Shown: in pieces, positions 1 through 64,000 of the stretch | Layout of the letters: each line of letters opens with the position of its first letter | Position numbering within the stretch: the first letter of the stretch is position 1 | Assembly (NCBI GenBank): GCA_041752595.1 | Contig: JBGSWE010000004.1 | Coordinates: forward strand, 151,057-215,056 | Direction of reading: 5' to 3' | Length of the DNA: 64,000 nucleotides | Origin: Candidatus Saccharimonadales bacterium | GTDB lineage: Bacteria > Patescibacteriota > Saccharimonadia > Saccharimonadales > JACDBH01 | Position numbers and translations under genes: made by a program | Notes under the pieces: generated by a model | Told to the model about the DNA's origin: nothing | Databases searched by the model: none | What the model saw: only the letters and a program-made list of their open reading frames with translations

Positions 1-83
1 GTTTATATATTGGTGGACGTTTGTAAAAACACACTAACCATAATTAGATACACGTTACTAAGCTCAGAATAACCGCAGGTTAT

Positions 84-587
84 TTATACTTGCTTTACCG
101 CTTCATCGAGTGATTTATTGTATTCTGCTACGTCAGAATTAAATTCCTTCTGATATTCTTTGATAGCGTGTTTTGTAAGTTCCCTTACTTTATCTTCTAC
201 TTTTGATTCCGCTATAACAACAATCGCTGACTCGTTATTTTCTAGTAGCTCACCAATGTCTTTTAGATCATCTTTTGATACATCATTTAGGCTATGCCCT
301 ATAGTCGCGCCAGCTGTAGCACCAATGACTCCACTGGCTATAATACTTGGTGGGAATATTATTCCAAGTACTGCACCAACTGCCAAACCTCGACGTAGTC
401 CTTTGCCTGTTGAGTCTGTGTGTCGCTTAACATTTAGCTTGCCTTCGGCGTCTTTAGTAACAATACCAACATCGTATGTTCCAACCCAGCCTTCTTTGTT
501 AAGCGCTTGTAATAGCTCAAAATCTTCGCTTGCAGCTGTTTCGTCTGAGTATGCTGCTACGTATATAAACATTGTTTTGTCATCCAT
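84..587 (-). CDS. DUF1269-like membrane/stress protein
   Basis: 167-aa ORF. Gly/Ala-rich membrane segment (GLAVGAVLGIIFPP..GVIGATAGATIG) followed by an acidic soluble tail. The plus-strand ORF 160..624 is its antisense shadow. Confidence 0.55.
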   Translation of the reverse strand: MDDKTMFIYVAAYSDETAASEDFELLQALNKEGWVGTYDVGIVTKDAEGKLNVKRHTDSTGKGLRRGLAVGAVLGIIFPPSIIASGVIGATAGATIGHSLNDVSKDDLKDIGELLENNESAIVVIAESKVEDKVRELTKHAIKEYQKEFNSDVAEYNKSLDEAVKQV

Positions 588-790
588 GATTTTTCTCCTT
601 TGTTATGGTCCAAAACTAGTATAGTTGTTAATATAGTTAGTCCTAGTAACATATTTTACAAACCACTATGTTTATTAGTATATAAATAGGATTAACGTAT
701 ATATTAGGGGATACTATATATAGTGATTATTGTTTGTGTTCAAATAACCTAATAAATATATATAATTAATAAAATGAAAGTAGGCTTAAA

Positions 791-1006
791 GTGGTAGCTA
801 AATCTTACAATTCAGACAAAATCAAAAAGTTGTATTTATCGGTAGAGGACAAAAAAATTTCTGGTGTATGTGGTGGTATTGCCGAGTATATTGAGGTAGA
901 CTCAACTGTTATCCGATTAGCCTGGGTGGTTATAACGCTAATTAGCGGCGTAATACCTGGATTAATTGCCTACATTATTGCCGCTGCGATAATCCCAAAA
1001 AAGTAG
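791..1006 (+). CDS. PspC-domain membrane protein
   Basis: 71 aa with a GTG start. [27 protein letters not shown] matches the PspC domain pattern and is followed by one TM helix. Confidence 0.75.
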
Positions 1007-1020
1007 CTATTTATATATGT

Positions 1021-1047
1021 CTGGGGATGAAGGATTTGAATTCAGAA
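1021..1047 (-). repeat. Degenerate copy of the tRNA-Gln 3' end (att-like scar)
   Basis: ctggggatgaaggatttgaattcagaat compared with the intact gene at 3802-3830 (ctggggatgagggattcgaacccccgaat). The first 10 nt are identical and overall identity is about 75% by eye. Confidence 0.5.
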
Positions 1048-1320
1048 TCATAGTCGCTTTGGTGCTGTGTCATATACGGTTGATCTATGTTGAATTACAA
1101 AAATCTTAACCTTGTTGACTTCTATTCTAAATACTATACGATAGTCGCCAACTTTTAGCTTGCGGTACCCTTTTAGTGATCTACGAAGTGGTCTACTGTA
1201 TACTTCGGGTCGAGTCATTAGTTTCATTTCAATAGCTTTTTTAATCTCACTCTTCCAAGGTTCTATAATATTAGGAATATCTTCGTCGACTACTTTATCA
1301 ACGTAAAGAATTTTGTACAT
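1048..1320 (-). CDS. RelE/ParE-family toxin
   Basis: 90 aa. The C-terminal YRIVFRIEVNKVKIFVIQHRS resembles the RelE/ParE core. It abuts the upstream small ORF directly (1320/1321). Confidence 0.7.
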   Translation of the reverse strand: MYKILYVDKVVDEDIPNIIEPWKSEIKKAIEMKLMTRPEVYSRPLRRSLKGYRKLKVGDYRIVFRIEVNKVKIFVIQHRSTVYDTAPKRL

Positions 1321-1545
1321 TTATTTACCGAAGGCTTGGGTATGAGAATGGAAAGTACTGTCTTTTTGGTCTCGACCAGCAGCTATTTTATCCCACATAT
1401 CATCTTCTTCAACTTCCATGCCAATTTCAATCAATCGAACCGCTTTAGTAGCTGCTGGCATTTGGTCTCGCTTTGAAATACTGACGAGGACTTTTTTTAC
1501 ATCGTCAGGGAGGCTTATGTTTATGCGTGATTTTGCTGTACTCAT
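1321..1545 (-). CDS. Ribbon-helix-helix type antitoxin
   Basis: 74 aa. The N-terminal RINISLPDDVKKVL has an RHH beta-strand pattern. It lies immediately upstream of the RelE-like toxin. Confidence 0.55.
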   Translation of the reverse strand: MSTAKSRINISLPDDVKKVLVSISKRDQMPAATKAVRLIEIGMEVEEDDMWDKIAAGRDQKDSTFHSHTQAFGK

Positions 1546-1700
1546 AGAAAAAGTGTATCAAAAGTGTGCCACATGTCAAACATTGCTTTCATGACTGAGC
1601 ATATGGGTCTGGTGATGTTTTGCTGGCGTGACTACATGCTTTACTTAAGCTCGAATATCTATTTAGCTGCCCTTAGTAAACGTACTTCGCAACTTTCCTT

Positions 1701-1949
1701 CTACAAATCCCTTAGAGGAATTCCTGTCTTTTTAGAAACTTCACGGGCCCACTCAAGCAGTCGGTCGAATTGTAGATCACGAGCAGACTGTTCGGTTTCA
1801 ATATTATCTAGACGTTTCAAAAAACCATCAAGTGTATTCAAAAGTCTTTCCATACTATTTTGAGATGCTTTTTGATCAAGTTTAGTATTTACTTCGCTAC
1901 GGAATTCTTCGATATATTTGAATAATTTAGTGAATTGATCATCTTCCAT
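1701..1949 (-). CDS. Hypothetical coiled-coil protein
   Basis: 82-aa ORF with charged heptad-like composition. It competes with the overlapping plus-strand ORF 1564..1863, which looks non-coding (low-complexity, S/R-rich). Confidence 0.4.
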   Translation of the reverse strand: MEDDQFTKLFKYIEEFRSEVNTKLDQKASQNSMERLLNTLDGFLKRLDNIETEQSARDLQFDRLLEWAREVSKKTGIPLRDL

Positions 1950-2007
1950 AGAATTATTATACCAAACAAAATACGGTCATGTAATAAAGTGTTCATAGTG
2001 CTTATGC

Positions 2008-2037
2008 TTGGCTGGGGTTGAGGAATTAAAACTTTTG
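2008..2037 (-). repeat. Degenerate copy of the tRNA-Gln 3' end (att-like scar)
   Basis: ttggctggggttgaggaattaaaacttttg compared with 3798-3827 (ttggctggggatgagggattcgaacccccg). About 22/30 positions match. Confidence 0.45.
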
Positions 2038-2074
2038 TAGATTATATAATATAGAAATCCTGACTGAACTTGTT

Positions 2075-2320
2075 TTAAAGATCTTTGTAAGTTTTTTCGT
2101 TCCGGCGGTCTATTCTTATAATTAAAAAGCTGTTTTCATCTTTTCTATATACAATTCTTAACCATCCCTTTCGTACTCTAAAAAGATCAGAATGACCCTT
2201 TAGTAGCTTAATATCTAGCCCTAGGGTATCGTCTAGTTTGACTCGCAATATCAACAACTTAACTAATTCACGCTCTTGAGAGTTAAGTTTGGCTAAAAGT
2301 TTTTTTATCTTATCAGCCAT
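2075..2320 (-). CDS. RelE/ParE-like toxin
   Basis: 81 aa. FRVRKGWLRIVYRKDENSFLIIRIDRRNEKTY resembles the RelE/ParE core. It lies 6 nt downstream of a Phd/YefM-like ORF. Confidence 0.65.
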   Translation of the reverse strand: MADKIKKLLAKLNSQERELVKLLILRVKLDDTLGLDIKLLKGHSDLFRVRKGWLRIVYRKDENSFLIIRIDRRNEKTYKDL

Positions 2321-2326
2321 AATAAA

Positions 2327-2554
2327 TTATGCCTCTAGTGCTGCTAGTACGTCTTCAGCTTTAATGCCATTATCTTCAATGGTAGTAAAATCAGCAATAG
2401 TTTGCCAATTGCCTTCGTCGCTGATTGGGTTTAACTGAAAAATAGGTTTTGATCGTTTAACTACCGTAAAGCTTTGTCCCTTAGAAATAGCTTCAATATA
2501 CTTAGGGAACTGTTCACGTAGTTCTTTAAGGCTAACAGTTGTATTTGTAGTCAT
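2327..2554 (-). CDS. Phd/YefM-family antitoxin
   Basis: 75 aa. The N-terminus VSLKELREQFPKYIEAISKGQSFTVVKRSKPIF is typical of Phd/YefM. Confidence 0.7.
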   Translation of the reverse strand: MTTNTTVSLKELREQFPKYIEAISKGQSFTVVKRSKPIFQLNPISDEGNWQTIADFTTIEDNGIKAEDVLAALEA

Positions 2555-2598
2555 GCACTAAGTTTATCTAAAGATTAACTTTGTGTCAATATGTTTTT

Positions 2599-2654
2599 TG
2601 GTTGGGAGTTTGGAATTCGAACCTTTTGCTAGGAGATAGGGGATTCGAACTAGG
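2599..2654 (-). repeat. Direct repeat C1: two tandem tRNA-3'-end-like motifs
   Basis: tggttgggagtttggaattcgaaccttttgctaggagataggggattcgaactagg. It shares a 27-nt perfect core (ggaattcgaaccttttgctaggagata) with 3698-3753. It contains two T-arm-like GGTTCGAAT motifs when read on the minus strand. Confidence 0.7.
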
Positions 2655-2669
2655 AAAAAGCTTATAGAT

Positions 2670-2927
2670 TTATAAGTTACGAGTATTTTTTGATGGGTTT
2701 ACCTTTAGGCTTTCAACGAGTTCGGATTCTTTTAATGTCGGTCTTTTTATATCCAAAATAATTCGTTTTAGAATACTTTTTATGTCATTGTTACTTTGAC
2801 CTATTATGTCAATTGGGTTTTCAGTCCAGCTAGTAATTTTACCTTTGTCATTATAGAAAACTTCATGTACAGCAAAATAGCTGGGTTTTTCAGCATCATG
2901 TTTAATAATTCTATAGTTCCAGGTCAT
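2670..2927 (-). CDS. Hypothetical protein
   Basis: 85-aa ORF lying between repeat C1 and the VapBC pair. I recognise no motif. Confidence 0.4.
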   Translation of the reverse strand: MTWNYRIIKHDAEKPSYFAVHEVFYNDKGKITSWTENPIDIIGQSNNDIKSILKRIILDIKRPTLKESELVESLKVNPSKNTRNL

Positions 2928-2939
2928 AAGAGGTACAAC

Positions 2940-3302
2940 TCAGCTTTTTAGGGGGTTAAAAATACTTAGACCATGAATGTGAGAGAAATCTTGAACATTA
3001 GCTGTCCAAAGTTTCAGGTCATGTTCAAGTGCTGTAGCGGCTATAATTGAATCACCTAAACTCATACTCTTTGCCTGTCGCAATCTTATGGCTCGCTCGG
3101 TAATAGAACCCGTAAGTTCCAGACAATATGACTCATTAAACAGTTCTTCGAGCAACAATAATTCATTTGCGGGGATGCTGGAAAATCCCAGGGCCTCAAT
3201 TTTAGTAATACTAGCGTGTGATATATCGGTATTAGAAATGATGCTATGAGGTATTGTATTGTTTGTTAGATAAATAAAGACATTAGTATCAAGAATAATC
3301 AT
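2940..3302 (-). CDS. vapC: PIN-domain toxin VapC
   Basis: 120 aa. MIILDTNVFIYL is a PIN N-terminus with the conserved Asp. The size is typical, and it lies 5 nt downstream of an AbrB-type antitoxin ORF. Confidence 0.85.
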   Translation of the reverse strand: MIILDTNVFIYLTNNTIPHSIISNTDISHASITKIEALGFSSIPANELLLLEELFNESYCLELTGSITERAIRLRQAKSMSLGDSIIAATALEHDLKLWTANVQDFSHIHGLSIFNPLKS

Positions 3303-3307
3303 AGAAG

Positions 3308-3571
3308 TTATTCTCTTCCCGGTAAAAACCGATCTTGACGTATTTTACGCTGCCAAGCGATAGGATCAGCTATGTCTTTATATGCTCCGGAATTTTGCAG
3401 CTCTTTCAGTAATTCCTGGATCCGATTACGATCTTGTTTCTGATGTGGTGTTGGAAGCTCTATATCTGCCTTTTGACCTAACTTGAGGCGTGCATCTTCT
3501 ACGTATTTTTTAGGCACACGTAGAGCATATGAATTACCTGTTTTTATTACTGTTGCAATGTATTTACTCAT
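3308..3571 (-). CDS. vapB: AbrB/SpoVT-type antitoxin VapB
   Basis: 87 aa. TGNSYALRVPKKYVEDARLKLGQKADIE matches the swapped-hairpin (AbrB/MazE) pattern. Confidence 0.75.
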   Translation of the reverse strand: MSKYIATVIKTGNSYALRVPKKYVEDARLKLGQKADIELPTPHQKQDRNRIQELLKELQNSGAYKDIADPIAWQRKIRQDRFLPGRE

Positions 3572-3697
3572 AGTAACTATTATTATATATACGTATTCTT
3601 AAATATCAAGTATTTTCTTGCGATTTCAATTACATTTTAAGCGTTCTGAGAGGGATAAGCATAAGTTTAATTCGTATGTTTCTGTTTGGGCGTACTA

Positions 3698-3753
3698 TGG
3701 TTGGAGGTGGGAATTCGAACCTTTTGCTAGGAGATAAGGGATTCGAACTTTTC
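3698..3753 (-). repeat. Direct repeat C2 (partner of C1)
   Basis: tggttggaggtgggaattcgaaccttttgctaggagataagggattcgaacttttc. About 90% identical to 2599-2654. Confidence 0.7.
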
Positions 3754-3798
3754 AACTTCCAGATAAGAGGTTTGGTTGTATTAGCTGAATAATTATAT

Positions 3799-3873
3799 TG
3801 GCTGGGGATGAGGGATTCGAACCCCCGAATGCCAGTACCAAAAACTGGTGCCTTACCGCTTGGCCAATCCCCA
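3799..3873 (-). tRNA. tRNA-Gln (anticodon TTG), CCA encoded
   Basis: The reverse complement folds as a cloverleaf. Acceptor stem TGGGGAT/ATCCCCA, anticodon stem CCAGT/ACTGG with loop TTTTGGT, T-loop GGTTCGAATCC. It is close to E. coli tRNA-Gln. Confidence 0.9.
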
Positions 3874-3960
3874 ATATGCTAACTTAATGTTAAACTAATT
3901 TTACAGAGTCAAAACAGCTAGATTGTAACAGATTATCTCTGTTGCCGCTAGGTATAATAT

Positions 3961-4551
3961 TTAAAAAAATATATTAACCATTGGGCTGAGAGTTTGAGGG
4001 TCAATTACTTGAGTTATAAAAAAATGTCTCCGGGGGGTTAATAATCTACTGGTGTTGCTGGTTTTTACAACAATATAATTATATTCAAGGGACAACTCCT
4101 CAATAGTACCCTTGATTTGTTTTGAATTAATTGGGGTTGGATTAAGGTTTCCAGTTTTAGGATCTTGCCATACAGCCTGAAAGGGTTTTGTGTTCCCTAT
4201 AGAGTTAATTGTTAATCGTTTGCCCTTTAGTATTTTTTCTAGATTAGTCTGATCTTGCTGGGTTTGTTTAATTGCGCTGTCTTCTATCTGCTCAGATTGA
4301 ATTTTTTTAATATGAGAATCCAGGCTGCTAGTTATTAATTGTTGCTTTTTATCTTCTGGAATATCATTTGCGGTCAAATACAGTCCATTTCCAGCTTGTA
4401 ATTGCTCCAACATTTTACGTGTATCATTTTCTGCATCTGATGCATAGAGGCGCGCTGAGCTTGCTGTAGTGAGGTTAGTGGCAGCACTCAAAAAACTCTG
4501 CACAACCTGTTCGCCGTTTATTTCAAAATCATTAAATTTTTTTAAATTCAT
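3961..4551 (-). CDS. Hypothetical protein
   Basis: 196-aa ORF, Q/K/T-rich, with no recognisable motif. Confidence 0.45.
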   Translation of the reverse strand: MNLKKFNDFEINGEQVVQSFLSAATNLTTASSARLYASDAENDTRKMLEQLQAGNGLYLTANDIPEDKKQQLITSSLDSHIKKIQSEQIEDSAIKQTQQDQTNLEKILKGKRLTINSIGNTKPFQAVWQDPKTGNLNPTPINSKQIKGTIEELSLEYNYIVVKTSNTSRLLTPRRHFFITQVIDPQTLSPMVNIFF

Positions 4552-4688
4552 ACCCCCACCCTATCATATAGATACCTAATAACGCATACACCACTGGAAC
4601 GTACAGATACAGCTAATACCACCAACTATAGCGTCAAGCTATCCAGTGCTTATGTTATAATTTTTTCATATATTAATAGGAATAAACA

Positions 4689-6221
4689 ATGACAACCAAA
4701 GATCCAATCGTAAATAATGATTCAAATAGCGAAAAAATCGAAGTTAACGTAACTGCTAAACAAGAAAAAGAAGAAAGTCCTTCATTAGAGACAGTCTCTA
4801 AAGAGACTGATACTGAAAATAAAGAACCGTTAGTCATGTCGCCTACTTTTAACACAGCAAATGCTTCTAAAAGTAAGAAGTCAATGTTTATAAAAGCATC
4901 TGTAGGTTTAGCTTTTGGCGCACTACTTATAGTTGGTGGATTTATAGGATTTACTACTTTAACAAAAGAAGAAACTGCCGATACTCCTTTAACCCAACAA
5001 ACACCAGAACCACAAAAACTTGGCGTCGCAGTAGTTGTAGTTGATGGTGCTGCTCAGTACAAAATTGACGATAATGAATGGGCGACACTTACAACTGAAA
5101 CGGAATTAAGCGAAGGTGCAACAATTATTACAAATCCTGGGGCACGCGTAGTTCTAGGGCTAGATGATGGTAGCGCGGTTAGGTTGAGTGAATCAACTTC
5201 TGTTACTCTGGAAAGTTTGGCTGCAAATGATATACGAATCAATAACAAAGCTGGCCAAGTTTACAGTAGGGTTGTCGCATCAGATCGCAAGTATACCGTA
5301 GCAATCGAAGATACTGACTACACAGCACTCGGAACAGCCTATAACACTATAAATACAGAAACAAATAAAGGCGTGCAGGTGTTGCACAGCTCTGTTTCTG
5401 TCAAGGGTGTTGAAGCTCCAGTCACTGAAGGAAAACAGTATTTTAAAGCTCATTCCCAAGCAACACTTACGAATGCTCTTAGCGATGTTCCTGTTGAAGA
5501 GTTAAAGGGTAATTCATTTATGGTATGGAATCTAGAGCAAGACGAGAAAAACGAGTCTTTCAAAGCCAACCTAGGATATTTACAAAAAATGAAAGAAACA
5601 ATTCCTGCTGCTCCAGCTCCAGAAGTCACTTCCCCGCAGATTAAGCTCACCGCCACAAACTCAGATAAAGGTGTTGTACTAAAGTGGTCTATCTCTGGTA
5701 TAAGCGCTCCTGATGGTTACAAGATTGTAAGAAGTAAGAAAACCTCTACCCCGACATATGGTAAGGACGATACCAAGTTTGCCGACGCTAAGGCTCGAAG
5801 CTTTACCTGGGGTGCAGAAGAAGGCGGTTTGTTTAACTACCGTATTTGCGCCTACAAACCTGCCGACAAAACTTGTAGTCCTTATAGTAATACAGTTAAA
5901 TTAGAGTCACAGGCGATACTACCAGCACAGCCAATTCAAGGAACGGTTAGCCTTGCCCCATTTAGTGGTGGTGTAGTCGCAAATTGGACAGATACAGGAA
6001 CAGCACCTCAGGGTTGGAAGGTTGTAGTTAGTACAAGTCCTAGCCCTGTTTACGGTGGTGATAATATCAAAACCTATTACACTGACAAATCGCCTAAAAC
6101 CATAGAAGGCTTAGCAGATGGAACTTACTACGTTAGGGTCTGTAAATATACGGCATCCAAGATAGATAATGGCTGCACCAACTATTCAAACGAACAAACA
6201 CTAGTAATTAGCACTTTGTAG
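4689..6221 (+). CDS. Membrane-anchored FecR-domain protein with two Fn3-like C-terminal modules
   Basis: 510 aa. One TM helix (ASVGLAFGALLIVGGFIGF) and a FecR-like beta region (GATIITNPGARVVLGLDDGSAVRLSESTSVTL). Two repeated roughly 90-aa modules each end in a Cys pair (RICAYKPADKTCSPYSN and RVCKYTASKIDNGCTNYSN). Confidence 0.6.
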   Translation: MTTKDPIVNNDSNSEKIEVNVTAKQEKEESPSLETVSKETDTENKEPLVMSPTFNTANASKSKKSMFIKASVGLAFGALLIVGGFIGFTTLTKEETADTPLTQQTPEPQKLGVAVVVVDGAAQYKIDDNEWATLTTETELSEGATIITNPGARVVLGLDDGSAVRLSESTSVTLESLAANDIRINNKAGQVYSRVVASDRKYTVAIEDTDYTALGTAYNTINTETNKGVQVLHSSVSVKGVEAPVTEGKQYFKAHSQATLTNALSDVPVEELKGNSFMVWNLEQDEKNESFKANLGYLQKMKETIPAAPAPEVTSPQIKLTATNSDKGVVLKWSISGISAPDGYKIVRSKKTSTPTYGKDDTKFADAKARSFTWGAEEGGLFNYRICAYKPADKTCSPYSNTVKLESQAILPAQPIQGTVSLAPFSGGVVANWTDTGTAPQGWKVVVSTSPSPVYGGDNIKTYYTDKSPKTIEGLADGTYYVRVCKYTASKIDNGCTNYSNEQTLVISTL

Positions 6222-6281
6222 CTTATTATTTAAAGCATAAGCTATGGTAAAATGTATTAGTAATTAATACAGGATTTAAAC

Positions 6282-6953
6282 ATGCTTAATAAAAAATTTG
6301 CTTTATTGATTATTGGAGCACTAGCAATTAGTGTTTTTGCACCATTGTCCGTGGTCTATGCACAAGAAACTGGAGAGGACAATCCTACGTCGTCAGAAGT
6401 TGAGAACGAAGTAGAAAACAAGCAAGAAGAAGTAAAAAAAGAAGTAAATGAACGAGCCAAAAAGCGCTCAGAAGAGCTAAAAAAGACTGCTGAGGCCCGC
6501 CGTCAAGAAATCAAAAAGAATGTAGAAGCAAAAAAAGTTGAGATCAAAAAAGACGTTTGTGAAAACAGACAGAGCAGACTTAAGAGTTTACAGCCAAGAC
6601 TAAACACAAGGGCTTTAAATATAAAGACACGCTTGGATCAGCGTTATGAAAAAGTTGTTGAATTTTACCAGTCAAAAAACCTAGCCCTAACAGACTATGA
6701 AACACTTGTTCAGGCTATTGAGGTTGCAAAAGCAAACGCTGATACTGCCATATCAACTATGGAAGGTTACGAGTTCGAGGTGGATTGTGAAAGCGAAACT
6801 GTTGCCAGTGATCTAGCAACTTACAGAGAAGCTACTTCTGCAACCAAGGAGAGTTTGAAGGAATACAGGGCTAAAATTGTAGATTTAATTAACAGCATTA
6901 AGCCAGGTCTTAACTCTACGACCACTACAGAAGGAGGATCAACAAATGAATAA
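6282..6953 (+). CDS. Secreted coiled-coil protein
   Basis: 223 aa. Signal-peptide-like N-terminus (ALLIIGALAISVFAPLSVVYA) followed by a K/E-rich coiled coil. Confidence 0.5.
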   Translation: MLNKKFALLIIGALAISVFAPLSVVYAQETGEDNPTSSEVENEVENKQEEVKKEVNERAKKRSEELKKTAEARRQEIKKNVEAKKVEIKKDVCENRQSRLKSLQPRLNTRALNIKTRLDQRYEKVVEFYQSKNLALTDYETLVQAIEVAKANADTAISTMEGYEFEVDCESETVASDLATYREATSATKESLKEYRAKIVDLINSIKPGLNSTTTTEGGSTNE

Positions 6954-7209
6954 ATTCAATAATTCAGGATTTGGGGCTGTTGGAGTACTCATAGTTGTAG
7001 TCGTAATAGCAGTTGTTGGATTAGTTGGATATAAAGTCTATGACACCTCTCAATCTTCCGATGATAAGGTTCAAGAGACTACTAGTAATGTTTCAGATAA
7101 TCCTACTATACAAAATGCCCAAGATTTAGACAGTACGGCCGAAGAATTAAATTCTCAGGATATCGATGCCGAATTAGACACTTCAGATATTGACGCAGTA
7201 CTTAACTAA
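6946..7209 (+). CDS. Small N-terminally anchored acidic protein
   Basis: 87 aa. Its start overlaps the upstream stop by 8 nt. It has a hydrophobic N-terminal helix and an acidic tail. Confidence 0.45.
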   Translation: MNKFNNSGFGAVGVLIVVVVIAVVGLVGYKVYDTSQSSDDKVQETTSNVSDNPTIQNAQDLDSTAEELNSQDIDAELDTSDIDAVLN

Positions 7210-7279
7210 CAACACTAGATCATTTAGAATTAATGATTAACACTAGTACAACGATATTAAATTTGCTATTGTTTAGTAT

Positions 7280-8368
7280 ATGAAATCAGTGGCAATAGCC
7301 GCACCCAAGAATCAACGAGCTTTAACTTATGCGGTTATAGCAGCACTTGTAGTTGGTTTTCTTTTCCTTCAAAATTTTGTTTCGCTCATTATTGCGGCTA
7401 TGATTATTGCTTTTCTTTTTGAGCCTGTTTATGCAAAATTTGTTAAGAAATTTAAAAAAGAATCAACAGCTGCTGCACTTACTCTGCTAGTTATATCGTT
7501 TGTCATTATTGTGCCTCTTGTATTGATAATGTTTGTAACTGTTAATCAAGCGTCTATTATTCTGGCAGATTTAAGCAACTTCGTGACTCAGCAACAGTAT
7601 TCTCAAGTACCAAGTAGGTTACTTATTTCAGTTAACGATTTTTTAACAGAACTTACGGGTAGGAATATTGCAATAACCCAGGAACAAGTTTTGGATAGGC
7701 TTGCTGATTATGCTTCATTAATTATTAATTTTGTTATCGACTCTATAACTTCATGGGTAGGTAGTTTGGGAAGTTTAATTACAAATTTAATAATTTTTAT
7801 ATATGTTCTTTCTGCTACTTTAATTCATCAAAACAAGCTGGCGGCACTGTTTAAAACCTTAAATCCTCTTGGAGATAGCGTTTCTGATTTATACCTGGAC
7901 CGGGCCGAAGGTATGACTAAAGGAATGATTCGTGGTCAATTTATAATAGCTACTATTCAAGGAGTCACGAGTGCTATAATACTGACTATTGCTGGTTTGC
8001 CGTATTTTGCATTCTTTGCCCTGATACTCAGTTTTATGTCGTTAATTCCTCTTGGTGCAGGTATTATTACTATTCCAATTGGTATAGCTCAGATACTACT
8101 CGGTAATGTGTGGCAAGGAATGGTTATTATATTAGGACATCTGCTAGTTGTTACTAACATCGATAACGTCCTTAAGCCAATATTAGTTCCTAAAGAAGTA
8201 AGACTGCAACCTGCCCTTTTAATATTGGCTGTTTTTGCAGGTTTAGGGTTATTTGGTTTCCTAGGAATATTTATTGGCCCAGTTATAATGATTATTATAA
8301 TTACTACAATTGATGTCTACATTAAGTATTCGAACAATATAGACAACAAAACAATTGAAACTAAATAG
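7280..8368 (+). CDS. AI-2E family transporter (PerM/UPF0118)
   Basis: 362 aa, polytopic. The C-terminal pattern GLFGFLGIFIGPVIM is typical of the AI-2E family. It is a paralogue of 18480..19592. Confidence 0.75.
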   Translation: MKSVAIAAPKNQRALTYAVIAALVVGFLFLQNFVSLIIAAMIIAFLFEPVYAKFVKKFKKESTAAALTLLVISFVIIVPLVLIMFVTVNQASIILADLSNFVTQQQYSQVPSRLLISVNDFLTELTGRNIAITQEQVLDRLADYASLIINFVIDSITSWVGSLGSLITNLIIFIYVLSATLIHQNKLAALFKTLNPLGDSVSDLYLDRAEGMTKGMIRGQFIIATIQGVTSAIILTIAGLPYFAFFALILSFMSLIPLGAGIITIPIGIAQILLGNVWQGMVIILGHLLVVTNIDNVLKPILVPKEVRLQPALLILAVFAGLGLFGFLGIFIGPVIMIIIITTIDVYIKYSNNIDNKTIETK

Positions 8369-8376
8369 TTTTTACA

Positions 8377-9282
8377 CTATTTCTTCTTTTTCGACGTTAT
8401 ATTCTTTGTGGTGTTTTTATATATTTTCTGAATCAGCCTCTGAAAAATATTAAGTATATTCAATCTTTGGCTGAATATAACTAAACCAATTATTACTAAC
8501 ACAATTGTATTAATCATCTGCATAATAAAGGGTTGCAAAAGAGCAGCTATCACAGAGTTTACTACGGGTCTAAGCTCTATGGTTGGTACTAGAGCAACGA
8601 GTGGTGGTGGTAATAATGGCCCGAATGCAATTCCTATAACTGAGCTTGCAATTATGACTCCGCCTGCTATGTATACACGTTTATTTAACGACTTCCTGCC
8701 TCTATAAACATATGCAATTAGCAAACCTAGGCCGCTTAACCAAAATATCGGGCCTAGCCAAAGCATAGATATGCTGAATTTATATATATCGGGTAAATCC
8801 TCTGAACTAAAAATTAATATTGAATCTGGAATGGAGTTTGGATCAAACGATACATCGCGTCCTAAAAGTTCTGCAAATGATACCAGGCCAGCTATTGGAG
8901 TTTTAATTGATAACAGGTCTATGGCAATTGGTTCAGGGTCTTCAGATGTTAAGTACGCATAACTTCTGTTGATAAGAGTATCAAAGGTTTGAGACGCAAA
9001 ATCTGTCCCTAATAGACCGGCAACCAGGGTTGTAGTTTTCTCGCCAACAGTTCGGTTAAGTAGTGGTCTGTCTTGGAGTGCCTTGTTTACAATAACCTTT
9101 GCAATAGCTTGTTTGTTTGATTCTGTTTGAAGTGTGGTACCAAGTATAGTAGTAAAAGTTTTTTGATCAAATATAGTGTGATTAATCCAAAAAGAACTCT
9201 GTGCAAGCAGAAGCAGAACACCTGCAAGTGCTAAAACCACAACTGATTTATATCTATTAACCCAATTAAATATTGGTTTCAT
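8377..9282 (-). CDS. Hypothetical membrane protein
   Basis: 301 aa with an N-terminal TM helix, an extracytoplasmic domain and several C-terminal TM helices. Confidence 0.5.
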   Translation of the reverse strand: MKPIFNWVNRYKSVVVLALAGVLLLLAQSSFWINHTIFDQKTFTTILGTTLQTESNKQAIAKVIVNKALQDRPLLNRTVGEKTTTLVAGLLGTDFASQTFDTLINRSYAYLTSEDPEPIAIDLLSIKTPIAGLVSFAELLGRDVSFDPNSIPDSILIFSSEDLPDIYKFSISMLWLGPIFWLSGLGLLIAYVYRGRKSLNKRVYIAGGVIIASSVIGIAFGPLLPPPLVALVPTIELRPVVNSVIAALLQPFIMQMINTIVLVIIGLVIFSQRLNILNIFQRLIQKIYKNTTKNITSKKKK

Positions 9283-9363
9283 ATATTTTTCCTATTTTAT
9301 TGTACGATACACCGCATTTTAATCTGTAGCAACTATTTTTTGCTATAATTAGCACAAGCAATT

Positions 9364-10116
9364 ATGAAAAAAACTAGAAAAATAAGTATTAAGAAAAATA
9401 AAGGTCGCAAATTTTCAATTAGCTACGGTAAAAAAACCATCAATCTTATTGCCAATAAGGTGATAATTTTTCGACTTATGCGTAATCTGCATGGTCGATT
9501 TTGGGGAGTGGCAGGTCTCGGTATCATGTTGCTTGGACTAATAGTTTGCTTACTAGTGCGTCCAGACATGTTTTTACTGTCAACTGCGTACAGCGAGTTT
9601 GGTCGTGATGTAAGGACGGCGCCGTATTTAGCCGTATCATTATTTTTCGGTGCATACGGTTTGTGGCGTTGGCGCAACTACCTAAGACGCACATTAAGGC
9701 ACGCTAGGCCAGTTACTACTTTGGTTGGCTTTACTGTTGCTGGTCTTTATATTGCCGCTCTTATGCCGATTGCATGGGAACCATGGCCATATCGCCTGCA
9801 TGTTTTTGGCGTGGCTTTAGCTGCTGTTAGTATGGCGCTGACAGTTGTTATCGACACATTGTTAACAAAAACTCGTAAAAATAAGCGTTTACAGCTTTGG
9901 AGAATGCTTAGGTTGGTTTCTTTTATTTTGATAGTTATTGGTGGTTATTTAACTCTTGGATCAAACAGTAACTTAAACTGGTTTCAGTTAGCATTATTAG
10001 GAGAGTTAATGATTTTCTTTGGTTATGGTATTTGGGTCATCGACAAAACATACAGAGGAGAAGGAGCAAGGTCATACTTCTCAAGATTATTAAGCAAAGT
10101 AGTACTGATTGACTAA
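9364..10116 (+). CDS. Hypothetical polytopic membrane protein
   Basis: 250 aa with about 6 TM helices. It converges on crtEb with a 4-nt 3' overlap. The start is uncertain, since the basic N-terminal 40 aa may not be translated. Confidence 0.45.
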   Translation: MKKTRKISIKKNKGRKFSISYGKKTINLIANKVIIFRLMRNLHGRFWGVAGLGIMLLGLIVCLLVRPDMFLLSTAYSEFGRDVRTAPYLAVSLFFGAYGLWRWRNYLRRTLRHARPVTTLVGFTVAGLYIAALMPIAWEPWPYRLHVFGVALAAVSMALTVVIDTLLTKTRKNKRLQLWRMLRLVSFILIVIGGYLTLGSNSNLNWFQLALLGELMIFFGYGIWVIDKTYRGEGARSYFSRLLSKVVLID

Positions 10117-10970
10117 ACCAAGTGTGTGTTAATGAGTAATATCGTAATAACAAAACCAACAAAGTAGTTTAATTTCATGAATCTTTTCCAGCCTCTATTT
10201 GAAAGTGATGATTTAGCATCAGATATATCCCAGTAAGGCAGTATATTAAATACGTAACTAAATCCCACTATACCTACAATCATCGGACCTGTGCCCTTAA
10301 GCAGTAAAAGTTCACAAGCTACTAAATAAAGCACTATACTTAGTCTTACGGTCCACTTAGCACCTAAAAAAGTCGCTATAGACGATATATTAGCTTTTCT
10401 ATCGGGAACAATGTCCTGAACTGCTCCAAATGCATGACTAGCCATACCCCACAAGAAAAAGCTTACTACGAATGGTAGATAGTATTGGTCCCAGCCAGTT
10501 AAAGCAATTGCGTATAACAATGGTCCTGCAAAATGTGCTGCAGATGTAGCCGAATCTAGAACTGGCCTTTCTTTAAACCTTAGATATGGCAAACTGTAGG
10601 CTAAGACCATAAAAATCACCAGCAATAAAACTGTATTTGCACCTACACTTCCCTGAGAAATCATCCAGAATATAAAAGGTATATTTAGTAATATTGCTGA
10701 TATAAGAGTTGTTTTATGTAGTGACTTCTCAAGGACTACACCTTCTAAGCCTGATTTCCTGGGATTACGTTTGTCAGATTCATAATCAAAAACGTCATTA
10801 ACCCCATACATTAATAAATTATAAGGAATAAGAAAATACAGAGTACCAATAATGAATAACTTATCTACTTCACCGCCAGTTACTAAATAGGCTGCTCCAA
10901 AAGGAAATGCTGTATTCACCCAAGAAATGGGTCTAGAAGACATAATTAATCGTTTAATTGTGTGGATCAT
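10113..10970 (-). CDS. crtEb: UbiA-family prenyltransferase, lycopene-elongase-like
   Basis: 285 aa, polytopic. It has the Asp-rich motifs NDVFDYESD and QDIVPDRK. It is the last gene of the crt operon and has a TAATG overlap with the upstream gene. Confidence 0.7.
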   Translation of the reverse strand: MIHTIKRLIMSSRPISWVNTAFPFGAAYLVTGGEVDKLFIIGTLYFLIPYNLLMYGVNDVFDYESDKRNPRKSGLEGVVLEKSLHKTTLISAILLNIPFIFWMISQGSVGANTVLLLVIFMVLAYSLPYLRFKERPVLDSATSAAHFAGPLLYAIALTGWDQYYLPFVVSFFLWGMASHAFGAVQDIVPDRKANISSIATFLGAKWTVRLSIVLYLVACELLLLKGTGPMIVGIVGFSYVFNILPYWDISDAKSSLSNRGWKRFMKLNYFVGFVITILLINTHLV

Positions 10971-11257
10971 TATTCTTTACTCCCCAAATATTTCCATACA
11001 GTAGGTATTATCATCATACCTGCTATTGTATACGCAAAATCTTCAATTGGGGCCATTCCTATAAAAAGATTAAGGTAACTATCATCATTATAGGCAACTA
11101 TTTCGTTACCAACAATTAGTGAGTCAAAAATTGCTGTCATAACAAGAAGTACTAATGTAGCCAAGAACCATTTTTTATTAAACAGATCTTTATTATAAAA
11201 CCATGTAATTAGAAAAACGATTAAGACAATTATTGAATTTAGTATCAAGTATCTCAT
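10970..11257 (-). CDS. Lycopene-cyclase-domain small subunit (CrtYf/CrtYd-like)
   Basis: 3 TM helices and an APIEDFAY motif. I place the start at Met17 of the tracked ORF, because that ATG forms an ATGA overlap (11254-11257) with the upstream stop. Confidence 0.7.
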   Translation of the reverse strand: MRYLILNSIIVLIVFLITWFYNKDLFNKKWFLATLVLLVMTAIFDSLIVGNEIVAYNDDSYLNLFIGMAPIEDFAYTIAGMMIIPTVWKYLGSKE

Positions 11258-11565
11258 TCTACTTTTCCTAATGATTTTCGCCACACTAGTAATATGGTGT
11301 AGCAAAGTAGTAATAAAAAGAATAACTCCTCGATTGGCACTTCATACATTACTCTAATTCCCGTAAGGTATCTAGCTGATCCAACATAAAATATATTTAA
11401 AACTACCCCCAAAATATCCCAAATTAAGAAAAAACCAATTGAAACGATAAGTGTTATTAGAGTTCTTTTTCTATCAACAAAGAATGCAAGTTTGTACCTA
11501 TAGTCTGCTAATGATAGCCCTGCTATAGAAATAATTAACAGAAATAAATATAAGAATTTGATCAT
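11254..11565 (-). CDS. Lycopene-cyclase-domain small subunit (CrtYe/CrtYc-like)
   Basis: 103 aa with 3 TM helices. It has LADYRYKLAFF near the N-terminus and a VPIEELFF motif (the PxEE of the heterodimeric cyclase family). Confidence 0.7.
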   Translation of the reverse strand: MIKFLYLFLLIISIAGLSLADYRYKLAFFVDRKRTLITLIVSIGFFLIWDILGVVLNIFYVGSARYLTGIRVMYEVPIEELFFLLLLCYTILLVWRKSLGKVE

Positions 11566-13097
11566 TAAATTTTTGGTAGTTTTGTTAACGGCGATGAAGA
11601 CCGATCATTTGATAAATGTTTAACAATTAATTCTGCGCTTATTAAGCACATTGGCAAACCAACACCAGGAATTGTGTTGCCGCCTACGTAGTATAGATTA
11701 TTAACTTTTTTACTCTTGTTTCTTGGCCTAAACAGGGCACTTTGTCGAAGTGTATGGCTAAGTCCTAAGGCGCTACCCTGCCAAGAGTTGTAATCGTTTG
11801 TAAAATCAGTTGGAGTATAGGTCTGCTTATAAACTATACGACTATCTAGATCTGGTTCGCCAATAACATGTTTGAACTGTTCGTAATATTGTTTAACGAG
11901 CTTAGTTCGCTCAGACTTAGACATATCTCTAGCTGGTAAAGGTACAAGAATGAATATGTTTTCATGCCCTTTTGGTGCTACGGAATTATCTGTAGCACTG
12001 GGTTTACAGACATAAATTGATGCCGGAGTGGGCCAATCTTTTGTTTCAAATATTTCTTTAAAGTTTTTCTTCCAATCCTTAGTAAAGTATAGATTATGAT
12101 GCTCTAATTGAGGCAATGATCCTTTGACTCCAATGTAGTAAAGCAGCGCAGAGGGTCCGGCAGTGCGTTTCCCCCAATATTTTGCAGGATAAGATTGGTG
12201 ACTCGCGTCTAGCAATTTTGTTTCTGTGAAATGTAGATCGGCATTACTAATCACAATATCCGATTTAATAACCTCACCACTCATAAGTTCAATGGCTGTT
12301 GCACGTTTGTCTTTAACAATAATCTTTTTGACTGGAGCGCTAGTAATCATATTCACGCCGAGTTTTTTAGCTATGCCAATTAGCGAGTCTATTACGTTGT
12401 ATATACCACCCTTAGGATAGAAAACTCCTTCTTCGAAATCCATATAACTCATTAAATGATAAAGTGCCGGTGCATTATATGGTGAGGCACCTAAGAAAAC
12501 CATTGGGTATTCTAGTATTTGTTTCAGTCTTTGATCTTCAAAATATTTACTTACATAATTATCGATAGATTGAGTAGCAACAGAAGCCATGAACGGACCG
12601 CTTTTTAATATGCTTGGTTTAGTAAAACCTTTTACACCGTTAAAATTAGTGTATAAAAAGGAATCAATTGCAGTTAAGTAGGTACCCTTGGCTCTAGAAA
12701 CATATTTTTCTAGCGATTCCCCACTTCCTTGCTCAATAGATTCAAAAGTTTTAGAGTCTAGTTTTAAATTACCGGCTACAGTAATTGGTTCATTATCCTC
12801 AAAAAATACTTTATATGCAGGACTAAGTTTTTGAAGCTTCAAATGCTTATTAATGTCTTCACCAATTAGCTCATAAAAATGCTCAAACACTTTTGGCATC
12901 AAATACCACGATGGACCCATATCAAAAGTAAAGCCATCTATTTTGAACTGTCTTGCCCTACCCCCTAGATTATCTAGTTTTTCATAGAGGCTGACTTCGT
13001 GGCCTTGTTTTGCAAGTAATATGGCTGTTGCTATACCACCAATACCTCCACCGATAATTGTTACAGTTTTAGAATTATCAGACATTTTAGGATACAA
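11565..13097 (-). CDS. crtI: Phytoene desaturase
   Basis: 510 aa. N-terminal FAD Rossmann motif TIIGGGIGGIATAILLAKQGHEVSLYEKLDNLGGRA, and a C-terminal GGNTIPGVGLP. Confidence 0.9.
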   Translation of the reverse strand: MYPKMSDNSKTVTIIGGGIGGIATAILLAKQGHEVSLYEKLDNLGGRARQFKIDGFTFDMGPSWYLMPKVFEHFYELIGEDINKHLKLQKLSPAYKVFFEDNEPITVAGNLKLDSKTFESIEQGSGESLEKYVSRAKGTYLTAIDSFLYTNFNGVKGFTKPSILKSGPFMASVATQSIDNYVSKYFEDQRLKQILEYPMVFLGASPYNAPALYHLMSYMDFEEGVFYPKGGIYNVIDSLIGIAKKLGVNMITSAPVKKIIVKDKRATAIELMSGEVIKSDIVISNADLHFTETKLLDASHQSYPAKYWGKRTAGPSALLYYIGVKGSLPQLEHHNLYFTKDWKKNFKEIFETKDWPTPASIYVCKPSATDNSVAPKGHENIFILVPLPARDMSKSERTKLVKQYYEQFKHVIGEPDLDSRIVYKQTYTPTDFTNDYNSWQGSALGLSHTLRQSALFRPRNKSKKVNNLYYVGGNTIPGVGLPMCLISAELIVKHLSNDRSSSPLTKLPKI

Positions 13098-13929
13098 CTC
13101 TATTTAGTGAATTCTTTGCACGTACAGATGCTAATATCTGTGCTTTTTTTAAATCAGTTATACGCACACGAGAAGTAGAGATGATACTAGCTGGTGTTTC
13201 GTCTAATTTTATTAACAGGGCAAAATAATAACGTGTTGCAACAGTGACTGCTGTTTTAGAGTTTTTTGGTAGTTGGTGTAGTGCGGGGATTGAGTGTGAA
13301 AAATCATGCTTAATATCTAAAACTATCTTATCTTTTGTAGCGTCATCTAGAATATTATTTTTGACTTCTGGAAAATACGAACGACCTAGTGTGCGAGTAT
13401 CCTCAGCAAAGTCACGCAAAAAATTCACTTTTTGAAATGCTGCCCCTAATGCTTCTGCCCCAGGCTTAAGGTGTGCATAGGTAGATTCATTGCCATCGGT
13501 AAAAACTCTTAAGCACATCAGTCCGACAACCTGGGCGGAGCCATAAATGTATTTATCATAAAGTGCTCTAGTGTATTTGACTGGCGGCGTAATATCCATC
13601 TCCATGCTACTAAGAAATGGATCTATAAGTTCACTGCCGAATTTGTACTGTTTTGCAGTTGCTACAAAGCTGTGAATAATTGGATTTGTACTAAAACCTG
13701 TTTCTAGAGCTCGGTAGGTGTCTTTTTTGAAGTTATCTAAGACTTCTCTTGCATCATCTCCTTTATAGGTGTCTACTATTTCATCTGCAACCCTAACCCA
13801 ACCATATATATTGAAAATGTGAGGCCTAATACTAGAATCATATAACCTCGATGCTGAGCCAAACGAAGTAGAGTATCGAATAGTTAATAGTCTTGATAGT
13901 TCAGCTGCTACGCTAGTGTAAGTATCCAT
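13087..13929 (-). CDS. crtB: Phytoene synthase
   Basis: 280 aa. It has the squalene/phytoene synthase signatures YGWVRVADEIVD, YGSAQVVGLMCLRVF and QKVNFLRDFAED. Confidence 0.9.
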   Translation of the reverse strand: MDTYTSVAAELSRLLTIRYSTSFGSASRLYDSSIRPHIFNIYGWVRVADEIVDTYKGDDAREVLDNFKKDTYRALETGFSTNPIIHSFVATAKQYKFGSELIDPFLSSMEMDITPPVKYTRALYDKYIYGSAQVVGLMCLRVFTDGNESTYAHLKPGAEALGAAFQKVNFLRDFAEDTRTLGRSYFPEVKNNILDDATKDKIVLDIKHDFSHSIPALHQLPKNSKTAVTVATRYYFALLIKLDETPASIISTSRVRITDLKKAQILASVRAKNSLNRVVS

Positions 13930-13930
13930 A

Positions 13931-15034
13931 TTATTTATTTCTTACAGTCATTGCTTTTACTAGATCATGATATAAGGCTTTTGATTCTTCGCTAATACTT
14001 AATGACGCTATTAACTCGTTTGCTTTATTAGCTAATTCGCTAATTTTTTGTTCGGCAGCCGCTTTGGCGCCGCATTCAATAAATATTTTACGAATTTCAT
14101 CGGCTTGTTCGGCTGTGACTAATTTATTTCCATAATTACTGGCTACAAAGGCTTGCTGTTGATCATCCATAAGTTTCCGAGCGTTTTGAGCCATCCAGGT
14201 TCTTCGGCCTTCGCGAATATCGCCAATAGTGCTTTTGCCGGTAATGTTTTCGTCACCGAATACTCCAAGTAAATCATCACTTAATTGAAATGCAACACCA
14301 AGTTGCATGCCTAAATATTTTAATTTATCAAGCTCTTCATTTGATTGTTCTGAAAGAACAGCGCCAAATAGTAATGGCGTAACAAACGAATAATGCGCAG
14401 TTTTAGTTCGACTGACAGTTATTGGATCGGTTTCTTCTTCAGGATAAAGGATCGCTTCTGTATCAATTAATTCACCGCCAGAAACTGTAAAGATTGCTTC
14501 TGTAAGAAGATTTTGAGCCAATATTTTCTGCTGAGGTGAAAAATTAGTTTCATTAATGAGTTGATAAGAAGCGGAGATGTTTATATCGCCTGCTAGAATT
14601 GCCGCAGAGGTAGAAAAATGATCAATGTCTTCACCGGCTATATCTTGATAAATTTTTTTATATTGACCAGCAACATTAGGTACCCCATAACGAACAAAAT
14701 CTCTATCGATAATATCGTCGTGAATTAACATTGCGGTATGTATCATTTCAAGTGAGGCACCAGCCTTACATATATCGAGATATTCAAGACCTCCATAAGC
14801 TTCGTAGGTTATAACTGCAATGTATGGACGCATTCTTTTACCACCAGCCCTAGACAGATTATGAATTACATCTATTAGCGTTTTGAATCTTGGGTGAATC
14901 AAACCCGCTTTTGAGGAACTGAGTGAATAATAATCATCAATTATTTTATTTACATGTTCAATAGTTTCTTCTTTCTTATGAATGAAGGTATTACCAGTTG
15001 TTAATTGATCTTTTTGTGATGAGGTTGGTTTCAT
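13931..15034 (-). CDS. crtE: Polyprenyl (geranylgeranyl) diphosphate synthase
   Basis: 367 aa. It has the first and second Asp-rich motifs LIHDDIIDRD and QLSDDLLGVFGD. Confidence 0.85.
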   Translation of the reverse strand: MKPTSSQKDQLTTGNTFIHKKEETIEHVNKIIDDYYSLSSSKAGLIHPRFKTLIDVIHNLSRAGGKRMRPYIAVITYEAYGGLEYLDICKAGASLEMIHTAMLIHDDIIDRDFVRYGVPNVAGQYKKIYQDIAGEDIDHFSTSAAILAGDINISASYQLINETNFSPQQKILAQNLLTEAIFTVSGGELIDTEAILYPEEETDPITVSRTKTAHYSFVTPLLFGAVLSEQSNEELDKLKYLGMQLGVAFQLSDDLLGVFGDENITGKSTIGDIREGRRTWMAQNARKLMDDQQQAFVASNYGNKLVTAEQADEIRKIFIECGAKAAAEQKISELANKANELIASLSISEESKALYHDLVKAMTVRNK

Positions 15035-15096
15035 AAATATAATTGATTATATTATATCGCGACCTTTGATTTCTTGCTAGGTTTAGACTACTCTAA

Positions 15097-15125
15097 TTGA
15101 CAATTATTAAAAAGTGTGCTATAAT
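15097..15125 (+). promoter_or_regulatory. Consensus sigma70-type promoter
   Basis: TTGACA (15097-15102), a 17-nt spacer ending in TGc, then TATAAT (15120-15125). It lies 66 nt upstream of the 15192 start. Confidence 0.6.
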
Positions 15126-15191
15126 TATATAAATAGGATCAAATATAAACTAAATTGGTAAATTATTTAAATAATTACTAGAATACAATAA

Positions 15192-16118
15192 ATGCAAGAT
15201 AAATTTCCGAAAATACCGGCTGAGTACATAGTGCCCCTTAATATGAATGGATTAAGGGGTCGCATGTTGCGTATGCCTGCACCAAAAGGTAAAAAGCGCG
15301 AAGTATTACTGATCTATGGACATCACGCCAGTTTAGAGAGAATGTACAGTATCGCAGAGGTTATTAATGATTACGCGGGTGTTACTATGCCGGATCTGCC
15401 AGGTTTTGGTGGTATGGATAGTTTTTATAAAATCGGAGAAAAACCCGACATTAACACCATGGCAGATTATTTGGCATCGATTATTAAGATGCAATATAGG
15501 GGTAAAAGATTGTCTATAGCTGGAATATCCTACGGCTTCATTATTGTAACCAGGATGTTACAAAGATATCCTGAAATAGCAAAGAAAGTAGATTTACTAA
15601 TTAGCGTAGTTGGATTTGCTCACCACGAAGATTTTGTGTTTAGCCCAAATCGTTTTAGGTTTTATAAATATGGAGCTAAATTCTTTTCTTATCCTATTAC
15701 GGCTAGTTTATTTAGAAATATTGCCCTCCACCCTACAGTTCTTCGTAATTTATATAGCAAAACACATAATGCCAAACATAAGTTTGCCGATCTTGAGCCC
15801 GAAGAAGCTAAGATACTAACTGAATTTGAAGTACATCTTTGGCGCATAAATGACGTCAGAACCTACATGGCCACTAGTTATAGTTTCTTGACATTTAATA
15901 ACTGTGAATCAAGAATTGACTTGCCCGTTTGGCATATTGGCGTAGAAATGGATAATTATTTTGATAACGACGTTGTAGAGCAACACATGAGAGTGATATT
16001 TAATGATTTTCAATATGTCGCAGCTCCTGTAAAAAAACATATGCCAAATGTTATTGCAGGTAAAAAAGAGTCTGCTAAAATTTTCCCTGCCAAAATCAGA
16101 AAACTACTGGCGTCTTAA
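15192..16118 (+). CDS. Alpha/beta-fold hydrolase
   Basis: 308 aa. It has a nucleophile elbow GISYG and an LLIYGHH oxyanion region. Confidence 0.6.
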   Translation: MQDKFPKIPAEYIVPLNMNGLRGRMLRMPAPKGKKREVLLIYGHHASLERMYSIAEVINDYAGVTMPDLPGFGGMDSFYKIGEKPDINTMADYLASIIKMQYRGKRLSIAGISYGFIIVTRMLQRYPEIAKKVDLLISVVGFAHHEDFVFSPNRFRFYKYGAKFFSYPITASLFRNIALHPTVLRNLYSKTHNAKHKFADLEPEEAKILTEFEVHLWRINDVRTYMATSYSFLTFNNCESRIDLPVWHIGVEMDNYFDNDVVEQHMRVIFNDFQYVAAPVKKHMPNVIAGKKESAKIFPAKIRKLLAS

Positions 16119-16219
16119 ATAATAAAAGTTTGTGGTACTATTAGTTCAATAATTCTCGTTAAAGTAAACGAGTATATGTAATGATATCGAGCAAGTTTTC
16201 TTGTAAAGGAAAAACATAG

Positions 16220-17350
16220 ATGAAAATTGGACTAGTTTGCCCGTATGATTTCTTTAGGCACGGTGCTGTACAGAAATTGGTTATATTACTAGACGAAGAA
16301 CTTACATCAAGGGGTCATGATGTTCGAATTATCACCCCTAGGCCTAGGAATTATGACGGAGAAGTACCAGCTAGAACTATCTTTGTAGGTCGTTCTGCAA
16401 AATGGAATACTCCCCTTAAGACAACCCTTGAGGTTGGTATGAGTTTTGAGCCAAATGGACTTGAAGAAATGCTAGAAGCTGAAAACTTCGATGTTATACA
16501 TGTTCATGAACCTGAAATACCAGTATTGGGCGCACAAATAGCGTCTAGGGCCAATTGCCCAATTATTGCTACCTTTCATGCGACTCTTCCCGAAACAATA
16601 ATGGCACGCACTGTAGAATTATTTAGAATTCCTTATTCAAGATCAATATTTAGAAATCTTGCTGCAATGACTGCTGTATCTGAAAGTGCTGCAAAGTTTG
16701 TTCGTGAATGGTCTGGCCAAGAAGTTTCCTTAGTACCAAATTATATTGACCTCGAAATGTACAGGAAGGTAAAAAACACTAAACGTGATCCTAATACTAT
16801 TCTTTATCTGGGCAGGCTCGAAAAACGTAAAGGTGTAAAGTATTTACTTGAAGCTTTTGCTGAACTTGCAGAGAGAGATAAAAAAGTCCGTTTAGTAATA
16901 GCTGGTGATGGTCGTGAGAGGGAAAAATTAGAAGACTGGGTAAAAAATCATAAAGTACCTAGAGTTAAATTTATGGGAGCTATTTCTGAGTCTAAAAAAG
17001 TTAGCTTACTAAAAAGCGCTTCAGTGTTTTGTTCACCTGCAATTTACGGCGAAAGCTTTGGGGTAGTATTACTCGAAGCAATGGCTGCAAACACCCCGAC
17101 AGTAGCTGGAGACAATGCAGGATATCAGTGTGTAATGGTTGATACTGGTTTATTATCGCTAGTTAATCCAAAAGATACTACTGATTTTGCAAGGAGACTT
17201 GAAGTGTTCCTGCGAAATGAAAAAGTTAAAAATCTATGGCTTGAATGGGCAAAAGAGTATGTTGAGAATTTTGATAGTATTTCTGTAATTGATAAGTATG
17301 AAGCAGTTTATATAAAGGCAGTAAATAAACGTGCTAAATTAAAATCATGA
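16220..17350 (+). CDS. GT4-family glycosyltransferase
   Basis: 376 aa. It has the retaining GT-B E-x7-E motif (ESFGVVLLEAMAANTP). Confidence 0.8.
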   Translation: MKIGLVCPYDFFRHGAVQKLVILLDEELTSRGHDVRIITPRPRNYDGEVPARTIFVGRSAKWNTPLKTTLEVGMSFEPNGLEEMLEAENFDVIHVHEPEIPVLGAQIASRANCPIIATFHATLPETIMARTVELFRIPYSRSIFRNLAAMTAVSESAAKFVREWSGQEVSLVPNYIDLEMYRKVKNTKRDPNTILYLGRLEKRKGVKYLLEAFAELAERDKKVRLVIAGDGREREKLEDWVKNHKVPRVKFMGAISESKKVSLLKSASVFCSPAIYGESFGVVLLEAMAANTPTVAGDNAGYQCVMVDTGLLSLVNPKDTTDFARRLEVFLRNEKVKNLWLEWAKEYVENFDSISVIDKYEAVYIKAVNKRAKLKS

Positions 17351-18465
17351 AAATTGGCTTTGTATTAGACGATACCCTAGATAAAACCGATGGTGTTCAA
17401 CAGCATGTTTTAACTGTCGGTTCTTGGCTATCCAAGCAGGGTCATGAGGTTCATTACTTGGTTGCAAACACTACTCGAACAGATATAAACAACGTTCATA
17501 GCTTGGGCAGATTCGTAAACACTAAATACAATAAAAATAACGTTAGAACTCCATTGCCAGCAAATAAAAGAGTTATAAAAAAATTATTAAAAGAAGAAAA
17601 TTTCGATGTTTTACATGTTCAACTTCCCTATAGTCCATTTTTAGCTAAGCAAGCAATAAAAAACGCTTCTAATACAACTGCAGTAATTGGAACCTTTCAT
17701 ATTTTGCCAGCTTCTAGGTTGCATGGATATTCAAACAAAATTTTACGCGTAATGTTGGGTAAAAGCTTAAAACGCTTCGATAGTATTGTCGCCGTGAGTG
17801 AACCGGCTGTTCATTTTGCAAGAAAGGCTTATGGAATTAGTGCTACCTATTTACCTAATCCAATTGATGTTTCTTCTTTTAGAACCGGCAAAAGACTAGG
17901 TGAGTTTAGCTCTAAGAAGCTAAATATCGTATTTTTGGGAAGATTAGTTAAACGAAAAGGCATCATTGAGTTAGTAAAGGCCTTTAATGCTTTGCCTAGT
18001 GAAAAGGCAGATAAGTGTAGATTAATTATATGCGGTAAAGGTCCTTTAAAAAACAAAGCTAAATCTTTAGTTGGAACTGATAGAGATGTTATATTTACAG
18101 GCTTTGTTAGTGAAAAGGATAAACCTAATTATCTTGCTTCTGCTGATATTGCAGTTTTTCCTTCTTTAGGAGGTGAAAGTTTTGGAATCGTTTTGATAGA
18201 AGCAATGGCTTCCGGATCAAAGGTAGTAATTGGCGGAAATAATCCGGGATATAGTAGCATATTGGGTGCTCAGCCCTACTTACTATTCAACCCGAACGAT
18301 CAAGAAAATTTTGTTTCTCAGCTTGGTATGTTCATTAATGATGATGTGATGAGAGAAAAAATGTATATTTGGCAACAAGAGACTGTCGAACAATACGATA
18401 TTAGTATAGTTGGTAAAAAGTTGATAGATATCTACCTACAGGCATTGAATAGTAGGCGTGGCTAG
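17347..18465 (+). CDS. GT4-family glycosyltransferase
   Basis: 372 aa. ATGA overlap with the upstream gene. E-x7-E motif ESFGIVLIEAMASGSK. Confidence 0.8.
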   Translation: MKIGFVLDDTLDKTDGVQQHVLTVGSWLSKQGHEVHYLVANTTRTDINNVHSLGRFVNTKYNKNNVRTPLPANKRVIKKLLKEENFDVLHVQLPYSPFLAKQAIKNASNTTAVIGTFHILPASRLHGYSNKILRVMLGKSLKRFDSIVAVSEPAVHFARKAYGISATYLPNPIDVSSFRTGKRLGEFSSKKLNIVFLGRLVKRKGIIELVKAFNALPSEKADKCRLIICGKGPLKNKAKSLVGTDRDVIFTGFVSEKDKPNYLASADIAVFPSLGGESFGIVLIEAMASGSKVVIGGNNPGYSSILGAQPYLLFNPNDQENFVSQLGMFINDDVMREKMYIWQQETVEQYDISIVGKKLIDIYLQALNSRRG

Positions 18466-18479
18466 TAGATAATAAATAT

Positions 18480-19592
18480 ATGCAACTATTTTCTCGCAGC
18501 AAAGATTCTATGGAAGTTACGGTGTCTAACCGAACAATTATTAGGATTGTTTTATTAACACTCGGAACTATCTTGATACTACTTGCAATTAACAAAATTA
18601 CTCATGCACTAACTCTAATTTTTATAGCATTCTTTTTAAGTCTCGCATTGAATGCTCCTGTACACTGGGTTTCTTTAAGATTACCCGGTAGAAAAAAAGG
18701 TAGCCGTACTTTAGCTACTGGCGTTTCGTTTCTGATTGTTACAGGTTTATTATTGGCGTTTATTGTGAGCCTGGTTCCACCTTTGGTTAAACAGACTAAT
18801 TCATTTATTGATGCCGCACCTGGTTTAGTTAAAGATTTAAAGAATGACAGTTCTCCGCTTGGTGAGTTTGTTAGTAGATATAATCTACAGGATCAAGCCG
18901 ATAGGTTGTCTGAACAGGTTTCTGGTTGGTCTGGCGACATTGCAGGCAGTGCTGTTCAGTCTGCTGGCAGATTTGGAAGTAGTGTAGTATCTATATTAAC
19001 AGTTCTAGTTTTAACTTTTATGATGCTTATAGAGGGCCCTATGTGGTTAAGATTCTTCAGGAGGCTAGTTCCTAAAGCCAAAGAAGATCACGCTGAAAAA
19101 CTGGTTAGAGATATGTATAAAGTCATTAAGGGCTACGTTAATGGACAGGTACTACTAGCTTTTATTGCGGCACTATTAATAGCTCCACCACTATTTGTTT
19201 TAGGGATTAGCTACCCAATAGCATTAATGGTAATTGTATTTGTTTGTGGTTTAATACCAATCGTTGGTCACAGCATTGGTGCTGTAATAGTTAGCTTTGT
19301 TGCTTTGTTTACTTCTCCTTGGGCTGCACTTATTATTTTGGGCTATTATATTCTCTATCAACAAATAGAAAACTATGCTGTACAGCCCCGGATTCAAGCT
19401 AACGCTACAGAAATGTCTCCACTACTGGTATTTAGCTCTGTTGTTATTGGTATCAATTTCGCAGGCATAATCGGTGGTTTAGTTGCTATACCTGTAGCGG
19501 GGTGCTTAAGAGTTCTTGTTGTTGATTATTTACAAAGAAAAAATATCATAACACCAGTTGAAGCAAAAACACTTAAACTTAAAAAAGCTTAA
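18480..19592 (+). CDS. AI-2E family transporter (PerM/UPF0118)
   Basis: 370 aa, polytopic. It has the same architecture as 7280..8368. Confidence 0.75.
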   Translation: MQLFSRSKDSMEVTVSNRTIIRIVLLTLGTILILLAINKITHALTLIFIAFFLSLALNAPVHWVSLRLPGRKKGSRTLATGVSFLIVTGLLLAFIVSLVPPLVKQTNSFIDAAPGLVKDLKNDSSPLGEFVSRYNLQDQADRLSEQVSGWSGDIAGSAVQSAGRFGSSVVSILTVLVLTFMMLIEGPMWLRFFRRLVPKAKEDHAEKLVRDMYKVIKGYVNGQVLLAFIAALLIAPPLFVLGISYPIALMVIVFVCGLIPIVGHSIGAVIVSFVALFTSPWAALIILGYYILYQQIENYAVQPRIQANATEMSPLLVFSSVVIGINFAGIIGGLVAIPVAGCLRVLVVDYLQRKNIITPVEAKTLKLKKA

Positions 19593-20992
19593 GTATTTGT
19601 TCGGGACCAAATTTGGCCTTGCTCGGTGTCTCTAATTTTAATACCACTATTATAAAGCTCTTCTCTAATAGTATCTGATAATTCCCAATCCTGGTTATTC
19701 CTAGCCAAAGCTCTTTGTTTAATTGTTTCTTTTTGAAACTGTGTAATGTCTTGTCTGTTTAGTAAATTTAAACCAAAAAGTTTTTCTATAACGACCAATG
19801 AATCAGAAATTGCTTGGGAATCTGCACCAATTTCACCGGTTTTCTTGATAAGACTAATTAAAATAGACAGCGCCTCCGGTGTATTAAGGTCATTACTAAC
19901 TGATTTAAATATTTTAGGTAAAGCTTGCTCGTAATCCTTTTTTAATTCTTTGGACTCAAGATTTTGAAAACGTAAATCTGCCCAATTCCTAATATCTTGT
20001 AAGATTATTTGGGCACTCAACAAATTTTCCCAACTAAAATTACTTTGAGATCGATAATGCGATTGTAGTACAAATACACGAAACGATAATACATCTATAT
20101 TTTTGTTTTTTATATCCAATAGTGTAAAAAAATTGTCTAACGATTTACTCATTTTTTTACCGCCTACAAGCAGATGTTCGTTATGAAAGAATGTTGTTGC
20201 CATTATTTGATTTTTTGAGTTAGCCGTACTCTGTGCAATCTCGTTTTCGTGATGAGGAAATATTAAATCAATTCCTCCAGTGTGAATGTCGAAAGGAATG
20301 CCTAGTGCTGAAGCACTCATAGCCGAACATTCAATATGCCATCCAGGCCTACCGTCTAGTTTTTCTCCTTTAATTTCAAATTTCCAAAACGGTTCATCAC
20401 CTTTACGTTTTTTCCATAATGCAAAGTCAATTGCACTATCTTTGTCGTATTCATCGTTATCAATACGGGCCTTACCATTATTAATATTAGTTAGGTTGAG
20501 TAATTGTCCATATTTTTTACCAGAATCTATGTATTTTTGTATTGAAAAGTAAACTCCATCTTCTGTAATGTATGCAAAGCCGGCGGTTAATAAATTATTT
20601 ATTATTATCTGCATATGCTCAATATGGTCAGTTGCTTTAACGAAATCGTAGGAATTAATATCTATCCCGATATCCTTCATGTCTTCAAAAAAAGTTCCAG
20701 CGTATTCTTTTGTCAGGCTACTTAAAGCCTCCATTGGTTCTTGTTTATGGTTTAGTTCCCTGCTTTTTTTGATTGTTTTATCGTCAACATCGGTAATATT
20801 CATAATATGAGTAACATTAAGTCCTGATGCTTCTAATGTTCGGTGTAGTGTGTCTGCATATATATAAGATGACAAATTACCTATGTGCGCGCTGTCGTAT
20901 ACTGTAGGGCCACAAGAATAAATACTTATAATATTATCTTTTAATGGGATTATACGGCTAATCTGGTTTGTTAGTGTGTTATGTAAATCCAT
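19589..20992 (-). CDS. cysS: Cysteine--tRNA ligase
   Basis: 467 aa. It has CGPTVYDSAHIGN (the HIGH region), KMSKS, and the class I CysRS layout. Confidence 0.95.
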   Translation of the reverse strand: MDLHNTLTNQISRIIPLKDNIISIYSCGPTVYDSAHIGNLSSYIYADTLHRTLEASGLNVTHIMNITDVDDKTIKKSRELNHKQEPMEALSSLTKEYAGTFFEDMKDIGIDINSYDFVKATDHIEHMQIIINNLLTAGFAYITEDGVYFSIQKYIDSGKKYGQLLNLTNINNGKARIDNDEYDKDSAIDFALWKKRKGDEPFWKFEIKGEKLDGRPGWHIECSAMSASALGIPFDIHTGGIDLIFPHHENEIAQSTANSKNQIMATTFFHNEHLLVGGKKMSKSLDNFFTLLDIKNKNIDVLSFRVFVLQSHYRSQSNFSWENLLSAQIILQDIRNWADLRFQNLESKELKKDYEQALPKIFKSVSNDLNTPEALSILISLIKKTGEIGADSQAISDSLVVIEKLFGLNLLNRQDITQFQKETIKQRALARNNQDWELSDTIREELYNSGIKIRDTEQGQIWSRTNT

Positions 20993-20996
20993 ATTA

Positions 20997-21992
20997 TTAA
21001 TACTCTTTAAGTAATGCGAGGCTACTTTGAATTACTTCAGCGCGAACATCATTAATTATGCCACTTTCAACTTTAAAGCCTGCTGCATAAGCATGACCAC
21101 CTCCGCCAAGTTGTTTCGCTAGCTTTGAGGCGATAGGAGAATTATTATTACATCTAATAGCCCCAGTTATTCTTCCGGAATCGTATGATTTAAGTACTAT
21201 ACTAATTCGTACACCCTCTGTTTGCAAATGATCTTGTTGAATTAGCGGCGCTGGGTTATATAAGGGGCTATATTCGTTAATTTCGTCTTGAGGAATAACA
21301 ACTATTGCAACCGATTGGTCAATTATTTCAGTTCGTTCAAGCAATTGACCTTTATAGCGCATTATTACTTCTGGCATTTTATTGTACGCACGTCTCTCTT
21401 CTTCAAGTTTTGGCCTACTCACCCCTCTTTCTACAAGTTCAGCCATAGTGCGATAAGTTTCAGGCCCAGTATTTTCAGTCGCAAGTCCCATACTATCTGC
21501 AAGTATGGATGTCATAATTAATTCAGATGTAAATGTGCTTATTGGCCAGTCTAGTGTTTTTGCAATTTGATAAATTAAATCACCCGTCGATACTTTTGAT
21601 GGATCATTTATTGTTATGTTATCACCGGGTATGTCTTCTGTTGATTCCGAATGATGATCAAGTATTATAATAGGCTTAGAAAAGATCCAGCTCTGAGAAG
21701 CGGATTTTTGGATTTGTTCTAACAAAGAGTAGGCAGAAGTATCAACAATTATTGAAGCGTCAAAGTTAGTTGGTATTAATTTATCTACCCTATCCCAGCC
21801 AGCCAAGTATTTAAGATAGGCTGGCATATCTATACCGCAGTACATTATAGGTTCTTTTCCTAAGTCTCCAATTATCTGCTCAAGCGCTAAAGCGCTAGCT
21901 AGGCTATCTGCATCTGGATTATCGGCTTGAATAATTAGAATTACATTAGATTCTTCTACAATTTTCTTAGTATCTTGTATTTTATTATCCAT
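20997..21992 (-). CDS. nrnA: DHH-family phosphoesterase (NrnA-like)
   Basis: 331 aa. It has the DHH motifs DADSLAS and LDHHSE, and the DHHA1 motif GGGGHAYAAGF. Confidence 0.8.
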   Translation of the reverse strand: MDNKIQDTKKIVEESNVILIIQADNPDADSLASALALEQIIGDLGKEPIMYCGIDMPAYLKYLAGWDRVDKLIPTNFDASIIVDTSAYSLLEQIQKSASQSWIFSKPIIILDHHSESTEDIPGDNITINDPSKVSTGDLIYQIAKTLDWPISTFTSELIMTSILADSMGLATENTGPETYRTMAELVERGVSRPKLEEERRAYNKMPEVIMRYKGQLLERTEIIDQSVAIVVIPQDEINEYSPLYNPAPLIQQDHLQTEGVRISIVLKSYDSGRITGAIRCNNNSPIASKLAKQLGGGGHAYAAGFKVESGIINDVRAEVIQSSLALLKEY

Positions 21993-22053
21993 ATTTAACT
22001 TTATTATATAGTTTATTTATTCTAGTTAATAGGTAGCAAAGGTCTAGTGGTCT

Positions 22054-22665
22054 TTAAATCTTTAATGATGTTCTTCCTTCTAGGGCTCTAGCAAGTGTGA
22101 TTTGATCTGCGTATTCAAGGTCAACTCCAATCGGTAAACCTCTAGCAAGTCTACTGATTGCGATATTTCTGTCTCCAATTTGTTGCTGAATATAAAGTGC
22201 AGTACTTTCGCCTTCTACGCTAGCGTTTGTTGCAAGTATTATTTCCTCAACTTCGTCAACATCTATACGAGCCAGCAAGGCCTTTACTGTTAGCTGTTCT
22301 GGGCCAACTCCATCAATTGGAGATACTAAGCCGCCTAAAACATGGTAAGTACCCTTAAACTGTCCTGTTTTTTCAAGCGCTAGAATATCAAATGGTTCAG
22401 CTATAACAGCTACTAGTTTTTTATTACGATCAGGATTTGTGTATAGTGGCGAATATTCTTGACCTGAATCAATTAATGCAAAGGTTTTTCTGCATAAAGA
22501 TATTCCAGAATGCATTTGGTCTAATGCAGTCGATAATTTATGTGATTTATTTGGATCAGCTCTGTAGAGGTAATAGGCGTAGCGTTCAGCAGTTCTGGTA
22601 CCTACTCCTGGTAAAACCGCTAGTGCATCAATTACATCTTGAAGGGCTTTGGGCAATGTGGCCAT
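22054..22665 (-). CDS. recR: Recombination protein RecR
   Basis: 203 aa. It has an HhH motif (LPGVGTRTAERYAYYL) and Toprim/Walker-B-like regions. The Cys4 zinc finger is not conserved. Confidence 0.9.
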   Translation of the reverse strand: MATLPKALQDVIDALAVLPGVGTRTAERYAYYLYRADPNKSHKLSTALDQMHSGISLCRKTFALIDSGQEYSPLYTNPDRNKKLVAVIAEPFDILALEKTGQFKGTYHVLGGLVSPIDGVGPEQLTVKALLARIDVDEVEEIILATNASVEGESTALYIQQQIGDRNIAISRLARGLPIGVDLEYADQITLARALEGRTSLKI

Positions 22666-22670
22666 TTTTG

Positions 22671-22964
22671 TTACAAACCAAGATCACCAAGCATACCCAT
22701 CATTGGTTGCATCTTGTCGGCTGCTAGTTTTTGGCTGGCTTTAATAGCTTCTTTTACTGCATCTTCTACATTTCTTTCTAATACTGCAATATCATCAAGA
22801 TCTACTAGCTCTGGATCGATATGAATCTTTCTAATTTTCTGCTCACCGTTAATCTCTACCCTAACTGAGCCGTCTCCTGATTCTACTGTAATTATTTCTT
22901 TCTGTAGCTCTTTTTGAAGTTTTTTTACCTTCATTAACATTTTTGCTTGATCAAATTTACTCAT
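22671..22964 (-). CDS. ybaB: Nucleoid-associated protein YbaB/EbfC
   Basis: 97 aa with the typical YbaB pattern (KKLQKELQKE..GDGSVRVEINGEQKI..IHIDPELV). It lies next to recR. Confidence 0.85.
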   Translation of the reverse strand: MSKFDQAKMLMKVKKLQKELQKEIITVESGDGSVRVEINGEQKIRKIHIDPELVDLDDIAVLERNVEDAVKEAIKASQKLAADKMQPMMGMLGDLGL

Positions 22965-23023
22965 TAATTCTTCTCCTCATTTCTAGACTTATATAATAAC
23001 AAATAATACTACTAACTAACAGA

Positions 23024-24223
23024 TTAGTTTGGAATTTGTAAATTAAATTCATTAATTGTTTCTACACTGTTTGGCCATGCAATAAAATAGCGTTGAAGTT
23101 GGTAGTTAAATGAAAGTATTACTGCAATTGACAGTAAGCTTAAACCTACGGTTCGTGCGATAGGGTTTTTAGGAAACTTTTCATACCAACGATTAAGTGT
23201 TTCATCTATTCCAAAACCTATCACAATGTATAAGAATGGAAGAAGGGCTACTATAAAAAGAACGTTACCTGTAAATCCAGCAAAAATAATTACCAATATA
23301 AATATTCCGATTAGTGCCCAAAATCTATCTAATTTGTTCTGCTTTGATATTGAGAACAGCCCAAACAAAAATAAAGCAGATTCAAATGCATTAAGAATTG
23401 GTAGTCTGCCAAGCCAATAAACTGGTGAGGCAGGAGTTATTAGGAAAATACTAGCTGTAGCCCTAATAGTTTGACTTATCATTTCTTGGATACTAGCCAG
23501 CTGAGCTGGTATGCCTAGATATTGTCGCCACAATTCAGGATTTAGAAACAAATTAATCACAAAAGGTGCGATTAGTATACTTAAAATAACTGAACATGTA
23601 ATAATTATGGCTGGTTTCAAGTTTTCAAAAGATTTTTGAATGCGGCTAAGTTGCCATATGCTGGCTATAATTATAAAAAATAAAATTCCAGGAACATATA
23701 GACTTAACCCAATTATGGTGACTGCTAGAATCCAGGCAATTTCTTGATTCTTATTAAATCTAAGGATATAACCTGCAGCTACAACCATAAGTAGAGATAG
23801 TAGCATAACGTTTGGAGTGGCTAACCTACTAACACTAAGTAGTAATGTTGATGTAACAAACATTGCGCTTGTTATATAAACAGTTTTAGTGCTGTATAAA
23901 TTTCTGACCAATAAGTAAAATATTAATACAGTTAATATGCCCATTATTACACCGGTTAACCTAAGACCTACAGTGTTGTTTGCTATTTTTGTTAATACAA
24001 AAACCGATGTATTGTATGGAAGATTTGTGCCAGTTTCGAAAACTTGGGTTAGAGAGCGAGTACTTGAGTGGGTATCTAATTCTGGTTGAGAAACACCTGG
24101 AACTAATGAGTTTATTCTATACAAAAAGAGGGACAAAATTAGTAATATACCAATAACAGCAACTAGTAATGGGCTCCCCATGGCCAATAAAGTATTCCAG
24201 GCTTTTCTCATTTTCAAATTCAA
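23024..24223 (-). CDS. Polytopic membrane protein (possible GT-C/ArnT-like)
   Basis: 399 aa with at least 9 TM helices. The family assignment is tentative. Confidence 0.4.
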   Translation of the reverse strand: MNLKMRKAWNTLLAMGSPLLVAVIGILLILSLFLYRINSLVPGVSQPELDTHSSTRSLTQVFETGTNLPYNTSVFVLTKIANNTVGLRLTGVIMGILTVLIFYLLVRNLYSTKTVYITSAMFVTSTLLLSVSRLATPNVMLLSLLMVVAAGYILRFNKNQEIAWILAVTIIGLSLYVPGILFFIIIASIWQLSRIQKSFENLKPAIIITCSVILSILIAPFVINLFLNPELWRQYLGIPAQLASIQEMISQTIRATASIFLITPASPVYWLGRLPILNAFESALFLFGLFSISKQNKLDRFWALIGIFILVIIFAGFTGNVLFIVALLPFLYIVIGFGIDETLNRWYEKFPKNPIARTVGLSLLSIAVILSFNYQLQRYFIAWPNSVETINEFNLQIPN

Positions 24224-24238
24224 TTATAACACTAATAC

Positions 24239-25603
24239 TTACGTGTTGAATGGTTGGCTGCGTTTATTATCAAGGCTCCTGAACCGCTGTTTTTCTCGGT
24301 CAAAGTATAGGTCTACATCGTCTGTTGGACCATTACGATGTTTTTTGATTAATATTCTTGCTATATTCTTATTTTCGGTTTCAGGATTGTAGTAGTCTTC
24401 TCTATAAATAAAGGCAACAACATCAGCATCTTGCTCTATCGAGCCCGATTCACGTAGATCTGCAAGCTGAGGAATTTGAGGATTTCTACTTTCAACCGAT
24501 CGACTTAATTGACTAAGCGCCAGTACTGGAACATTTAATTCACGGGCGATACCTTTGAGTCCGCGTGATATTTCTGATATTTCTTGCACCCTGTTTCCAT
24601 CACCACCAAATCTGGAACCACCACTCATAAGCTGTAAGTAGTCAATAACAATTAGACCGAGAGGCTGTCTGTGGGCCTCTCTGCGGGCTTTTGTACGCAT
24701 ATCACTAATAGTTATTCCAGGGCTATCGTCTATAAGTATTTGGGTTTCTGATAAAGTTCCCATAGCATGTCCTATTTTTTCAAAGTCGTCATCGCTTAGA
24801 TTGCCGGTTCTTAGGTTCCAAGAGTTTACTCCAGCTTCTGCTGCAAGCATTCTATCAACTAACTGTTCTTTGCTCATTTCTAGGCTAAATATCAAAACTG
24901 GCATATTAGCTTGTGCGGCAACGTTATGGGCTAAATTCAATGCGAAGGCTGTTTTACCCATCGATGGTCTTGCGGCCAGAACTATAAGGTCAGATTTTTG
25001 TAGTCCGGCTAGGACATTGTCTAGATCTTTATAGCCCGTTGGGACGCCTCTTAATTTACCCTTGTCTTTATGGAGCTCGTCTAGACGGTCAAAGCTCGAA
25101 CTCAAGATTAGTTCAATACTAGATATATCTTGTTTAATATGTTGCTGTGAAACTTCAAATAATTTTGTTTCTGCATTTTCGATTAGTTCCTGTAAACTTT
25201 GAGCTTCGTCAAATCCTAAGTCGGCAATTGATTGGCTAGCTTTTATTAATCTGCGTCGCATTGCTTTTTGAGAAACTATCTCTGCGTATCTATCAGCATG
25301 TGCTGCGGTTGGTACGAAATTAGTAAGTTCAGTCAAGAAGCCGGCACCACCAACCATTTCAAGCATTCCAGTGCTTTTTAGTTGGTCTGAAAGTGTTAAT
25401 ACATCAATTGGACTATGCTTTTCATAAAGCTGTAGAGTGGCTTCGTATACTCGTGCATGTCTTTCATCGTAGAAATCAAGTGGTCTAACTATATCTGCAA
25501 CTTTTACAATTGCATCAGAATCTATTAGTATCGCACCTAGCAAACTCGCTTCAGCTTCTACATTGTTGGGGGGGACAAACACTTGTTTTGAATTGTTGTC
25601 CAT
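24239..25603 (-). CDS. dnaB: Replicative DNA helicase
   Basis: 454 aa. It has an N-terminal NVEAEASLLGAIL and Walker A ARPSMGKTAFALN, with RecA-like C-terminal motifs. Confidence 0.95.
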   Translation of the reverse strand: MDNNSKQVFVPPNNVEAEASLLGAILIDSDAIVKVADIVRPLDFYDERHARVYEATLQLYEKHSPIDVLTLSDQLKSTGMLEMVGGAGFLTELTNFVPTAAHADRYAEIVSQKAMRRRLIKASQSIADLGFDEAQSLQELIENAETKLFEVSQQHIKQDISSIELILSSSFDRLDELHKDKGKLRGVPTGYKDLDNVLAGLQKSDLIVLAARPSMGKTAFALNLAHNVAAQANMPVLIFSLEMSKEQLVDRMLAAEAGVNSWNLRTGNLSDDDFEKIGHAMGTLSETQILIDDSPGITISDMRTKARREAHRQPLGLIVIDYLQLMSGGSRFGGDGNRVQEISEISRGLKGIARELNVPVLALSQLSRSVESRNPQIPQLADLRESGSIEQDADVVAFIYREDYYNPETENKNIARILIKKHRNGPTDDVDLYFDREKQRFRSLDNKRSQPFNT

Positions 25604-27024
25604 TAGTTTTCTAAGACCTCTCCACCGCCAAATATATTTGTAATATTTGAGAGTTCAGTATTATTAGTAGCAACCGGATCTTCTTCAATAATTGCTTCTT
25701 TTTCAGTAATTACAATGTTTTTATCCACTTCAGTTTTTATACTATAAGAAACTCCTGTAATTTCTTTAATTGCGTCACGTATTTTCGTTTTAGTTGTTGC
25801 GTCATCTATTTTCTTTTTATGGAATCCAAACTTAAACCTTAGAACTAATTCCATATCATTAATTTCTGGATTGGCCATTCTTAGTACACCATAAAGTGTG
25901 TTATTAAATTCTTTTATCCTGAGCAGTAGTTCACCCCACCATTCTAAGGAATTATTTTGATAATTGGGTTTAGAAACTGTAGTTATAGGTTTTTGTACTT
26001 CAATTTTCACTGTTTTATCTTTTACTTCTGTAGGAACTATTTCATTATTAATTTTAGTCGTATTAACTAAATTACTGTTGGCCTGGGCTTTTAATAGTGT
26101 TATTTCAAGCTGACCACTTGGTTCCGGGCTGGATTGAACACTTAATAAGTTTTCAAGTAATTCAATATATGTGCTTTTATCTTGATCATTCATTAAAGCT
26201 GTTCTTAGTAATAAAGCTAACTGTTTGGCTATTTGAGCCGGACTAATACCGTCAACAATAACATTGTTTAACTGTTTCATGAGTCCAGAAGCTGTGCCGT
26301 TATTAATTTCTTCGAGAATATTTAATATTTGATCATTTGATGCAATTCCTAATAAATTTTCTGCATCACTTACGTTTATATTTTTCTTACTATTCCCTAC
26401 TTGATCCAGTAGATTTATGCTGTCTCGAAAACTACCTAAACTATGAGCTACGATTAGATTAAGCGCTTCGCCGTCAATTGTCATGCCTTCTTTTTCTGCT
26501 ATATCACGTAAGTGTAAAATAGCTTGATCGTTGTCGATGGGCTTAAATGTAAACCTCTGTGTACGGCTAATAATTGTTTCTGGAAGTTTGTTTATTTCGG
26601 TAGTAGCTAAAATAAATATTACATGTTCAGGTGGTTCCTCAAGAGTTTTTAGAAGCGCATTAAATGCTTCTTTTGTTAACATATGAACTTCATCAATTAT
26701 ATATATTTTATATTTTGAGCTAGTTGGTGCAATGAGTACCTTATCCCTTAGATCACGAATTTCATCTATACGCCTATTACTTGCAGCGTCAATTTCGATG
26801 ATATCTATATTTAGAGATTCATCTTCGTACGGTAAGTTGTTGATTTTATGGGCAAGTATCCTGGCAACTGATGTTTTGCCAACTCCTTTAGGCCCAGTAA
26901 ATAAGTATGCGTGACTAACCTTGCCAGTTTTTATGGCATTTTCGAGTGTGTGGGTTATGTGATCTTGCCCTACGATTTCAGATAACTTTTTAGACCGGTA
27001 TTTCCGGTACAGCGCTTGTCCCAA
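25603..27024 (-). CDS. dnaX: DNA polymerase III subunit gamma/tau
   Basis: 473 aa. TTG start preceded by AAGGAG. It has P-loop GPKGVGKTS, DEVHML, and SRTQ (sensor). Confidence 0.9.
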   Translation of the reverse strand: MGQALYRKYRSKKLSEIVGQDHITHTLENAIKTGKVSHAYLFTGPKGVGKTSVARILAHKINNLPYEDESLNIDIIEIDAASNRRIDEIRDLRDKVLIAPTSSKYKIYIIDEVHMLTKEAFNALLKTLEEPPEHVIFILATTEINKLPETIISRTQRFTFKPIDNDQAILHLRDIAEKEGMTIDGEALNLIVAHSLGSFRDSINLLDQVGNSKKNINVSDAENLLGIASNDQILNILEEINNGTASGLMKQLNNVIVDGISPAQIAKQLALLLRTALMNDQDKSTYIELLENLLSVQSSPEPSGQLEITLLKAQANSNLVNTTKINNEIVPTEVKDKTVKIEVQKPITTVSKPNYQNNSLEWWGELLLRIKEFNNTLYGVLRMANPEINDMELVLRFKFGFHKKKIDDATTKTKIRDAIKEITGVSYSIKTEVDKNIVITEKEAIIEEDPVATNNTELSNITNIFGGGEVLEN

Positions 27025-27122
27025 AACTTAACTCCTTGTCAGGGATTATTATAGATTGTTTCATAAACTATAACCACCCCTGTTGTTCATAACAAGGGTA
27101 TAAGATGTTTATAATTATAAAA

Positions 27123-27629
27123 TTAAAGCGCTGCTTCTAGTGCGGCCCACTCGGCAACACCATCTTCTGGTACGTTTACGCTAACTTGGTCTCCGGGCTT
27201 TGCTTTAAAGTAGGTAACAGATGCTAAAAGCACTCTATAATCTTTGCCTTCAAATGCAACGATGTAGTGACCGTCTTTTTGAGTAAGTGTACCAACAACT
27301 TGTTTCCTAGGAATAGGACCTATTTGCTTGTATAAAAATGCACCATCTTCGGCTATTGTTAGTTTTAGTATGTCACCTTGAACTAATTTAGACTTACTAG
27401 CGTAATTGGCCGGTACTGGGTACATCTTGGCATCGCTACCAACCATATTTTGACCATCGAAAACACCTTCAACTATTTTACCAACCTGTTCATCGGCTGA
27501 ATGTGAAGCTATAACAGCTTCATCGCCTACTAAACTAATAAGCAACTCTTTGGCTGCCGCTAAGTTAGTCTCTGCTTCTTGTATTAATGATTTAAGCCGT
27601 TTTACTTGCTTTTCTGGTAAATCTGCCAT
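27123..27629 (-). CDS. Hypothetical protein
   Basis: I place the start at Met28 of the tracked ORF (ATG at 27629, with an upstream AAAGAG). It has an N-terminal helix and a beta-rich C-terminal domain. Confidence 0.45.
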   Translation of the reverse strand: MADLPEKQVKRLKSLIQEAETNLAAAKELLISLVGDEAVIASHSADEQVGKIVEGVFDGQNMVGSDAKMYPVPANYASKSKLVQGDILKLTIAEDGAFLYKQIGPIPRKQVVGTLTQKDGHYIVAFEGKDYRVLLASVTYFKAKPGDQVSVNVPEDGVAEWAALEAAL

Positions 27630-27773
27630 TGTTTTCTCTTTATTTCCCCATAACTTCTGTTTCTGTCTCTCACTTACCAACACCGTAGCACAGTAAGTCA
27701 AGTCAGTCAAAGGTATATGGTTAATTCTGTGGATAAAGTAACCAATTTAATTTGAGTCAACATAACTTTACCT

Positions 27774-27810
27774 AAAAAACCCGTGAAGGCATATTTGTCA
27801 CCTTCACGGG
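27774..27810 (-). terminator. Rho-independent terminator after rplL
   Basis: 10-bp stem CCCGTGAAGG/CCTTCACGGG (27780-89 / 27801-10), followed on the minus strand by six U. Confidence 0.75.
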
Positions 27811-27838
27811 TTTATAATTTCTTGCTAATCTAAAAAAT

Positions 27839-28216
27839 TTAGACTAGTTCTACTGTAGCGCCTGCTTCTTCAAGCACTTTTTTGGCGTTTTCAGCATCTT
27901 CTTTTTTGGCAGCATCTAGAACGTTTTTGGGAACACCATCAACAATTGCTTTTGCTTCGCCAAGTCCAAGACCTGTAATATCCTTAACAGCTTTGATAAC
28001 TGCTACTTTTTGGGCACCAGCATCTTTAAGCACTACATCATATTCGCTTTTAGCGTCTTCAGCAGGTGCTGCGTCTCCAGCAGCAGGACCAGCAACAGCA
28101 ACTGCAGCAGCAGCTGGCTCGATGCCGTATTCGTCCTTAAGTATTGTTTTGAGCTCGTTTACTTCTAATACTGTTAGTTTTGTAAGTTCTTCAGCTAATT
28201 TCTTTACGTCAGCCAT
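27839..28216 (-). CDS. rplL: 50S ribosomal protein L7/L12
   Basis: 125 aa with an Ala/Pro hinge and a conserved C-terminal domain ([20 protein letters not shown]). Confidence 0.95.
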
Positions 28217-28237
28217 AATTTTCTACCTTTCGTTAAT

Positions 28238-28762
28238 TTATGCAGTTGCTTTTGCTTCTATGCCATCAAGTAGTGCGTGCAAATTGCCTGATAGGGCATT
28301 TGTAACGTCATGAACTGGTGAAAGTAGGGTTGCAACAACCTGTGCAATCAACTCATTCTTACTTGGTAGGCCTGCTAGGGCTTTTACGTCTTCGGCACTC
28401 ATAAAGTTACCATCTGATGTAATAGCACCAACAAATTTAATATTTGGGTTAGTTTTAGCAAATTTATCAAGTACTTGCGCAGGAGCAACTTCGTCCTTGT
28501 CATTGAATGCGTACAATAATTGGCCGGTAAGGGCTGACATATCTACATTTTTTAAGGTTTCGTTGTTTTCTAAAGCTTTTATGACTAGGCGGTTTTTTAT
28601 AACACTAACCTTTGTGCCATTACTCTTAGCTTCCTTGCGTAAGGCTTGAATTGCCTTGACGGTAGTCCCTTGGTATCCAGCCACTACTGTTAATTTTGAG
28701 TCAACAAGTAATTGAGAGATCTCAGAAACTACTTCATTTTTCTTGTCTTTTGTTAAAGCCAT
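28238..28762 (-). CDS. rplJ: 50S ribosomal protein L10
   Basis: 174 aa with a typical L10 N-terminus. It lies immediately upstream of rplL. Confidence 0.95.
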   Translation of the reverse strand: MALTKDKKNEVVSEISQLLVDSKLTVVAGYQGTTVKAIQALRKEAKSNGTKVSVIKNRLVIKALENNETLKNVDMSALTGQLLYAFNDKDEVAPAQVLDKFAKTNPNIKFVGAITSDGNFMSAEDVKALAGLPSKNELIAQVVATLLSPVHDVTNALSGNLHALLDGIEAKATA

Positions 28763-29028
28763 GAATAAAATCCTTTTATACTAACTTTTATTTAGTTAAC
28801 TTGTTCGACCTAATTTAGTTAACTTTGATTACAGACGAAAAACGTCTTCGTATTACTACAAAGACGTTATATGAATAACAATTAATGTTTTTCACCTCGG
28901 TAGCATTCTTAAATTCATTTGTTTAGGATGAATCGCTACTATCTTTGGTAATCAGATATTATTATACTTTATATTGTAGTTGTTGTAAATAATTTAAGAA
29001 ACCTACAGCTATATATAAATGATAAACA

Positions 29029-29229
29029 TTAGCAGTCTAAGATTTCAGTTGCACCTCTAACTAATAATGTTCCAGAAAGTATGCCAATTTTCTCCGCTTC
29101 TCTTTGATCAGTTGTTCTGCCATCATACGAATCAACTCCTAAAATCTCAGCTCTTATTCTTTCTGATTCCTCATCATTCAATGGACATAATTCAGTGCGT
29201 ACTTTATTTTCTATAGCAAATTTTTCCAT
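29029..29229 (-). CDS. Hypothetical small protein
   Basis: I place the start at Met12 of the tracked ORF. That ATG (29229) follows the upstream stop (29231-33) by one nt. Confidence 0.35.
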   Translation of the reverse strand: MEKFAIENKVRTELCPLNDEESERIRAEILGVDSYDGRTTDQREAEKIGILSGTLLVRGATEILDC

Positions 29230-29230
29230 A

Positions 29231-29416
29231 TTAATCCCCGAATGGTATTTCTGGCTCTTCACCTTGTTCGGTTATTGATACATGCTCTTTGGTAGTTATT
29301 TCTCCGGTTGGTATAGAAACTTTTTGCTGCTGCTGTTGCTGTAAGAGTGGCCTCATGTAAAGCCTGTGTTCATAGTGTTGCTCAGTAAGATGTTGTGGTC
29401 TGTATTGTTTTTCCAT
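29231..29416 (-). CDS. Hypothetical small protein with a Q6 tract
   Basis: 61-aa ORF lying downstream of a structured leader. I recognise no motif. Confidence 0.35.
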   Translation of the reverse strand: MEKQYRPQHLTEQHYEHRLYMRPLLQQQQQQKVSIPTGEITTKEHVSITEQGEEPEIPFGD

Positions 29417-29441
29417 ATTGTTCTCGCTTAAGTGATTAAAA

Positions 29442-29469
29442 AATAAAAAAAGCTTCCTGGTGAAGCCTT
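29442..29469 (-). terminator. Intrinsic terminator hairpin within a minus-strand leader
   Basis: The minus-strand RNA reads AAGGCUUC-ACCAG-GAAGCUUU, followed by UUUUAUUU. One pair is G.U on the minus strand but an A/C mismatch on the plus strand, which favours the minus strand. Confidence 0.6.
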
Positions 29470-29621
29470 GATGGTTGGTTAATGGTCTTGTTAGCTAATT
29501 CATTTGGCTTCACCGCGCGCAACAAGACCTAGGTTGTTAATCACTAGTGACAGTGTGGTCATGTTGTTTGCGAATATGTGTGCCATTAACTCAATAATAC
29601 ACACAAATTCTATGAACTCAA
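29470..29621 (-). promoter_or_regulatory. Candidate promoter plus structured leader (riboswitch/attenuator-like)
   Basis: TTGAGT-16 nt-TATTAT on the minus strand (29621-29594). A 9-bp helix pairs 29484-92 with 29521-29. Segment 29506-14 is complementary to 29459-67, which overlaps the terminator stem. Confidence 0.4.
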
Positions 29622-29630
29622 AATAAATTG

Positions 29631-29659
29631 TTGACAACGTAAATAGTTGAGAGTACACT
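29631..29659 (+). promoter_or_regulatory. Sigma70-type promoter
   Basis: TTGACA (29631-36), a 17-nt spacer, then TACACT (29654-59). Confidence 0.55.
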
Positions 29660-29790
29660 CCACACCGTTATGACACATACCAGTTCACTACATCAAGCAA
29701 TGCCAGCAAAGCGTACGTTTTGCTATTTTAATATTGCCCAAATTAGTGCTGGAAAAGTTTCGTAAATATAAATAATATTTGAACCGCGCA

Positions 29791-29823
29791 ACCGACTCCA
29801 GCACAATGGAGTCGGTTTTTTTT
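29791..29823 (+). terminator. Strong intrinsic terminator inside the 5' leader of the 29842 ORF
   Basis: 10-bp stem ACCGACTCCA/TGGAGTCGGT with loop GCACAA, followed by seven T. It ends 18 nt before the ATG. Confidence 0.8.
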
Positions 29824-29841
29824 AAGGTCAAAAGGAGTAAT

Positions 29842-30150
29842 ATGACAGTCCTAGAAGCAGAACAGGTCGAGCCCAGGATAGAATTGCCTGCCGGAATAGA
29901 GATAAATAGTGAAGTTGTAAGCGACTTAGGAACTATTACTCTTCTTGCGGGCAATGTTTTAATTGTAAAAATTGATCCAGAAATTATAAATACCTATCAA
30001 AAGCATTCTGCTGAAGGTGTGGCATTATCTGGTTTACTATTTAATCTAAGGGAAAAATTAAGTAAAGAGCATCAACTGATTTTTAGTACTGTACCTGGTG
30101 AACCATCCAAGATTGGAATATGGGTAGGTTTAGATGACGGAGACAATTAA
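29842..30150 (+). CDS. Hypothetical protein
   Basis: I place the start at the internal ATG, which is preceded by AAGGAG (29832-37). The tracked N-terminal extension would run through the terminator. Confidence 0.5.
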   Translation: MTVLEAEQVEPRIELPAGIEINSEVVSDLGTITLLAGNVLIVKIDPEIINTYQKHSAEGVALSGLLFNLREKLSKEHQLIFSTVPGEPSKIGIWVGLDDGDN

Positions 30151-32477
30151 CTAATTTGATTCAATTTGAATTGAGTGTAGCGCTCAGCTGCCAGTCTAGA
30201 CAGTTCTTGGTCTTCGCCTTTATTAACAAACTTCATAGCGGTTGCAAGTAGTGGGTGTACTTCCGATAGCTTATCGTGCATTTCCTTAACAAGTTTTCTA
30301 TAGCCAGGATGACCTTGTGGTGATGTTCTAAGTTCGTGCAAATGGAAAGCTTCGCGTGCGTTATATGTTATCTTCCAGCGCATACGATGACCTAGGAGAG
30401 TTGCATACTGCGCTTCTAATTCATAGTTCTTACTTTGTAGTAGGCTAAATAATTCTGCGGCCATATCAAAACATGATTCATAATCATCAGCTAGACCAGC
30501 CTGCTCTATTAGACTAGGCATATCAAATCCATATCTTGGAGTAAGTTGTTGCCATTCTAAACTATCAACCATTCTGTGTCTTTGTAGGTCTCTAAATATT
30601 CCATAATCACAAATAAGATCGTAAGAATAGTGGGCTATTTCTAATGCTCTGCCCGGTTTATGTCTTCTGTTTAGCCTTTCTCCAATATATGTATCAAAAG
30701 TTTCCAGTTTTTGTTCATAGCTCCAGTTTGCAACTTCTTTATGTAGGTCTTTTAAACTCATATTACTGTGTTCGTAAAGCATGTGAGGTAGTAGATCCAG
30801 TTCGTTCCTGGGCCAATAATCAACTAGCTGAACGTCTTCATCTAATGATCCTGAATTGTTTGGAAGGAGTTTATCGTTAATATTTCGCATAGCACTATGC
30901 GTACTTGCCTTATAGGCAATGTTTGCCCCTCCCCTATCTGGCTTATCAGCTCTTTCTAGGAATGTGGGCATCGTTTTACGTGCTTCTATTAGCATAGCTT
31001 CTCCGGTAGTTTTGGCTTCAGGCAGGTCGTCGGAAAGCAAATGCATAATTAAACTTTCTAATGCTTGTCCTGAGGCAAATATTCCAACAGTTGATTTTGT
31101 GGCAACCGGTAAAACGGCCCTAACCGCATCACATGCTTGAGCTCTTGATGCTCCCTGGAATGCTACATCCCTTTCACTTTCTGGTACATTACTGTGTTCA
31201 CGCACATAAGAAGTTAGGACATGTACCATTTCTGAATATTTATCAAAAATAGCATCCATAGTTTCAATATATTTTGATTTTACTTCTTCTGATAATTGTT
31301 CGGGCACAAAATAACGGTACATTCCATTATTATCTTTTTGATCAAAATATATATAGCGAGTTGATTGCTCTAGGTAAGATGCAAGTCGACCCCACTCCAA
31401 TTTTTTGGTTAATAGATTACTGGCATTTTCTACAACTAAATGTTGTCCAACTAGTTGTTGAACAGAATCGTCACCGTAAGCTGTTATTACGCGGTGTAAA
31501 AGTTTCTCATCTTTGCCCTTTGCTCCTGCAAATTCATCTAGAATTGTAATGCGCATATCATCACCGCGACGACTTAGTCGGGCCATTGCTGCTGCAACTG
31601 TAGTTGCGGATAGCTTATCTGTAAATGCATAAACATCGCCATCGACATTTGTGACTGCTGATTCAAGTAACTCCCGACCTTCTGTAGTGATTATAAAGTT
31701 GCCATTTTTATTTTTCTTCACAAACAACGGATCATTATCTAGTTTATTTGGAGCAACTATTTCTTCTTGTTTTTGTTTAATAACTTCTTGAATAGGTGTA
31801 GCTGGTTTTGTATGTACGCTCAGTGGTGGTGCTGTTTCTGATACCGTTTTAGCTTTACTGATGTTTCCATGTAGTGCATTCCAGATACTTACTGAAATCT
31901 CATCAATTTCATTAGATGCGTTAATTACTTGATAATCTCTTTGTTTTGCCTCCCAAAGATAGCCAGCTCGGACTCTTTCTAAAAATGCTTCATCTAAATT
32001 ATCAAATCGTTCACCTGCCCCTCGTTTTTCCGCTCGGTCTCGCAGCGTAGCAACAGGTGCGTCAAGGATTATAGTCATATCTGGTTCCATATCACCTACT
32101 GCAAAATCAATTATTTTTGTGATTGTTTCGTAATCTGGGACATCACCACGACCATAATACTGAATAGCTAGAGTGCTAAGGTAGTTTCTGTCACATAAAC
32201 ATATGACTCCTTGTTCACGAGCCTTTCTAATAACCTCAAGTGACTGGCTACGAGCTGCGTTGTACAGTAATGCTTCTGTACGAGTGTTCATAGGATATTG
32301 AGGGTCCTGAGTCAGCATACGAAGCGTACGAGCGGTAATGTCGCTTTGGCTGTCTGGCTCCCTGAATAGTCTAACTGGGTATCCTTGCTCGCGTAGGCGT
32401 TCAGCAAGTAATTCGAGCTGCGTAGTTTTGCCGGAGCCTTGAGGACCTTCCAGTACAATATAGCGGCCACTATTCAT
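30147..32477 (-). CDS. Fusion protein: thymidylate kinase + tandem ThyX-like (flavin-dependent thymidylate synthase) domains
   Basis: 776 aa. The N-terminal roughly 200 aa look like Tmk (VLEGPQGSGKTTQ P-loop). The C-terminal roughly 550 aa hold two ThyX-like halves: one degenerate (WGRLASYLEQSTRY) and one with the RHR motif (DLQRHRMVDS...TPRY). Confidence 0.8.
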   Translation of the reverse strand: MNSGRYIVLEGPQGSGKTTQLELLAERLREQGYPVRLFREPDSQSDITARTLRMLTQDPQYPMNTRTEALLYNAARSQSLEVIRKAREQGVICLCDRNYLSTLAIQYYGRGDVPDYETITKIIDFAVGDMEPDMTIILDAPVATLRDRAEKRGAGERFDNLDEAFLERVRAGYLWEAKQRDYQVINASNEIDEISVSIWNALHGNISKAKTVSETAPPLSVHTKPATPIQEVIKQKQEEIVAPNKLDNDPLFVKKNKNGNFIITTEGRELLESAVTNVDGDVYAFTDKLSATTVAAAMARLSRRGDDMRITILDEFAGAKGKDEKLLHRVITAYGDDSVQQLVGQHLVVENASNLLTKKLEWGRLASYLEQSTRYIYFDQKDNNGMYRYFVPEQLSEEVKSKYIETMDAIFDKYSEMVHVLTSYVREHSNVPESERDVAFQGASRAQACDAVRAVLPVATKSTVGIFASGQALESLIMHLLSDDLPEAKTTGEAMLIEARKTMPTFLERADKPDRGGANIAYKASTHSAMRNINDKLLPNNSGSLDEDVQLVDYWPRNELDLLPHMLYEHSNMSLKDLHKEVANWSYEQKLETFDTYIGERLNRRHKPGRALEIAHYSYDLICDYGIFRDLQRHRMVDSLEWQQLTPRYGFDMPSLIEQAGLADDYESCFDMAAELFSLLQSKNYELEAQYATLLGHRMRWKITYNAREAFHLHELRTSPQGHPGYRKLVKEMHDKLSEVHPLLATAMKFVNKGEDQELSRLAAERYTQFKLNQIS

Positions 32478-33183
32478 AGCTTAGCCCTTGTATGGTTTCT
32501 GGAAGTTTACGATTATCCTTGTATGCTTTTGGAAGCATCTGTGAAGGGTCCCAGGTTGAAATTATAGTTTTAAACTCTGTACCTAATTGATATTTGCCGC
32601 TAAATCCGTTGTCTCTACCTTTTCCATAGTCACCATCAACTTCACCTGTTTCGTGGAAAATTATTTGAGCTATTCGTTCACCAACGGGCAGCAAAATTGT
32701 TTCTCTTTGATTAAGATTATAAATTTCTAAAGTTAAACGGTTAATATAGCCCGGATCTATCCAGCCAGCATCGAAACAAACAGCTACACCATTCCTACCC
32801 CAGCTTGAACGGCTTTTAACTTCTGCAGCACCTGGTGGTTTGATTCCAAAAAACTCATGAGTATGAGCTAAGATACGCTCACCAGGCTTAATGGCTATGA
32901 CCGGGTGGTCTTCGGGTATGTGATTCTGTAGATTCACGCCGTTTAGTTTGCACCATACCTTGTGAGGCATAGCTTTATAGGGGCCATCAAAATATCTTTC
33001 TACATCTTCTCTGTCAAATGGATTATATATATTTCTCTCGTTTGTGCGTTCTACTCTGTAAAAATGATAACCCAAAGTAACATCTAGCGAAGCCTGACTC
33101 ACATGCTTGTCATCGAAAGGTAAACACAGGATATGACCATCCTTTATAGCTGCCCTAATCTGCGTATTACTAAATACTCCCAA
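32470..33183 (-). CDS. dcd: dCTP deaminase family protein
   Basis: 237 aa with a TTG start. It has QASLDVTLG and GWIDPGY motifs. Its 3' end overlaps the tmk-thyX start by 8 nt. Confidence 0.85.
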   Translation of the reverse strand: MGVFSNTQIRAAIKDGHILCLPFDDKHVSQASLDVTLGYHFYRVERTNERNIYNPFDREDVERYFDGPYKAMPHKVWCKLNGVNLQNHIPEDHPVIAIKPGERILAHTHEFFGIKPPGAAEVKSRSSWGRNGVAVCFDAGWIDPGYINRLTLEIYNLNQRETILLPVGERIAQIIFHETGEVDGDYGKGRDNGFSGKYQLGTEFKTIISTWDPSQMLPKAYKDNRKLPETIQGLSYE

Positions 33184-33204
33184 AATGTCCCCTTTGTTTC
33201 ATTT

Positions 33205-33233
33205 AGTATACGGTCCATTGTTTTGCCATACAA
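33205..33233 (-). promoter_or_regulatory. Candidate promoter of dcd-tmk/thyX
   Basis: Minus strand TTGTAT-17 nt-TATACT, lying downstream of the rplA terminator. Confidence 0.45.
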
Positions 33234-33278
33234 GCACATACATGTTGTACTTTTTATATAAGGTTAGATATAAAATTT

Positions 33279-33316
33279 AAAAAAATACTCTGCCTAGATA
33301 TTATCTGGCAGAGTAT
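33279..33316 (-). terminator. Rho-independent terminator after rplA
   Basis: 10-bp stem ATACTCTGCC/GGCAGAGTAT with a U-run on the minus strand. A T-run is also present on the plus side. Confidence 0.7.
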
Positions 33317-33349
33317 TTTTATTTAGTCCGTAAAACTTTAAAAGATTAT

Positions 33350-34297
33350 TTAAAGTTCGCTTATAGCAACTTTGATACCAGGGCCCATTGAGGTGCTGAT
33401 AGTGATGTTCTTAACGTAAACACCTTTAATTGTGCTGGGTTTGTTTCCTTTTACAGAAACGAACACTGCTTGGGCGTTTTCTAATAGTTTGTCAGCCCCG
33501 AAAGATACCTTACCTATTCCAAGGTGTACAATTCCAGTAGAGTCAACTCTATACTCAACCTTACCAGCTTTAGATGCTGTAACGGCTTTAACGACATCAG
33601 TTGTAACTGTTCCGCTCTTAGGGTTAGGCATAAGACCTTTTGGTCCTAAAACTCTAGCATATTTACCAAGTTTCGCCATAAGTGCTGGAGTAGCAACAAG
33701 AACATCAAAGTTAATTATTCCTTTTTCTATTTCTTTCAATAGTTCTTCGTTTCCTGCTATGTCTGCACCAGCCTTTTTAGCGGCTGCTGCGTCGTCAGCT
33801 TCTGCAAGTACTGCTACACGAACACTTTTACCCGTACCATTTGGCAGCACTAGGTTATCGCGTACGTTTTGGTCTGCTTGTCGTGGGTCAACATTGAGGT
33901 TAATGTGAACTTCTACAGTTGAGTCAAATTTCGTAGTGCTTGTTTTGGTAGCAAGTACTAGGGCATCAGACAAACTATAAGCTGTGTCTTTATCAACTAA
34001 TTTTGAGGCTTCGCGCATCTTCTTTCCTGAACGTTCTAATCTTGAACGTGTAGGAGCTTTGGTGACAGTTTTAACATCAATTGCTTCAGCTTCTTTTTTT
34101 GAAACTTTGCGTTCTTCTTTAGCAATTTTTTCTTCAGTTTCGTTTATCGCTTTAGCACTACGTTTTCCAGCTTTTGCTATTGTTTTGGTATCAGCAGTTA
34201 CGGTTTCAATTGAAACAACTGTTTCTTCAGCTGGAACAGTAACTTCATCAATTTTTTTAGTTTTTGAAGTAGTTGATTTTTTCTTGGCTTCTGCCAT
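33350..34297 (-). CDS. rplA: 50S ribosomal protein L1 with an N-terminal extension of about 85 aa
   Basis: 315 aa. The L1 core begins near ERSGKKMREASKLVDKD. The preceding K/E/T/A-rich segment is extra. Confidence 0.9.
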   Translation of the reverse strand: MAEAKKKSTTSKTKKIDEVTVPAEETVVSIETVTADTKTIAKAGKRSAKAINETEEKIAKEERKVSKKEAEAIDVKTVTKAPTRSRLERSGKKMREASKLVDKDTAYSLSDALVLATKTSTTKFDSTVEVHINLNVDPRQADQNVRDNLVLPNGTGKSVRVAVLAEADDAAAAKKAGADIAGNEELLKEIEKGIINFDVLVATPALMAKLGKYARVLGPKGLMPNPKSGTVTTDVVKAVTASKAGKVEYRVDSTGIVHLGIGKVSFGADKLLENAQAVFVSVKGNKPSTIKGVYVKNITISTSMGPGIKVAISEL

Positions 34298-34404
34298 AGT
34301 GTTATCCTTTCGTGGTGCTAACGTTTACTATGATGTAAACTCCCACAAATTAATATTGTTATAAACTTAATTATAACAGATGTACGTTATAAAATCTATA
34401 GTAC

Positions 34405-34737
34405 TTAAGATTCGTCGCAATCTTTACTGCCCGCATACTGGACACGAACATCTTTAGTATAAAGATCGCCGTGGAAGGTTGCTGATCCGTAACTATAAGT
34501 TTCGCCACCGACAGTATAGTCCCATTCTACGTTTGATAGATGAAGCATGTTGGCTGCTAGCGTGCTTCCGCGGTGAGCTCTTTCTATCAAACTAGCTTCA
34601 ATTTCCTCAGGAAGTTTGCCTTCCATGTGCGCTTTTTTCCAAGCAGAGCTTAATTCACTTGTCATTTCACCAGGCAGTGTAATGTCTCTAGACTGTCCTG
34701 CGTAATTCTCTCCGAAACCGGTATTACTTTTGCTCAT
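34405..34737 (-). CDS. Hypothetical protein
   Basis: 110-aa ORF with a 2-nt gap to the upstream ORF. It lies between rplK and rplA. Confidence 0.45.
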   Translation of the reverse strand: MSKSNTGFGENYAGQSRDITLPGEMTSELSSAWKKAHMEGKLPEEIEASLIERAHRGSTLAANMLHLSNVEWDYTVGGETYSYGSATFHGDLYTKDVRVQYAGSKDCDES

Positions 34738-34739
34738 GA

Positions 34740-35027
34740 TTATTTTCCGTCGTCTATATTGTCGATATTTAATTTTAGATGAGCGAGTACTATATCTGCT
34801 CCAAGAAAGTCCCCGTCAGCACGAAGTCTGTTTGCAGTACTGATAGTTGAATCATAAATATGCTTGGGTAATTGCGCTTTAACACCCTTTGGAAGATCGA
34901 CATGCGTTTCATTTGAAGCTCTTATACCTTCTGCCCATACTAAAGCTTCAGTAGCCTGATCATTGTGATCTGAAATTTTAAAATCTGTGCCCTCGGTATT
35001 TGGGTTGAATGGTTTATGTTCTGACAT
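34740..35027 (-). CDS. Hypothetical protein
   Basis: 95-aa ORF lying downstream of the rplK terminator. Confidence 0.45.
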   Translation of the reverse strand: MSEHKPFNPNTEGTDFKISDHNDQATEALVWAEGIRASNETHVDLPKGVKAQLPKHIYDSTISTANRLRADGDFLGADIVLAHLKLNIDNIDDGK

Positions 35028-35089
35028 ATTGGATAGTAATGTACTGCCCCTGGTTCTAGTTGTAAAGCAATAAGCTTGGATAACAGATT

Positions 35090-35122
35090 AAAAAAAGCCC
35101 TCTCATATAGTGAAAGGGCTTT
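35090..35122 (-). terminator. Terminator-like hairpin after rplK
   Basis: Stem AAGCCCT/AGGGCTT with a 13-nt loop and a U-run on the minus strand. Confidence 0.55.
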
Positions 35123-35140
35123 ATATTAATTAAAGAATAA

Positions 35141-35575
35141 TTAAGCTTCGATTTCTACGCCCATTGACCTTGCAGTACCTGCAACCATCTTTTTTACAGC
35201 ATCAATATCTTCTGCATTCATATCTTCCATTTTTGCCTGAGCAATTTCTGTTAGTTGAGAGTCAGATAATTTTTTGCTAATTTTCTCTTTGTTAGGAACG
35301 CCAGAACCTTTTTGTATACCCAGAGCTTTTCTAATTAAATCGTCAGTTGGAGTACCAACAAAACGCCATACCATTGTTTTGTCGTCAAATATTGTGATGT
35401 GAACAGTTAAGTCCTGCCCCATTTTATCCTTGGTGGCGTCGTTGAATGGTTGGATAAAATCCATCATGTTTACACCGTACTGTCCAAGTGTACTTCCTAC
35501 GGGTGGCGCGGCTGAGGCTTGTCCGCCCTTAATCTTCATTTTCAAATTTGCACGAATTTTTTTAGCATTTGCCAT
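35141..35575 (-). CDS. rplK: 50S ribosomal protein L11
   Basis: 144 aa. KGGQASAAPPVGSTLGQYGVNMMDF is a canonical L11 N-terminal domain. Confidence 0.95.
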   Translation of the reverse strand: MANAKKIRANLKMKIKGGQASAAPPVGSTLGQYGVNMMDFIQPFNDATKDKMGQDLTVHITIFDDKTMVWRFVGTPTDDLIRKALGIQKGSGVPNKEKISKKLSDSQLTEIAQAKMEDMNAEDIDAVKKMVAGTARSMGVEIEA

Positions 35576-35668
35576 AATATTTCCTTGATAATTGTTAGCT
35601 ATTAGAAGCTGCTAACGTTGTGCGTAACTGATTGATTTTAACATAATGTAAGGATATAGTCCAGGCCT

Positions 35669-36034
35669 TTATGCCTGCCTAGTTTCTGGACCTGAGCTAG
35701 CAATGTGGTGAGGCAGGTCGCTAAAATATATTAAGTTTTGCATTATAGCCTTATCCACTACAAGGGCTGCGGTCCTGAATGCTTTTAGCGCGGCTAGTGA
35801 CTGCTCTTTAACACAGTCAAATTCAGAATCATCTACGCATGACATGACTTCCGCTAAATGATCAAGAATAAACTCATTCATTGCACTTAGTACTGGATTA
35901 ACTGCATGAACTACATTTTCGGCAGGAGATCCTGGTAGTACGTCTCCATCTGTTTCTAACGCTTCAATATTATTTTTTGACACTAAATTACCCTCGTTTT
36001 GTACAAGTTTATTTAGAATTTTGCGTTTAGTCAA
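35669..36034 (-). CDS. Hypothetical protein
   Basis: 121-aa ORF inserted between nusG and rplK. I recognise no motif. Confidence 0.4.
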   Translation of the reverse strand: MTKRKILNKLVQNEGNLVSKNNIEALETDGDVLPGSPAENVVHAVNPVLSAMNEFILDHLAEVMSCVDDSEFDCVKEQSLAALKAFRTAALVVDKAIMQNLIYFSDLPHHIASSGPETRQA

Positions 36035-36078
36035 AGTAAAAAATAAAACATTTATTTTTATTTCTTTAGATTAACTAA

Positions 36079-36624
36079 CTAAACTTTTTTAACTTGTAAG
36101 CTATCGAGTTCGATAGGTGTTTCGCGGCCAAACATATTAACTAGGACTTTAAGTTTGCCCTTTTGCAGGTCTATTTCATTAATAGCGCCATCGAAGCCCT
36201 TGAAGGGACCATCTGTTATATTAACAACGTCACCGATGTCGTAATCAATTTTGTGTTTAGGTTCATCGCGGCCCATGCGTTTCATTATTTTTTCGATTTC
36301 TTCGGTTTCGACTTGTGTTGGTTCAGTTCCAGTTCCTACAAAACCAGTAACAGATGGAGTATTACGAACGATATACCAAGCATCTTCGGATAATTTCATT
36401 TGTACGAGTACATAACCCTGGAAAATACGCTTTTCGACAACTTTACGTTTGCCATTTTTAATTTCTATCATTTTTTCTTTTGGTACTAGTACTTGATAGA
36501 TCTTATCTTTCATATCAAGCGCATCTGCTCTTTGACGAATAGATTCGGCTACCTTTTCTTCGTAGCCAGAGTATGTGTGGATTGCGTACCACTGCTTAGT
36601 TGTATCGTATCGTTTACTCATCAT
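36079..36624 (-). CDS. nusG: Transcription termination/antitermination factor NusG
   Basis: 181 aa. NGN domain (WYAIHTYSGYEEKV) and KOW motif (GDVVNITDGPFKGFDGAINEID). Confidence 0.95.
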   Translation of the reverse strand: MMSKRYDTTKQWYAIHTYSGYEEKVAESIRQRADALDMKDKIYQVLVPKEKMIEIKNGKRKVVEKRIFQGYVLVQMKLSEDAWYIVRNTPSVTGFVGTGTEPTQVETEEIEKIMKRMGRDEPKHKIDYDIGDVVNITDGPFKGFDGAINEIDLQKGKLKVLVNMFGRETPIELDSLQVKKV

Positions 36625-36630
36625 TGCTCC

Positions 36631-37035
36631 TTAGGCTCTAAATATTATGCGTCTAATTATTGAATCTAGTACTTGGTCTACCCCTGCAGCAACAAGACCG
36701 AAGACTGCTGCAAAAATTAACACTGCAAAAGTTAACTTAATTGTTTCTTTTCTTGTTGGCCAAGTTACTTGCTTGACTTCTCTGTATGAATTTCGGAAAT
36801 ACTTAAACCAGAAGATGTTTTTTAGGTATCTGCCAACCGCTCTAAAGGGTCTGGTACGAAAAGGAGCAGTTATAAATCTTGCAGGCTTTTTGAATGGACT
36901 TGTAACTTTCTTAACAACTCTACGAACTGGTCGTTTTGGTTGTTTGCTGGCTTTTGCTTCAGCCTTCGCAGTAGATTTTTCAGTACGTTGACGTACTGTT
37001 TCGGTTTTCCTAATTCTTGGTTTTTTATCTGCCAC
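36631..37035 (-). CDS. secE: Preprotein translocase subunit SecE with a long basic N-terminal extension
   Basis: 134 aa with a GTG start. The C-terminal EVKQVTWPTRKETIKLTFAVLIFAAVFGLV is the SecE TM core. Confidence 0.85.
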   Translation of the reverse strand: MADKKPRIRKTETVRQRTEKSTAKAEAKASKQPKRPVRRVVKKVTSPFKKPARFITAPFRTRPFRAVGRYLKNIFWFKYFRNSYREVKQVTWPTRKETIKLTFAVLIFAAVFGLVAAGVDQVLDSIIRRIIFRA

Positions 37036-37084
37036 CTGGCTATTTTCCTTCCTCTTGATATTTCTAAATCAAAAAGCTCAAATT

Positions 37085-37149
37085 AAAAAAGCTTACTACT
37101 AGAGTAAGCCGTACAAAGTCAATATACTTGTTTTTGAATATATAGTCAA
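37085..37149 (-). promoter_or_regulatory. Candidate secE-nusG promoter followed immediately by a hairpin and U-tract
   Basis: Minus strand TTGACT (37149-44), 17 nt, then TATATT (37126-21). A 7-bp stem GCTTACT/AGTAAGC (37091-109) follows, then UUUUUU. Confidence 0.4.
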
Positions 37150-37203
37150 TATTTCCTAATTAATATATTAATTATTATATTATGAAAAGTTAAGTGTTAT
37201 TAT

Positions 37204-38712
37204 GTGTTTATGCTTGACACTCCAGTTATTACAGCTATTTATGCTGGATTATTGGGAGTGATATTTGAACTGTTAGGACTTTTGTTTAAAAAAGGACTAT
37301 ACAGAAAAATACTTTATTTAATCTCTCTATTGCTCACTTCTTTTAGCGCTACAGTACTTCTAATTGAATATTTTAATATATTTTCTATTTTCTTATTTTA
37401 CATTGCCTGTTTCAGAGTTTTTAACTTTTCCAGAATTATTTTTGACCGGATGGAAAAAAACAGAAGTTATCATGTTACTAGGCGTACGAGCTTAATGCTT
37501 ATACCAATGCAACTCGTTAGTATTGGGTTTTTGTACTTAAGCGTAGTTAATAATATCGCTATAGACTCATTATTGTTTACGCTTGTTTTTATAGTTTTTT
37601 TTGTAAATATTGTTATTTTAATTTCCCTTAAAAGAAACCTATATAAAACAAGTATTAAACATAGCGAAGCTAGCGCTAATCATCATCTACCGACAGTAAG
37701 TATTTGTATACCAGCAAGAAACGAAACGCTTGATTTAACATCTTGTTTGGAATCGATACTGGCAATTGATTACCCGAAGCTAGAAATCATTGTTTTAGAT
37801 GATTGCTCCCATAAACAGACTTCTGACATTATCAAAGGTTTTGCCAAGAAAGGAGTTAGATTTATTAAAGGTGGCCCAATAATGAAAGGCTGGCTTGCTA
37901 AAAATCAAGCCTATCAAACGCTTGCAGAAGCCGCTAGCAGTGATTTTTTGTTTTATTGCGGCGTCGATGTGCGGATGGATAAGTATAGTGTTACGACACT
38001 TGTTAATACGATGCTTTACAGAAACAAATCAATGATTTCAATTTTACCTAGGACTAAAATAGAAAATACAACTCATAGCTTACTGCAACCAATTCGCTAT
38101 TGGTGGGAACTAGCTCTTCCAAGAAGGTCATTCAACCGGCCACCAGCCCTTAGTACGGCATGGATGATTAAGCGAGATGTATTATTAAAAATCGGTGGTT
38201 TTAAGGCTGTAAATAATACTGTAGTGCCCGAAAGTTATTTAGCAAAAGAGCTGTCAAAGACTAATCAGTATAGTTTCATCAGATCAAATTCCGAGCTAGA
38301 AGTAATTACTGCTAAAACGTACTCTGATCAGAAAGACACATTCATTAGGCTTCGTTATCCTCAACTAAGAAAAAGACCAGAATCGGTACTTGTTTTAAGT
38401 CTTTCAGAAATTGCGGTTCTATTTGTTCCCCTGTTTTCACTTGCTTACGGTCTTTTATTTGGGCATTATATTCTTTGGTCACTAGCACTTATAAACTGTA
38501 TAGTTTTATATTTTGTACATTATAGAATCTTAAAAGTATGGCTAGTTGGAAACAGTTTTTATTCTTTTGTAGCATTTCCAATTTCTGTTTTAGTTGAAAT
38601 ATGGTTATTACACTTGTCTATGTGGAAGTACGAGTTTGGTGTTGTTGAATGGAAGCAGCGCAATATCTGCATTCCAGTAATGCAAGTAATTCCTCGTCTT
38701 CCTAAAATATAG
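37204..38712 (+). CDS. Membrane-embedded GT2-family glycosyltransferase
   Basis: 502 aa. N- and C-terminal TM bundles flank a GT2 core (VSICIPARNE...IIVLDDCS). The start may be the ATG at 37210. Confidence 0.75.
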   Translation: MFMLDTPVITAIYAGLLGVIFELLGLLFKKGLYRKILYLISLLLTSFSATVLLIEYFNIFSIFLFYIACFRVFNFSRIIFDRMEKNRSYHVTRRTSLMLIPMQLVSIGFLYLSVVNNIAIDSLLFTLVFIVFFVNIVILISLKRNLYKTSIKHSEASANHHLPTVSICIPARNETLDLTSCLESILAIDYPKLEIIVLDDCSHKQTSDIIKGFAKKGVRFIKGGPIMKGWLAKNQAYQTLAEAASSDFLFYCGVDVRMDKYSVTTLVNTMLYRNKSMISILPRTKIENTTHSLLQPIRYWWELALPRRSFNRPPALSTAWMIKRDVLLKIGGFKAVNNTVVPESYLAKELSKTNQYSFIRSNSELEVITAKTYSDQKDTFIRLRYPQLRKRPESVLVLSLSEIAVLFVPLFSLAYGLLFGHYILWSLALINCIVLYFVHYRILKVWLVGNSFYSFVAFPISVLVEIWLLHLSMWKYEFGVVEWKQRNICIPVMQVIPRLPKI

Positions 38713-38714
38713 AA

Positions 38715-39860
38715 TTATTTTACTGCTTCAGCTACAGGCTGTACTTTTGATGGTTCTCGGCTAGGTATAAATATATTAAATGTTGAACCAACATCAATTG
38801 TGCTTTCTAAACTAATAGTTGCCCCAATAAGTTTAGCCAGTTTGCGCGTTACATAAAGTCCCAGTCCAGTACCAGAGCTTTTGCGGGTTCTATAGTCTTC
38901 GGATCTGAAAAATTTATGAAATATCTGTTCTTGGTCGCTTTTGCTCATTCCTATTCCTGTATCAATAACCTTAAACATTACTCCACCCTTTTCAGGACTT
39001 GCATTAATTGTTATGGACCCACGTTCTGTGTACTTGATTGCGTTTGTTATAAAATTCTGCAATATTTCACGAACGTATAACGTGCTCGAATAGAGTAACT
39101 CAAGCTTGGGATCACACTCTATAATAAGTTGTAGATTTTTCTTTTCGGCACTCGGGCGATAGTTGTCACCAATGGTATTCATTAGCTGGGCTACATTTAT
39201 CGACACAAAATTAACATCGAGTGTGCCGTTCTCGGCACGTGATAATGTTGATAAATCGTTTATTAAACTTGCAAGAAACAGAATTTGATCTCTTGCTTGA
39301 TTAACAGTGTTTTTAACAGTTTCTATCTGTGCGCCTTTATCGATTGCAAGCAATGCATTACTAACATTCCCTTCAGCAATCGTTACGGGAGTTCTAAGTT
39401 CATGACTTACAACACTAACAAATTCGTCACGCTCTTCTTCTAGACTTTTTTCATGAGTAATATCCCTAACCAAAATAACAAAGCCATCCTTGTCATCAGA
39501 GCCATAACTGGGTTTTACGGGTGCAATACTTAGATAAATATTAATTAAACTATCATCAGTGTAGCGAATACGATAGTCTCTTGAAATAATTTGAGTACTG
39601 CAGGTTGAAACCAACCGCGTACTATCGATTGGCTGTTCGCTGCCGTCCAGAATCTTTAGTATGTTGCCGATATATTGACCTTCAATACCGTTGTTGCTAT
39701 CCAATAAATTAAGTGCCGCACCATTATATAGCATAATTTTGCCAAAACGATCCGTGGCAATTACACCGTCGGCCATACTGTTTATAAGAGCACGGAGTTG
39801 ACCGTGTTCCAAATTAATAACCTCTTGATCACTCAAGACAGGTATACTTTGTTCATCCAT
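38715..39860 (-). CDS. Cytoplasmic PAS-domain sensor histidine kinase (orphan)
   Basis: 381 aa. H-box VSHELRTPVT and N/G boxes (NAIKYT, DTGIGM, GTGLGL). It has no TM helix and no adjacent response regulator. Confidence 0.85.
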   Translation of the reverse strand: MDEQSIPVLSDQEVINLEHGQLRALINSMADGVIATDRFGKIMLYNGAALNLLDSNNGIEGQYIGNILKILDGSEQPIDSTRLVSTCSTQIISRDYRIRYTDDSLINIYLSIAPVKPSYGSDDKDGFVILVRDITHEKSLEEERDEFVSVVSHELRTPVTIAEGNVSNALLAIDKGAQIETVKNTVNQARDQILFLASLINDLSTLSRAENGTLDVNFVSINVAQLMNTIGDNYRPSAEKKNLQLIIECDPKLELLYSSTLYVREILQNFITNAIKYTERGSITINASPEKGGVMFKVIDTGIGMSKSDQEQIFHKFFRSEDYRTRKSSGTGLGLYVTRKLAKLIGATISLESTIDVGSTFNIFIPSREPSKVQPVAEAVK

Positions 39861-39904
39861 ATAAGATAATTATACCTTAATAATGCTTGTGCTAATAAAT
39901 ATTA

Positions 39905-40615
39905 TTATTCTTGTGGGGCGATAACTGTTTGATGCAATTTTAATTCTTTGCGTATTTTTTTAGCATTAGGTAATACTTCTTCAAATCGATTCCAGAATTT
40001 TTCTGAATGATCCAGATGCTGTGTATGTACTAATTCGTGCAAAATAACGTAATCAATCAAATGCCACGGTAGTTGCATTAGAAAAAGGTTTAGTGTGATT
40101 AATTTTGTAGAACTGCAGCTGCCCCATCTAGAACTTAATCTTTTAGTATTCAATGATGCATAAGTAAAATCATGCTTTTTAGCTAAGAATTCTAGCCTAT
40201 CTGGAAGGAGTCTATCAGATTGCTTTTTTAAAGCTTTTAATGCTCCTCTTTGTGCAACGGCTTGAACGCCGGGGTTTGAAAATGAATCAATCGACGAATA
40301 AGTTACGTTAATTTGTGTATCGGTTGTTCTGACGGTTGTCTTTTGAATATTATTTTTTGCTATAAAGTGTAGTCGATGCGACCTACCAATTCTATCGTTT
40401 TCTTTAAGTATTATTTGACGCACTGGCTGATGCTCTGTAACCCAGTTTTGTCTAGTTTTAACAAATTCTACACCTGCCTGATAAGGTACCCAATAAGGCA
40501 TGGTTACCCTAAGGCTACCGTCACGGGCAAAACTCATTCTTATATTGCTATTACCCCGTCTTTTATATAGCAGCACCTCACCTACTCCAGGTATATCGAC
40601 ACTTTTTTGGCTCAT
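39905..40615 (-). CDS. YgjP/DUF45-like metal-dependent hydrolase
   Basis: 236 aa. It has the HExxH motif in ILHELVHTQHLDHSEKFW. Confidence 0.75.
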   Translation of the reverse strand: MSQKSVDIPGVGEVLLYKRRGNSNIRMSFARDGSLRVTMPYWVPYQAGVEFVKTRQNWVTEHQPVRQIILKENDRIGRSHRLHFIAKNNIQKTTVRTTDTQINVTYSSIDSFSNPGVQAVAQRGALKALKKQSDRLLPDRLEFLAKKHDFTYASLNTKRLSSRWGSCSSTKLITLNLFLMQLPWHLIDYVILHELVHTQHLDHSEKFWNRFEEVLPNAKKIRKELKLHQTVIAPQE

Positions 40616-40623
40616 AATTTAGC

Positions 40624-41286
40624 TTAACGAAGTACAATATTGCGACGATGATTGCGTTCGTCTTTTGGTTGTACTGGAGGAACAAGGTTTACAAGTTCGG
40701 GCTTAATCATTTTTGAAGAAACAGCTGAAGTTTTAACAACATCCATATCTGCAAGTTTCTTGAGCGTAGAGCTCAATTGTCCAGTAAAAGTGTGTTTGCC
40801 GCTAACTACTACAAAATCTTCCGTAGGTTCTGGGTGTTGCATATAGCTAGCAAGTTGTTTAAAGGCTTCTACATCGTATCCAACTGCGTATCTATCATCA
40901 TGCTTGCGACGGTCTCGCTTGTTATTTCGTACGTATGCAGTATCTGCATCTACCTGGAACCAAACAACAATTGTTGCCGCCTTGTGCTTGCGTGCTAGTT
41001 CTCTTAATGCGCGCCTTTGGCTGGTGCGTAGAGCATTCATATCGTAAATAACACTTATTCCAGCATTCAAGAATTCACCGGTCATATATTCCATAATTCT
41101 ATTTAGGGCAAAGTTTTCTTGTTTGGTAAATTTGGGTTGTTCAAAAAGTTCATGGCGTATTCTGTCTTGTTCTAAGTGTGCAGCTGCAAATACTTCATTA
41201 AACTGACGCGCAAAATAAGTTTTACCGGCTCCAGGAAAGCCATATAGAAGTATCAGAACCGGCTGGTTTGACTGTATTTTTACCAT
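40624..41286 (-). CDS. P-loop kinase-like ATPase
   Basis: 220 aa. Walker A YGFPGAGKTYFA, with an AAA_33/zeta-like layout. Confidence 0.6.
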   Translation of the reverse strand: MVKIQSNQPVLILLYGFPGAGKTYFARQFNEVFAAAHLEQDRIRHELFEQPKFTKQENFALNRIMEYMTGEFLNAGISVIYDMNALRTSQRRALRELARKHKAATIVVWFQVDADTAYVRNNKRDRRKHDDRYAVGYDVEAFKQLASYMQHPEPTEDFVVVSGKHTFTGQLSSTLKKLADMDVVKTSAVSSKMIKPELVNLVPPVQPKDERNHRRNIVLR

Positions 41287-41410
41287 ATTACATACATTTT
41301 ATATCACCTACCATAAAATAAGAAATACCAAACAGTAAATAGATGACAAATTAACAGATATGAGGTATCATTGACCCTGATTTATAATGTATAAATTGAC
41401 CATATATTTT

Positions 41411-41485
41411 AGGGGTATAGTACAACGGTTAGTATAAAGGTCTCCAAAACCTTAGATCGTGGTTCGATTCCACGTACCCCTGCCA
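41411..41485 (+). tRNA. tRNA-Trp (anticodon CCA), CCA encoded
   Basis: Cloverleaf fold. Acceptor stem AGGGGTA/TACCCCT, anticodon stem AAGGT/ACCTT with loop CTCCAAA, T-arm CGTGG-TTCGATT-CCACG. Confidence 0.9.
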
Positions 41486-41570
41486 AGTATAATAACTTTT
41501 ATTCTAAATGTCGTTTACAATTACACTTCTTATGCTTTGAGTTTAATACCTAGATATATACAATTTTTTT

Positions 41571-42215
41571 ATGAGCAATAGTAACGAAGAACTCAACGAA
41601 TTAGCAATTGAAGCCCATGATAGGTTAATTATTCTAGGAAATATTGCTGTTTCTTTTGCACAAGTAGAAAGATTGACAGTTTATTCTAAAGGAAATTTTG
41701 AAAATGATTCAGAGCATAGTTTTCATCTTGCGTTATCAGCTACGGAACTAGCCGCATCGTATTATCCAGAACTAGATACAGGCTTAGTTTCACAATTCTG
41801 CTTAGTTCATGATTTGCCTGAAATATATGCAGGAGATGTACCTTCTTATGATTTGTCTGATGAAGAGCGTAGAAGTAAAGAAAAAGCCGAAGCTATTGCA
41901 ACAGAGAGGTTGCTATCAGAATTACCACCACATATTGCTGATTTACTAAGTAGATATGAGAAACAAGAAGAACCTGAAGCTCGATTTGTAAGGCTAGTAG
42001 ATAAATTGATGCCGGCAGTTATACATGCTATTGCCAGTAAAGACAACAGAGAGATATTTCTACAGAAATACGGAATTAAAACAATTGAAGAACTTGAAGA
42101 ACGTAGTGTCCGTAGAACAAACGAATTAATAGAAATGTTCCCGGAGTTTGATTTAATTCATATGATTAGAATTCTTACTTCATCAACAGCTCGACGCAAT
42201 TTGTTTGATGATTAA
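41571..42215 (+). CDS. HD-domain phosphohydrolase (YfbR-like 5'-nucleotidase)
   Basis: 214 aa. It has the H...HD...D motif set (SEHSFHLAL, LVHDLPEIYAGD, LVDKL). Confidence 0.75.
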   Translation: MSNSNEELNELAIEAHDRLIILGNIAVSFAQVERLTVYSKGNFENDSEHSFHLALSATELAASYYPELDTGLVSQFCLVHDLPEIYAGDVPSYDLSDEERRSKEKAEAIATERLLSELPPHIADLLSRYEKQEEPEARFVRLVDKLMPAVIHAIASKDNREIFLQKYGIKTIEELEERSVRRTNELIEMFPEFDLIHMIRILTSSTARRNLFDD

Positions 42216-42230
42216 GTATAATAATGTGCT

Positions 42231-42300
42231 AGAAGTACAAAGTTAGCATAAAGGTCTCCAAAACCTTAGATCGTGGTTCGATTCCACGTACCCCTGCCAA
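42231..42300 (+). pseudogene. tRNA-Trp pseudo-copy / att-like direct repeat
   Basis: 42248-42300 is a 53-bp perfect copy of 41434-41486 (tRNA positions 24-75 plus 1). The D-arm region is about 80% similar. The 5' acceptor strand is not complementary, so it cannot fold into a tRNA. Confidence 0.85.
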
Positions 42301-42309
42301 ACTAATTTA

Positions 42310-43869
42310 TCATTGTTTTTCTGCCAAAAGTACTGCATCTGAATAACCAGATGGATAAGTAAGAGGCAATGTGCCACTAGCTTGAAATGTACCCATAGTA
42401 ACCGTTGCAGCATTCGTAGGATTAAACCATAATAACTTAATGGAACCACTACCGAATGACGCTAGATTAATTACAACATTTGATCTATTTGTTGGTATAT
42501 AGGCAATACCAATGCGATTATCAACAGATCTGGCTGATGTTGCATAGGTGTTAGTATTTACTGTTCCGTATCCGTTTGAAAGCATCTTTACACTGTTTCC
42601 AGCTTTGTGATCCGGCACTAATTCTACCTTATACTTGTTCATAAAAGCAATTAGACGTGCAACATCTTGACCTGAAGTATCCTGCATTGCATTTCGCCAT
42701 CTTGTGTCTACATCCCAAATATCCTCATGTCCATAACCATAGCCAACACCGCCACTAGTAAATGTCCAATAACCCTGTGATCTTAATCTACGGTTATCTG
42801 GTATCTGTTCTGGGAAATTATTAAGTCTTGGAAGTGTATTTCTTGCGTCGTACCATGCTTCGATTGTTATCACTGGTCTTATAGGTGAATTGTTATAATC
42901 CTTTATAGCTTCAATGTACGTTCTTTCGTCAGGATATGAGTATGACACTGTAAGCCATGCTTCATTATTAAAATATTGCGTAACTGAGTCGTTTCGGCTA
43001 GCGTGGTATCCCATTAAATGTCTAACAGACTCATTATTTCTGATAGCATTTGCCATGTTTTTTGTTGCTTGTACTTTGTCACTTTTATCTAAATTAGTTG
43101 GTACTTTAGAAATTGATTCGACTGTAACGTCAGGATCATTATCCCCACCCATAATCCACATTAGATTTTTCTTGTCTCCAAAACGCTTAGCGACGAATGT
43201 TCCATAGGTTGTTGCGTTCGTATTGTTTATATACGGACGCCAGTCTTCACCCCCATACCCATACCAAGCTGGAGCGAAGTTTATTTGTATGTTTCGAGAA
43301 GCAGCTTGGTCAATAATATAATCAATGTGATCCCAGTAATCATAGTCGGGACTAGATGCATTCGATGTTCTTGCACCAACTTCTTTAGGAGTAGATATAT
43401 TATATTTATCAGTAAAAGGAGCATCTCCGTAAATATTCGATATATTAGTGCCCTTATCTGGCATGGCTAATATATGCATTTGTACAGTATTGAATCCTTT
43501 CGCTTTTCTATCGTCTAAATGAGAAACTATATCTGACTGATTCATCCTTGTTGAGTGCAACCAACCCGTATCAGCGTAATAATAAAAAAACTTGTTATCT
43601 GCAGTTATAAATGATCTCCCATTAGCACTAACCTTGATTGGATATGTTCCACCGCTTGGCGGAGGTGTAACAGGTGTACTAAAAACAATCGAGGAACCAT
43701 TTGACGCAAGTGTGTCGCTGTTTTTTGAAACATTAGCACTAAGAGTACTGTTCTCTGCTTCATAAACAATAGATGGCAGGTTTGCTGCGATTAAACTTGG
43801 TAGATAAATCAAACAAATAATTGATACTACAGCAATAGAAATTTTTAAATTCTTTTTATTTATTAGCAT
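42310..43869 (-). CDS. Secreted glycoside-hydrolase-like protein (DUF4038/GH5-GH140-like)
   Basis: I place the start at Met21 of the tracked ORF, which gives a signal-peptide-like N-terminus. YYYADTGWLHSTRMNQSDIVSHLDDRKAKGFNTVQMHIL resembles the (beta/alpha)8 hydrolase DUF4038 N-terminus. Confidence 0.55.
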   Translation of the reverse strand: MLINKKNLKISIAVVSIICLIYLPSLIAANLPSIVYEAENSTLSANVSKNSDTLASNGSSIVFSTPVTPPPSGGTYPIKVSANGRSFITADNKFFYYYADTGWLHSTRMNQSDIVSHLDDRKAKGFNTVQMHILAMPDKGTNISNIYGDAPFTDKYNISTPKEVGARTSNASSPDYDYWDHIDYIIDQAASRNIQINFAPAWYGYGGEDWRPYINNTNATTYGTFVAKRFGDKKNLMWIMGGDNDPDVTVESISKVPTNLDKSDKVQATKNMANAIRNNESVRHLMGYHASRNDSVTQYFNNEAWLTVSYSYPDERTYIEAIKDYNNSPIRPVITIEAWYDARNTLPRLNNFPEQIPDNRRLRSQGYWTFTSGGVGYGYGHEDIWDVDTRWRNAMQDTSGQDVARLIAFMNKYKVELVPDHKAGNSVKMLSNGYGTVNTNTYATSARSVDNRIGIAYIPTNRSNVVINLASFGSGSIKLLWFNPTNAATVTMGTFQASGTLPLTYPSGYSDAVLLAEKQ

Positions 43870-43986
43870 TAAAAAAATATTATCTATCCTGATATTTATA
43901 ATATGCTTCATTATAAACAAGCTTAACAATTATAAAATATATAGTAAATATTCTTTTCAACAGAAGAAACGGAAGAATAGATAAGT

Positions 43987-44295
43987 TTATGAATCTTTTG
44001 TCTTTTTAGCCCTTCTTTCTTCAATTACTGTTGTACGTTTTTTCATGCGTAAACTTAAAAAGGTTGTTAGTAACCCAATTCCTATTAGTAAATAAAAAGT
44101 TGTTACAAACTTTCCAAGATCGGTTTTGGGCGTGATATCACCGTATCCTACGGTAGCTAAACTGACTACGGAAAAATAGTAAGCATCTAACCAGCTCAAA
44201 TCTTCTTGAAAGTGGAAAAATACTGTACCAAATGCTATTGAAAGTATCGCTAGGAATATTATGCTTCTATATAAAACTTTTTCACTTTGAGTCAT
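43987..44295 (-). CDS. Minimal two-TM potassium channel
   Basis: 102 aa. Two TM helices flank a pore helix and the selectivity filter TVGYGD. There is no cytoplasmic gating domain. Confidence 0.8.
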   Translation of the reverse strand: MTQSEKVLYRSIIFLAILSIAFGTVFFHFQEDLSWLDAYYFSVVSLATVGYGDITPKTDLGKFVTTFYLLIGIGLLTTFLSLRMKKRTTVIEERRAKKTKDS

Positions 44296-44355
44296 ACAAC
44301 AAATAATACTTTTAACTAACTATTATTACCAGTCGTATTTTATTTAATGAAGCAA

Positions 44356-45087
44356 TTAGCGTAGACCGAGTTTTTTGGTACATGCAGGCCATTGACCCCA
44401 GCCGCTTCTGGCTTGCAAAATCTGTCCACGCAAAATCTGTTCTTCGCGGCTATTCTGATGCGGTAAACCAGTACCACCAACAGCTCTCCAGGTGCTAGGC
44501 AGGAACTGTAGTCCACCAGAGTAACCATTGCCAGTATTTATTGCCCAGTTTCCGCCAGACTCACATGCTGCTAACGCGTCCCAAACGCTACCATCTATTA
44601 CTGCAGGTGCGTTCGAAACAATCTTTTTATTGGTTGATTTAGGGACTTCTTTTGCAATAGGTTTTGGTGCTATTGGCATTACGCGGGATGCAATAACTTC
44701 GTTTGCTATAGGTATTACTATTTTCTCACCAGGATTAATAATATTTGGATTTTCTATAAACACATTTGCATCAAATAATCTCTGTACGGTGACAGCTTTT
44801 TCTTTGGCAATCTTGGATAAACTATCTCCTGCACTAACTATATATACTTCAGGAGCAACTACTGTAGGTGTTTCAATTTCCTGAGCAACTTCAGTTGTTT
44901 CTAGTACTATTTGTTCTTCCGTTTGATATGAAGCAGTTAATGTATCAGTAACAATAGCAACCTCACCAAGTGCAAATGTTTGTTTGGTTGGTGTTTGGTT
45001 TAGAGTTGTTGATGATACGGTTTGACCACCTACTAGCGACACTAATGCTGCTGTAAATAAACTTGCTGATAACGCTGGTATGCGCAT
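44356..45087 (-). CDS. Secreted LysM + Rpf-type (resuscitation-promoting-factor-like) transglycosylase
   Basis: 243 aa with a signal peptide and a LysM domain (YIVSAGDSLSKIAKEK..NPGEKIVIP). The C-terminus WDALAACESGGNWAINTGNGYSGGLQF..WGQWPAC matches the Rpf domain, including the catalytic Glu and the Cys pair. Confidence 0.85.
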   Translation of the reverse strand: MRIPALSASLFTAALVSLVGGQTVSSTTLNQTPTKQTFALGEVAIVTDTLTASYQTEEQIVLETTEVAQEIETPTVVAPEVYIVSAGDSLSKIAKEKAVTVQRLFDANVFIENPNIINPGEKIVIPIANEVIASRVMPIAPKPIAKEVPKSTNKKIVSNAPAVIDGSVWDALAACESGGNWAINTGNGYSGGLQFLPSTWRAVGGTGLPHQNSREEQILRGQILQARSGWGQWPACTKKLGLR

Positions 45088-45262
45088 GATTTTCTATACT
45101 CCCTTATACCCTTGTCACTGCAGAATTTAAGTTGCGTTTAATAAGCGCTACTTAAGCTACTGCTGAAATACCCTCTTATACTATTTTTTTGCCATAAACG
45201 GCAGGAATTTCAGGGTTAAATTTGTGCTTCTCCACCTCACGAGTAAAAAAGACACAAATTTA

Positions 45263-45291
45263 AGCTTAGCAAATTGTGAAATATATGTCAA
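45263..45291 (-). promoter_or_regulatory. Candidate promoter of the Rpf-like gene
   Basis: Minus strand TTGACA (45291-86), 17 nt, then TAAGCT (45268-63). This leaves a leader of about 170 nt. Confidence 0.45.
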
Positions 45292-45348
45292 TATTTACCA
45301 AAAGCATTTTGTAATAACTATCTGTTAATAATAATTGTTTTATAAAAT

Positions 45349-45380
45349 AAAAAACTAGGCTACTTTCGGGTGTAGCCTAG
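45349..45380 (-). terminator. Rho-independent terminator after the rhodopsin gene
   Basis: 9-bp stem CTAGGCTAC/GTAGCCTAG (45355-63 / 45372-80), followed by UUUUUU on the minus strand. Confidence 0.75.
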
Positions 45381-45396
45381 TTTAAAAAAACCGAGC

Positions 45397-46110
45397 TTAT
45401 TTTGAGTCAGAACCTCTCATTTTGAGTATCATTCCAAGTGATACGATTCCAAATACTGCCTTTGCTGTTACGTCTAGGAACGCATATAGAGCTGTTTCTG
45501 TATCGATTGATACATAACCATATCCAGATTCTCCTAGTAACCAAACAACTGGGTACCATATCCATACTGCACTCAGAAACACGAGTAGAGTCATGTACAA
45601 GTCATCTGTTTTAGCTCCGTGTGCTTTGGCATGTTTACGAAGTTCTGTAAACATTAACCATATTAGTACTAAGAACCACAAACAACTTGCTATATACCAT
45701 ACAGCTATGTCTTGTGTGTCTGTGCTAAAGTTTGCAATTGCACCGGTTGCAATCATGGCAACATCGGCAAATAGTATCGCACCGATCAAGCCTAGACGCT
45801 GTCTAGAGTGCTTGGCATCGCTAGCGTCAGGCATAGCAACTACTATTAGTGTCAGTAAGAGTAGTGGTGTGGTTAGTAGCCAATCAATGTAACGACCAAA
45901 GAATATGGTTTTATCATCTATCATTATCACACCCTGGCCGCTAGCCATAGAGTAATAAGCAGCTGCAGCAATGGTTGTTACCATCAATGCTAAAATTACG
46001 TGATATTTATGTTCTGCCTTGAACTTATTCCAGAACGTCAAGATACCAATGGTACCCAGAGTCATACCAGCGAATCCTAGCCACAACCAGGTAGTAGTTA
46101 AATCGTCCAT
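45397..46110 (-). CDS. Type-1 (microbial) rhodopsin
   Basis: 237 aa with 7 TM helices. Helix C reads RYIDWLLTTPLLLLT. Helix F reads WIWYPVVWLLG. Helix G reads FLDVTAKAVFG, which carries the Schiff-base Lys (K217). Confidence 0.9.
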   Translation of the reverse strand: MDDLTTTWLWLGFAGMTLGTIGILTFWNKFKAEHKYHVILALMVTTIAAAAYYSMASGQGVIMIDDKTIFFGRYIDWLLTTPLLLLTLIVVAMPDASDAKHSRQRLGLIGAILFADVAMIATGAIANFSTDTQDIAVWYIASCLWFLVLIWLMFTELRKHAKAHGAKTDDLYMTLLVFLSAVWIWYPVVWLLGESGYGYVSIDTETALYAFLDVTAKAVFGIVSLGMILKMRGSDSK

Positions 46111-46272
46111 AATTAAATTGTTTCCTTATATTCCATTATAATTTTTGCTTTCGACACTTTATACCTCCTCATTATTATTATTATTACCCTTTTCAATAAC
46201 TGTTTTTATGAGTACTTGAAAACGATAGTGCTTATGATTTTTATAATACTACAGTTTATTAATTATTAAACA

Positions 46273-46926
46273 TTAACTTTTTACGTCGCCCGTAAACCAA
46301 TCTCGTCTTAGACTTTCTAAAGGTAATCCGTTTTCAAGTAAATCCGCGCTTAAATTATCAACCATTTGATCTGGCCCTGATATATAGATCATCTTTTTGC
46401 TAATAAATTCAATCGATTCTATGTTAATACGTTTACTTTGAAATATTATTTCTAATTTTTCTTGTTTGCTTTGCCATAATTCAAATTCATCTTTAAATAA
46501 AAAGCTATTATTACTCGAACTGTATATTAACTTTACATTTATCTCTTTATTATCGTTTAGAGCTTGTGACAATATTGATCTAAACGGCGTTATACCTACT
46601 CCACCCGCCAGAAAGATTTTAGGCTTATCATCATCTGTCCACACAAAATCACCCTCTATGTTATAGCCATTTATAACACTCCCGATTTTTAACTGTGCGA
46701 GATTTTGTTTAAACTCACTTGTTCCGATCCAGGTTGTTATCTGAATATGTTTTTCGTGAGGGGCCGATGCGATCGTAAAGCGCCTTTCATCCACTCCCCA
46801 GGAATTTCTAGGTAATTCTAGCCTAATTGACTGGCCTGCAAGCCAGCTAGCTGCTTCGACTGGCTCAAAATAATACGACCATATTTCTTGGCCTTCGTCT
46901 TTTTTACTTAAGTAACGTAACTTCAT
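46273..46926 (-). CDS. Ferredoxin-reductase-like FAD/NAD(P)-binding oxidoreductase
   Basis: It has an RRFTIASAP flavin-binding motif and an AGGVGITPFRSIL nucleotide-binding motif. The start is either the ATG at 46926 or the GTG at 46947. It is very AT-rich. Confidence 0.65.
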   Translation of the reverse strand: MKLRYLSKKDEGQEIWSYYFEPVEAASWLAGQSIRLELPRNSWGVDERRFTIASAPHEKHIQITTWIGTSEFKQNLAQLKIGSVINGYNIEGDFVWTDDDKPKIFLAGGVGITPFRSILSQALNDNKEINVKLIYSSSNNSFLFKDEFELWQSKQEKLEIIFQSKRINIESIEFISKKMIYISGPDQMVDNLSADLLENGLPLESLRRDWFTGDVKS

Positions 46927-46956
46927 TATTAGGTTATTGTAACCCACTAAAAAGTA

Positions 46957-46987
46957 TTGACGCGAGTAGTTTGATGGGTGCTATACT
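46957..46987 (+). promoter_or_regulatory. Candidate extended -10 promoter of the polymerase cassette
   Basis: TGcTATACT (46979-87), with TTGACG 19 nt upstream (46957-62). Confidence 0.4.
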
Positions 46988-47143
46988 GGCTATAGTCATG
47001 TGTGGGCTTCCATTTTGGTCTCCTCCATACAGGCTATTACGCTAAAACTATAGCCGGATAACTTCCGCCTATCATATCAATCGTCGGCAGCGTGAACGCT
47101 AAGCTGCACTCAATATCTTAATTAATTTAAGTGGAGTATTGAT
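46988..47143 (+). promoter_or_regulatory. Structured 5' leader
   Basis: A 9-bp helix GGCTATAGT/ACTATAGCC (46988-96 / 47047-55) encloses TGTGTGG/CCATACA. A second hairpin is GCAGCGTGAACGCTAAGCTGC. The SD GGAG lies at 47133-36. Confidence 0.4.
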
Positions 47144-47464
47144 ATGCGTAATAGCCTCTCTTTTAATCAAAACAAAAACATTATTGACGTTTTATTCTCA
47201 TTTAGTGGGCGCGACCAGTATGCTCGCCCTGTTCGTCTTACCTGGGAGGGTGAAGATTATTTCTTGGGCGGAGTCCAGTTTTGGTATGCCGAACACAAGG
47301 GTTCGGTCTTAGTTCATCATTACCGAATTAGCGATGAATACGGCGAATATACCTTTGAGCTATCACTCGAGACAGAAAACCTCATATGGAGCCTAGACAA
47401 AGTCACCGAATCTAGTTCAACCGGTACAAATCTTGTAAGCAAGTTTGTAGGAGCGACAGCATGA
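47144..47464 (+). CDS. Small protein, paralogue A (unknown family)
   Basis: 106 aa. The core RLTWEGEDYFLGGVQFWYAEHKGSVLVHHYRISDEYGEYTFELSLETENLIWSL aligns with the next ORF. Confidence 0.6.
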   Translation: MRNSLSFNQNKNIIDVLFSFSGRDQYARPVRLTWEGEDYFLGGVQFWYAEHKGSVLVHHYRISDEYGEYTFELSLETENLIWSLDKVTESSSTGTNLVSKFVGATA

Positions 47465-47754
47465 GGCCGTCACTAGATGAGCCAATCAGTGTGGTGTGGT
47501 ACTACAACGCCAAGCTACGCTCGCAACAGCCATATATGCTGACCTGGAATAATCAAGATTATCATTTAGGCAAAGTGGATTTCTGGCACAAGACCTGGAG
47601 CGGCAAACATCAGATCCATCATTTTTCTATCAGCGACAAAGACGGAGGCGCCTATTTTAAGCTCGCCCTCAACACTGACACACTTAATTGGGTGCTTGAG
47701 GAATATATGAGCGCTCATGATGCCGCAATAACTTATGGAAGGAGCACGGCATGA
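47461..47754 (+). CDS. Small protein, paralogue B (unknown family)
   Basis: 97 aa. ATGA overlap with paralogue A and an AGGAG SD. The core is MLTWNNQDYHLGKVDFWHKTWSGKHQIHHFSISDKDGGAYFKLALNTDTLNWVL. Confidence 0.6.
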   Translation: MRPSLDEPISVVWYYNAKLRSQQPYMLTWNNQDYHLGKVDFWHKTWSGKHQIHHFSISDKDGGAYFKLALNTDTLNWVLEEYMSAHDAAITYGRSTA

Positions 47755-47855
47755 ATCCCGTAAGTCCACTACCGAGCATAGATCCAACTTGCGGCTGCAT
47801 AAACATACCAATCAGTAAAATCTCGCACAATACCAAGAAAGGACTAACGGGATGA
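47751..47855 (+). CDS. Micro-ORF (34 aa), not in the supplied track
   Basis: ATGA overlap with the upstream stop. A strong SD AAGGAG lies 6 nt upstream. Translation: MNPVSPLPSIDPTCGCINIPISKISHNTKKGLTG. Confidence 0.35.
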   Translation: MNPVSPLPSIDPTCGCINIPISKISHNTKKGLTG

Positions 47856-48022
47856 AAAATCGTAAAAAACGGGCTCAACGCGAGGAAGTACGCAAAATAT
47901 TGCAAACCATGCGCTTAGAGCTAGCCGCCCAACGTTTGGCTCAAGAGAAGAGCGAGCGCCCAAATGCAACTCTGCGCCTTCATGAGCTCATGAAACAATC
48001 CACACAGTCTTTAGTGAGATAA
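47852..48022 (+). CDS. Micro-ORF (56 aa, basic helical), not in the supplied track
   Basis: ATGA overlap with the upstream micro-ORF. Its stop lies 1 nt before the polymerase ATG. Translation begins MKNRKKRAQREEVRKILQTMRLELAAQRLAQEK... Confidence 0.4.
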   Translation: MKNRKKRAQREEVRKILQTMRLELAAQRLAQEKSERPNATLRLHELMKQSTQSLVR

Positions 48023-48023
48023 T

Positions 48024-49358
48024 ATGTTCACTAACGACTTACCTGTTAATAATATTGAGCCTAAGGTAATGCATATTGACCTCAATTCTTGCTTCGCAAT
48101 TATCGAGCAGCAGGCCAACCGTTTATTACGTGGTCGGCCAGTGGGCGTAGCGGCTTATGATACGCCGAGGGGTTTTGTGGTGGCATCTAGCTACGAGGCT
48201 AAGCGCATGGGCGTAAAATTGGGCGTAAATGTCCAGGAAGCCCGTTTACTGTGCCCTGGCATTATAATTACCACGCCCGACCCACCAAAATACCGAGAGG
48301 CCCACAAACGCTTCAAGGAATTAATGCTTGAGTATACTAGCGATGTTACTCCCAAAAGTATTGATGAATTTGTACTGCATTTCAATAATTCACCAATTCT
48401 ACGATCTGGTAAATCTATGGAACAGATTGGTTTAGAGATAAAGGAAAAAATAGCAGAACATCTAGGTGAATGGGTAACGGTAAACATAGGCATTGGCCCA
48501 AACCGTTTTCTGGCCAAATTTGCAGCCGGATTTGACAAGCCAAATGGCATGAGACGTATCGATTACACAAACCTGGAGCAAACTTATGACGGTATGGATC
48601 TGGTTGATCTGCCTGGTATTAATACGCGCTATCGTGCGCGTTTGCAGATGTACGGCATTATGACGCCACTAGATTTTCTGCATGCCGAGCGCCGAGTTTT
48701 AGAGAAAGTAGTGTTTAAAAGCATTGTTGGCTATTACTGGTACTTACGTCTGCGTGGTCATGAAATTGATAAGTTTGAGAGTAAGCGTAGGACAATTGGC
48801 CACCAGTATGCCCTGCCCCATAAAACATGGGATCGGGATGAGCTGGCAAGGCTGCTCATGAAATTATGCGAAAAGGTCGGTCGTAGACTACGTAAAGACG
48901 GCCTCACGGCTGGTGGTATTCATCTGTATCTTAGCTTTATGAATTATCAAGAATCTGCTCCCGTTGATAGCGGGTTTATAGGTGGTGATAATCTTAGCTC
49001 TGGCCGCTCTTGGCACAAAGGCCAAAAGGTTGGTTATCGGCTATACAGCGGCGAAAGTGTCTATCGCGCCGCCAAATCGCTACTGGCCATAGCTAGTATT
49101 CATAGCAAAGTGCGTGGTATGAGTATTACGGTTTTTGATCTAGCCCCAGCCGATCCTGAACAACTTAGCTTATTTGAAACCATACAAGGCTCAAGCCCGT
49201 ACAGTGAGCGTAGTTTTACAGCAGAGCGCCACATATCTGACGCCATAGATACTATCAATAACCGCTATGGTGAGTTTGTTATAACACCTGGCACAATGAT
49301 GGATATGAACGGCGAAATACTAGATCGCATCGCTTTCGGCAGTGTCCGCGACCTATAA
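48024..49358 (+). CDS. Y-family DNA polymerase, UmuC-like
   Basis: 444 aa. Catalytic motifs HIDLNSCFA and SIDEF. Beta-clamp motif QLSLF (49161-75). The tail DAIDTINNRYGEFV is UmuC/DUF4113-like. Confidence 0.85.
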   Translation: MFTNDLPVNNIEPKVMHIDLNSCFAIIEQQANRLLRGRPVGVAAYDTPRGFVVASSYEAKRMGVKLGVNVQEARLLCPGIIITTPDPPKYREAHKRFKELMLEYTSDVTPKSIDEFVLHFNNSPILRSGKSMEQIGLEIKEKIAEHLGEWVTVNIGIGPNRFLAKFAAGFDKPNGMRRIDYTNLEQTYDGMDLVDLPGINTRYRARLQMYGIMTPLDFLHAERRVLEKVVFKSIVGYYWYLRLRGHEIDKFESKRRTIGHQYALPHKTWDRDELARLLMKLCEKVGRRLRKDGLTAGGIHLYLSFMNYQESAPVDSGFIGGDNLSSGRSWHKGQKVGYRLYSGESVYRAAKSLLAIASIHSKVRGMSITVFDLAPADPEQLSLFETIQGSSPYSERSFTAERHISDAIDTINNRYGEFVITPGTMMDMNGEILDRIAFGSVRDL

Positions 49359-49375
49359 GAGTATAATGACAGTAT

Positions 49376-50764
49376 ATGGAAAATAACTTAGCAAAACCGG
49401 TTGCATTGGTTATTTTTGGGATTACGGGCGATTTGGCCCAGCGCAAGCTGTTGCCGGCGCTTATTAATCTCATAAAAGCCGATTTATTGCCTAAAGATAG
49501 CCACATTATTGGCGTAACACGTCAGAGCATATCCAAAAACGATGTATTAAAGCCTGTCTTCAGTCATTCAGCCTCAAAGCTTAAGGCTAACCTACGAGCT
49601 GTAAATCACTTCAAGCAAAAGTTTAGCCTGTTTCAAATGGATATGTCCAAAGAAAATGATTATTTAGAGCTCAAAAACTACCTAGATTCACTAGATAAAG
49701 AACATGGACTAAACTTTCAACGCCTATATTATCTGTCTATTCCACCATCAATTTTTGATAATGTCGTAAATATGATGGGCAAAAGTGGGCTACAGAACCC
49801 TTGTGGAAAAGATAATTTACTTCCGTCTTTGCTTATTGAAAAACCTTTTGGGTATGACCTCGATTCCGCTAAGCAGTTAATAAATGTAACTATGAATTAT
49901 TTCAAAGAATCTCAAGTTTACAGAATAGACCACTATCTAGCTAAAGAAATGGCCCAGAATATACTTAGTTTTAGGTTTTTAAACCCACTTTTTGCATCTG
50001 TTTGGGGTAGTAAATATATAAGTTCAGTAACTATCACGGCCTACGAAGATATAACAATCGAAAATCGAGCCAATTTTTATGAACAAACGGGTGCGTTACG
50101 GGATTTAATTCAAAGCCATTTATTACAATTAATGACTCTTATTGCAACCGAACGACCAGACTCAATACAAGACAGTAAAGATGTTCATTTAGAACGTTTG
50201 AAGGTGTTAAAGGCAATAAACATACCAAAACCCAACGAAGTTTCAAAAATTGCTAAAAGAGGCCAATATGATTCATACAAAAATGATGTTAATAACCAAA
50301 AAAGTGAAATAGAAACCTACGCTTCAGTTGATCTGTCGATAGACAATCAAAGATGGAAAGGTACTAAATTTAAACTTAGAACCGGTAAAGCAATGGACAA
50401 AAAATCAACTCGTATTGATATACAGTTTGGTCCAAATAATAAAAATAATTTATTAAGCCTACAGTTGCAGCCAGATGAAGGAATATTTCTTGACCTTCAA
50501 GTCAAAAAACCTGGTCATGAACGTGAGATCAAACGAATGCAAATGGATTTTAGCTATAAACGAACTTTTAAGGGCATTGATTCGCCAGAAGCGTACGAAA
50601 GGGTTTTACTTGATGCAGTCAGACAAGACCAATCATTGTTCGCAACCTCTGATGAAGTCCTTGCATCGTGGAAAATTATTGATCCAATATTAAGTGAATG
50701 GTCAAAAACATCAACTGATTTACAGATATACAAAAAAGGTAGTTCAGGTCTAAAAAAAATATAA
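49376..50764 (+). CDS. zwf: Glucose-6-phosphate 1-dehydrogenase
   Basis: 462 aa. NADP motif FGITGDLAQRKLLPAL and active-site RIDHYLAKE. Confidence 0.9.
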   Translation: MENNLAKPVALVIFGITGDLAQRKLLPALINLIKADLLPKDSHIIGVTRQSISKNDVLKPVFSHSASKLKANLRAVNHFKQKFSLFQMDMSKENDYLELKNYLDSLDKEHGLNFQRLYYLSIPPSIFDNVVNMMGKSGLQNPCGKDNLLPSLLIEKPFGYDLDSAKQLINVTMNYFKESQVYRIDHYLAKEMAQNILSFRFLNPLFASVWGSKYISSVTITAYEDITIENRANFYEQTGALRDLIQSHLLQLMTLIATERPDSIQDSKDVHLERLKVLKAINIPKPNEVSKIAKRGQYDSYKNDVNNQKSEIETYASVDLSIDNQRWKGTKFKLRTGKAMDKKSTRIDIQFGPNNKNNLLSLQLQPDEGIFLDLQVKKPGHEREIKRMQMDFSYKRTFKGIDSPEAYERVLLDAVRQDQSLFATSDEVLASWKIIDPILSEWSKTSTDLQIYKKGSSGLKKI

Positions 50765-50861
50765 ACACAGAAATAGTAAAATAACCTGTAAAAAGTCTTT
50801 GATATTATGCATAAGCTCTTTATACTATTAGTTAAAGCAAACTAAAAGTTGATTGAGGGCG

Positions 50862-52085
50862 ATGAAGGTATTAATGCTAGGGTGGGAACTACCACCTCAC
50901 AACAGCGGTGGACTGGGAGTAGCATGCTACCAACTCTGCAAAGCACTATCTTCTAAGGGAGTTGGTATTGAATTTGTTATACCCTATACCGCTGACCATA
51001 GTTCTATAGATTTTATGAACGTTCACCCTGCTCACCCTCAGGGAATTACGGCGATTCTTAAAAGCGGTATCGCATACGATAGCTACAAATACGTTTACGA
51101 AGATGGTCACGAAGAATGGTTTAACATGCACGATCAGCAAGCCGCCTACGAAAAAGCTGTTGGTGATTTGGTACCACTTATGAATTTTGACGTAATACAC
51201 GCTCATGATTGGTTAACTTTTAGGGCTGGTTTGCGAGCTCGTCACATCAGTGGAAAACCGCTTATTTTGCACGTTCACTCTATTGAGTCTGATCGTTCGG
51301 CAAAAGCTGGGGGCGGCAATCCATTGGTTCGTGAAATTGAAGGGCTTAGCTTTTTAATGGCAGATCGTATAATTGCAGTTAGTCAGTTCACAAAAGACGC
51401 AATTATCCGTGAATATGACATCCCGTCAGACAAAATTGATGTTGTTCATAATAGTCTAGATCTTGAAATGGTAGAACCATTGGCAATAGAAAGCACACAT
51501 AGTTATTTACATGCTATGAGAGCTCGAGGATACCGAGTGGTTGTCAGTATTGGCAGATTAACTATCCAAAAAGGTTTAACCAATCTGTTGTATGCAGCTA
51601 AAGCGGTAGTAGATAATCACCCTAAAACCATATTTCTGATCGTTGGATCCGGCGAACAATATACAGAACTTATTGAGCTGGCGGCAGAGTTAGGCATTAG
51701 CCAGAATGTAATATTTAGTGGTTTTCAACGCGGCGCTAGATGGCGTGACAGTTTTGCGGTAGGTGATTTATTCGTAATGCCTTCTGTTTCAGAACCTTTT
51801 GGTTTAACTCCTTTAGAGGCAGCAGGATATGGCACGCCATCACTAATATCAAAGCAATCAGGTGTTGCAGAAGTATTTACAAACTGCCTCAAGGTTGATT
51901 TTTGGGATATTAACGAAATTGCTAATCAGATCGCATCTGTAGTTAAGAACGATGCCCTTAGAGACGAGTTGCACATTAATGCTCAAAGCGAATACAACAA
52001 TTTATCTTGGCACCCAGCAGCCGATAAGTTAATTGACTGGTACAATCACCACACCAGCGATCAATTAGAGGCGGTTGCATCATGA
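50862..52085 (+). CDS. Glycogen/starch-synthase-like GT-B glycosyltransferase
   Basis: I place the start at the ATG (MKVLMLGWELPPHNSGGLGV). It has the E-x7-E motif (SEPFGLTPLEAAGYGTP). Confidence 0.75.
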   Translation: MKVLMLGWELPPHNSGGLGVACYQLCKALSSKGVGIEFVIPYTADHSSIDFMNVHPAHPQGITAILKSGIAYDSYKYVYEDGHEEWFNMHDQQAAYEKAVGDLVPLMNFDVIHAHDWLTFRAGLRARHISGKPLILHVHSIESDRSAKAGGGNPLVREIEGLSFLMADRIIAVSQFTKDAIIREYDIPSDKIDVVHNSLDLEMVEPLAIESTHSYLHAMRARGYRVVVSIGRLTIQKGLTNLLYAAKAVVDNHPKTIFLIVGSGEQYTELIELAAELGISQNVIFSGFQRGARWRDSFAVGDLFVMPSVSEPFGLTPLEAAGYGTPSLISKQSGVAEVFTNCLKVDFWDINEIANQIASVVKNDALRDELHINAQSEYNNLSWHPAADKLIDWYNHHTSDQLEAVAS

Positions 52086-53287
52086 AGTCCATCGTACTTT
52101 ATATGCATGTTCATCAGCCTTACCGCGTTAGGCATTACACAATATTTGATGCCGGTAATCACCATGACTACTTTGATGCTCCTTACGATTCACCAGAATC
52201 AAACGAAAAAGTTATTCGTAAAGTTGCTGAAAAATCATATATCCCTACAAACCAGGTTTTACTTGAGTTATTAAATAATCATCCCCAATTTAAGCTTAGT
52301 CTCTCTATAACAGGGACGATTATCGAACAGCTAGAAGATTGGGCTCCAGAAGTTCTTGAATCATTCAAAGCCTTAACGTCTACTGGGCGAGTAGAGATAG
52401 TGGCCGAAACATATCACCACTCACTAGCCTTCTTTTATTCCCGTGATGAGTTCGAGCGACAGGTTGAGCTACACAAGCATAAAGTTCAGGAAATATTCGA
52501 CCAGACTCCAAAAGTATTTAGAAATACTGAACTTGCATACAATAACGATCTTGCTGTCTGGGCCGATAAAGCTGGTTATAAAGGCATATTAGCTGAAGGT
52601 TGGGATCCAATACTAAGTTGGCGCTCCCCTAACTATGTTTATAGACCTTCGTATACAGAAAATATTAGGTTACTGATGAAAAACTACAAACTAAGTGATG
52701 ATGTTGCCTTTAGATTTAGTAACCAGTCTTGGGAAGAATGGCCATTAGACGCTGGTAAATACTCACACTGGTTATCTGAGGCTGGTGAAGCAACTAATTT
52801 TAACTTGTTCATGGACTACGAAACTTTTGGCGAGCATCAATGGGCTGATACTGGCATTTTTGATTTCTTACGTCATTTGCCAGAACAATGGCTTCAAAAT
52901 GACGATCATACATTCATGACAGTTAGCGAAGTTATTGATGCAAACGAACCAGTTGATTATGTCGATATGCCATACACAGTTACTTGGGCTGATACAGAAC
53001 GTGATTTGACTGCATGGCTAGGTAACAAAATGCAACATGAGGCCTCAAACGCAATCTATGGTTTAGAAAAATTAGTTTTTGAAAGCAATGACCCTGTAAT
53101 CGTTTCTGATTGGCGAAAGCTTACTACTTCTGATCATTTTTACTATATGTGTACTAAATGGTTTAGCGACGGCGATGTTCATGCTTATTTTAGTCCTTAT
53201 GATACCCCTTACGAAGCATTTATTAACTTTATGAACGCTTGGCATGATTTAAGATACCGCTTAGCCCAAAAAGGTCTGGATAGCTAA
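52082..53287 (+). CDS. Glycoside hydrolase family 57 protein
   Basis: 401 aa. ATGA overlap with the upstream gene. It has an N-terminal YMHVHQPYR and DYETFGEH motifs typical of GH57. Confidence 0.8.
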   Translation: MKSIVLYMHVHQPYRVRHYTIFDAGNHHDYFDAPYDSPESNEKVIRKVAEKSYIPTNQVLLELLNNHPQFKLSLSITGTIIEQLEDWAPEVLESFKALTSTGRVEIVAETYHHSLAFFYSRDEFERQVELHKHKVQEIFDQTPKVFRNTELAYNNDLAVWADKAGYKGILAEGWDPILSWRSPNYVYRPSYTENIRLLMKNYKLSDDVAFRFSNQSWEEWPLDAGKYSHWLSEAGEATNFNLFMDYETFGEHQWADTGIFDFLRHLPEQWLQNDDHTFMTVSEVIDANEPVDYVDMPYTVTWADTERDLTAWLGNKMQHEASNAIYGLEKLVFESNDPVIVSDWRKLTTSDHFYYMCTKWFSDGDVHAYFSPYDTPYEAFINFMNAWHDLRYRLAQKGLDS

Positions 53288-55219
53288 ATGGGGCGACCTG
53301 TCGTACTTAGTAATGGCTCTTTATTTGTAGGACTTAACCAAGATGGCCAGGTTCATGATTTTTACTATCCTTATGTGGGGCTAGAAAACTTAACCACTGC
53401 TCGTTCAGTCAGTCATAGGATTGGTGTTTGGGTAGATGATAACTTTAGCTGGACTAACGATAGTAGCTGGTTAATTAGTGTAGATTTTGAAGAAGATGCA
53501 CTAATAAGCAATATCGTAATGAAACATATGGATCTCGGAATAGAATTACATTTTCAGGATTTTGTAGACACATCTTCAAATGCTTTTTGTAGACATATTA
53601 AAGTTATTAATAAGTTTGATTACCAAAGAGATGTTCGTTTGTTTATGCATCAGGTTTTTCAGATTTCCCATGCCGGCAGAGCCGATACTGCCCTGTATGA
53701 ACCAGATGGAAACTACATTCTAGACTATAAGGGCCGCTGTAGCTTGCTTATTTATGCTGAAAACAGCGATGGCTCACCATTTGACCAATATGCAGTTGGT
53801 AATTACGGTATTGAGGGTAAGGAAGGCACATTCAAGGACGCCGAAGACGGCGAACTTTCTGGGAACTCAGTAGAGCACGGTGGAGTTGACTCGGTGTTGC
53901 GACTCAAAATACCGCTAGGCGCACTTCAAGCTAGAGTTGTTGACTATTGGGTTATTGGTGCAAATTCTCAGTCAGATGCAGAAGTAATACACGATAAATT
54001 AAAAGAACAAGGTTTAGTATCCCGCATGGGTGATGTTAGGCGCTGGTGGGAAAACTGGATGTCAACATCTAAAGACAAAATATCTAAAATTGAATCTGAA
54101 TATCGTCCGTTAACCAAAAAATCTTTATTAGTTATAAAAGCCCATACAGATGTAAGGGGTGGCATATTAGCATCTGGTGATTCGAGTATATTTAATTATG
54201 GACGCGATTATTATTGCTATTGTTGGCCCAGGGATGGGGCGTATGCGATATGGCCACTTCTAAGGATGGGATACAAAGAAGAAGCTAAAAACTTCTTCGA
54301 ATTTAGCCGAGATATCATACATAAAGACGGTTATATGATGCATAAATATCAACCAGATAGAGCAATTGGCAGTACTTGGCACCCTTTGGTTCACAACAAC
54401 AAGCGCGAGCTGGCTATTCAAGAAGACGAAACTGGCATTGTATTAATAATGCTAGGAGAATACTTAAAAATAACTGGTGACAAAGAGTATGTTGAACTTT
54501 TATATAGCACTTTAGTGCGACCCGCAGCCCAGTTTATGCAATCTTTTGTAGATGAATCCACCAAACTTCCCCACGCCAGCTACGATCTTTGGGAAGAAAA
54601 GTTTCTAACAAGTACATATACTACGGCCGTAACTTACGCATCACTTAAAGTGGCAGCACACCTTGCGGAAACGTTTAACTATCCTGACGACTCTGTTGCT
54701 TGGAGCGAATCTGCTAATTCACTGGTACAAGGTTTTGATACGCTATTCGACTCAGAACGAAAAGCTTACCGTAAAGGAGTGCTACTTAAAGATGACGGTA
54801 GTCTCACCTATGACAATACCCTAGACGTATCCAGTATGTATGGAATGATGATGTTTGGACCTGACGGTGCTAAGCCAAAACTAGCTGATACTGTACATTT
54901 AATCGAGATAATCCTTATGAACCAATCACCTTCTGGTGGTGCACCGCGTTATGAAAACGATTGGTATATGCGTAAAAAAGAAAAGTTCTTAGGAAACCCT
55001 TGGATTATTACGTCTTTATGGTTGGCTCAGTATTACCACGAACAAGGTCAATCTGATAAAGCTCACGAGATTATGGCTTGGGCTGCAACCAAAGCAACAG
55101 CAAGTGGTATCTTTAGCGAGCAAATAGAACCAGAAACAGGCAACCAATTAGGGGTATCACCACTTGTTTGGAGCCATGCAGAGTATATAAATACAGCATT
55201 AGACCTGGCTAATCTTTAA
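53288..55219 (+). CDS. Glycoside hydrolase family 15 (glucoamylase-like)
   Basis: 643 aa. It has YCWPRDGAYA and SYDLWEEKF catalytic-region motifs. Confidence 0.85.
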   Translation: MGRPVVLSNGSLFVGLNQDGQVHDFYYPYVGLENLTTARSVSHRIGVWVDDNFSWTNDSSWLISVDFEEDALISNIVMKHMDLGIELHFQDFVDTSSNAFCRHIKVINKFDYQRDVRLFMHQVFQISHAGRADTALYEPDGNYILDYKGRCSLLIYAENSDGSPFDQYAVGNYGIEGKEGTFKDAEDGELSGNSVEHGGVDSVLRLKIPLGALQARVVDYWVIGANSQSDAEVIHDKLKEQGLVSRMGDVRRWWENWMSTSKDKISKIESEYRPLTKKSLLVIKAHTDVRGGILASGDSSIFNYGRDYYCYCWPRDGAYAIWPLLRMGYKEEAKNFFEFSRDIIHKDGYMMHKYQPDRAIGSTWHPLVHNNKRELAIQEDETGIVLIMLGEYLKITGDKEYVELLYSTLVRPAAQFMQSFVDESTKLPHASYDLWEEKFLTSTYTTAVTYASLKVAAHLAETFNYPDDSVAWSESANSLVQGFDTLFDSERKAYRKGVLLKDDGSLTYDNTLDVSSMYGMMMFGPDGAKPKLADTVHLIEIILMNQSPSGGAPRYENDWYMRKKEKFLGNPWIITSLWLAQYYHEQGQSDKAHEIMAWAATKATASGIFSEQIEPETGNQLGVSPLVWSHAEYINTALDLANL

Positions 55220-55248
55220 GCGTATGTAAAAATAGCCCTTTTGTGGGG

Positions 55249-55452
55249 CTATTTCTTTGGGTTTACTGTGTTACGTCCAAGATTCTTCTTGGTTTCTTCG
55301 TACCATGCATGCGCACGAATAACTGGGTCATATTTTCTTAAGCGTAGTTTTTCTGGCGTGTTCATAGTATTTTTGGTTGTGTAATAAGTACGATGACCAG
55401 AAGCCTCGCTAACCAAACCTACAATTTTGCGCTTATCGCCTTTTTTTGCCAT
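55249..55452 (-). CDS. rpmG: 50S ribosomal protein L33
   Basis: 67 aa. KIVGLVSEASGHRTYYTTKNTMNTPEKLRLRKYDPVIRAH aligns with L33 of the non-zinc type. Confidence 0.9.
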   Translation of the reverse strand: MAKKGDKRKIVGLVSEASGHRTYYTTKNTMNTPEKLRLRKYDPVIRAHAWYEETKKNLGRNTVNPKK

Positions 55453-55488
55453 AGTTAAGTAAGATTATAACAGATGTGTATTAGATAA

Positions 55489-55881
55489 TCAACTAACTAG
55501 TTCAGTTATTCTACTGTTTGCGTATTCTTCGACTTCTACAGTCCAGTCAGTATCTATTCCAGATGGGCCTCTTGGGTCTATGTCGGGGTCTTCTGGATCA
55601 TCAGGCCATTTGTCTGGCCATTCATCGTCATCATCTGTATCATCATCACCTAAAGTGTCAATAAACTTACGCGTATCTTGATATTCACGAATAAGTGGGC
55701 TTACTACTGCTGCAACGCCTATCATTCCGACAATACGGCTTAAACCACTTTGTAGTACGGTTAAGTTTAGTACCTCAGGGGCGTAGGTTCCAAAACCAAA
55801 CAGTACTAAACCTACGGTTCTGACGCGATTATGTAGCGCAATGGTTTCACGATCTAAAAATGGTGGATTATTTTCATGCAT
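55489..55881 (-). CDS. Hypothetical membrane protein with a poly-acidic tail
   Basis: 130 aa with two TM helices, followed by DDDTDDDDEWPDKWPDDPEDPDIDP. Confidence 0.45.
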   Translation of the reverse strand: MHENNPPFLDRETIALHNRVRTVGLVLFGFGTYAPEVLNLTVLQSGLSRIVGMIGVAAVVSPLIREYQDTRKFIDTLGDDDTDDDDEWPDKWPDDPEDPDIDPRGPSGIDTDWTVEVEEYANSRITELVS

Positions 55882-55888
55882 AATATAT

Positions 55889-55963
55889 TGGAGCCACGAC
55901 TGGGATTTGAACCCAGGACCCCGAACTTACCATGTTCGTGCTCTACCCCTGAGCTATCGCGGC
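55889..55963 (-). tRNA. tRNA-Thr (anticodon GGT), CCA encoded
   Basis: Acceptor stem GCCGCGA/TCGTGGC, anticodon stem CGAAC/GTTCG with loop ATGGTAA, T-arm CTGGG-TTCAAAT-CCCAG. Confidence 0.9.
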
Positions 55964-56005
55964 TCGTCATTGTGTGATCAATTTCTATGAGCACGTATTT
56001 AAGTA

Positions 56006-56091
56006 TGGTGCAGAGTGAAGGATTCGAACCTTCGAAGGCGAATGCCGAGAGATTTACAGTCTCTTGTGTTTGACCGCTTCACTAACTCTGC
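56006..56091 (-). tRNA. tRNA-Tyr (anticodon GTA), long variable arm, CCA encoded
   Basis: Acceptor stem GCAGAGT/ACTCTGC and anticodon loop CTGTAAA. It has a class II variable arm and the T-loop GGTTCGAATCC. Confidence 0.9.
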
Positions 56092-56129
56092 ATATATACA
56101 TGTAAGATTGCTTTAATCTGTAAATAGTC

Positions 56130-56206
56130 TGGAGCCACCTGTCGGATTCGAACCGACGACCCTCAGTTTACAAAACTGATGCTCTAACCAGCTGAGCTAA
56201 GGTGGC
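56130..56206 (-). tRNA. tRNA-Thr (anticodon TGT), CCA encoded
   Basis: Acceptor stem GCCACCT/AGGTGGC, anticodon stem TCAGT/ACTGA with loop TTTGTAA, T-arm GTCGG-TTCGAAT-CCGAC. Confidence 0.9.
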
Positions 56207-56267
56207 GCAATACCGAAACATCTTACCAAATTTACCCCTATAAAACAACACTTTCAAGGTGTTTTGT

Positions 56268-56921
56268 CTAAATAACAACTTTGCGGGGGCGTAGGACTCT
56301 ACGAGGCTTGCCGGCAGGCATTATGAGCTTATCTAGCTTTACTTTGAGTATATCGGCCTCTGTGAACATTTCCTTTGATTCATAGGCCCTAATTAGAAGC
56401 TGGAAGGTTTCTGGGTTTGGTTCTAGTTCTGTGGCCTTTTCTAGTTCTTGTAGCATTAGCTTGTCGTTACCTAGTTTTTCTTGTACTTTTGCGTAGGCAA
56501 TGTGTCTTGCAGCCAGAGAGTCCTCTAGTTTTAGTGCTTGTTCAAATGCCAGTCCGGCTTTAACGTAGTTTTCTGTTTCGTAATAAATTAAGCCTAGGTT
56601 GTGTAGTGACGAAGCGCTTGGGTCAATAGAGCTAGCAATTTCAAAACAATCAATCGCGTCCTTGTATTCCTTTTGCTTAGCATAGAGTATACCTAGGCGG
56701 TTATAGGCTGCTGCGTTCTTTTGATCGATCTTAAGTATGGTCAAAAGGGCCTTTTCGGCTCTTAAGAAACGGTTTTCGCGCATACCTTGGTGAGCAATAT
56801 CCCATAATTTACTCATTCTATCGCTGAGACGTTCAGCTGCAGGTGAAAGTTCTGTGTCTCTAATACGAGTACTGCGGTACGCAAGAATCCCAAATCCAAA
56901 CACAAATACTAAGGAAAACAT
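56268..56921 (-). CDS. Membrane-anchored TPR-repeat protein
   Basis: 217 aa with an N-terminal TM helix. It has about 4 TPR-like repeats (AAAYNRLGILYAKQKEYKDAIDCFEIA...). Confidence 0.7.
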   Translation of the reverse strand: MFSLVFVFGFGILAYRSTRIRDTELSPAAERLSDRMSKLWDIAHQGMRENRFLRAEKALLTILKIDQKNAAAYNRLGILYAKQKEYKDAIDCFEIASSIDPSASSLHNLGLIYYETENYVKAGLAFEQALKLEDSLAARHIAYAKVQEKLGNDKLMLQELEKATELEPNPETFQLLIRAYESKEMFTEADILKVKLDKLIMPAGKPRRVLRPRKVVI

Positions 56922-56962
56922 ATGTAAGCATAATTATACCACAGCAAATTGGCTGAGAAATT

Positions 56963-57835
56963 TTATAAATTAATAAACACGTTATCGAGAAAAAGCTTTA
57001 TGTTGGCGTTTTGTGATAGCATTTTGCTACTTTTTATCAAGTATTCTTGCCTATCCCGCCACTGTAATATTGCAGATTCTTTGCCCTGCCTAATTGATAC
57101 CACCATTGCTGCATGCGAAATCCTAATAAAGGCATTAATAAGCATTTTAACCTGTTGTTTGTCTTTTGAAAGTTCATCTACTCTTAACAACCGTTTACCA
57201 ACTGGTTCGGACAAAATGGTTTTAGCTAGTTGGACCTTTTCTATTAGCGGGTGTTCTTGACTAAATAATAATGAATACAGCAAACCCGCCTGCCCCTGCG
57301 ACAAGCTATAGTATTTGGATATTTCTAGACTACTTTTGCCTAATTGAGCAAAATAATCCATAGCTTGGTCTTCTGAAACGGGCAGAATATTTAGTTCTTC
57401 GGTTCGTGAAGTTATAGTTGGTAATATCAGGTCACTACTTGTAACAGTTAAAATGATGCAAGTGTCCAGTGGTGGCTCCTCAAGTGTTTTAAGCAGTGCA
57501 TTTTGGGCTTCTGCACGCATTCGTTGGACACCGTCAATTAGTACTACTCTTTCTATTGATTTGTTATGTGAGGGCACTTTTAATTTCAAAAACTGTTGCA
57601 AGGCACGTATTTCGTCAATACTTATACTCTCCCCGTCTGGATTTATGCGCAGGAAATAGCCATGGCCGGCTAGTTTATCGGTAGATATTGCTAGTAATTC
57701 TGCAGCAACTAACGAGGCAAGGCTTTCTTTGCCGCTGCCCTCGACACCAACTAGTAGGATGCTTGCAGGTTTGCGCTGCAAAATTTGTTTAACCTGGTTA
57801 TCCGTTTTTGGATGCAGAAGTAAATTATGGTTCAT
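56963..57835 (-). CDS. holB: DNA polymerase III delta' subunit
   Basis: 290 aa. Degenerate P-loop GVEGSGKES, NALLKTLEEPP, and a TITSRT sensor motif. Confidence 0.8.
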   Translation of the reverse strand: MNHNLLLHPKTDNQVKQILQRKPASILLVGVEGSGKESLASLVAAELLAISTDKLAGHGYFLRINPDGESISIDEIRALQQFLKLKVPSHNKSIERVVLIDGVQRMRAEAQNALLKTLEEPPLDTCIILTVTSSDLILPTITSRTEELNILPVSEDQAMDYFAQLGKSSLEISKYYSLSQGQAGLLYSLLFSQEHPLIEKVQLAKTILSEPVGKRLLRVDELSKDKQQVKMLINAFIRISHAAMVVSIRQGKESAILQWRDRQEYLIKSSKMLSQNANIKLFLDNVFINL

Positions 57836-58692
57836 TACTGGTACTTGTTGAATACTTCTGGCAATTCGGCGCTGAATATTTTTGTCTCATTGTTTGGTAG
57901 AGTGATTTCTAACTTGGCTGCGTGCAACATTAATCTATCTGCCGGTTCACCACCGTACAACAGGTCACCAACAATTGGATGGTTAAGTTCTTTTAAGTGA
58001 ACTCTTATTTGATGAGTACGGCCTGTTTCTGGGCTAAGTTCTAGTGTGCTGTATTTTTCTGTCGTATTAGTAGCCTTATAGCGGGTTAGAGCTGGTTTAC
58101 CACCTTGACTTACCTGAAACTGCTGAGGTTTGCTTGGGTTACGAGCTATAGGCATATCTATTTTACCTTCGTCGGTCGGCAAACTATGATTAATTACTGC
58201 AATATAGGTTTTATTAACTTTGCGCATAGAAAACTGCTTTTGTAACCAACTAAGGGTTTCAAAATTCTTGGCACAGATCATAACACCACTGGTGGCACGG
58301 TCTAGTCGGTGAACAATACCGGCACGATCACCTGTTTCGTGGGTTATTTGGCGCACGAATGATGCAACCGATGCTTCATCAAAATACCTGCCTCTAGCGT
58401 GACTAATCACTCCGGATGGCTTATCTATAACAAGCACATCGTCGTCCTGATAAATAATGGGTAGGTCTATATCTGGAATATTGATATCAAGTGGGCTCAA
58501 GTCTACTTTAACTCTATCGTTTAGCCTGGTTTTAATACCTGGTTTGGTAATTTTGTCATTTAACCAGACTAGATCCATGTCGAATAGTTTGGCTAGTGCG
58601 GCACGCGGAAACTGCGGCAAACTATCGGCAAGTAGCTTATCTGTACGTCTACCTACCAAGTCTTCATTTACTTTAACTACAAAAACTGGCAT
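57835..58692 (-). CDS. rluD: RluA/RluD-family pseudouridine synthase
   Basis: 285 aa. S4-like N-terminus, catalytic HRLDRATSGVM, and GRTHQIR. Confidence 0.9.
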   Translation of the reverse strand: MPVFVVKVNEDLVGRRTDKLLADSLPQFPRAALAKLFDMDLVWLNDKITKPGIKTRLNDRVKVDLSPLDINIPDIDLPIIYQDDDVLVIDKPSGVISHARGRYFDEASVASFVRQITHETGDRAGIVHRLDRATSGVMICAKNFETLSWLQKQFSMRKVNKTYIAVINHSLPTDEGKIDMPIARNPSKPQQFQVSQGGKPALTRYKATNTTEKYSTLELSPETGRTHQIRVHLKELNHPIVGDLLYGGEPADRLMLHAAKLEITLPNNETKIFSAELPEVFNKYQ

Positions 58693-59724
58693 CTAACCCC
58701 TTAATCCCACCGCTTTTTGAACATTTAATAGAGTTTTGTTAGCAATTTCTGCCATTGCTTTCTCTGATAAGTCCAGTTTGGCTAGAATTGCTTGGTCGTC
58801 TACCTGAGCCAATCTAGTTTGCAAGCCCTCTAGGAAGCTCTGTAAGGCTTCTGCGGCGGCTTTTTTGAGATCGCCGTAGCTTGTTTTACCCCTCCATTCA
58901 TCTGCCACATCTGTAACTGTGGTGTTTGTAAGTAAGGCTAGTATTTGTAACAGATTACTAATACCTGGTTGATTATCCCAATCATAATTAATTACACCTA
59001 CGCTATCTGTAGCGGCTCCCATAATCTTTTTGGCGCTAGCGCTAGGGTTATCAGATAGGAATATTACACCCTTGCCAGTATCATCGCTCTTGCTCATCTT
59101 TTTAGTTGGGTCTGCCAAATCTTTAATACGTAGGCCCTGGTCTTTGCCAAAAAACTCATGCTGAGCCTTAACTGCCTTCGGTATTAAAAATAGCTCGCCA
59201 AACTGATTATTCATGCGTTCGCCGATGTCTCTGGCAAATTCAAGATGTTGCGACTGATCATCACCAACTGGTACGTAGGTTGCTCCATATAGCAAAATAT
59301 CGGCCGCCATTAGCACTGGGTAGTTAAATAAGCCTACACTGATTCTATCTTCTGCAATCTTGCCGGATTTATCCTTGAACTGTGTCATACGGGTCATTTC
59401 ACCCATGCCTGTAAAGCAATCTAGTATCCAAGTTAGTTCGCTATGAGCGGGTATATAGCTCTGGCGGTAAATATAAATATTTGGTTTTTCGAGTGGTAAA
59501 CCTGCTGCTACGAACAGCCGTAGATTATGCATAATTTGTGACTGTAACTGGGTGTGATGAATTGGTGTGGTAAAGCTATGAAGATCTGGCACAAATAAAT
59601 TAACCTGATAATCATCAGATTTGCTATTGGCCATATCATTCATGGGCAAAATTGCACCAAAATAATTACCTAATGTCAGGTCATTATTGGCCCTAATACC
59701 CGTTAAAACTACTTCTTTACTCAT
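58693..59724 (-). CDS. trpS: Tryptophan--tRNA ligase
   Basis: 343 aa. It has class I motifs (TLGNYFG HIGH-like, and KMSKS) and GDDQSQH. Confidence 0.95.
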   Translation of the reverse strand: MSKEVVLTGIRANNDLTLGNYFGAILPMNDMANSKSDDYQVNLFVPDLHSFTTPIHHTQLQSQIMHNLRLFVAAGLPLEKPNIYIYRQSYIPAHSELTWILDCFTGMGEMTRMTQFKDKSGKIAEDRISVGLFNYPVLMAADILLYGATYVPVGDDQSQHLEFARDIGERMNNQFGELFLIPKAVKAQHEFFGKDQGLRIKDLADPTKKMSKSDDTGKGVIFLSDNPSASAKKIMGAATDSVGVINYDWDNQPGISNLLQILALLTNTTVTDVADEWRGKTSYGDLKKAAAEALQSFLEGLQTRLAQVDDQAILAKLDLSEKAMAEIANKTLLNVQKAVGLRG

Positions 59725-59754
59725 TACAGATAGTATACATTATTTGCAGGCAAA

Positions 59755-60027
59755 TTAATTTGTAAGCAAATGAATGCCTAGGGCAAGTCCAGCACTGGCA
59801 AATATACAAACAATCAGATGAAACCTAGATCTTCTAACTGAGTAACTTCGTCTAATAATATAAGTAGTGAATAGGATTCCGGGTAATCCGAGAGCGAGTC
59901 CTATTATTCTTAGCTGCATTGTACCTGCATAAAAGAAAACACTAAGGAAAATAATAGCAACAATACTAACAGCAATCAGCCAATAATCCTCAGGTCTAAA
60001 TCTATTGATTTTAATCATCTTAACCAT
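59755..60027 (-). CDS. Hypothetical small membrane protein
   Basis: 90 aa with 3 TM helices. The true start is possibly Met4 (MIKINRFRPEDYW). Confidence 0.45.
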   Translation of the reverse strand: MVKMIKINRFRPEDYWLIAVSIVAIIFLSVFFYAGTMQLRIIGLALGLPGILFTTYIIRRSYSVRRSRFHLIVCIFASAGLALGIHLLTN

Positions 60028-60038
60028 AAGTATATCAG

Positions 60039-60497
60039 CTAGTTGTTAAACGGTGTTAAAAATGCCTTTAATCTTCTTATTAGTTCATTAGCACCAGACT
60101 CACCATATACTAGGCTCAGAGAACGTAACTTTTCTGTGATATCTAATATCTCAGGCTTTTTAAGCACTACCCAAAGCACTAGTTCTTCGAAATCTCTGTT
60201 CATTGATTTATCAAATCTTAACGTTACATTGTTTAATGAGTAGGTAAGAATAACCGTAAGTAGTGCTGATCGTTTGTTACCTTCAACAAAGGCATGATTA
60301 CGTGCAAGTGAATCCAATAAAACTGCACAAACTGTATGTATGTCTGAATTAGGATTATAAGATAAAAAAGTTTTAGGCCTGTCCACGGCTGCTTCAATAA
60401 CTTTTTTGTCTAAAATACCTGGCCTACCACCAGATACATCAATGACAGCATCATGAATATCTATGATGTGTTCGTAAATCGGCAAGTAAATATGCAT
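60039..60497 (-). CDS. doc: Doc (Fic-fold) toxin
   Basis: 152 aa. It has the Doc-type Fic motif HAFVEGNKRSAL. Confidence 0.85.
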   Translation of the reverse strand: MHIYLPIYEHIIDIHDAVIDVSGGRPGILDKKVIEAAVDRPKTFLSYNPNSDIHTVCAVLLDSLARNHAFVEGNKRSALLTVILTYSLNNVTLRFDKSMNRDFEELVLWVVLKKPEILDITEKLRSLSLVYGESGANELIRRLKAFLTPFNN

Positions 60498-60598
60498 TAT
60501 TTATCGGCAAGAGAAATAAGAGCTGGCTTCATATTTTCCGCAAGCTTCTTAACAAGTTTTTTGTCGCTTTTTTTTGCATATGTAAGCTTAGCTGTCAT
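60497..60598 (-). CDS. Candidate minimal antitoxin (33 aa), not in the supplied track
   Basis: Translation MTAKLTYAKKSDKKLVKKLAENMKPALISLADK. Its stop forms a TAATG overlap with the doc start. Confidence 0.4.
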   Translation of the reverse strand: MTAKLTYAKKSDKKLVKKLAENMKPALISLADK

Positions 60599-60650
60599 AA
60601 ATACATTATATCATAGCTTAAATTTGTTAACCATAACCACATAACAAACC

Positions 60651-60704
60651 CTAGTTAGCAACTAGCCAATAATCCTCAGGACGAAAACGATTAATCTTAA
60701 GCAT
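60651..60704 (-). pseudogene. Truncated, diverged copy of the 5' end of the 59755..60027 gene
   Basis: It encodes MLKINRFRPEDYWLVAN* compared with M(VKM)IKINRFRPEDYWLIAV. There is a 17-nt perfect core (agccaataatcctcagg), and the differences are mostly synonymous. Confidence 0.6.
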
Positions 60705-60755
60705 ATTGATAAAATGTACAAGTAACCGCAACGGTCTTAATCATCAAAAACCGTA

Positions 60756-61028
60756 TTATTCAGATTTAGTAACCGACCTTCTACCCACACAAGCACCTAC
60801 CACAAGACCCATCCAAAGCGCTCTTAATTCTGCTGAAGCAACAGTTTGCTCAAATAATCTTGGTCTGTTTCCTACAATTGTTTGCGCACTAGCAAGGAGC
60901 ACATTTAATAACTCAGGATCACCTACCATTTCTGTCATAGTATCAAATTGAACTTCATAATCTGTATCTGTTGTTGCATCTAAGAATGTTTCGAATGCAC
61001 CCGTTACGATATCTAAGTTACTTGGCAT
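60756..61028 (-). CDS. Hypothetical acidic protein
   Basis: 90-aa ORF with no recognisable motif. Confidence 0.4.
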   Translation of the reverse strand: MPSNLDIVTGAFETFLDATTDTDYEVQFDTMTEMVGDPELLNVLLASAQTIVGNRPRLFEQTVASAELRALWMGLVVGACVGRRSVTKSE

Positions 61029-61091
61029 ATTATTCTCCTATTAAAAAAGGAACGGTTTCCCGCCCCTTGATTAAAATAATTAATGTAATTA

Positions 61092-61487
61092 TTAACGCTT
61101 TGTGAACTGACGCTGTTTGCGGGCCTTCTTAAGACCAAACTTCTTGCGTTCTTTTTCACGAGGATCACGAGATAGTAATTCTGCTTTCTTAAGCGTATCC
61201 TTGAGGTCTGCGTTTAAGCTAACCAGTGATTTAGCAATACCAAGACGAATTGCGTCAACTTGGCCACTAATACCACCACCAGTAACTACTACAGATACAT
61301 CAAATGCATCCTTTTCGATAACTGCAAAAGGCTTCTTGAGCTCTGTAAGAAGGTATTCGCTTCCACTAAGGTACTCGATAGCTGGCTTGCCGTTAATGAC
61401 AATATTGCCTTTGCCACCTTGCAAACGAACACGAGCGGTTGCGCTTTTGCGACGACCGAGTGAGTAAAAATATGTTTCTTTAGCCAT
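61092..61487 (-). CDS. rpsI: 30S ribosomal protein S9
   Basis: 131 aa. It has GRRKSATARVRL and ends in the basic tail ..KKARKQRQFTKR. Confidence 0.95.
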   Translation of the reverse strand: MAKETYFYSLGRRKSATARVRLQGGKGNIVINGKPAIEYLSGSEYLLTELKKPFAVIEKDAFDVSVVVTGGGISGQVDAIRLGIAKSLVSLNADLKDTLKKAELLSRDPREKERKKFGLKKARKQRQFTKR

Positions 61488-61930
61488 TATTTGCTCGCTT
61501 TCTTGATTGAAATAGATTCAGGTTTTTGGGCAGCATGATTGTGCTCTGCGCCTGCATATATCTTGAGTCTTTTTAATCTATCATCACGTAGCTTGTTAAC
61601 GGGTAGCATACCGCGAATAGCACGAGTAAGTGGTTTGGTCGGGTCTTTGGCCATAACTTCGTTAAAGCTAAGTTCTGTTAAACCACCAGGGTAATTACTG
61701 TGTCGGTAATAGATCTTGTCTGTTTCTTTTTTACCAGTAACGATAGTTTGATCGGCATTGATGATGATAACAAAATCACCAGTATCTATATGCTTAGTAA
61801 ACATCGGCTTTTCTTTGCCAGTTAGAAGTGTTGCTGCTTTTGTAGCAACTCTTCCTAGTGGAGCCTCTGAAGCGTCCAAAACATACCATTTGCGGGTAAC
61901 GTCGGTTGGTTTAGCTGAGTAAGTATTCAT
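61487..61930 (-). CDS. rplM: 50S ribosomal protein L13
   Basis: 147 aa. RKWYVLDASEAPLGRVATKAATLLTGK is canonical L13. Confidence 0.95.
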   Translation of the reverse strand: MNTYSAKPTDVTRKWYVLDASEAPLGRVATKAATLLTGKEKPMFTKHIDTGDFVIIINADQTIVTGKKETDKIYYRHSNYPGGLTELSFNEVMAKDPTKPLTRAIRGMLPVNKLRDDRLKRLKIYAGAEHNHAAQKPESISIKKASK

Positions 61931-62400
61931 TATCTTGCCTCTTTCTTAGCTACTGGCTTCTTAGCAACTGGTTTCTTTGCTGCTGGTTTAGTAGCTGCAA
62001 CTTTAGGCTTAGCTGCAGATTTTGCTACTGGAGCAACTTTAAGGTCATCTACAAAGCTAACGCGGGCAAGCTGTGCATTGTCACCACGGCGCATTACAGT
62101 GCGCTGTATGCGAAGGTGTCCAGATGTACGACCAGTTAGTTTAGGTGCAATATCGTCAACAAGCTTGTGTGCCATCTCGACTGTATCGAGACTTGCAAGT
62201 ACTTGACGACGGTTATGTAAATCACCTTTTTTAGCTTTGGTAATTAGTTTTTCTACGTAAGGAACAACAGCTTTTGCTTTTGGCAAAGTTGTTTCGATAG
62301 TTTCGTATTTAACGAGTGAGGTAGCCAAACCCTTAATAAGGGCTTCTCGCTGATCTCGCTCGCGGCCGAATTTGCGGCCTTTATATCCGTGACGGTGCAT
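61930..62400 (-). CDS. rplQ: 50S ribosomal protein L17 with an Ala/Lys/Pro-rich C-terminal tail
   Basis: 156 aa. The L17 core (GRKFGRERDQREALIKGLATSL) is followed by the tail KSAAKPKVAATKPAAKKPVAKKPVAKK. Confidence 0.95.
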   Translation of the reverse strand: MHRHGYKGRKFGRERDQREALIKGLATSLVKYETIETTLPKAKAVVPYVEKLITKAKKGDLHNRRQVLASLDTVEMAHKLVDDIAPKLTGRTSGHLRIQRTVMRRGDNAQLARVSFVDDLKVAPVAKSAAKPKVAATKPAAKKPVAKKPVAKKEAR

Positions 62401-62402
62401 GT

Positions 62403-63341
62403 TTAGAGTTCCAATTCCGCCATTTTTTCTTTAACTTCATCAAGTGCTTTAGAACCAAAGCCTTTCAAGTCACGAAGTTCTGCATCAGAAAGACTAAACA
62501 AGTCCTTAAGAGTGTGGATTTCGTTATTGATAAGAGCATTAGTTGTGCGGGCACTGAGGTTGAGGTCTTCGATAGGTGTCATTAGGGCTGGAGCTTCTTC
62601 GCCGTTATCTGCTTCGCTAGTTGCGGAACTGATGAGTGGGGCTGGGGCTTCAACGCGTGTCTGACCAGCAAGTGCGGTGTATTGGTTAACCAAAATTGCA
62701 TTAGCTTCTTCAAAAGCGTCACGTGGGGTAATTGTGCCATCTGTTTCAACGCTTAGAACTAGTTTGTCTAGGTCTGTCATTTGGCCGACACGGGTGTTTT
62801 CTACCTTGTAACGTACCCTGGTAACTGGGCTAAAAATTGCATCTAGTGCAATCATGTCGCTAGGCTTCTTGGTTGCGCTTTCGTCGATAGTTCTATAACC
62901 ACGACCAGTTTCTACTATAATATCCATAACAAAGTTAGCTTTGTCATCATCGATATTTGCGATTACGTGGCTTGGGTTGATAACTTCAACGTCTGCATTA
63001 ACTTCTATATCTTTGGCTGTAACTGCGCCTTTGCCTTTTTTGACGATGCGAAGAGTTTGAGGCTCTTGGCTGTAAACGCGGAATCTAATTCCTTTTAGGT
63101 TTAGCATAACGTCTACAACGTCTTCTTTAACGCCAGGAACGGTAGTGAACTCGTGTGTTACGCCCTCTATCTTAAAGGCTGAGATTGCTGCGCCAGAAAT
63201 ACTTGAAAGTAATACTCTGCGGATTGAGTTGCCAAGTGTCATACCGTAACCAGTATGTAATGGCTCAATGACGAATGTGCTGCTGTTAGAAGAATGATCT
63301 TCTACGGTGCTTAGAGTTGGTGTGTGAATTTGCTTTGACAT
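62403..63341 (-). CDS. rpoA: DNA-directed RNA polymerase subunit alpha
   Basis: 312 aa. It has an N-terminal dimerisation domain and a C-terminal HhH domain (LNLSARTTNALINNEIHTLKDL). Confidence 0.95.
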   Translation of the reverse strand: MSKQIHTPTLSTVEDHSSNSSTFVIEPLHTGYGMTLGNSIRRVLLSSISGAAISAFKIEGVTHEFTTVPGVKEDVVDVMLNLKGIRFRVYSQEPQTLRIVKKGKGAVTAKDIEVNADVEVINPSHVIANIDDDKANFVMDIIVETGRGYRTIDESATKKPSDMIALDAIFSPVTRVRYKVENTRVGQMTDLDKLVLSVETDGTITPRDAFEEANAILVNQYTALAGQTRVEAPAPLISSATSEADNGEEAPALMTPIEDLNLSARTTNALINNEIHTLKDLFSLSDAELRDLKGFGSKALDEVKEKMAELEL

Positions 63342-63360
63342 AATATTTAATTTCGCCTCC

Positions 63361-63972
63361 CTACCGCGAGTAATATTCTACTATTAGTTGTTCATTTAGA
63401 TCTGGTTCTGATTCTTCTCGTGTTGGCACACCTGTTACAGTGATGCTCCGCTTCTTACGGTCGATTGTAATCCATGAATAGCTTGTTTCTCCTGCTGGAC
63501 TTAGTTCATCAAGTGATTTGAAGTAGCTATTATCTGCTGAATGTGGTCGAAGAGTTATTACATCACCAGCTTTCAAGCGGATAGATGGAATATCGACACG
63601 ACGACCATTTAGTAAAAAGTGGCCATGAGTAACTAATTGACGCGCTGCAGGGCGAGAATTTGCAAATCCTGCACGGTAAACTGCGTTGTCTAGTCTTTGT
63701 TCTAGGAATCTGAGTAGGTTTTGACCTGATTGACCTTCTGATCTGTTAGCTTCTGCCATTAGATTAGAGAATTGTCGTTCTAAGAGGCCATAAAGTCTCT
63801 TAACCTTTTGCTTCTCACGAAGTTGAAGTGAATACTGACTAGGCTTGTTGCGACTGTTGAAACCAGGTTGTTTACCTGGTAGAGTCTGACGCTTAACTAG
63901 GGCTTTATGGGCTTTTGGATGAAGCGCATAACCTTCGCGGCGTGATTGTTTAACTATAGAAACTTTGCTCAT
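63361..63972 (-). CDS. rpsD: 30S ribosomal protein S4
   Basis: 203 aa. It has an S4 N-terminal domain and the S4 RNA-binding domain (RLDNAVYRAGFANSRPAARQLVTHGHF). Confidence 0.95.
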   Translation of the reverse strand: MSKVSIVKQSRREGYALHPKAHKALVKRQTLPGKQPGFNSRNKPSQYSLQLREKQKVKRLYGLLERQFSNLMAEANRSEGQSGQNLLRFLEQRLDNAVYRAGFANSRPAARQLVTHGHFLLNGRRVDIPSIRLKAGDVITLRPHSADNSYFKSLDELSPAGETSYSWITIDRKKRSITVTGVPTREESEPDLNEQLIVEYYSR

Positions 63973-63975
63973 AAT

Positions 63976-64000
63976 TTAGATCCTACGTGCTTTCTTGGGT
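63976..64000 (-). CDS. rpsK: 30S ribosomal protein S11, 3' end only (runs off the window)
   Basis: The minus-strand frame reads ..PKKARRI*, a typical S11 C-terminus in the position expected upstream of rpsD. Confidence 0.6.

Follow-up and report, generated by a model that had tools for sequence, protein, structure and literature searches.

What does a tiny, metabolically reduced epibiotic Saccharibacterium make with a carotenoid operon? The question is raised by a Saccharimonadales contig of which a stretch of 64,000 nucleotides (the window) was analysed, and which carries at positions 10113-15034 of the minus strand six consecutive genes of a well-known pathway in a new host. Saccharibacteria copies of these genes were glimpsed earlier in two papers, where they were interpreted as ‘bacterioruberin’ or ‘ubiquinone ubiA’ genes (one of the two is PMC9948471). 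Judged from its sequence, the locus is probably an operon of six genes that is functional and vertically maintained and serves the synthesis of a cyclic C50 carotenoid.

All six ORFs and their junctions were read from the sequence and bear out the tight packing described in the first-pass annotation, with either a 1-nt gap or overlaps of 1-11 nt between neighbours. The gene of a polyprenyl diphosphate synthase (crtE-like, 13931-15034, 367 aa) is followed after 1 nt, in the arrangement TAA-T-ATG, by the phytoene synthase gene crtB (13087-13929, 280 aa). The phytoene desaturase gene crtI (11565-13097, 510 aa) overlaps crtB by 11 nt, as annotated, if translation begins at TTG 13097, while a start at ATG 13085 would give 506 aa and a 1-nt gap (TAA-A-ATG); the 510-aa form is absent from the protein collection in which the products of neighbouring genes are present, which hints at the ATG start. 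The genes of cyclase subunit 1 (11254-11565, 103 aa), cyclase subunit 2 (10970-11257, 95 aa) and a UbiA-superfamily protein (crtEb, 10113-10970, 285 aa) follow, with the junctions TAATG, ATGA (11254-11257) and TAATG (10968-10972), respectively. The subunit 2 ORF has a longer extent, 10970-11305; its N-terminus is alignable with homologues only from the overlapping ATG at 11257. Such translational coupling would maintain the stoichiometry of the subunits. The divergent, AT-rich intergenic region at 15035-15191 (157 bp) presumably harbours the operon promoter and contains, by match to consensus only, promoter-like sites on the minus strand (15171-15142) and a perfect TTGACA-17-TATAAT on the plus strand (15097-15125), facing the divergent alpha/beta-hydrolase gene.

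The first three enzymes would convert IPP and DMAPP to geranylgeranyl diphosphate (GGPP), two GGPP to phytoene, and phytoene to lycopene. The family assignments of the first-pass annotation were reproduced by profile searches, in which CrtE matched PF00348 (162 bits, E 1.5e-47), CrtB matched PF00494 (131 bits, E 7.9e-38) and CrtI matched the TIGR02734 crtI_fam model (530 bits, cutoff 238). The motifs DDIID and DDLLG are present in the translation of CrtE, and that of CrtB contains the Asp-rich motifs DEIVD and RDFAED. Identity to the products of syntenic crtE genes is 31-42% (60+ loci) and to those of syntenic crtB genes 40-57%, with the exception of a non-orthologous crtB copy (locus L017 of the comparison, 28%). 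The best NCBIfam matches of CrtE are GGPP/GFPP synthase models, every one below its equivalog cutoff, and a C20 product (GGPP) is suggested by context only; CrtB likewise reaches no NCBIfam equivalog cutoff, and both shortfalls count against the cyclic C50 reading.

The UbiA-superfamily protein is an orthologue of the characterised CrtEb of Corynebacterium glutamicum, with 51.6% identity along the entire protein (287 aa, E 2e-102), followed by CrtE2 (47%), LbtC (44%) and a haloarchaeal LyeJ-type enzyme (34%); reference sequences of the characterised elongases and cyclase subunits were taken from the supplement of PMC6393565. It matches PF01040 (E 1.7e-23) and NF009608 (399 bits, cutoff 217) and contains the expected motifs NDVFDYESD and QDIVPD. 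We infer that the enzyme would transfer one DMAPP-derived C5 unit each to C-2 and C-2' of lycopene, giving a C50 intermediate that is still acyclic, akin to flavuxanthin or C.p.496. A grouping with MenA/UbiA/CyoE-type quinone or heme prenyltransferases, which the first-pass annotation had named as evidence that would speak against its reading, was not seen, the NCBIfam models of such enzymes scoring at most 43 bits against cutoffs of 270-420.

An elongase/hydratase of the LyeJ type would instead act together with CrtD and CruF to form an acyclic, bacterioruberin-type C50 product, and similar genes of Saccharibacteria/Patescibacteria from Lake Baikal have been read in this way, with lyeJ, crtD and cruF in Saccharibacteria-type genomes (PMC9948471). 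CrtI of the window is 41% identical to the product of the gene in the haloarchaeal crtD position, and its best equivalog-level match is to a ‘bifunctional phytoene desaturase/3,4-desaturase’ model, under the cutoff. Its score with NF058655 ‘CrtID’ is 572 bits (cutoff 640). Such a product is nevertheless improbable here, given the greater similarity of the elongase to CrtEb than to the LyeJ-type enzyme, the two cyclase subunits translationally coupled to it and the single CrtI-family gene of the window. No CruF homologue was found in the window by tblastn (E≤1) or by a Pfam scan of 48 ORFs, nor in any of the crt loci compared, the haloarchaeal reference locus excepted. Haloarchaeal crtD-lyeJ-cruF clusters, such as that on a plasmid of Halocatena salina (L084), resemble the window in having a lycopene C5-elongase of the UbiA superfamily and a desaturase of the CrtI family. 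They differ in that they encode CruF but lack the cyclase subunits, the reverse of what is seen in the window.

Both small subunits exceed the TIGR03462 cutoff of 39.4 bits (52.8 and 49.0 bits for subunits 1 and 2), a model that makes no distinction between C40 and C50 cyclases. Subunit 1 is 41-45% identical to CrtYe, 35% to LbtA and 28% to CrtYg, and conserves the motifs WD..G and PIEELFF; subunit 2 aligns with LbtB at 35% identity across 96 aa and with CrtYf at 33-40% across 57 aa, and conserves FD(N/S) and PIEDFAY, so that the PIEE and PIED motifs noted earlier are both present. The best matches of the two are CrtYe/Yf and LbtA/B, and CrtYg/Yh also match, which upholds their assignment as lycopene-cyclase-domain subunits and places them in a C50 context. 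In every characterised case two small cyclase subunits beside such an elongase give a cyclic C50 carotenoid (PMC6393565; PMC6669644). A heterodimer of these ~100-aa membrane subunits may thus close both ends of the elongated intermediate, and the end product would be a dihydroxy C50 pigment resembling decaprenoxanthin, sarcinaxanthin or C.p.450. Epsilon-, gamma- and beta-ring references are all similarly related to the subunits (25-36% identity).

The gene order had been equated with that of the decaprenoxanthin cluster of C. glutamicum. The six enzyme families and their succession are indeed common to both, as are overlapping ORFs for cyclase and elongase (PMC6393565), but the C. glutamicum operon, crtE-cg0722-crtB-crtI-crtYe-crtYf-crtEb, is interrupted between crtE and crtB by an additional gene (PMC5401885). 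The window, in a Saccharibacteria genome of ~36% GC, lacks the cg0722 transporter gene and the divergent MarR-type CrtR regulator; no MarR/CrtR-type gene, present in Actinobacteria, was found at its operon. Identity to C. glutamicum is 41% for CrtYe and 33% for CrtYf, and in place of FGYGD and P(L/I)EDLFY of Corynebacterium, subunit 2 has VAY(N/D)D and PIEDFAY, so the epsilon ring type is not to be assumed. The lbtA-lbtBC genes of Dietzia sp. CQ4 (C.p.450, beta rings) encode homologous cyclase subunits, of which LbtB has the motifs VAYDD and PIEDFAY in common with subunit 2 but is fused to LbtC, unlike in the window. Homologous subunits are also encoded by crtE2-crtYg-crtYh of Micrococcus luteus (sarcinaxanthin, gamma rings), where, in contrast to the window, the elongase gene precedes the cyclase genes. 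The uninterrupted order crtE-B-I-Y-Y-Eb is that of loci from Saccharibacteria, Microbacteriaceae and Luna-1 (Aquiluna/Rhodoluna); identity of the Microbacteriaceae and Luna-1 clusters to the window is only about 47-50%.

As previously noted, a rhodopsin is encoded in the same window (45397-46110, minus strand; PF01036, 171.6 bits), 30 kb from the operon. It is a SacR-family pump with the retinal lysine present. Actinobacteria include heterodimeric small-subunit C40 beta-cyclases. Together with the rhodopsin and the blindness of TIGR03462 to chain length, this would allow the small subunits to be of the CrtYc/CrtYd type, producing beta-carotene as a retinal precursor, with the UbiA enzyme otherwise employed. 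We give this reading little credence: the subunits overlap a CrtEb orthologue in every locus, and the characterised relatives compared, CrtYe/Yf, LbtA/B and CrtYg/Yh, are all C50 cyclases. No blh/BCD-family protein is encoded among the 48 window ORFs of at least 167 aa or adjoining related rhodopsins, crt genes do not occur within 10 kb of the latter, and no blh was found in rhodopsin-bearing Saccharibacteria by Jaffe et al. (PMC9296517). In Luna-1 genomes, a proton-pumping rhodopsin and crtEb occur together and blh is often missing (PMC12422013). The co-location of operon and rhodopsin is not a conserved linkage, and the operon does not account for the source of retinal. The cyclic C50 pigment would likely protect against light or stiffen the membrane in a habitat exposed to light, a role consistent with the SacR-type rhodopsin of the same genome.

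The pathway had been called complete, which holds from IPP and DMAPP onward but not upstream, no C5-precursor or idi gene having been found within the window. The idi gene adjoins crtE in 55 actinobacterial loci and in only two Saccharibacteria loci, the window not being among them. A lack of C5 isoprenoid synthesis has been reported for freshwater Saccharimonadia (PMC9166423), and this deficit, with the missing source in the window, counts against the cyclic C50 operon. An outside supply of C5 precursors to the operon is probably needed, with the host as a possible source.

Within the 80 best species genomes, the six-gene order recurs in 18 Saccharibacteria-type MAG loci, and it is found in about 60 actinobacterial loci, mostly of Micrococcales. 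Chimeric MAG contigs are possible, and the label ‘Chloroflexi’ of a related contig (L008) shows that binning errors occur, but an assembly or binning artefact that mixed DNA of Actinobacteria into a Saccharibacteria bin is hardly credible, and neither is an operon in decay that no longer functions, given six of six ORFs intact with their catalytic motifs, recurrence in 18 independent low-GC loci, CPR-type housekeeping genes on both flanks syntenic with Saccharimonadales MAGs, and an operon GC (0.34-0.37) equal to that of the flanks (window range 0.34-0.43) and far from the actinobacterial 0.62-0.75. The window backbone itself is identified as Saccharimonadales by its synteny with loci L003 and L004 (identity 50-71%).

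In concatenated trees (neighbour-joining only), the Saccharibacteria copies are monophyletic (bootstrap 100%), and their nearest relatives outside the group are the pair formed by L039 (Aquiluna) and L048 (76%; 73% after Dayhoff-6 recoding). The low-GC amino-acid composition common to both could contribute to this sister relation. Acquisition from an actinobacterial lineage, as first proposed, is supported by the phylogeny; this position and the GC equal to the flanks indicate an old, ameliorated transfer rather than a recent one, probably from a Micrococcales actinobacterium, nearest to Aquiluna-like freshwater relatives, to an ancestor of many Saccharimonadales. The 18 loci show that the operon occurs widely among environmental Saccharibacteria and is no peculiarity of the present genome. 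Catalytic motifs are kept in all 18 copies at a mean identity among them of only ~55%, and the order crtI, cyclase subunit(s), crtEb is identical in all loci long enough to show it. The operon flanks are not conserved across loci, which indicates that selection acts on the cassette as a unit.

The six minus-strand open reading frames of the carotenoid operon (10113-15034) lie exactly where the first-pass annotation had placed them in the window, and every motif quoted there was found in the translated ORFs. The genes are tightly joined: on the coding strand the crtE/crtB junction reads TAA-T-ATG, the crtI/subunit 1 and subunit 2/crtEb junctions both read TAATG, and the genes for the two small subunits share an ATGA overlap. 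At the crtB/crtI junction two starts are possible: from a TTG the genes overlap by 11 nt, and from an ATG four codons further on they are 1 nt apart; the absence of the 510-aa form of CrtI from the protein collection, in which products of the neighbouring genes are present, hints at the ATG start. Subunit 2 is 111 aa long from the TTG start in the mechanical ORF list and 95 aa long from the ATG inside the ATGA overlap, and its N-terminus lines up with those of its homologues only from this ATG. No terminator or promoter signals above the level of shuffled sequence were found inside the operon.

The proposed family assignments held in model searches, with matches to PF00348 in CrtE (162 bits), PF00494 in CrtB (131 bits), TIGR03462 in subunits 1 and 2 (52.8 and 49.0 bits; cutoff 39.4), and PF01040 in the UbiA protein (83.6 bits). 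CrtI matches TIGR02734 at 530 bits against a cutoff of 238, and the PF00348 and PF00494 matches likewise exceed their cutoffs. The genes crtE, crtB and crtI, which together account for lycopene formation, are thus all present in the cluster, and they are syntenic with actinobacterial clusters.

Two membrane proteins of 250 and 301 aa and an alpha/beta hydrolase were considered as further operon members and rejected, having no counterpart beside the operon elsewhere. The 250-aa multi-pass protein (9364-10116, plus strand), which belongs to no family and has no counterpart adjoining the operon in other loci, is convergent with crtEb and shares 4 nt with the 3' end of that gene. The intergenic region divergent from crtE contains a perfect TTGACA-17-TATAAT match with an extended -10 TG (15097-15125, plus strand), facing the alpha/beta-hydrolase-like gene (15192-16118).

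The UbiA protein encoded by crtEb (10113-10970) does not cluster with quinone or heme prenyltransferases; such clustering had been set beforehand as a refutation of its assigned role. The NCBIfam models of this type (UbiA, MenA, MqnP) score it at 19-43 bits against cutoffs of 180-420, while the 'prenyltransferase' model NF009608 matches at 399 bits (cutoff 217). In direct comparison with ORFs of experimentally characterised C50 enzymes taken from the supplement of PMC6393565, it is most similar to CrtEb of C. glutamicum (51.6% identity over 287 aa, E 2e-102) and C. efficiens (49.5%), followed by CrtE2 of M. luteus (47%) and LbtC of Dietzia (44%). It carries both the NDxxDxxxD and the DxxxD motifs and in a tree falls inside the CrtEb/CrtE2/LbtC clade relative to a LyeJ-type outgroup, the haloarchaeal reference being defined by crtD-lyeJ-cruF synteny on a Halocatena plasmid. 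A search of the PDB with the elongase gave no sequence relative at E<=0.001.

The small subunits likewise match the actinobacterial C50 type: as in those clusters, with their subunits of ~100-130 aa, two adjacent and overlapping lycopene-cyclase-domain proteins are present, each with a PxE(E/D) motif. Subunit 1 is nearest to CrtYe (41-45% identity), then to LbtA (35%) and CrtYg (28%), and subunit 2 matches LbtB (35% over 96 aa), CrtYf (33-40% over 57 aa) and also CrtYh. The WD..G, PIEE, FD(N/S) and PIED blocks are intact in the alignment to CrtYe/Yf, LbtA/B and CrtYg/Yh. A cyclic C50 carotenoid is the product of every characterised system that has this trio of an elongase and two small subunits (PMC6393565; PMC6669644). 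The reading as a complete actinobacterial-type cyclic C50 carotenoid operon appears from these comparisons to be essentially right, and a C50 product is predicted.

Two other products can be weighed against this prediction. It is highly improbable that the small subunits form a C40 beta-cyclase supplying beta-carotene, and hence retinal, to the rhodopsin encoded in the window. Retinal formation requires a beta-carotene 15,15'-dioxygenase, and PF15461 is absent both from the 48 window ORFs of at least 167 aa and from the surroundings of related rhodopsins. When both small subunits were searched by tblastn against plasmids for CrtYc/CrtYd-type C40 references, subunit 1 had no match and subunit 2 matched only an Arthrobacter C50 cluster; C40 activity is judged unlikely from gene context. 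A bacterioruberin pathway (LyeJ-CrtD-CruF) has equally little chance of being correct, given that it needs CruF, for which tblastn with the Halocatena protein gave no window match at E<=1 and none at E<=1e-3 in the fetched loci other than the haloarchaeal reference itself, that no match to PF04240 occurs among the 48 window ORFs, that only one CrtI-family gene is present in the window, and that the elongase is 34% identical over 217 aa to the LyeJ-type enzyme vs 52% over its full length to CrtEb.

With a cyclic C50 product as the preferred reading, the type of ring can be approached through the subunits, which when concatenated are 31-36% identical to the epsilon, 25% to the gamma and 33% to the beta references. 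In the subunit tree, Agromyces groups with the Corynebacterium epsilon-cyclases, in agreement with the production of decaprenoxanthin by Agromyces mediolanus (PMC6669644), and the Saccharibacteria together with Aquiluna-like sequences form a group apart from this epsilon clade, with low support. Subunit 2 has the VAY(D/N)D and PIEDFAY motifs that are also seen in the beta-type LbtB and in most Microbacteriaceae, in place of the FGYGD and PLEDLFY found in Corynebacterium; the motifs in common with LbtB may be taken as only a hint of ring type. A tandem pair of paralogous ORFs (47144-47464 and 47461-47754, plus strand; 106 and 97 aa, 4-nt overlap) with shared W-rich motifs (LTWEGEDYFLGGVQFW and LTWNNQDYHLGKVDFW) was considered as a second cyclase pair and rejected, these being soluble paralogues without a Pfam family.

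Carotenoid genes have been seen before in Saccharibacteria, but the complete cyclic C50 operon of actinobacterial type was not recognised in them. From Patescibacteria of Lake Baikal and from one Saccharibacterium, lyeJ, crtD and cruF were described and taken for bacterioruberin synthesis (Haro-Moreno et al., PMC9948471), and a built-environment study listed crtB, crtE, crtYf and 'ubiA (ubiquinone)' for a MAG of Saccharimonas (PMC11484240). The model scores contradict the ubiquinone reading of the homologous gene, and both published interpretations are corrected here. Jaffe et al. (PMC9296517) described rhodopsin-bearing Saccharibacteria without blh and did not discuss crt genes, and in the library searched, papers that combine Saccharibacteria with decaprenoxanthin, crtEb or crtYe were not found.

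The general view of Saccharibacteria and other CPR bacteria is that they cannot make lipids, cofactors or most secondary metabolites, which places an intact and widely conserved pigment pathway of six enzymes among their few complete anabolic routes. The operon is neither peculiar to the window genome nor mechanistically new, the enzymology being already known and the host lineage being what is unusual.

The description of the operon as complete applies from IPP and DMAPP onward and fails for the supply of C5 units, because no idi, MEP or mevalonate gene was found in the window, and freshwater Saccharimonadia were reported to encode only C10-C20 prenyl chain synthesis, with C5 synthesis absent (Chiriac et al., PMC9166423). 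Next to crtE, 55 actinobacterial loci carry a type-1 idi, and so do two from Saccharibacteria, where the homologues (L012 1107-1628 and L006 1429-1929) lie just upstream of crtE and are 40-41% identical to that of Marisediminicola. The host may be the source of IPP and DMAPP, and it is conceivable, if rather unlikely, that Saccharibacteria unable to make C5 units run the whole C50 pathway on host precursors. If so, the pigment would belong to a light-adapted lifestyle together with the SacR (Saccharibacteria DTS) rhodopsin, serving as a photoprotectant, a membrane stiffener or a rhodopsin-associated carotenoid, the last in the manner of bacterioruberin between archaerhodopsin subunits. In that case the Aquiluna/Rhodoluna-like donor lineage would indicate the natural freshwater host, in contrast to an earlier proposal of a Nanopelagicales host.

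The backbone of the window is that of a Saccharimonadales genome. The gene at 42310-43929 (minus strand) was rejected as a GroEL taxonomy marker, as it encodes a DUF4038/apiosidase-like hydrolase, and taxonomy was therefore settled by synteny with Saccharimonadales loci: housekeeping and glycan genes at 56268-59724 are syntenic with locus L003 (34-69% identity), and those at 50853-55219 with locus L004 (59-71%). The rest of the gene content is what one expects of a reduced CPR genome. Relatives of the DUF4038 glycoside hydrolase are very few, with 20 at E<=1e-50, the nearest named ones being from Myxococcota (46% identity) and Cellulomonas (36-38%); the gene may be another that was acquired horizontally. 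Between it and an HD-domain gene lies a partial tRNA match (42234-42288, plus strand; RF00005, 33.3 bits, model positions 9-63) with no ARAGORN call, which may be a fragment of a tRNA gene or a scar left by integration.

The best genomic relatives of the elongase are from Saccharibacteria MAGs (51-57% identity), with Microbacteriaceae close behind, and nearer metagenomic relatives reach 76%. All six genes occur in order in about 60 fetched loci, and crtI, the cyclase subunit(s) and crtEb keep one order in all fetched loci long enough to show them. Low-GC (40-55%) Saccharibacteria-type contigs make up 18 of the fetched loci, and about 60 are actinobacterial, mostly from Micrococcales. The flanks of the operon vary between Saccharibacteria lineages, identifying the cassette as the conserved unit.

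In the elongase-only tree, rooted on the LyeJ type, Saccharibacteria are nested within actinobacterial sequences with weak support; their monophyly received just 48%, so that concatenation was needed. In the neighbour-joining tree of CrtB, CrtI and CrtEb (1,031 columns), Saccharibacteria are monophyletic with 100% bootstrap support, both before and after Dayhoff-6 recoding. Their sister group consists of Aquiluna (L039) and L048, a related actinobacterium from surface water, with 76% support, or 73% after recoding; the trees are distance-based only, and these sisters have a low-GC amino-acid bias in common with Saccharibacteria. Another fetched locus, L017, should have been left out of the concatenation because its crtB and crtI are non-orthologous (26-28% identity), and its joining of the Saccharibacteria branch after recoding is an artefact. 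A MAG contig deposited as 'Chloroflexi bacterium' (SEAL01000015.1) carries the operon at 47% GC and sits inside the Saccharibacteria clade, adjoining L002; it is probably mis-binned.

Mean identity in the concatenated alignment is 55% within Saccharibacteria, 47% between Saccharibacteria and Actinobacteria, and 65% within Actinobacteria, and the GC content of the operon (0.34-0.37) is indistinguishable from that of the rest of the window. Together with the trees, these values suggest that the operon was acquired once, long ago, from Micrococcales and has since been inherited vertically over a long period. The first-pass annotation had proposed acquisition from Actinobacteria, possibly from the host; an old Micrococcales origin agrees with the trees and the GC content, and a recent acquisition from a current host is not supported. 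As past, perhaps present, partners the donor signal suggests Luna-type Microbacteriaceae, a concrete lead toward freshwater hosts.

The type-1 rhodopsin of the window (45397-46110, minus strand; PF01036, 171.6 bits) has 6kfq as its best solved relative and shows 44-75% identity to some 55 relatives, one of which is annotated as Saccharibacteria. By this similarity it would belong to the small SacR family. Of 57 rhodopsin sequences checked, a set that includes the window protein, 52 carry the helix C motif DTS; the window protein reads DTT (RYIDWLLTTPLLLLT), as does just one other. The retinal-binding lysine is present within DVTAKAVFG. By eye, against helix E of bacteriorhodopsin, a Tyr appears to occupy the site of the antenna glycine of xanthorhodopsin. 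Directly upstream on the same strand is an FNR-like oxidoreductase gene (46273-46947; PF00175, NAD_binding_1).

The rhodopsin does share the window with the operon, as pointed out earlier, but conserved physical linkage was rejected: no rhodopsin lies within 10 kb of the crt genes in crt loci L001-L081, and three related rhodopsin neighbourhoods have no crt genes within 10 kb and no blh. The latter hold photolyase or cryptochrome genes (PF00875, PF03441, PF04244; L085 18882-20429 and L090 11290-14124). One of these, L085, a 945-kb Saccharibacteria-like contig, also encodes two rhodopsin paralogues 8 kb apart (1775-2521 and 10001-10747). The rhodopsin and the crt operon probably share a sunlit habitat. 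The routing of lycopene to C50 products, as predicted, and the fact that no blh was seen fit the proposed reliance of SacR on outside retinal. The same combination of rhodopsin and crtEb without blh is described for Luna-1 Actinobacteria, which have a proton-pumping rhodopsin and crtEb and frequently miss blh (PMC12422013). The C50 operon thereby sharpens the questions of retinal source and host identity, and should be of note to CPR specialists.

Elsewhere in the window, a single 776-aa ORF (30147-32477, minus strand), its start overlapped by a dCTP-deaminase-like gene, joins a thymidylate kinase (PF02223) to two ThyX stretches (PF02511), an unusual fusion of dTTP-synthesis steps. An ordinary ribosomal protein L10 leader (28827-28966, minus strand; RF00557, 58.6 bits) is located upstream of the L10/L7-L12 genes.

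What the first reader, a model, noticed from the sequence alone, without database searches (positions are those of the whole stretch)
29442..29621. Minus-strand leader with nested helices and mutually exclusive terminator/antiterminator pairing upstream of two tiny ORFs
**Position.** A TTGAGT-16-TATTAT promoter (29621-29594) is followed by about 140 nt of RNA before the 61-aa and 66-aa ORFs.

**Structure seen in the sequence:**
- A 9-bp helix pairs 29521-29 with 29484-92.
- Its loop carries GGUGAAGCC (from 29506-14).
- That segment is perfectly complementary to GGCUUCACC (from 29459-67).
- The same GGCUUCACC forms the 5' half of an 8-bp terminator hairpin (AAGGCUUC-ACCAG-GAAGCUUU plus a U-tract).

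The two pairings cannot coexist, which is riboswitch or attenuator logic.

**Strand.** One terminator pair is G.U on the minus strand but A/C on the plus strand, which supports the minus strand as the functional one.

**Other elements.** There is also an 8-nt long-range complement (29583-90 / 29478-85) and a perfect 10-bp palindrome TCACTAGTGA (29541-50).

I do not recognise the fold as a known riboswitch class.
Basis: seen in the sequence. Interest (0 to 1): 0.6.

Follow-up and report, generated by a model that had tools for sequence, protein, structure and literature searches.

The report
Branched-chain amino acid leader-peptide attenuator
A short translated leader rich in leucine, valine and isoleucine codons sits in front of a terminator/antiterminator RNA switch, the textbook bacterial sensor of amino-acid supply, but here it is in a tiny symbiont-type genome that lacks the enzymes for those amino acids and it precedes two tiny unknown genes.

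Summary

The 9-11 bp hairpin (P1) and the GGUGAAGCC/GGCUUCACC antiterminator are both kept by compensatory changes in relatives. The antiterminator competes with the terminator.

It is not a ligand riboswitch.
- It starts 7 nt after the -10 box, so it is probably leaderless.
- It carries a Leu/Val/Ile codon run just before and inside the P1 5' arm.
- It stops right after the antiterminator 5' strand.

The same anatomy was found in 41 loci of Saccharimonadales genomes.

In four distant members it precedes acetolactate synthase, isopropylmalate-synthase-like or threonine-dehydratase-like genes. Their leaders are rich in Ile/Val, Leu or Ile respectively.

The window's genome has none of the six branched-chain pathway families searched. 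Here the element precedes two orphan micro-ORFs upstream of rplJL.

Verdict: a ribosome-mediated Leu/Val/Ile transcription attenuator. It is a new RNA family, absent from Rfam. It is an unusual variant of a textbook mechanism. There are no expression data.

The parts
29594..29621 (-). Promoter: -35 TTGAGT (29621-29616), 16-nt spacer, -10 TATTAT (29599-29594).
   Evidence: scores it 9 of 12. It lines up with TTGACA-17-TAGGAT in the same-genus relative (flanks). A promoter with ATG 7-8 nt after the -10 box is found in 29 of 41 loci. A second candidate, TCAACA-16-TAGAAT (29634-29607), ties at 9 of 12.
29500..29586 (-). Leader-peptide ORF: 28 codons plus TGA, MAHIFANNMTTLSLVINNLGLVARGEAK. The ATG lies 7 nt after the -10 box, so the mRNA is probably leaderless.
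   Evidence: Searches give the translation. An in-frame ATG ORF of 19-32 codons ending in the P1 loop is present in 41 of 41 loci. In a blind promoter-first test it appears in 32 of 41 loci.
29521..29553 (-). Run of control codons: Leu12, Leu14, Val15, Ile16, Leu19, Leu21, Val22 (CUG..CUA GUG AUU..CUA GGU CUU GUU).
   Evidence: L/I/V make up 172 of 288 (60%) of the 8 codons before the P1 arm in 36 loci. The background in the window's long ORFs is 25%. The Leu-Val-Ile triplet CUC/CUA GUG AUU is nearly invariant in the family.
29484..29529 (-). Hairpin P1. The 5' arm is 29529-29519 and the 3' arm is 29495-29484, with U29493 bulged. The loop holds the antiterminator 5' strand and the leader stop codon.
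   Evidence: One search gives the fold; 97.6% paired, 6 of 11 pairs compensated; 98.4% paired in 41 sequences.
29506..29514 (-). Antiterminator 5' strand GGUGAAGCC (codons Gly25-Glu26-Ala27). It lies 3 nt before the stop codon.
29459..29467 (-). Shared strand GGCUUCACC. It is the antiterminator 3' strand and also most of the terminator 5' arm.
   Evidence: The antiterminator 3' strand overlaps the terminator 5' arm by 4 nt or more in 35 of 39 loci.
29437..29469 (-). Intrinsic terminator: AAGGCUUC-ACCAG-GAAGCUUU (29469-29449) plus a U-tract.
   Evidence: terminator scan.: -8.2 kcal/mol; the helix is 93.6% paired and 8 of 8 pairs are compensated.
29470..29483 (-). A/C-rich linker (AUUAACCAACCAUC) between P1 and the shared strand. 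An ACCAA-like motif recurs here in relatives.
   Evidence: Seen in the alignments. Its role as a pause site or pseudoknot loop is conjecture.
29231..29416 (-). First regulated micro-ORF (61 aa). No family match.
   Evidence: Relatives share only the C-terminal FGD/FGE codons, which double as the Shine-Dalgarno sequence of the next ORF.
29029..29229 (-). Second micro-ORF (66 aa) with an EILG..SYDG motif. It is an orphan.
   Evidence: Searches found no family and no homologue. BLASTP gives E = 7e-5 to the second ORF of one relative (unpublished genome G003). It gives no hit (E = 24) to another relative.

Best explanation
The element is a ribosome-mediated (leader-peptide) transcription attenuator that reads Leu/Val/Ile codons.

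**Proposed mechanism**
1. Transcription starts at or next to the AUG of a 28-codon leader ORF.
2. P1 (29529-29484) forms behind the polymerase.
3. A ribosome that translates the leader without delay melts P1 and runs to the UGA, which lies 3 nt after GGUGAAGCC. It then covers that strand.
4. GGCUUCACC can therefore pair only with GAAGCUUU. The terminator forms and the transcript ends near 29442-29445, at about 145 nt.
5. If charged Leu, Val or Ile tRNA is scarce, the ribosome stops in the run L12-V22, upstream of GGUGAAGCC. That strand stays free and pairs with GGCUUCACC as soon as it is made. The terminator cannot form, and transcription continues into the two micro-ORFs. Because no terminator follows them, it may continue into the rplJ leader.

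**Shown**
- All RNA pairings and their covariation.
- The conserved ORF, its codon bias and its stop position.
- The link of family members to ilvB, leuA and ilvA-type genes.

**Inferred**
- The leaderless start.
- The direction of regulation.
- The role of P1, either as a pause hairpin or as an anti-antiterminator that hinders the loop strand by topology.
For: 1. **Switch anatomy and covariation.**
   - The anatomy is at the stated coordinates. Covariation supports P1, the antiterminator and the terminator.
   - The antiterminator duplex has a median energy of -21.3 kcal/mol, against -11.7 for the terminator.
   - At most 2 of 200 shuffles match the duplex in 29 of 39 loci.
   - It overlaps the terminator 5' arm in 35 of 39 loci.
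   - Compensated examples in published genomes are GUGGAGUC/GGCUCCAC (G007) and CCCGUGAAGCCG/CGGCUUCAUGGG (G005).
   - One triple compensation across antiterminator, shared strand and terminator rests on unpublished G003.
2. **Leader ORF.**
   - It is present in 41 of 41 loci, at 19-32 codons.
   - The ATG lies 7-8 nt after a -10 box in 29 of 41 loci.
   - A blind test gives 32 of 41.
   - The stop codon always falls before the P1 3' arm, by 0-25 nt in 36 well-called loci.
3. **Codon bias.** L/I/V make up 60% (172 of 288) of the 8 codons before P1, against a 25% background.
4. **Leader composition tracks the downstream enzyme in the same RNA family.**

   | Leader motif | Downstream gene |
   |---|---|
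   | IIVVIV | acetolactate synthase large subunit (625.8 bits, above the cut-off) |
   | LDLLLLAL | 2-isopropylmalate-synthase-like |
   | HLLLSL | HMGL-like |
   | AIIMAI | threonine ammonia-lyase-like |

   RidA genes lie in two further operons.
5. **Folding with a masked ribosome footprint.**
   - A-site on Leu19 or Leu21 gives the antiterminator.
   - A-site on the stop codon gives the terminator.
6. **Gene placement.** A downstream ORF starts 11-27 nt after the U-tract in most loci, mostly behind an AGGAG-like sequence; the window's own upstream sequence is only GAG-like.
7. **Published parallel.** The C. glutamicum ilvBNC attenuator has terminator, antiterminator and anti-antiterminator hairpins and Leu/Val control codons (PMC11857589, passages read).
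Against: - There are no transcript data. No RNA run holds the locus.
- The regulated genes here are not amino-acid genes. The genome is 98.8% complete and has no match to acetolactate synthase, HMGL-like, RidA, IlvD, KARI or PALP families. Feedback on synthesis therefore cannot be the purpose.
- Over the whole window leader, L+I+V is only 8 of 28 (29%), close to the 25% background. The enrichment is positional.
- In the nested folding model, a ribosome stalled at the first control codons (Leu14, Val15) leaves P1 intact, and the minimum-energy fold is P1 plus terminator. Read-through from those codons requires the loop strand to pair as a pseudoknot, which I could not model.
- P1 shares no nucleotides with the antiterminator, unlike the classical 1:2 hairpin.
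- The link between leader composition and enzyme rests on only 4 loci. Leu-rich leaders also precede micro-ORF/rplJ loci.
- For the window itself two promoter candidates tie. The leaderless start rests on spacing and homology only.
Confidence: 0.8

Rival explanations
1. It is a general translation-capacity or ribosome-stalling sensor. The anatomy is the same, but the signal is how promptly any ribosome translates the leaderless leader (ribosome availability, translation inhibitors), not Leu/Val/Ile supply in particular.
For: - The targets are not amino-acid genes. The family lacks acetolactate synthase in 0 of 20 genomes and has an HMGL-like gene in 1 of 20.
- The element sits upstream of rplJ-rplL in 25 of 41 loci.
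- The free-RNA minimum-energy fold is the antiterminated form. An untranslated leader would therefore read through.
Against: - The codon run is specifically L/I/V (60% against 25%).
- Its composition shifts with the downstream enzyme in 4 loci.
- rplJ has its own promoter-like site about 190 nt upstream in 19 of 25 loci.
- A terminator separates the units in 8 of 25 loci.
Confidence: 0.12
2. It is a metabolite- or ion-binding riboswitch. P1 plus the loop-to-3' pairing would form an H-type pseudoknot aptamer that stabilises the antiterminator when a ligand binds.
For: - Pseudoknot-capable topology: about 4 nt between P1 and the antiterminator strand, and a 16-nt A/C-rich strand after P1.
- No known protein partner.
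Against: - No Rfam match.
- The conserved stretch upstream of P1 behaves as coding sequence. The ATG is in frame in 41 of 41 loci. CUC to CUA and AUU to AUC changes are synonymous. The N-terminal length varies, yet the reading frame from the ATG to the L/I/V run is kept in every locus.
- The unpaired loop nucleotides are not conserved across the order.
Confidence: 0.04
3. It is a free-standing small-protein gene with its own terminator. The 28-aa hydrophobic peptide would be the product and the terminator simply ends its transcript, with no regulation of downstream genes.
For: - The peptide is conserved in its hydrophobic core (NLVI..G..).
- A strong terminator follows it.
Against: - The C-terminal third of the peptide follows RNA pairing, not peptide conservation. 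The GUGAAGCC box is read in different frames in different subgroups.
- The antiterminator covaries with the terminator.
- A downstream ORF starts within about 11-27 nt after the U-tract, with no promoter in between.
Confidence: 0.03
4. It is a plus-strand RNA. The plus strand of 29430-29600 folds more stably than the minus strand.
For: The plus-strand fold is -49.0 kcal/mol with z = -3.32. The minus-strand fold is -34.8 kcal/mol with z = -2.03.
Against: - The promoter, ATG ORF, U-tract and downstream genes are all on the minus strand in every locus.
- The 13 wobble cells would be A/C mismatches on the plus strand.
- The plus-strand stability is mostly the complement of the same helices.
Confidence: 0.01

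Closest known systems
Enterobacterial leu, ilvGMEDA and ilvBN leader-peptide attenuators (textbook; recalled, no paper read here; Rfam holds Leu_leader and related models)
   Same: - A short leader ORF with Leu/Val/Ile control codons.
- Terminator and antiterminator share a strand.
- The stop codon is placed so that a terminating ribosome blocks the antiterminator.
- In 4 relatives the targets are ilvB, leuA or ilvA-type genes.
   Different: - No sequence or structure match to any Rfam model at E up to 10.
- The leader is probably leaderless, with no Shine-Dalgarno sequence.
- The upstream hairpin P1 encloses the antiterminator strand in its loop instead of pairing with it.
- In the window the targets are orphan micro-ORFs in a genome without the pathway.
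Corynebacterium glutamicum ilvBNC attenuator, three-hairpin model (PMC11857589; abstract and passages read)
   Same: - Gram-positive-type attenuator with anti-antiterminator, antiterminator and terminator.
- Leu and Val control codons.
- The first hairpin is proposed to act as a transcription pause that synchronises the ribosome.
- The paper's text contains the word 'leaderless' (2 occurrences counted), but I did not read those passages.
   Different: - In C. glutamicum the three hairpins overlap in sequence.
- Here P1 and the antiterminator share no nucleotides.
- The phylum, sequence family and targets all differ.
Leaderless short-ORF attenuators of mycobacteria, such as polycysteine sORFs (recalled; only PMC4633059 appeared in a search listing, and was not read)
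   Same: A leaderless small ORF whose translation controls downstream operon expression according to supply of one amino acid.
   Different: - The amino acid and the RNA differ.
- The mechanism there is, as I recall, not a simple intrinsic terminator switch.
- This was not tested here.
Ribosomal protein L10 leader (RF00557)
   Same: It lies in the same operon neighbourhood, at 28827-28966 on the minus strand, with 58.6 bits against a gathering score of 44.
   Different: It is a separate element 470 nt downstream, a protein-binding leader just upstream of rplJ. The finding is not part of it.

Membership tests
Leader-peptide (ribosome-mediated) transcription attenuators of amino-acid operons | Short translated leader ORF with a cluster of codons for the regulating amino acid(s). 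| tested here: met
   The window has a 28-codon ORF at 29586-29500. ORFs are present in 41 of 41 loci. L/I/V make up 172 of 288 codons before P1, against a 25% background.
Leader-peptide (ribosome-mediated) transcription attenuators of amino-acid operons | Intrinsic terminator between the leader ORF and the first structural gene. | tested here: met
   The terminator is at 29469-29449 plus a U-tract. The terminator helix is 93.6% paired and 8 of 8 pairs are compensated in 41 sequences. Three of the 39 loci with a called P1 lack an obvious terminator: L043, L054, and L044 at a contig end.
Leader-peptide (ribosome-mediated) transcription attenuators of amino-acid operons | Antiterminator pairing that uses the terminator's 5' arm. 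| tested here: met
   GGUGAAGCC pairs with GGCUUCACC. Compensatory changes are seen. The overlap is 4 nt or more in 35 of 39 loci, and in 29 of 39 loci the duplex is reached by at most 2 of 200 shuffles.
Leader-peptide (ribosome-mediated) transcription attenuators of amino-acid operons | Upstream hairpin (1:2) that sequesters the antiterminator strand by pairing with it when no ribosome stalls. | tested here: not met
   P1 is conserved and its 5' arm is coding. It shares no nucleotide with the antiterminator and only encloses it in its loop. Whether this hinders the antiterminator sterically was not testable.
Leader-peptide (ribosome-mediated) transcription attenuators of amino-acid operons | Regulated genes make or handle the cognate amino acid. 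| tested here: not met
   In the window the two micro-ORFs have no family. The own genome has 0 matches to 6 pathway families. The feature is met in 4 distant loci of the same RNA family.
Leader-peptide (ribosome-mediated) transcription attenuators of amino-acid operons | Read-through rises when the cognate charged tRNA is scarce. | not testable with these tools
   No RNA holder is listed. An experiment is needed.
Any Rfam family (including Leu_leader, other amino-acid leaders and all riboswitch classes) | Covariance-model match at or near the gathering score. | tested here: not met
   There is no match over 29416-29842 at the gathering score. At E up to 10 there is only noise, such as a plant microRNA model at 19.4 bits against a gathering score of 105.
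Ligand-binding riboswitch | Conserved unpaired core nucleotides forming a binding pocket, independent of translation. | tested here: inconclusive
   The conserved non-helical stretch (CUC GUG AUU) is read in frame as Leu-Val-Ile and shows synonymous changes. Loop sequences differ across the order.

The most novel reading that the evidence does not exclude
A lineage of host-dependent Saccharibacteria that has lost branched-chain amino-acid synthesis has kept a hungry-codon attenuator under selection.
- It may have been rewired as a sensor of host-supplied Leu/Val/Ile, or of free 70S ribosomes acting on a leaderless leader.
- It switches on fast-evolving orphan micro-ORFs next to the ribosomal stalk operon.
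- The switch is also topologically new. The antiterminator strand sits inside the loop of a conserved hairpin, so read-through needs either a pseudoknot or ribosome melting of that hairpin.
- It is paired back-to-back with a second leader-peptide attenuator on the other strand, forming a divergent amino-acid-responsive control region.
Probability: 0.35. Interest if true: 0.7.

Novelty: new variant of a known kind. Interest (0 to 1): 0.55.

Why it matters
Leader-peptide attenuation is a textbook mechanism. I found no report of it in Saccharibacteria or Patescibacteria: two full-text searches returned only unrelated papers.

Very little is known about gene regulation in these reduced, episymbiotic bacteria.

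- **Spread and selection.** The attenuator occurs in at least 15 of 20 genomes of a family in which 0 of 20 have acetolactate synthase. Its helices are kept by compensatory changes. This implies that these cells monitor charging of Leu/Val/Ile tRNAs for a purpose other than biosynthetic feedback, plausibly to read nutrient supply from the host.
- **A testable handle.** The element is a compact 145-nt switch with defined control codons. It names the orphan micro-ORFs as the first candidates for a starvation response.
- **Annotation.** The family (model R2, 41 loci) could be added to RNA family databases. It would also improve annotation, because the leader ORFs and micro-ORFs are below usual gene-calling thresholds.

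Tried and rejected
**Rfam.** Searches at the gathering score and at E up to 10 found nothing in the region.

**DNA similarity and pattern scans.**
- BLAST-type DNA search in 41 relatives matched only 4 genomes.
- An exact-pattern scan of genome contigs gave 6 stretches. Three were true (the same relatives) and three were chance hits in unrelated phyla.

**Outside the order.** In the phylum-level sample, 6 of 150 other genomes gave weak matches (28-32 bits). On inspection all were ordinary gene-end terminators. L058 (order search) and L026/L027 (family search) were rejected in the same way.

**RNA evidence.** No RNA holder is listed. Read laying was not used, because only DNA contigs were on offer.

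**Function of the micro-ORFs.**
- Pfam and NCBIfam gave nothing.
- The search for homologous proteins returned only the query itself.
- ESM Atlas hits were all below 0.9 (phage tail-chaperone clusters), so they are a lead only and were rejected.
- BLASTP to the G009 counterpart gave E = 24.

**Other items rejected.**
- The 8-nt complement including the AUG and the 10-bp palindrome are not conserved.
- In the window, an upstream segment (AACAAC.AUGACC) can pair with the P1 5' arm in the free-RNA fold. By eye I saw it in some relatives only, so it was not pursued.
- My simple helix finder failed for L020 and L023 and mis-called P1 in L024, L032 and L037. Those rows were dropped from the codon count (36 of 41 used). 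They are kept and flagged.
- The weak second model hit at 55221-55330 (24.6 bits) aligns only in its terminator part.

**Supplementary files** of papers were not consulted.
Full report
**Where the element lies**

The finding sits in a 426-bp divergent intergenic region, 29417-29841.
- On the minus strand it is followed by two tiny ORFs: 61 aa at 29416-29231 and 66 aa at 29229-29029.
- After those come a promoter-like site (TTTACA-17-TATAAT, 28989-28961) and the Rfam L10 leader (28827-28966, 58.6 bits). rplJ and rplL follow.
- The window is contig C4 of an 889-kb genome that is 98.8% complete.
- Records of close relatives are titled Candidatus Saccharimonadales or Saccharibacteria.

**Checking the observation**

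- The promoter is TTGAGT-16-TATTAT.
- The 9-bp helix is 29529-29521 with 29492-29484. It extends to about 11 bp with one bulge.
- GGUGAAGCC (29514-29506) lies in the helix loop.
- Its perfect complement GGCUUCACC is at 29467-29459.
- That complement is also the 5' half of the terminator AAGGCUUC-ACCAG-GAAGCUUU plus a U-tract.

On the single sequence the minus-strand fold is only modestly better than shuffles (z = -2.03). The plus strand folds even better (z = -3.32). The case therefore has to be made by comparison.

**Relatives**

- DNA search found only the core 29547-29436 conserved, in 3 relatives.
- A covariance model of four sequences (R1) matched 17 of 20 genomes of the family at E up to 0.01. 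I accept 15 of these after reading them. G011 and G012 look like plain terminators. G010 (99% complete), G017 and G019 (63-67% complete) had no match.
- A second model built from the 15 sequences (R2) matched 30 of 151 sampled genomes of the order. The matches spread over many families. I accept 26 new loci and reject L058.
- Outside the order, 6 of 150 other sampled genomes of the phylum gave weak matches. All are ordinary terminators.

In total 41 loci were analysed. Two of them (L011 and L017, from G003 and G016) come from unpublished genomes.

**RNA structure**

- In a MAFFT alignment of the 15 family sequences, P1 is 97.6% paired, with 6 of 11 pairs changed on both sides.
- In the same alignment the GUGAAGCC/GGCUUCAC pairing is 88.7% paired, with 4 of 10 pairs changed on both sides.
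- No shuffle out of 500 reaches the observed pairing. Slid controls pair at 28-49%.
- On the model-fitted alignment of 41 sequences, P1 plus terminator are 96.2% paired, with 15 of 17 pairs compensated. This alignment leans towards the structure.

Locus by locus:

| Measure | Result |
|---|---|
| Median energy of the loop-to-3' duplex | -21.3 kcal/mol |
| Median energy of the terminator | -11.7 kcal/mol |
| Loci where at most 2 of 200 shuffles match the duplex | 29 of 39 |
| Loci where the duplex 3' strand overlaps the terminator 5' arm by 4 nt or more | 35 of 39 |

The terminator/antiterminator competition is therefore a selected feature. G.U and U.G pairs (13 cells) fix the strand as minus.

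Upstream of the conserved core every locus has the following.
- A sigma-70-type promoter.
- A few bases after the -10 box, an ATG.
- That ATG opens a 19-32 codon ORF in frame with the conserved CUC GUG AUU (Leu-Val-Ile).
- The ORF ends inside the P1 loop.

In the window the ORF is 29586-29500, MAHIFANNMTTLSLVINNLGLVARGEAK.

The gap between the -10 box and the ATG is 7 or 8 nt in 29 of 41 loci. The full distribution is 7 nt in 17 loci, 8 in 12, 9 in 4, 10 in 4, 11 in 2, 3 in 1 and 12 in 1. The mRNA therefore probably starts at or next to the AUG, which makes it leaderless.

I also ran a test that picks the best promoter blind to any ATG.
- 32 of 41 loci have a first ATG whose ORF ends in the P1 loop.
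- 6 loci have no ATG after the chosen promoter. The window is among them, because two candidates tie at 9 of 12.
- 1 locus fails.
- 2 loci could not be scored.

The eight codons before the P1 5' arm are 60% Leu/Ile/Val (172 of 288 in 36 loci). The background in the window's long ORFs is 25%.

The stop codon lies 0-25 nt before the P1 3' arm, close to the end of the antiterminator 5' strand.

Part of the conservation is RNA-driven. The GUGAAGCC box is read in different frames in different subgroups.

**What identifies the kind**

Within the same RNA family, four distant loci precede branched-chain amino-acid enzymes.

| Locus | Downstream gene | Leader motif |
|---|---|---|
| L054 | biosynthetic acetolactate synthase large subunit (TIGR00118, 625.8 bits, above the cut-off) | ..SIIVVIVNL.. 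|
| L049 | 2-isopropylmalate-synthase-like protein (best NCBIfam hits; the gene runs off the locus) | ..LDLLLLAL.. |
| L051 | HMGL-like protein | ..HLLLSL.. |
| L039 | threonine ammonia-lyase-like protein | ..LAIIMAI.. |

- L040 and L041 carry a RidA-family gene in the operon.
- Weaker-scoring attenuator-like leaders elsewhere in these genomes include EIMIIITPP before another IlvA-like gene (L063) and ILVIIV in L061.

This is the signature of classical hungry-codon attenuation.

**How it most likely works**

This part is inference.

I folded the window leader with a 27-nt ribosome footprint masked.

| Ribosome A-site position | Predicted fold |
|---|---|
| Leu19 or Leu21 | P1 cannot form; GGUGAAGCC pairs with GGCUUCACC (antiterminator) |
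| Stop codon | GGUGAAGCC is covered; the terminator forms |
| Leu14 or Val15 | P1 stays intact; the nested model predicts P1 plus terminator |

- Read-through from the earliest control codons would therefore require the loop strand to pair while P1 stands. That would be an H-type pseudoknot. In the window there are about 4 nt between P1 and the strand, about 10 nt after it, and a 16-nt A/C-rich connector. I could not model this.
- P1 shares no nucleotides with the antiterminator. This differs from the classical 1:2 hairpin and from the overlapping three-hairpin model of C. glutamicum ilvBNC (PMC11857589).
- P1 may act as a pause hairpin that synchronises ribosome and polymerase. It may also hinder the antiterminator through topology.

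**What it controls here**

- The window genome has no match to TIGR00118, HMGL-like, RidA, IlvD, KARI or PALP families. All controls responded. It has one class-IV aminotransferase, inside an operon elsewhere.
- In the family, 0 of 20 genomes have acetolactate synthase and 1 of 20 has an HMGL-like gene. At least 15 of 20 keep the attenuator.
- The downstream micro-ORFs have no family, no homologues in the large protein search, and only sub-threshold Atlas leads.
- They evolve fast. Even the same-genus relative has a different first ORF.
- The shared FGD/FGE C-terminus of the first ORF coincides with the Shine-Dalgarno sequence of the second. A loose '[SP]-Y-[DA]-G-x-[TE]' motif recurs in 9 loci.
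- rplJ lies within 1.5 kb downstream in 25 of 41 loci.
- However, 19 of 25 loci have their own promoter-like site about 190 nt before rplJ, and 8 of 25 have a terminator in between. In the window there is no such terminator, so read-through into the rplJ leader is possible.

**Comparison and novelty**

- The element works like the enterobacterial leu/ilv attenuators and the corynebacterial ilvBNC attenuator.
- It matches no Rfam model.
- Two full-text searches for attenuators or leader peptides in Saccharibacteria returned only unrelated papers.
- It fails two family-defining features in this genome: cognate biosynthetic targets, and a 1:2 hairpin that pairs with the antiterminator.
- I therefore file it as a new variant of a known kind.

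**Limits**

- There are no expression data.
- The leaderless start, the direction of regulation and the role of P1 are all inferred.
- The codon-to-enzyme link rests on four loci.
- Some counts include two unpublished genomes.

Noticed in passing
window 29631-29825, + strand (with the ORF at 29842-30150 +): A second, different leader-peptide attenuator points the other way.
- The promoter is TTGACA-17-TACACT (29631-29659). Its -35 box lies back-to-back with that of the finding.
- A 31-codon ORF (29670-29765) starts 10 nt after the -10 box.
- There is an internal hairpin at 29705-29724.
- GUGCUGGA (29746-29753) is complementary to UCCAGCAC (29797-29804) inside the terminator at 29790-29817.
- An AAGGAG Shine-Dalgarno sequence and a 102-aa orphan ORF follow.
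- A script pattern found the divergent promoter-plus-ATG arrangement in 14 of the 41 loci, but only about ten carry the short leader ORF with the stop codon just before a CUGCUGGAA-like strand: L011 opens a 1-codon ORF, L038 an 11-codon one, and L033 and L036 open 92- and 102-aa ORFs.
- The regulating amino acid is unclear. The C-terminal halves of the leaders are I/L/V/Y-rich.
   Followed up: partly
L063, L061 and L062 (genomes G148, G092, G121): Further leaderless leader ORFs with terminators appear in relatives.
- EIMIIITPP lies before an IlvA-like gene.
- ILVIIV lies before a 153-aa ORF, just downstream of the HMGL-like gene.
- A leader containing YWF lies before a small ORF and a gene that I read as tryptophanyl-tRNA-synthetase-like, by eye only and without a family search.

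Attenuation may be a common regulatory mode in this order.
   Followed up: partly
window 30147-32477, - strand: A 776-aa fusion of thymidylate kinase (residues 9-197) with ThyX-type thymidylate synthase domains. Its stop codon overlaps, in convergent orientation, the stop of the 102-aa plus-strand ORF (30147-30150). Synteny of this fusion gene with the attenuator is kept in relatives.
   Followed up: no
window 28961-28989 and 28827-28966, - strand: A strong promoter-like site (TTTACA-17-TATAAT, 11 of 12) lies directly before the L10 leader. A similar site about 190 nt before rplJ occurs in 19 of 25 loci.
   Followed up: partly
window 29231-29245 (end of the 61-aa ORF): The only conserved part of the first micro-ORF (..PFGD or ..FGE, then stop) coincides with the GGAG/GGGGA Shine-Dalgarno sequence of the next ORF. 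This suggests translational coupling rather than a conserved protein tail.
   Followed up: partly
window 55221-55330, - strand: A weak hit of the attenuator model (24.6 bits, E = 8e-4). Only the terminator part aligns, so it is probably an ordinary terminator next to the tRNA cluster at 55892-56206.
   Followed up: no
G000 contig C11, 22137-22832 (locus L076): This is the only branched-chain-related family found in the genome: a class-IV aminotransferase (151.9 bits). It starts directly after the stop codon of the upstream ORF (1394 to 1396), and I did not examine its upstream region for an attenuator. I did not resolve whether it is a branched-chain or a D-amino-acid aminotransferase.
   Followed up: no

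Follow-up and report, generated by a model that had tools for sequence, protein, structure and literature searches.

A type-1 rhodopsin gene was analysed in a 64 000-nucleotide stretch of DNA (the window) from a Saccharibacteria contig. Judged from its residues and its place in the tree, the protein is a member of the already described SacR family with a conservative Ser-to-Thr change, and pump function is predicted for it. The best explanation, to which we give a probability of roughly 0.72, is that it would act as a SacR-family outward H+ pump using scavenged retinal and that an operon 34 kb away would serve a C50 pigment and not a retinal precursor. The overall significance of the finding is modest. 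The features are collected in Table 1.

Table 1. Coordinates, strand and basis of the features located in the window.
Feature	Position	Strand	Basis
Second unannotated membrane protein, conserved next to crtEb	8377..9282		
Orphan multi-pass membrane protein, 250 aa, convergent with crtEb	9364..10116	+	Position conserved in relatives
crtEb-like lycopene elongase (UbiA family), last gene of operon	10113..10970	-	NCBIfam NF009608, 399 bits (cutoff 217)
CrtYf-like second small lycopene-cyclase-domain subunit	10970..11305	-	TIGR03462, 49 bits
CrtYe-like small lycopene-cyclase-domain subunit	11254..11565	-	TIGR03462, 52.8 bits (cutoff 39.4)
crtI, phytoene desaturase	11565..13097	-	NCBIfam crtI_fam, 529.9 bits (cutoff 238); Pfam Amino_oxidase
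crtB, phytoene synthase	13087..13929	-	Pfam SQS_PSY, E = 7.9e-38
crtE-like polyprenyl (GGPP) synthase, first gene of operon	13931..15034	-	Pfam polyprenyl_synt, E = 1.5e-47; NCBIfam GGPP-synthase-type matches below cutoff
Terminator-like hairpin (intrinsic type)	45352..45383	-	Terminator scan and reading of the sequence
Rhodopsin gene, 237 aa, SacR-clade type-1	45397..46110	-	ATG-start ORF, Pfam PF01036, bacteriorhodopsin residue mapping, AlphaFold2, Foldseek
AT-rich intergenic leader, 162 bp, upstream of rhodopsin	46111..46272	-	Sequence
Ferredoxin-reductase-like NAD-binding oxidoreductase gene	46273..46947	-	Pfam NAD_binding_1; weak NCBIfam reductase matches

The rhodopsin open reading frame and the three residue strings given for it in the preliminary description (RYIDWLLTTPLLLLT, WIWYPVVW and DVTAK) were all found in the sequence. 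An identical protein was present in the independent Logan assembly of run SRR28170465, so Thr87 is no artefact of one assembly. The terminator that had been ascribed to the gene was confirmed as a consensus match. It begins 14 nt past the stop codon and comprises a 12 bp perfect stem with five G-C pairs and an 8 nt loop, followed by the T-run TTTATTTTAT. An AAGGA Shine-Dalgarno-like element lies ~12 nt ahead of the ATG; a promoter scan of the leader on the minus strand gave no convincing sigma-70 promoter. The reductase-like gene lies directly upstream on the same strand. The two genes are also neighbours in the closest relative with synteny (L011 and L012), and the reductase-like gene is absent beside SacRs at other loci (L007-L010). 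Gene neighbours are not conserved from one SacR locus to another, and the genes next to the rhodopsin include no transducer (HAMP or MCP). The conserved spacer that separates the rhodopsin from an Rpf-like gene was checked for a riboswitch, and the idea was dropped, the Rfam match being at chance level.

The protein was matched by the Pfam family PF01036 (Bac_rhodopsin) over residues 4-228 with 171.6 bits (cutoff 24.6; E = 2.3e-50), and a search of the PDB returned 154 rhodopsin sequences at E <= 1e-5. Seven hydrophobic segments were seen in the sequence. The AlphaFold2 model (pLDDT 94.3, pTM 0.90) has seven helices and a B-C hairpin, and its TM-scores against solved rhodopsins in Foldseek were 0.84-0.93. 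Residues were mapped by alignment with bacteriorhodopsin (BR) and 120 homologs. All of the correspondences proposed earlier held in this alignment: D76 to BR D85, T80 to T89, T87 to D96, D213 to D212 and K217 to K216. The counterion and the Schiff-base lysine of this type-1 rhodopsin are thus intact, as had been said, which is compatible with a pump, and the donor carboxylate is replaced by Thr at the BR-96 position. Further key residues are R73, W77, D116, W183, Y186, P187, W190 and E205. The retinal pocket (K217, W77 at the BR-W86 position, W183, Y186, P187 and W190) is present and invariant in the clade, as is H37 in TM2. At the pocket and transport positions surveyed, the single departure from the clade consensus is the change from Ser to Thr at BR-96. 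L84 aligns with BR L93, and Leu at this position had been taken as a hint of green tuning; it does not vary within the clade and so says nothing special about tuning. A carotenoid antenna of the xanthorhodopsin type was also considered. The BR-W138 position is Tyr or Phe clade-wide and not Gly, which leaves the known fenestration mechanism unsupported.

By the 87% identity of its RpoA to a named Ca. Saccharibacteria protein, the host genome is one of the Saccharibacteria. The rhodopsin gene and housekeeping genes lie on one 235 kb contig, and the CrtEb cluster-mate carries the name Ca. Saccharimonadales. The phylogenetic placement proposed in the preliminary description was carried out: in a neighbour-joining tree (no bootstrap) the rhodopsin nests among Saccharibacteria rhodopsins, inside the SacR clade, together with sequences from the Kiruna and Umea bins of stratfreshDB. 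The named relatives, stratfreshDB bins included, are Ca. Saccharibacteria or Saccharimonadales. Scanning the GTDB species set with the rhodopsin itself gave no relative, so the lineage is apparently missing from that set; a scan with the clade alignment showed 45-57% identity to the rhodopsins of GTDB-listed Saccharibacteria genomes, and the closest named genomes are all Saccharibacteria. The DTS triad at BR positions 85, 89 and 96 was found in 51 of the 53 closest cluster representatives; the present protein differs from this SacR pattern in having D76-T80-T87 (DTT). DTT occurs in three sequences of the Saccharibacteria clade (P0024, L019 and the present one), each with DTS sisters, and the rhodopsin of the syntenic relative is DTS and 74% identical. 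On this distribution, DTT is a recurrent conservative Ser-to-Thr variant within the DTS clade. As a natural variant among donor-less SacR pumps, it would offer a test of the weight of the hydroxyl residue at BR-96 in proton uptake.

The carotenoid genes lie ~30-35 kb from the rhodopsin in the order crtE-crtB-crtI-crtYe-crtYf-crtEb. The lycopene synthesis and the cyclase previously placed some 30 kb away are therefore there; the gene for the UbiA-family elongase had been missed. The overlap between crtI and crtB is 11 nt, overlaps of a start with a stop codon occur at 11565 and 10970, and the start codon of the crtEb-like gene overlaps the stop of the gene before it. Compared along the whole protein, the elongase-like sequence has 51.6% identity to CrtEb of Corynebacterium glutamicum, an experimentally characterised enzyme (E = 1e-102), 47% to Micrococcus luteus CrtE2 and 44% to Dietzia LbtC, with E values from 1e-102 to 1e-77 for the three. 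The CrtYe-like subunit has its best match in CrtYe (41-45% identity to the Corynebacterium proteins, E about 1e-23) and the CrtYf-like subunit in CrtYf (33-40% identity), with 35% identity to the LbtB portion of Dietzia LbtBC; both were compared with references of the C50 type, which shows a resemblance to C50 cyclases and gives no ranking against the beta-carotene-forming C40 type (CrtYc/Yd). The make-up of a cyclic C50 cluster was found, namely an elongase of the CrtEb/CrtE2/LbtC type and two overlapping cyclase subunits downstream of crtE, crtB and crtI. A layout in which the small cyclase subunits overlap the elongase has been described for C50 clusters (PMC6393565).

The 52% identity to the C. 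glutamicum lycopene elongase points to a cyclic C50 carotenoid and not to beta-carotene. When crtEb is deleted from C. glutamicum, lycopene accumulates despite the presence of CrtYeYf (PMC3598387); such a cluster is thus not expected to supply beta-carotene. From these comparisons, the product of the operon is most likely a cyclic C50 carotenoid and not a retinal precursor. The pigment would be of the decaprenoxanthin type and would probably protect against light or have a function in the membrane, the habitat being a sunlit one. The same cluster was found in many Saccharibacteria, at a sampled frequency far above that of the rhodopsin, and lycopene-elongase genes in Patescibacteria have been published before (PMC9948471). 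On the collinear 430 kb contig of a relative, the cluster lies ~33 kb from a DTS rhodopsin. The neighbours of the operon are two GT4 glycosyltransferase genes, one hydrolase-like gene and genes for orphan membrane proteins. A complete operon of the C50-carotenoid kind is thus documented together with a rhodopsin gene on one contig in at least one lineage of Saccharibacteria: such reduced episymbionts appear to invest in an isoprenoid pigment of their own, while the last step to retinal is lacking as far as visible.

Enzymes that could release retinal were sought with profiles. Neither Blh (PF15461) nor RPE65/CCD (PF03055) matched the window ORFs of 150 aa or more, and there was no match to either profile even at E <= 10 in the unannotated window ORFs or in ~10 kb past the left window edge. 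Over the span covered, about 74 kb or ~7% of a genome of roughly 1 Mb, these searches agree with the earlier remark that no Brp/Blh or carotenoid-cleavage dioxygenase is seen. The neighbourhoods of the related rhodopsins examined likewise contained neither Blh nor CCD. Two unannotated left-flank proteins of Blh size (L094) were rejected as Blh; they are soluble, with phosphatase- or phosphoesterase-like motifs and no Pfam match.

The orphan 250-residue membrane protein beside crtEb keeps its position in three relatives (76% identical copies in L002 and L003; a 250-residue gene in L013). It matched no Pfam family at E <= 10 beyond noise and nothing in NCBIfam, and an exhaustive HMMER search of 1.84 billion proteins recovered just 15 representative clusters. 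Its single-sequence AlphaFold2 model (pLDDT 59.5) was too poor for a fold search. With no Pfam or NCBIfam signal and 15 relatives only, it was rejected as a detectable Blh.

It is unlikely that these cells are autonomous for retinal, with the cyclase heterodimer also making beta-carotene and a cleavage enzyme either lying in another part of the genome or escaping recognition. A lycopene pathway and a lycopene-cyclase-domain heterodimer do lie on the contig of the rhodopsin in two genomes, two unannotated membrane proteins are conserved by crtEb, and the share of the genome surveyed was only some 7%. Haloarchaea have a branch point of this kind, with elongase and cyclase competing for lycopene. 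Here, however, a full-length CrtEb ortholog ends the operon and shows translational coupling with the cyclase genes, an arrangement known from cyclic C50 clusters, and C. glutamicum without CrtEb yields lycopene and no cyclic C40 carotene (PMC3598387). The absence of PF15461 and PF03055 signal from the unannotated ORFs and the left flank, even at the permissive threshold, also argues against autonomy, as does the far more common sampling of the cluster than of the rhodopsin. The 250-residue protein has three histidines only, and its 15 relatives among 1.84 billion representatives contrast with the large Blh family; blh is moreover missing from SacR genomes of 79-98% completeness (Jaffe et al., 2022; PMC9296517).

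That absence of blh was the ground on which Jaffe et al. (2022) argued for scavenging, and the preliminary description was mistaken in giving absent carotenoid genes as the reason (PMC9296517). Its expectation that a genome with both a rhodopsin and a crt operon would revise or refine the picture is borne out for refinement and not for revision, since blh absence was the original argument. The cluster is common, its elongase already published and the arrangement kept in a relative, so the co-occurrence refines the picture and does not overturn it. Because the carotenoid genes are most likely for a C50 pigment and not for a retinal precursor, the published idea of retinal borrowing still stands. 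We infer that retinal would be obtained by uptake from hosts or surroundings. The scavenging model is thereby sharpened: what would be missing is beta-carotene formation and its cleavage specifically, and not carotenogenesis as a whole.

SacRs have been characterised as outward H+ pumps that absorb near 550 nm, pass through an M intermediate and take up retinal within 30 s; pumping and fast uptake of external retinal were demonstrated for three SacRs only, all DTS (PMC9296517). The mechanism and pH dependence of donor-less pumps have also been described (PMC8927995, PMC10154332). By analogy with these SacRs and with donor-less DTG/DTS pumps, green light (~550 nm) would isomerise all-trans-retinal on K217, and the Schiff-base proton would pass to D76 and be released outside. 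Reprotonation would come straight from solvent on the cytoplasmic side, by way of a hydrophilic cavity whose lining includes T87 and H37; turnover should therefore be pH-dependent and favoured in acidic water. SacRs have been recovered solely from acidic humic lakes (bioRxiv 2022.08.01.502354). Thr in place of Ser at the donor position retains the hydroxyl and should alter the kinetics only slightly. The proton gradient would drive the F1Fo ATP synthase, and the retinal would be supplied by hosts or surroundings, as has been proposed for SacRs.

A role other than pumping, either as a slow-cycling photosensor or as a largely retinal-free opsin with a light-independent function (lipid scrambling or membrane organisation), is quite unlikely. 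The rhodopsin is without a donor carboxylate, and the DTT-T proteorhodopsin paralogs of SAR11, an unrelated family, showed neither pumping nor visible retinal binding in E. coli, as did engineered DTE-to-DTT-T mutants (PMC5864233). Retinal-independent scramblase activity has been reported for opsins, one of them bacterial, and was offered as a reason for opsin genes in genomes without retinal synthesis (bioRxiv 2025.08.17.670764). Against such a role, the residues of the retinal pocket and proton path are strictly conserved clade-wide, which implies selection for retinal photochemistry, and donor-less DTS SacRs do pump (PMC9296517). Such a role is further opposed by the lack of an adjacent HAMP/MCP transducer and by neighbours that vary across SacR loci, and the DTT-T proteins found inactive are of another family and have Thr at the tuning position as well.

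Functional coupling of the operon and the rhodopsin was likewise considered, and we regard it as improbable. A C50 carotenoid might be bound to the rhodopsin oligomer, with a structural or light-harvesting role of the kind that bacterioruberin has in archaerhodopsin-2, or an unrecognised enzyme might cleave an intermediate of the pathway to retinal or an analogue. For cleavage, the candidates are the conserved orphan membrane proteins next to crtEb; were this coupling real, an unrecognised cleavage enzyme would make the episymbionts chromophore-autonomous.

Transport in another direction or of another ion, as an inward H+ pump like the xenorhodopsins or as an Na+/Li+ pump as reported for the DTG rhodopsin MpR, is highly improbable: BcXeR, a xenorhodopsin of solved structure, does match well in sequence and fold and the three-letter motif alone is not predictive of function (PMC10154332), but D213 (BR D212) is kept where the xenorhodopsin-like homolog P0071 has Pro, R73, E205 and the D76/T80 pair fit outward pumps, and the rhodopsin nests in the clade that holds the measured outward H+ pumps. 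A protein of the xenorhodopsin or Anabaena sensory rhodopsin type was rejected on the retention of D213, R73 and E205.

Among known systems, the characterised SacRs (SacR-NC335, SacR-NC315 and SacR-LP818; PMC9296517) share with the present protein the host phylum, the clade, a length of ~235-248 aa, the pocket, the counterions, Ser/Thr at the BR-E194 position, the lack of a carboxylate donor and the lack of blh nearby. They differ in having Ser at the donor position (DTS) where Thr is found here (DTT). The sub-lineage analysed here is only 45-57% identical to GTDB-listed Saccharibacteria rhodopsins, and it is through these relatives that identity to the three characterised sequences, which were outside the comparison, is indirectly known. 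The link to a C50-carotenoid operon on one contig is likewise a difference, being a topic not discussed in PMC9296517.

The BR-type pumps (BR, archaerhodopsins and Rubrobacter RxR, PDB entry 6kfq) have the same fold and B-C hairpin at 32-34% identity. BR residues R82, D85, T89, L93, D115, W182, Y185, P186, W189, E204, D212 and K216 are conserved here, whereas D96 is replaced by Thr, leaving no carboxylic proton donor, E194 by Ser, W138 by Tyr, M145 by Phe and T142 by Cys.

The 'mirror proteorhodopsins' PspR (Pseudomonas putida) and SpaR (Sphingomonas paucimobilis) resemble the present protein in the Asp-Thr-(small or hydroxyl) triad, the absence of the BR-D96 carboxylate and a TM2 histidine, and direct cytoplasmic proton uptake with a preference for acidic pH would be expected here as well. 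Rare DTT members are listed within the DTG/DTS clades (PMC10154332). SpaR (8anq) is nevertheless only about 30% identical, no closer than BR-type pumps, and forms a separate clade. The histidine of PspR and SpaR is at the BR-T46 position (PMC8927995), where A41 is found here, a mapping made through BR numbering with PspR and SpaR outside the alignment; the invariant H37 falls at BR-F42, a helical turn closer to the cytoplasm than BR-T46. Tyr213 of PspR is contrasted by F220, which is kept here.

The decaprenoxanthin operon of C. glutamicum, crtE-cg0722-crtB-crtI-crtYe-crtYf-crtEb (PMC3598387), has the same gene order and overlapping frames, with identities of 52% for CrtEb, 41-45% for CrtYe and 33-40% for CrtYf. 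Unlike in that operon, cg0722 (MMPL) and the CrtR regulator were not seen here, and the host is an ultrasmall episymbiont.

The 'flotillin-associated' DTT-T rhodopsins of SAR11/Pelagibacterales (PMC5864233, PMC10308929) share the three-letter DTT motif. They are flotillin-linked proteorhodopsin paralogs of deep water whose tuning residue is Thr and whose pocket is reduced, and they were non-functional in E. coli (PMC5864233). In contrast, the present rhodopsin has Leu at the tuning position and a full pocket, and belongs to the BR-like SacR clade.

A 237-codon open reading frame with an ATG start was found on the minus strand where the preliminary description had placed a type-1 rhodopsin, and it contains all of the signature strings quoted from it. 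Pfam Bac_rhodopsin matched residues 4-228 (171.6 bits, E=2.3e-50), seven hydrophobic segments were counted and 154 distinct rhodopsin sequences in the PDB were matched at E<=1e-5, headed by the Rubrobacter xylanophilus rhodopsin 6kfq, the Synechocystis halorhodopsin and cyanorhodopsins. The AlphaFold2 model, obtained with 50 homologues as input (pLDDT 94.3, pTM 0.90), predicts seven helices and a BR-type beta-hairpin in the B-C loop, and gave TM-scores of 0.84-0.93 against solved rhodopsins. Residues were mapped by alignment with bacteriorhodopsin (BR) and 120 homologues, the BR numbering being verified by script. The proposed correspondences were all borne out (D76=D85, T80=T89, L84=L93, T87=D96, D213=D212 and K217=K216), as was the gene's own terminator, a perfect hairpin of 12 bp that begins 14 nt past the stop codon and has a T-run after it. 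The fold, the lysine, the counterion pair, R73, E205 and the full pocket are kept; the carboxylate donor is absent. An identical protein is encoded in an independent Logan assembly (run SRR28170465). The finding is real and its residue-level description is correct.

The BR-96 position was surveyed in the 53 closest cluster representatives (44-75% identity), 51 of which have Ser, one Thr and one Gly. The other pocket and transport positions surveyed (R82, Y83, D85, W86, T89, T90, L93, M118, G122, W182, Y185, P186, W189, E204, D212, A215 and K216 in BR numbering) are invariant or nearly so. Next outside this clade are actinobacterial DTG rhodopsins, followed by the DTD rhodopsins found in Ktedonobacteria and haloarchaea. 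The clade is that of the Saccharibacteria rhodopsins (SacRs) of Jaffe et al. (2022; PMC9296517), who demonstrated outward proton pumping for three members; these absorb near 550 nm, form an M intermediate and take up retinal within 30 s. He et al. (bioRxiv 2022.08.01.502354) recovered the clade from acidic humic lakes only. Leu at BR-93, offered earlier as a clue to green tuning, is invariant throughout the clade, so that a 'green' assignment rests on the measured SacR spectra and not on the residue.

The DTT triad occurs in three sequences of the Saccharibacteria clade: the window rhodopsin, the protein P0024 and that of locus L019, a named Saccharibacteria MAG. Each has DTS sisters in a neighbour-joining tree calculated with no bootstrap support, and the closest long-contig relative (P0387, 74% identity) encodes Ser (AGT) at the site of the window's Thr (ACA). 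The exchange is thus a recurrent conservative substitution and no new motif class. Judged by its sequence, the protein is a new member of an already known family, with a conservative donor-site variant; rare DTT members within proteobacterial DTG/DTS clades are likewise in the literature (PMC10154332).

A ferredoxin-reductase-like NAD-binding protein is encoded directly upstream, an adjacency kept in the syntenic relative. Unrelated flavin reductases or pyridine-nucleotide oxidoreductases lie within a few kb at other SacR loci, which may be coincidence. The non-coding spacer between the terminator and a downstream LysM/Rpf-like transglycosylase gene is conserved with locus L011 of the collinear relative and matched no Rfam family (best E=0.73). 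Two SacR-clade paralogues lie 8 kb apart in a near-complete genome (L007; ENA contig ctg52850_29x_c, 945 kb), near a photolyase, flavin reductases and a FUR regulator; another SacR (L008) is flanked by photolyase-family genes.

One 235,382-bp NCBI contig carries the rhodopsin gene together with the carotenoid genes and with housekeeping genes (CysRS, RecR, RpoA and others). RpoA shows 87% identity to a protein that bears the name Candidatus Saccharibacteria; the named homologues of the rhodopsin (61%) and of the UbiA-family protein (57-60%) bear it too, and one member of a 71%-identity UbiA cluster is labelled Ca. Saccharimonadales. The GC content is even across the window (34-43%). On these sequence grounds the attribution to Saccharibacteria holds. 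The GTDB species set seems not to include the lineage: scanning it with the rhodopsin itself gave no match, and with the clade alignment rhodopsins no closer than 45-57% identity were found, the nearest all from Saccharibacteria MAGs, among them Kiruna and Umea bins of stratfreshDB.

The carotenoid genes form a tightly packed operon. Lycopene synthesis and a cyclase had been noted and are present; the last gene, encoding a UbiA-family prenyltransferase, had been missed. Comparison was made with the ORFs of experimentally characterised carotenoid enzymes in the supplement of Li et al. (2019). The UbiA protein shows 51.6% full-length identity to the lycopene elongase CrtEb of Corynebacterium glutamicum (E=1e-102), 47% to M. 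luteus CrtE2 and 44% to Dietzia LbtC, and the two cyclase subunits show 41-45% to CrtYe and 33-40% to CrtYf. The Ye-Yf-Eb order and overlapping frames of the Corynebacterium operon are both matched. The CrtEb of C. glutamicum turns lycopene into flavuxanthin, CrtYeYf cyclises this C50 intermediate, and deletion of crtEb leads to lycopene accumulation despite the presence of CrtYeYf (PMC3598387). Compared with C50 references only, the operon is best read as a decaprenoxanthin-type cyclic C50 pathway with no beta-carotene output. Some side activity of the cyclase on lycopene is conceivable, the comparison set being without C40 CrtYc/Yd.

Features of the window (positions in nt)
Feature	Position	Strand
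Small-ORF run	1048-3571	
PIN-domain protein	2940-3302	
Orphan membrane protein, 301 aa	8377-9282	-
Orphan membrane protein, 250 aa	9364-10116	+
UbiA-family prenyltransferase	10113-10970	-
Lycopene-cyclase-domain subunit, second	10970-11305	-
Lycopene-cyclase-domain subunit, first	11254-11565	-
Phytoene desaturase	11565-13097	-
Phytoene synthase	13087-13929	-
Polyprenyl synthase (crtE-like)	13931-15034	-
GT4 pair and hydrolase-like gene	15192-18465	
Tmk-ThyX-like ORF	30147-32477	-
Ribosomal protein L1	33350-34297	-
Apparent insertion	41290-44013	
Truncated tRNA-like element	42234-42288	
Conserved non-coding spacer	45170-45337	
Rhodopsin	45397-46110	-
Ferredoxin-reductase-like protein	46273-46947	-
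Small ORF, 106 aa	47144-47464	+
Small ORF, 97 aa	47461-47754	+

A UbiA search returned at least 8,000 candidates, and its best 120 clusters have at least 53% identity, those named by organism all being Saccharibacteria; the rhodopsin search, against this figure, gave no more than 246 proteins (E<=1e-10). All six genes also occur as a cluster in closer relatives and in GCA_016789455.1, there on a 1.29-Mb contig, and C50 lycopene-elongase genes in Patescibacteria, including one Saccharibacteria MAG, have been published (PMC9948471). On the JGI contig Ga0247843_1000009 (430,620 bp) a DTS rhodopsin locus is collinear with window positions 33.6-52.9 kb, and the C50 cluster lies about 33 kb from the rhodopsin with the same flanking genes as in the window, which indicates that the 34 kb arrangement was inherited within the lineage. 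No crt genes were found within 10 kb of other SacR loci, where the neighbours differ. The operon is a widespread saccharibacterial C50 cluster that most probably has nothing to do with retinal.

Two GT4 glycosyltransferases and an unannotated 308-aa alpha/beta-hydrolase-like protein are encoded divergently beside crtE, in a position kept in three relatives (including L002 and L013); they are candidate carotenoid modifiers, since the decaprenoxanthin glucosyltransferase is reported as unknown in C. glutamicum. Directly downstream of crtEb lie two orphan multi-pass membrane proteins, both conserved in L002, L003 and L013. For the 250-aa protein, 1.84 billion representative sequences yielded only 15 relatives, and its structure model was unusable. 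A Cu/Zn superoxide dismutase gene, absent from the window, is divergent beside crtE in relatives (L002, 5329-5913; L013, 5327-5860), and in GCA_016789455.1 (L004) genes for PAS/GAF sensor kinases, response regulators and TspO border the cluster. These flanking genes hint at light- or stress-linked control of the carotenoid operon.

As first described, the window contains no Blh/Brp (PF15461) or RPE65/CCD (PF03055) match, unannotated ORFs having been checked to E<=10; nor was either found in the 10 kb beyond its left edge. The scavenging proposal had been taken to rest on missing carotenoid genes. It was in fact built on the reported absence of blh from SacR genomes 79-98% complete, and the supplementary crt table of the same work concerns Actinobacteria (Jaffe et al., 2022; PMC9296517). 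The lineage would produce carotenoids, yet the beta-carotene branch and the cleavage step are not in view; the scavenging model, which a genome with both a rhodopsin and a crt operon had been expected to revise or refine, is therefore refined and not contradicted. The puzzle over the chromophore had already been set out in print. Functional coupling of the C50 pathway with the rhodopsin, or a cryptic cleavage enzyme, is very improbable.

Elsewhere, a 2.7 kb segment is missing from L011 and resembles an insertion next to a tRNA gene; it carries tRNA-Trp, genes for an HD-domain protein and an apiosidase-like glycosidase, and a truncated tRNA-like element that matches the Rfam tRNA model over positions 9-63 (33 bits). 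Between a Y-family polymerase gene and the oxidoreductase on the rhodopsin side are two overlapping small ORFs, tandem paralogues that match no Pfam family; L011 (6917-8187) has an orthologue of each (76-89%, tblastx) and three further small ORFs in the run. A single 776-aa ORF with thymidylate kinase and ThyX (Thy1) domains, adjoining a dCTP deaminase gene, looks like a Tmk-ThyX fusion. The L1 domain is confined to residues 117-306 of the 315 aa called, and L1 is similarly long in L011 (319 aa, from 20037 onwards), which suggests either that an N-terminal extension is conserved or that an ORF upstream has gone unrecognised. Small ORFs near tRNA-Gln, in the window and its left flank (L094), include a PIN-domain protein and a ParE-like toxin and are a probable toxin-antitoxin cluster.

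A xenorhodopsin/ASR type is disfavoured by the retained D213, Pro occupying this position in a xenorhodopsin-like homologue; no transducer gene is adjacent to the rhodopsin. By analogy with SacRs and donor-less DTG/DTS pumps (PMC8927995, PMC10154332), the Schiff-base proton would pass to D76 and be released outside, and reprotonation would come straight from the cytoplasmic solvent via a hydrophilic cavity, making turnover pH-dependent. The unrelated SAR11 proteorhodopsin paralogues with a DTT-T motif, inactive in E. coli (PMC5864233), are a reason for caution but no close precedent: their pocket is reduced and their tuning position is occupied by Thr. The TM2 histidine H37, aligned with BR-F42, is invariant in the clade and common to actinobacterial DTG rhodopsins, whereas PspR and SpaR have their His at the BR-T46 position, which is Ala here; identity to SpaR is ~30%. 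With this different TM2 His site, the rhodopsin would work like the PspR/SpaR pumps yet outside their clade.
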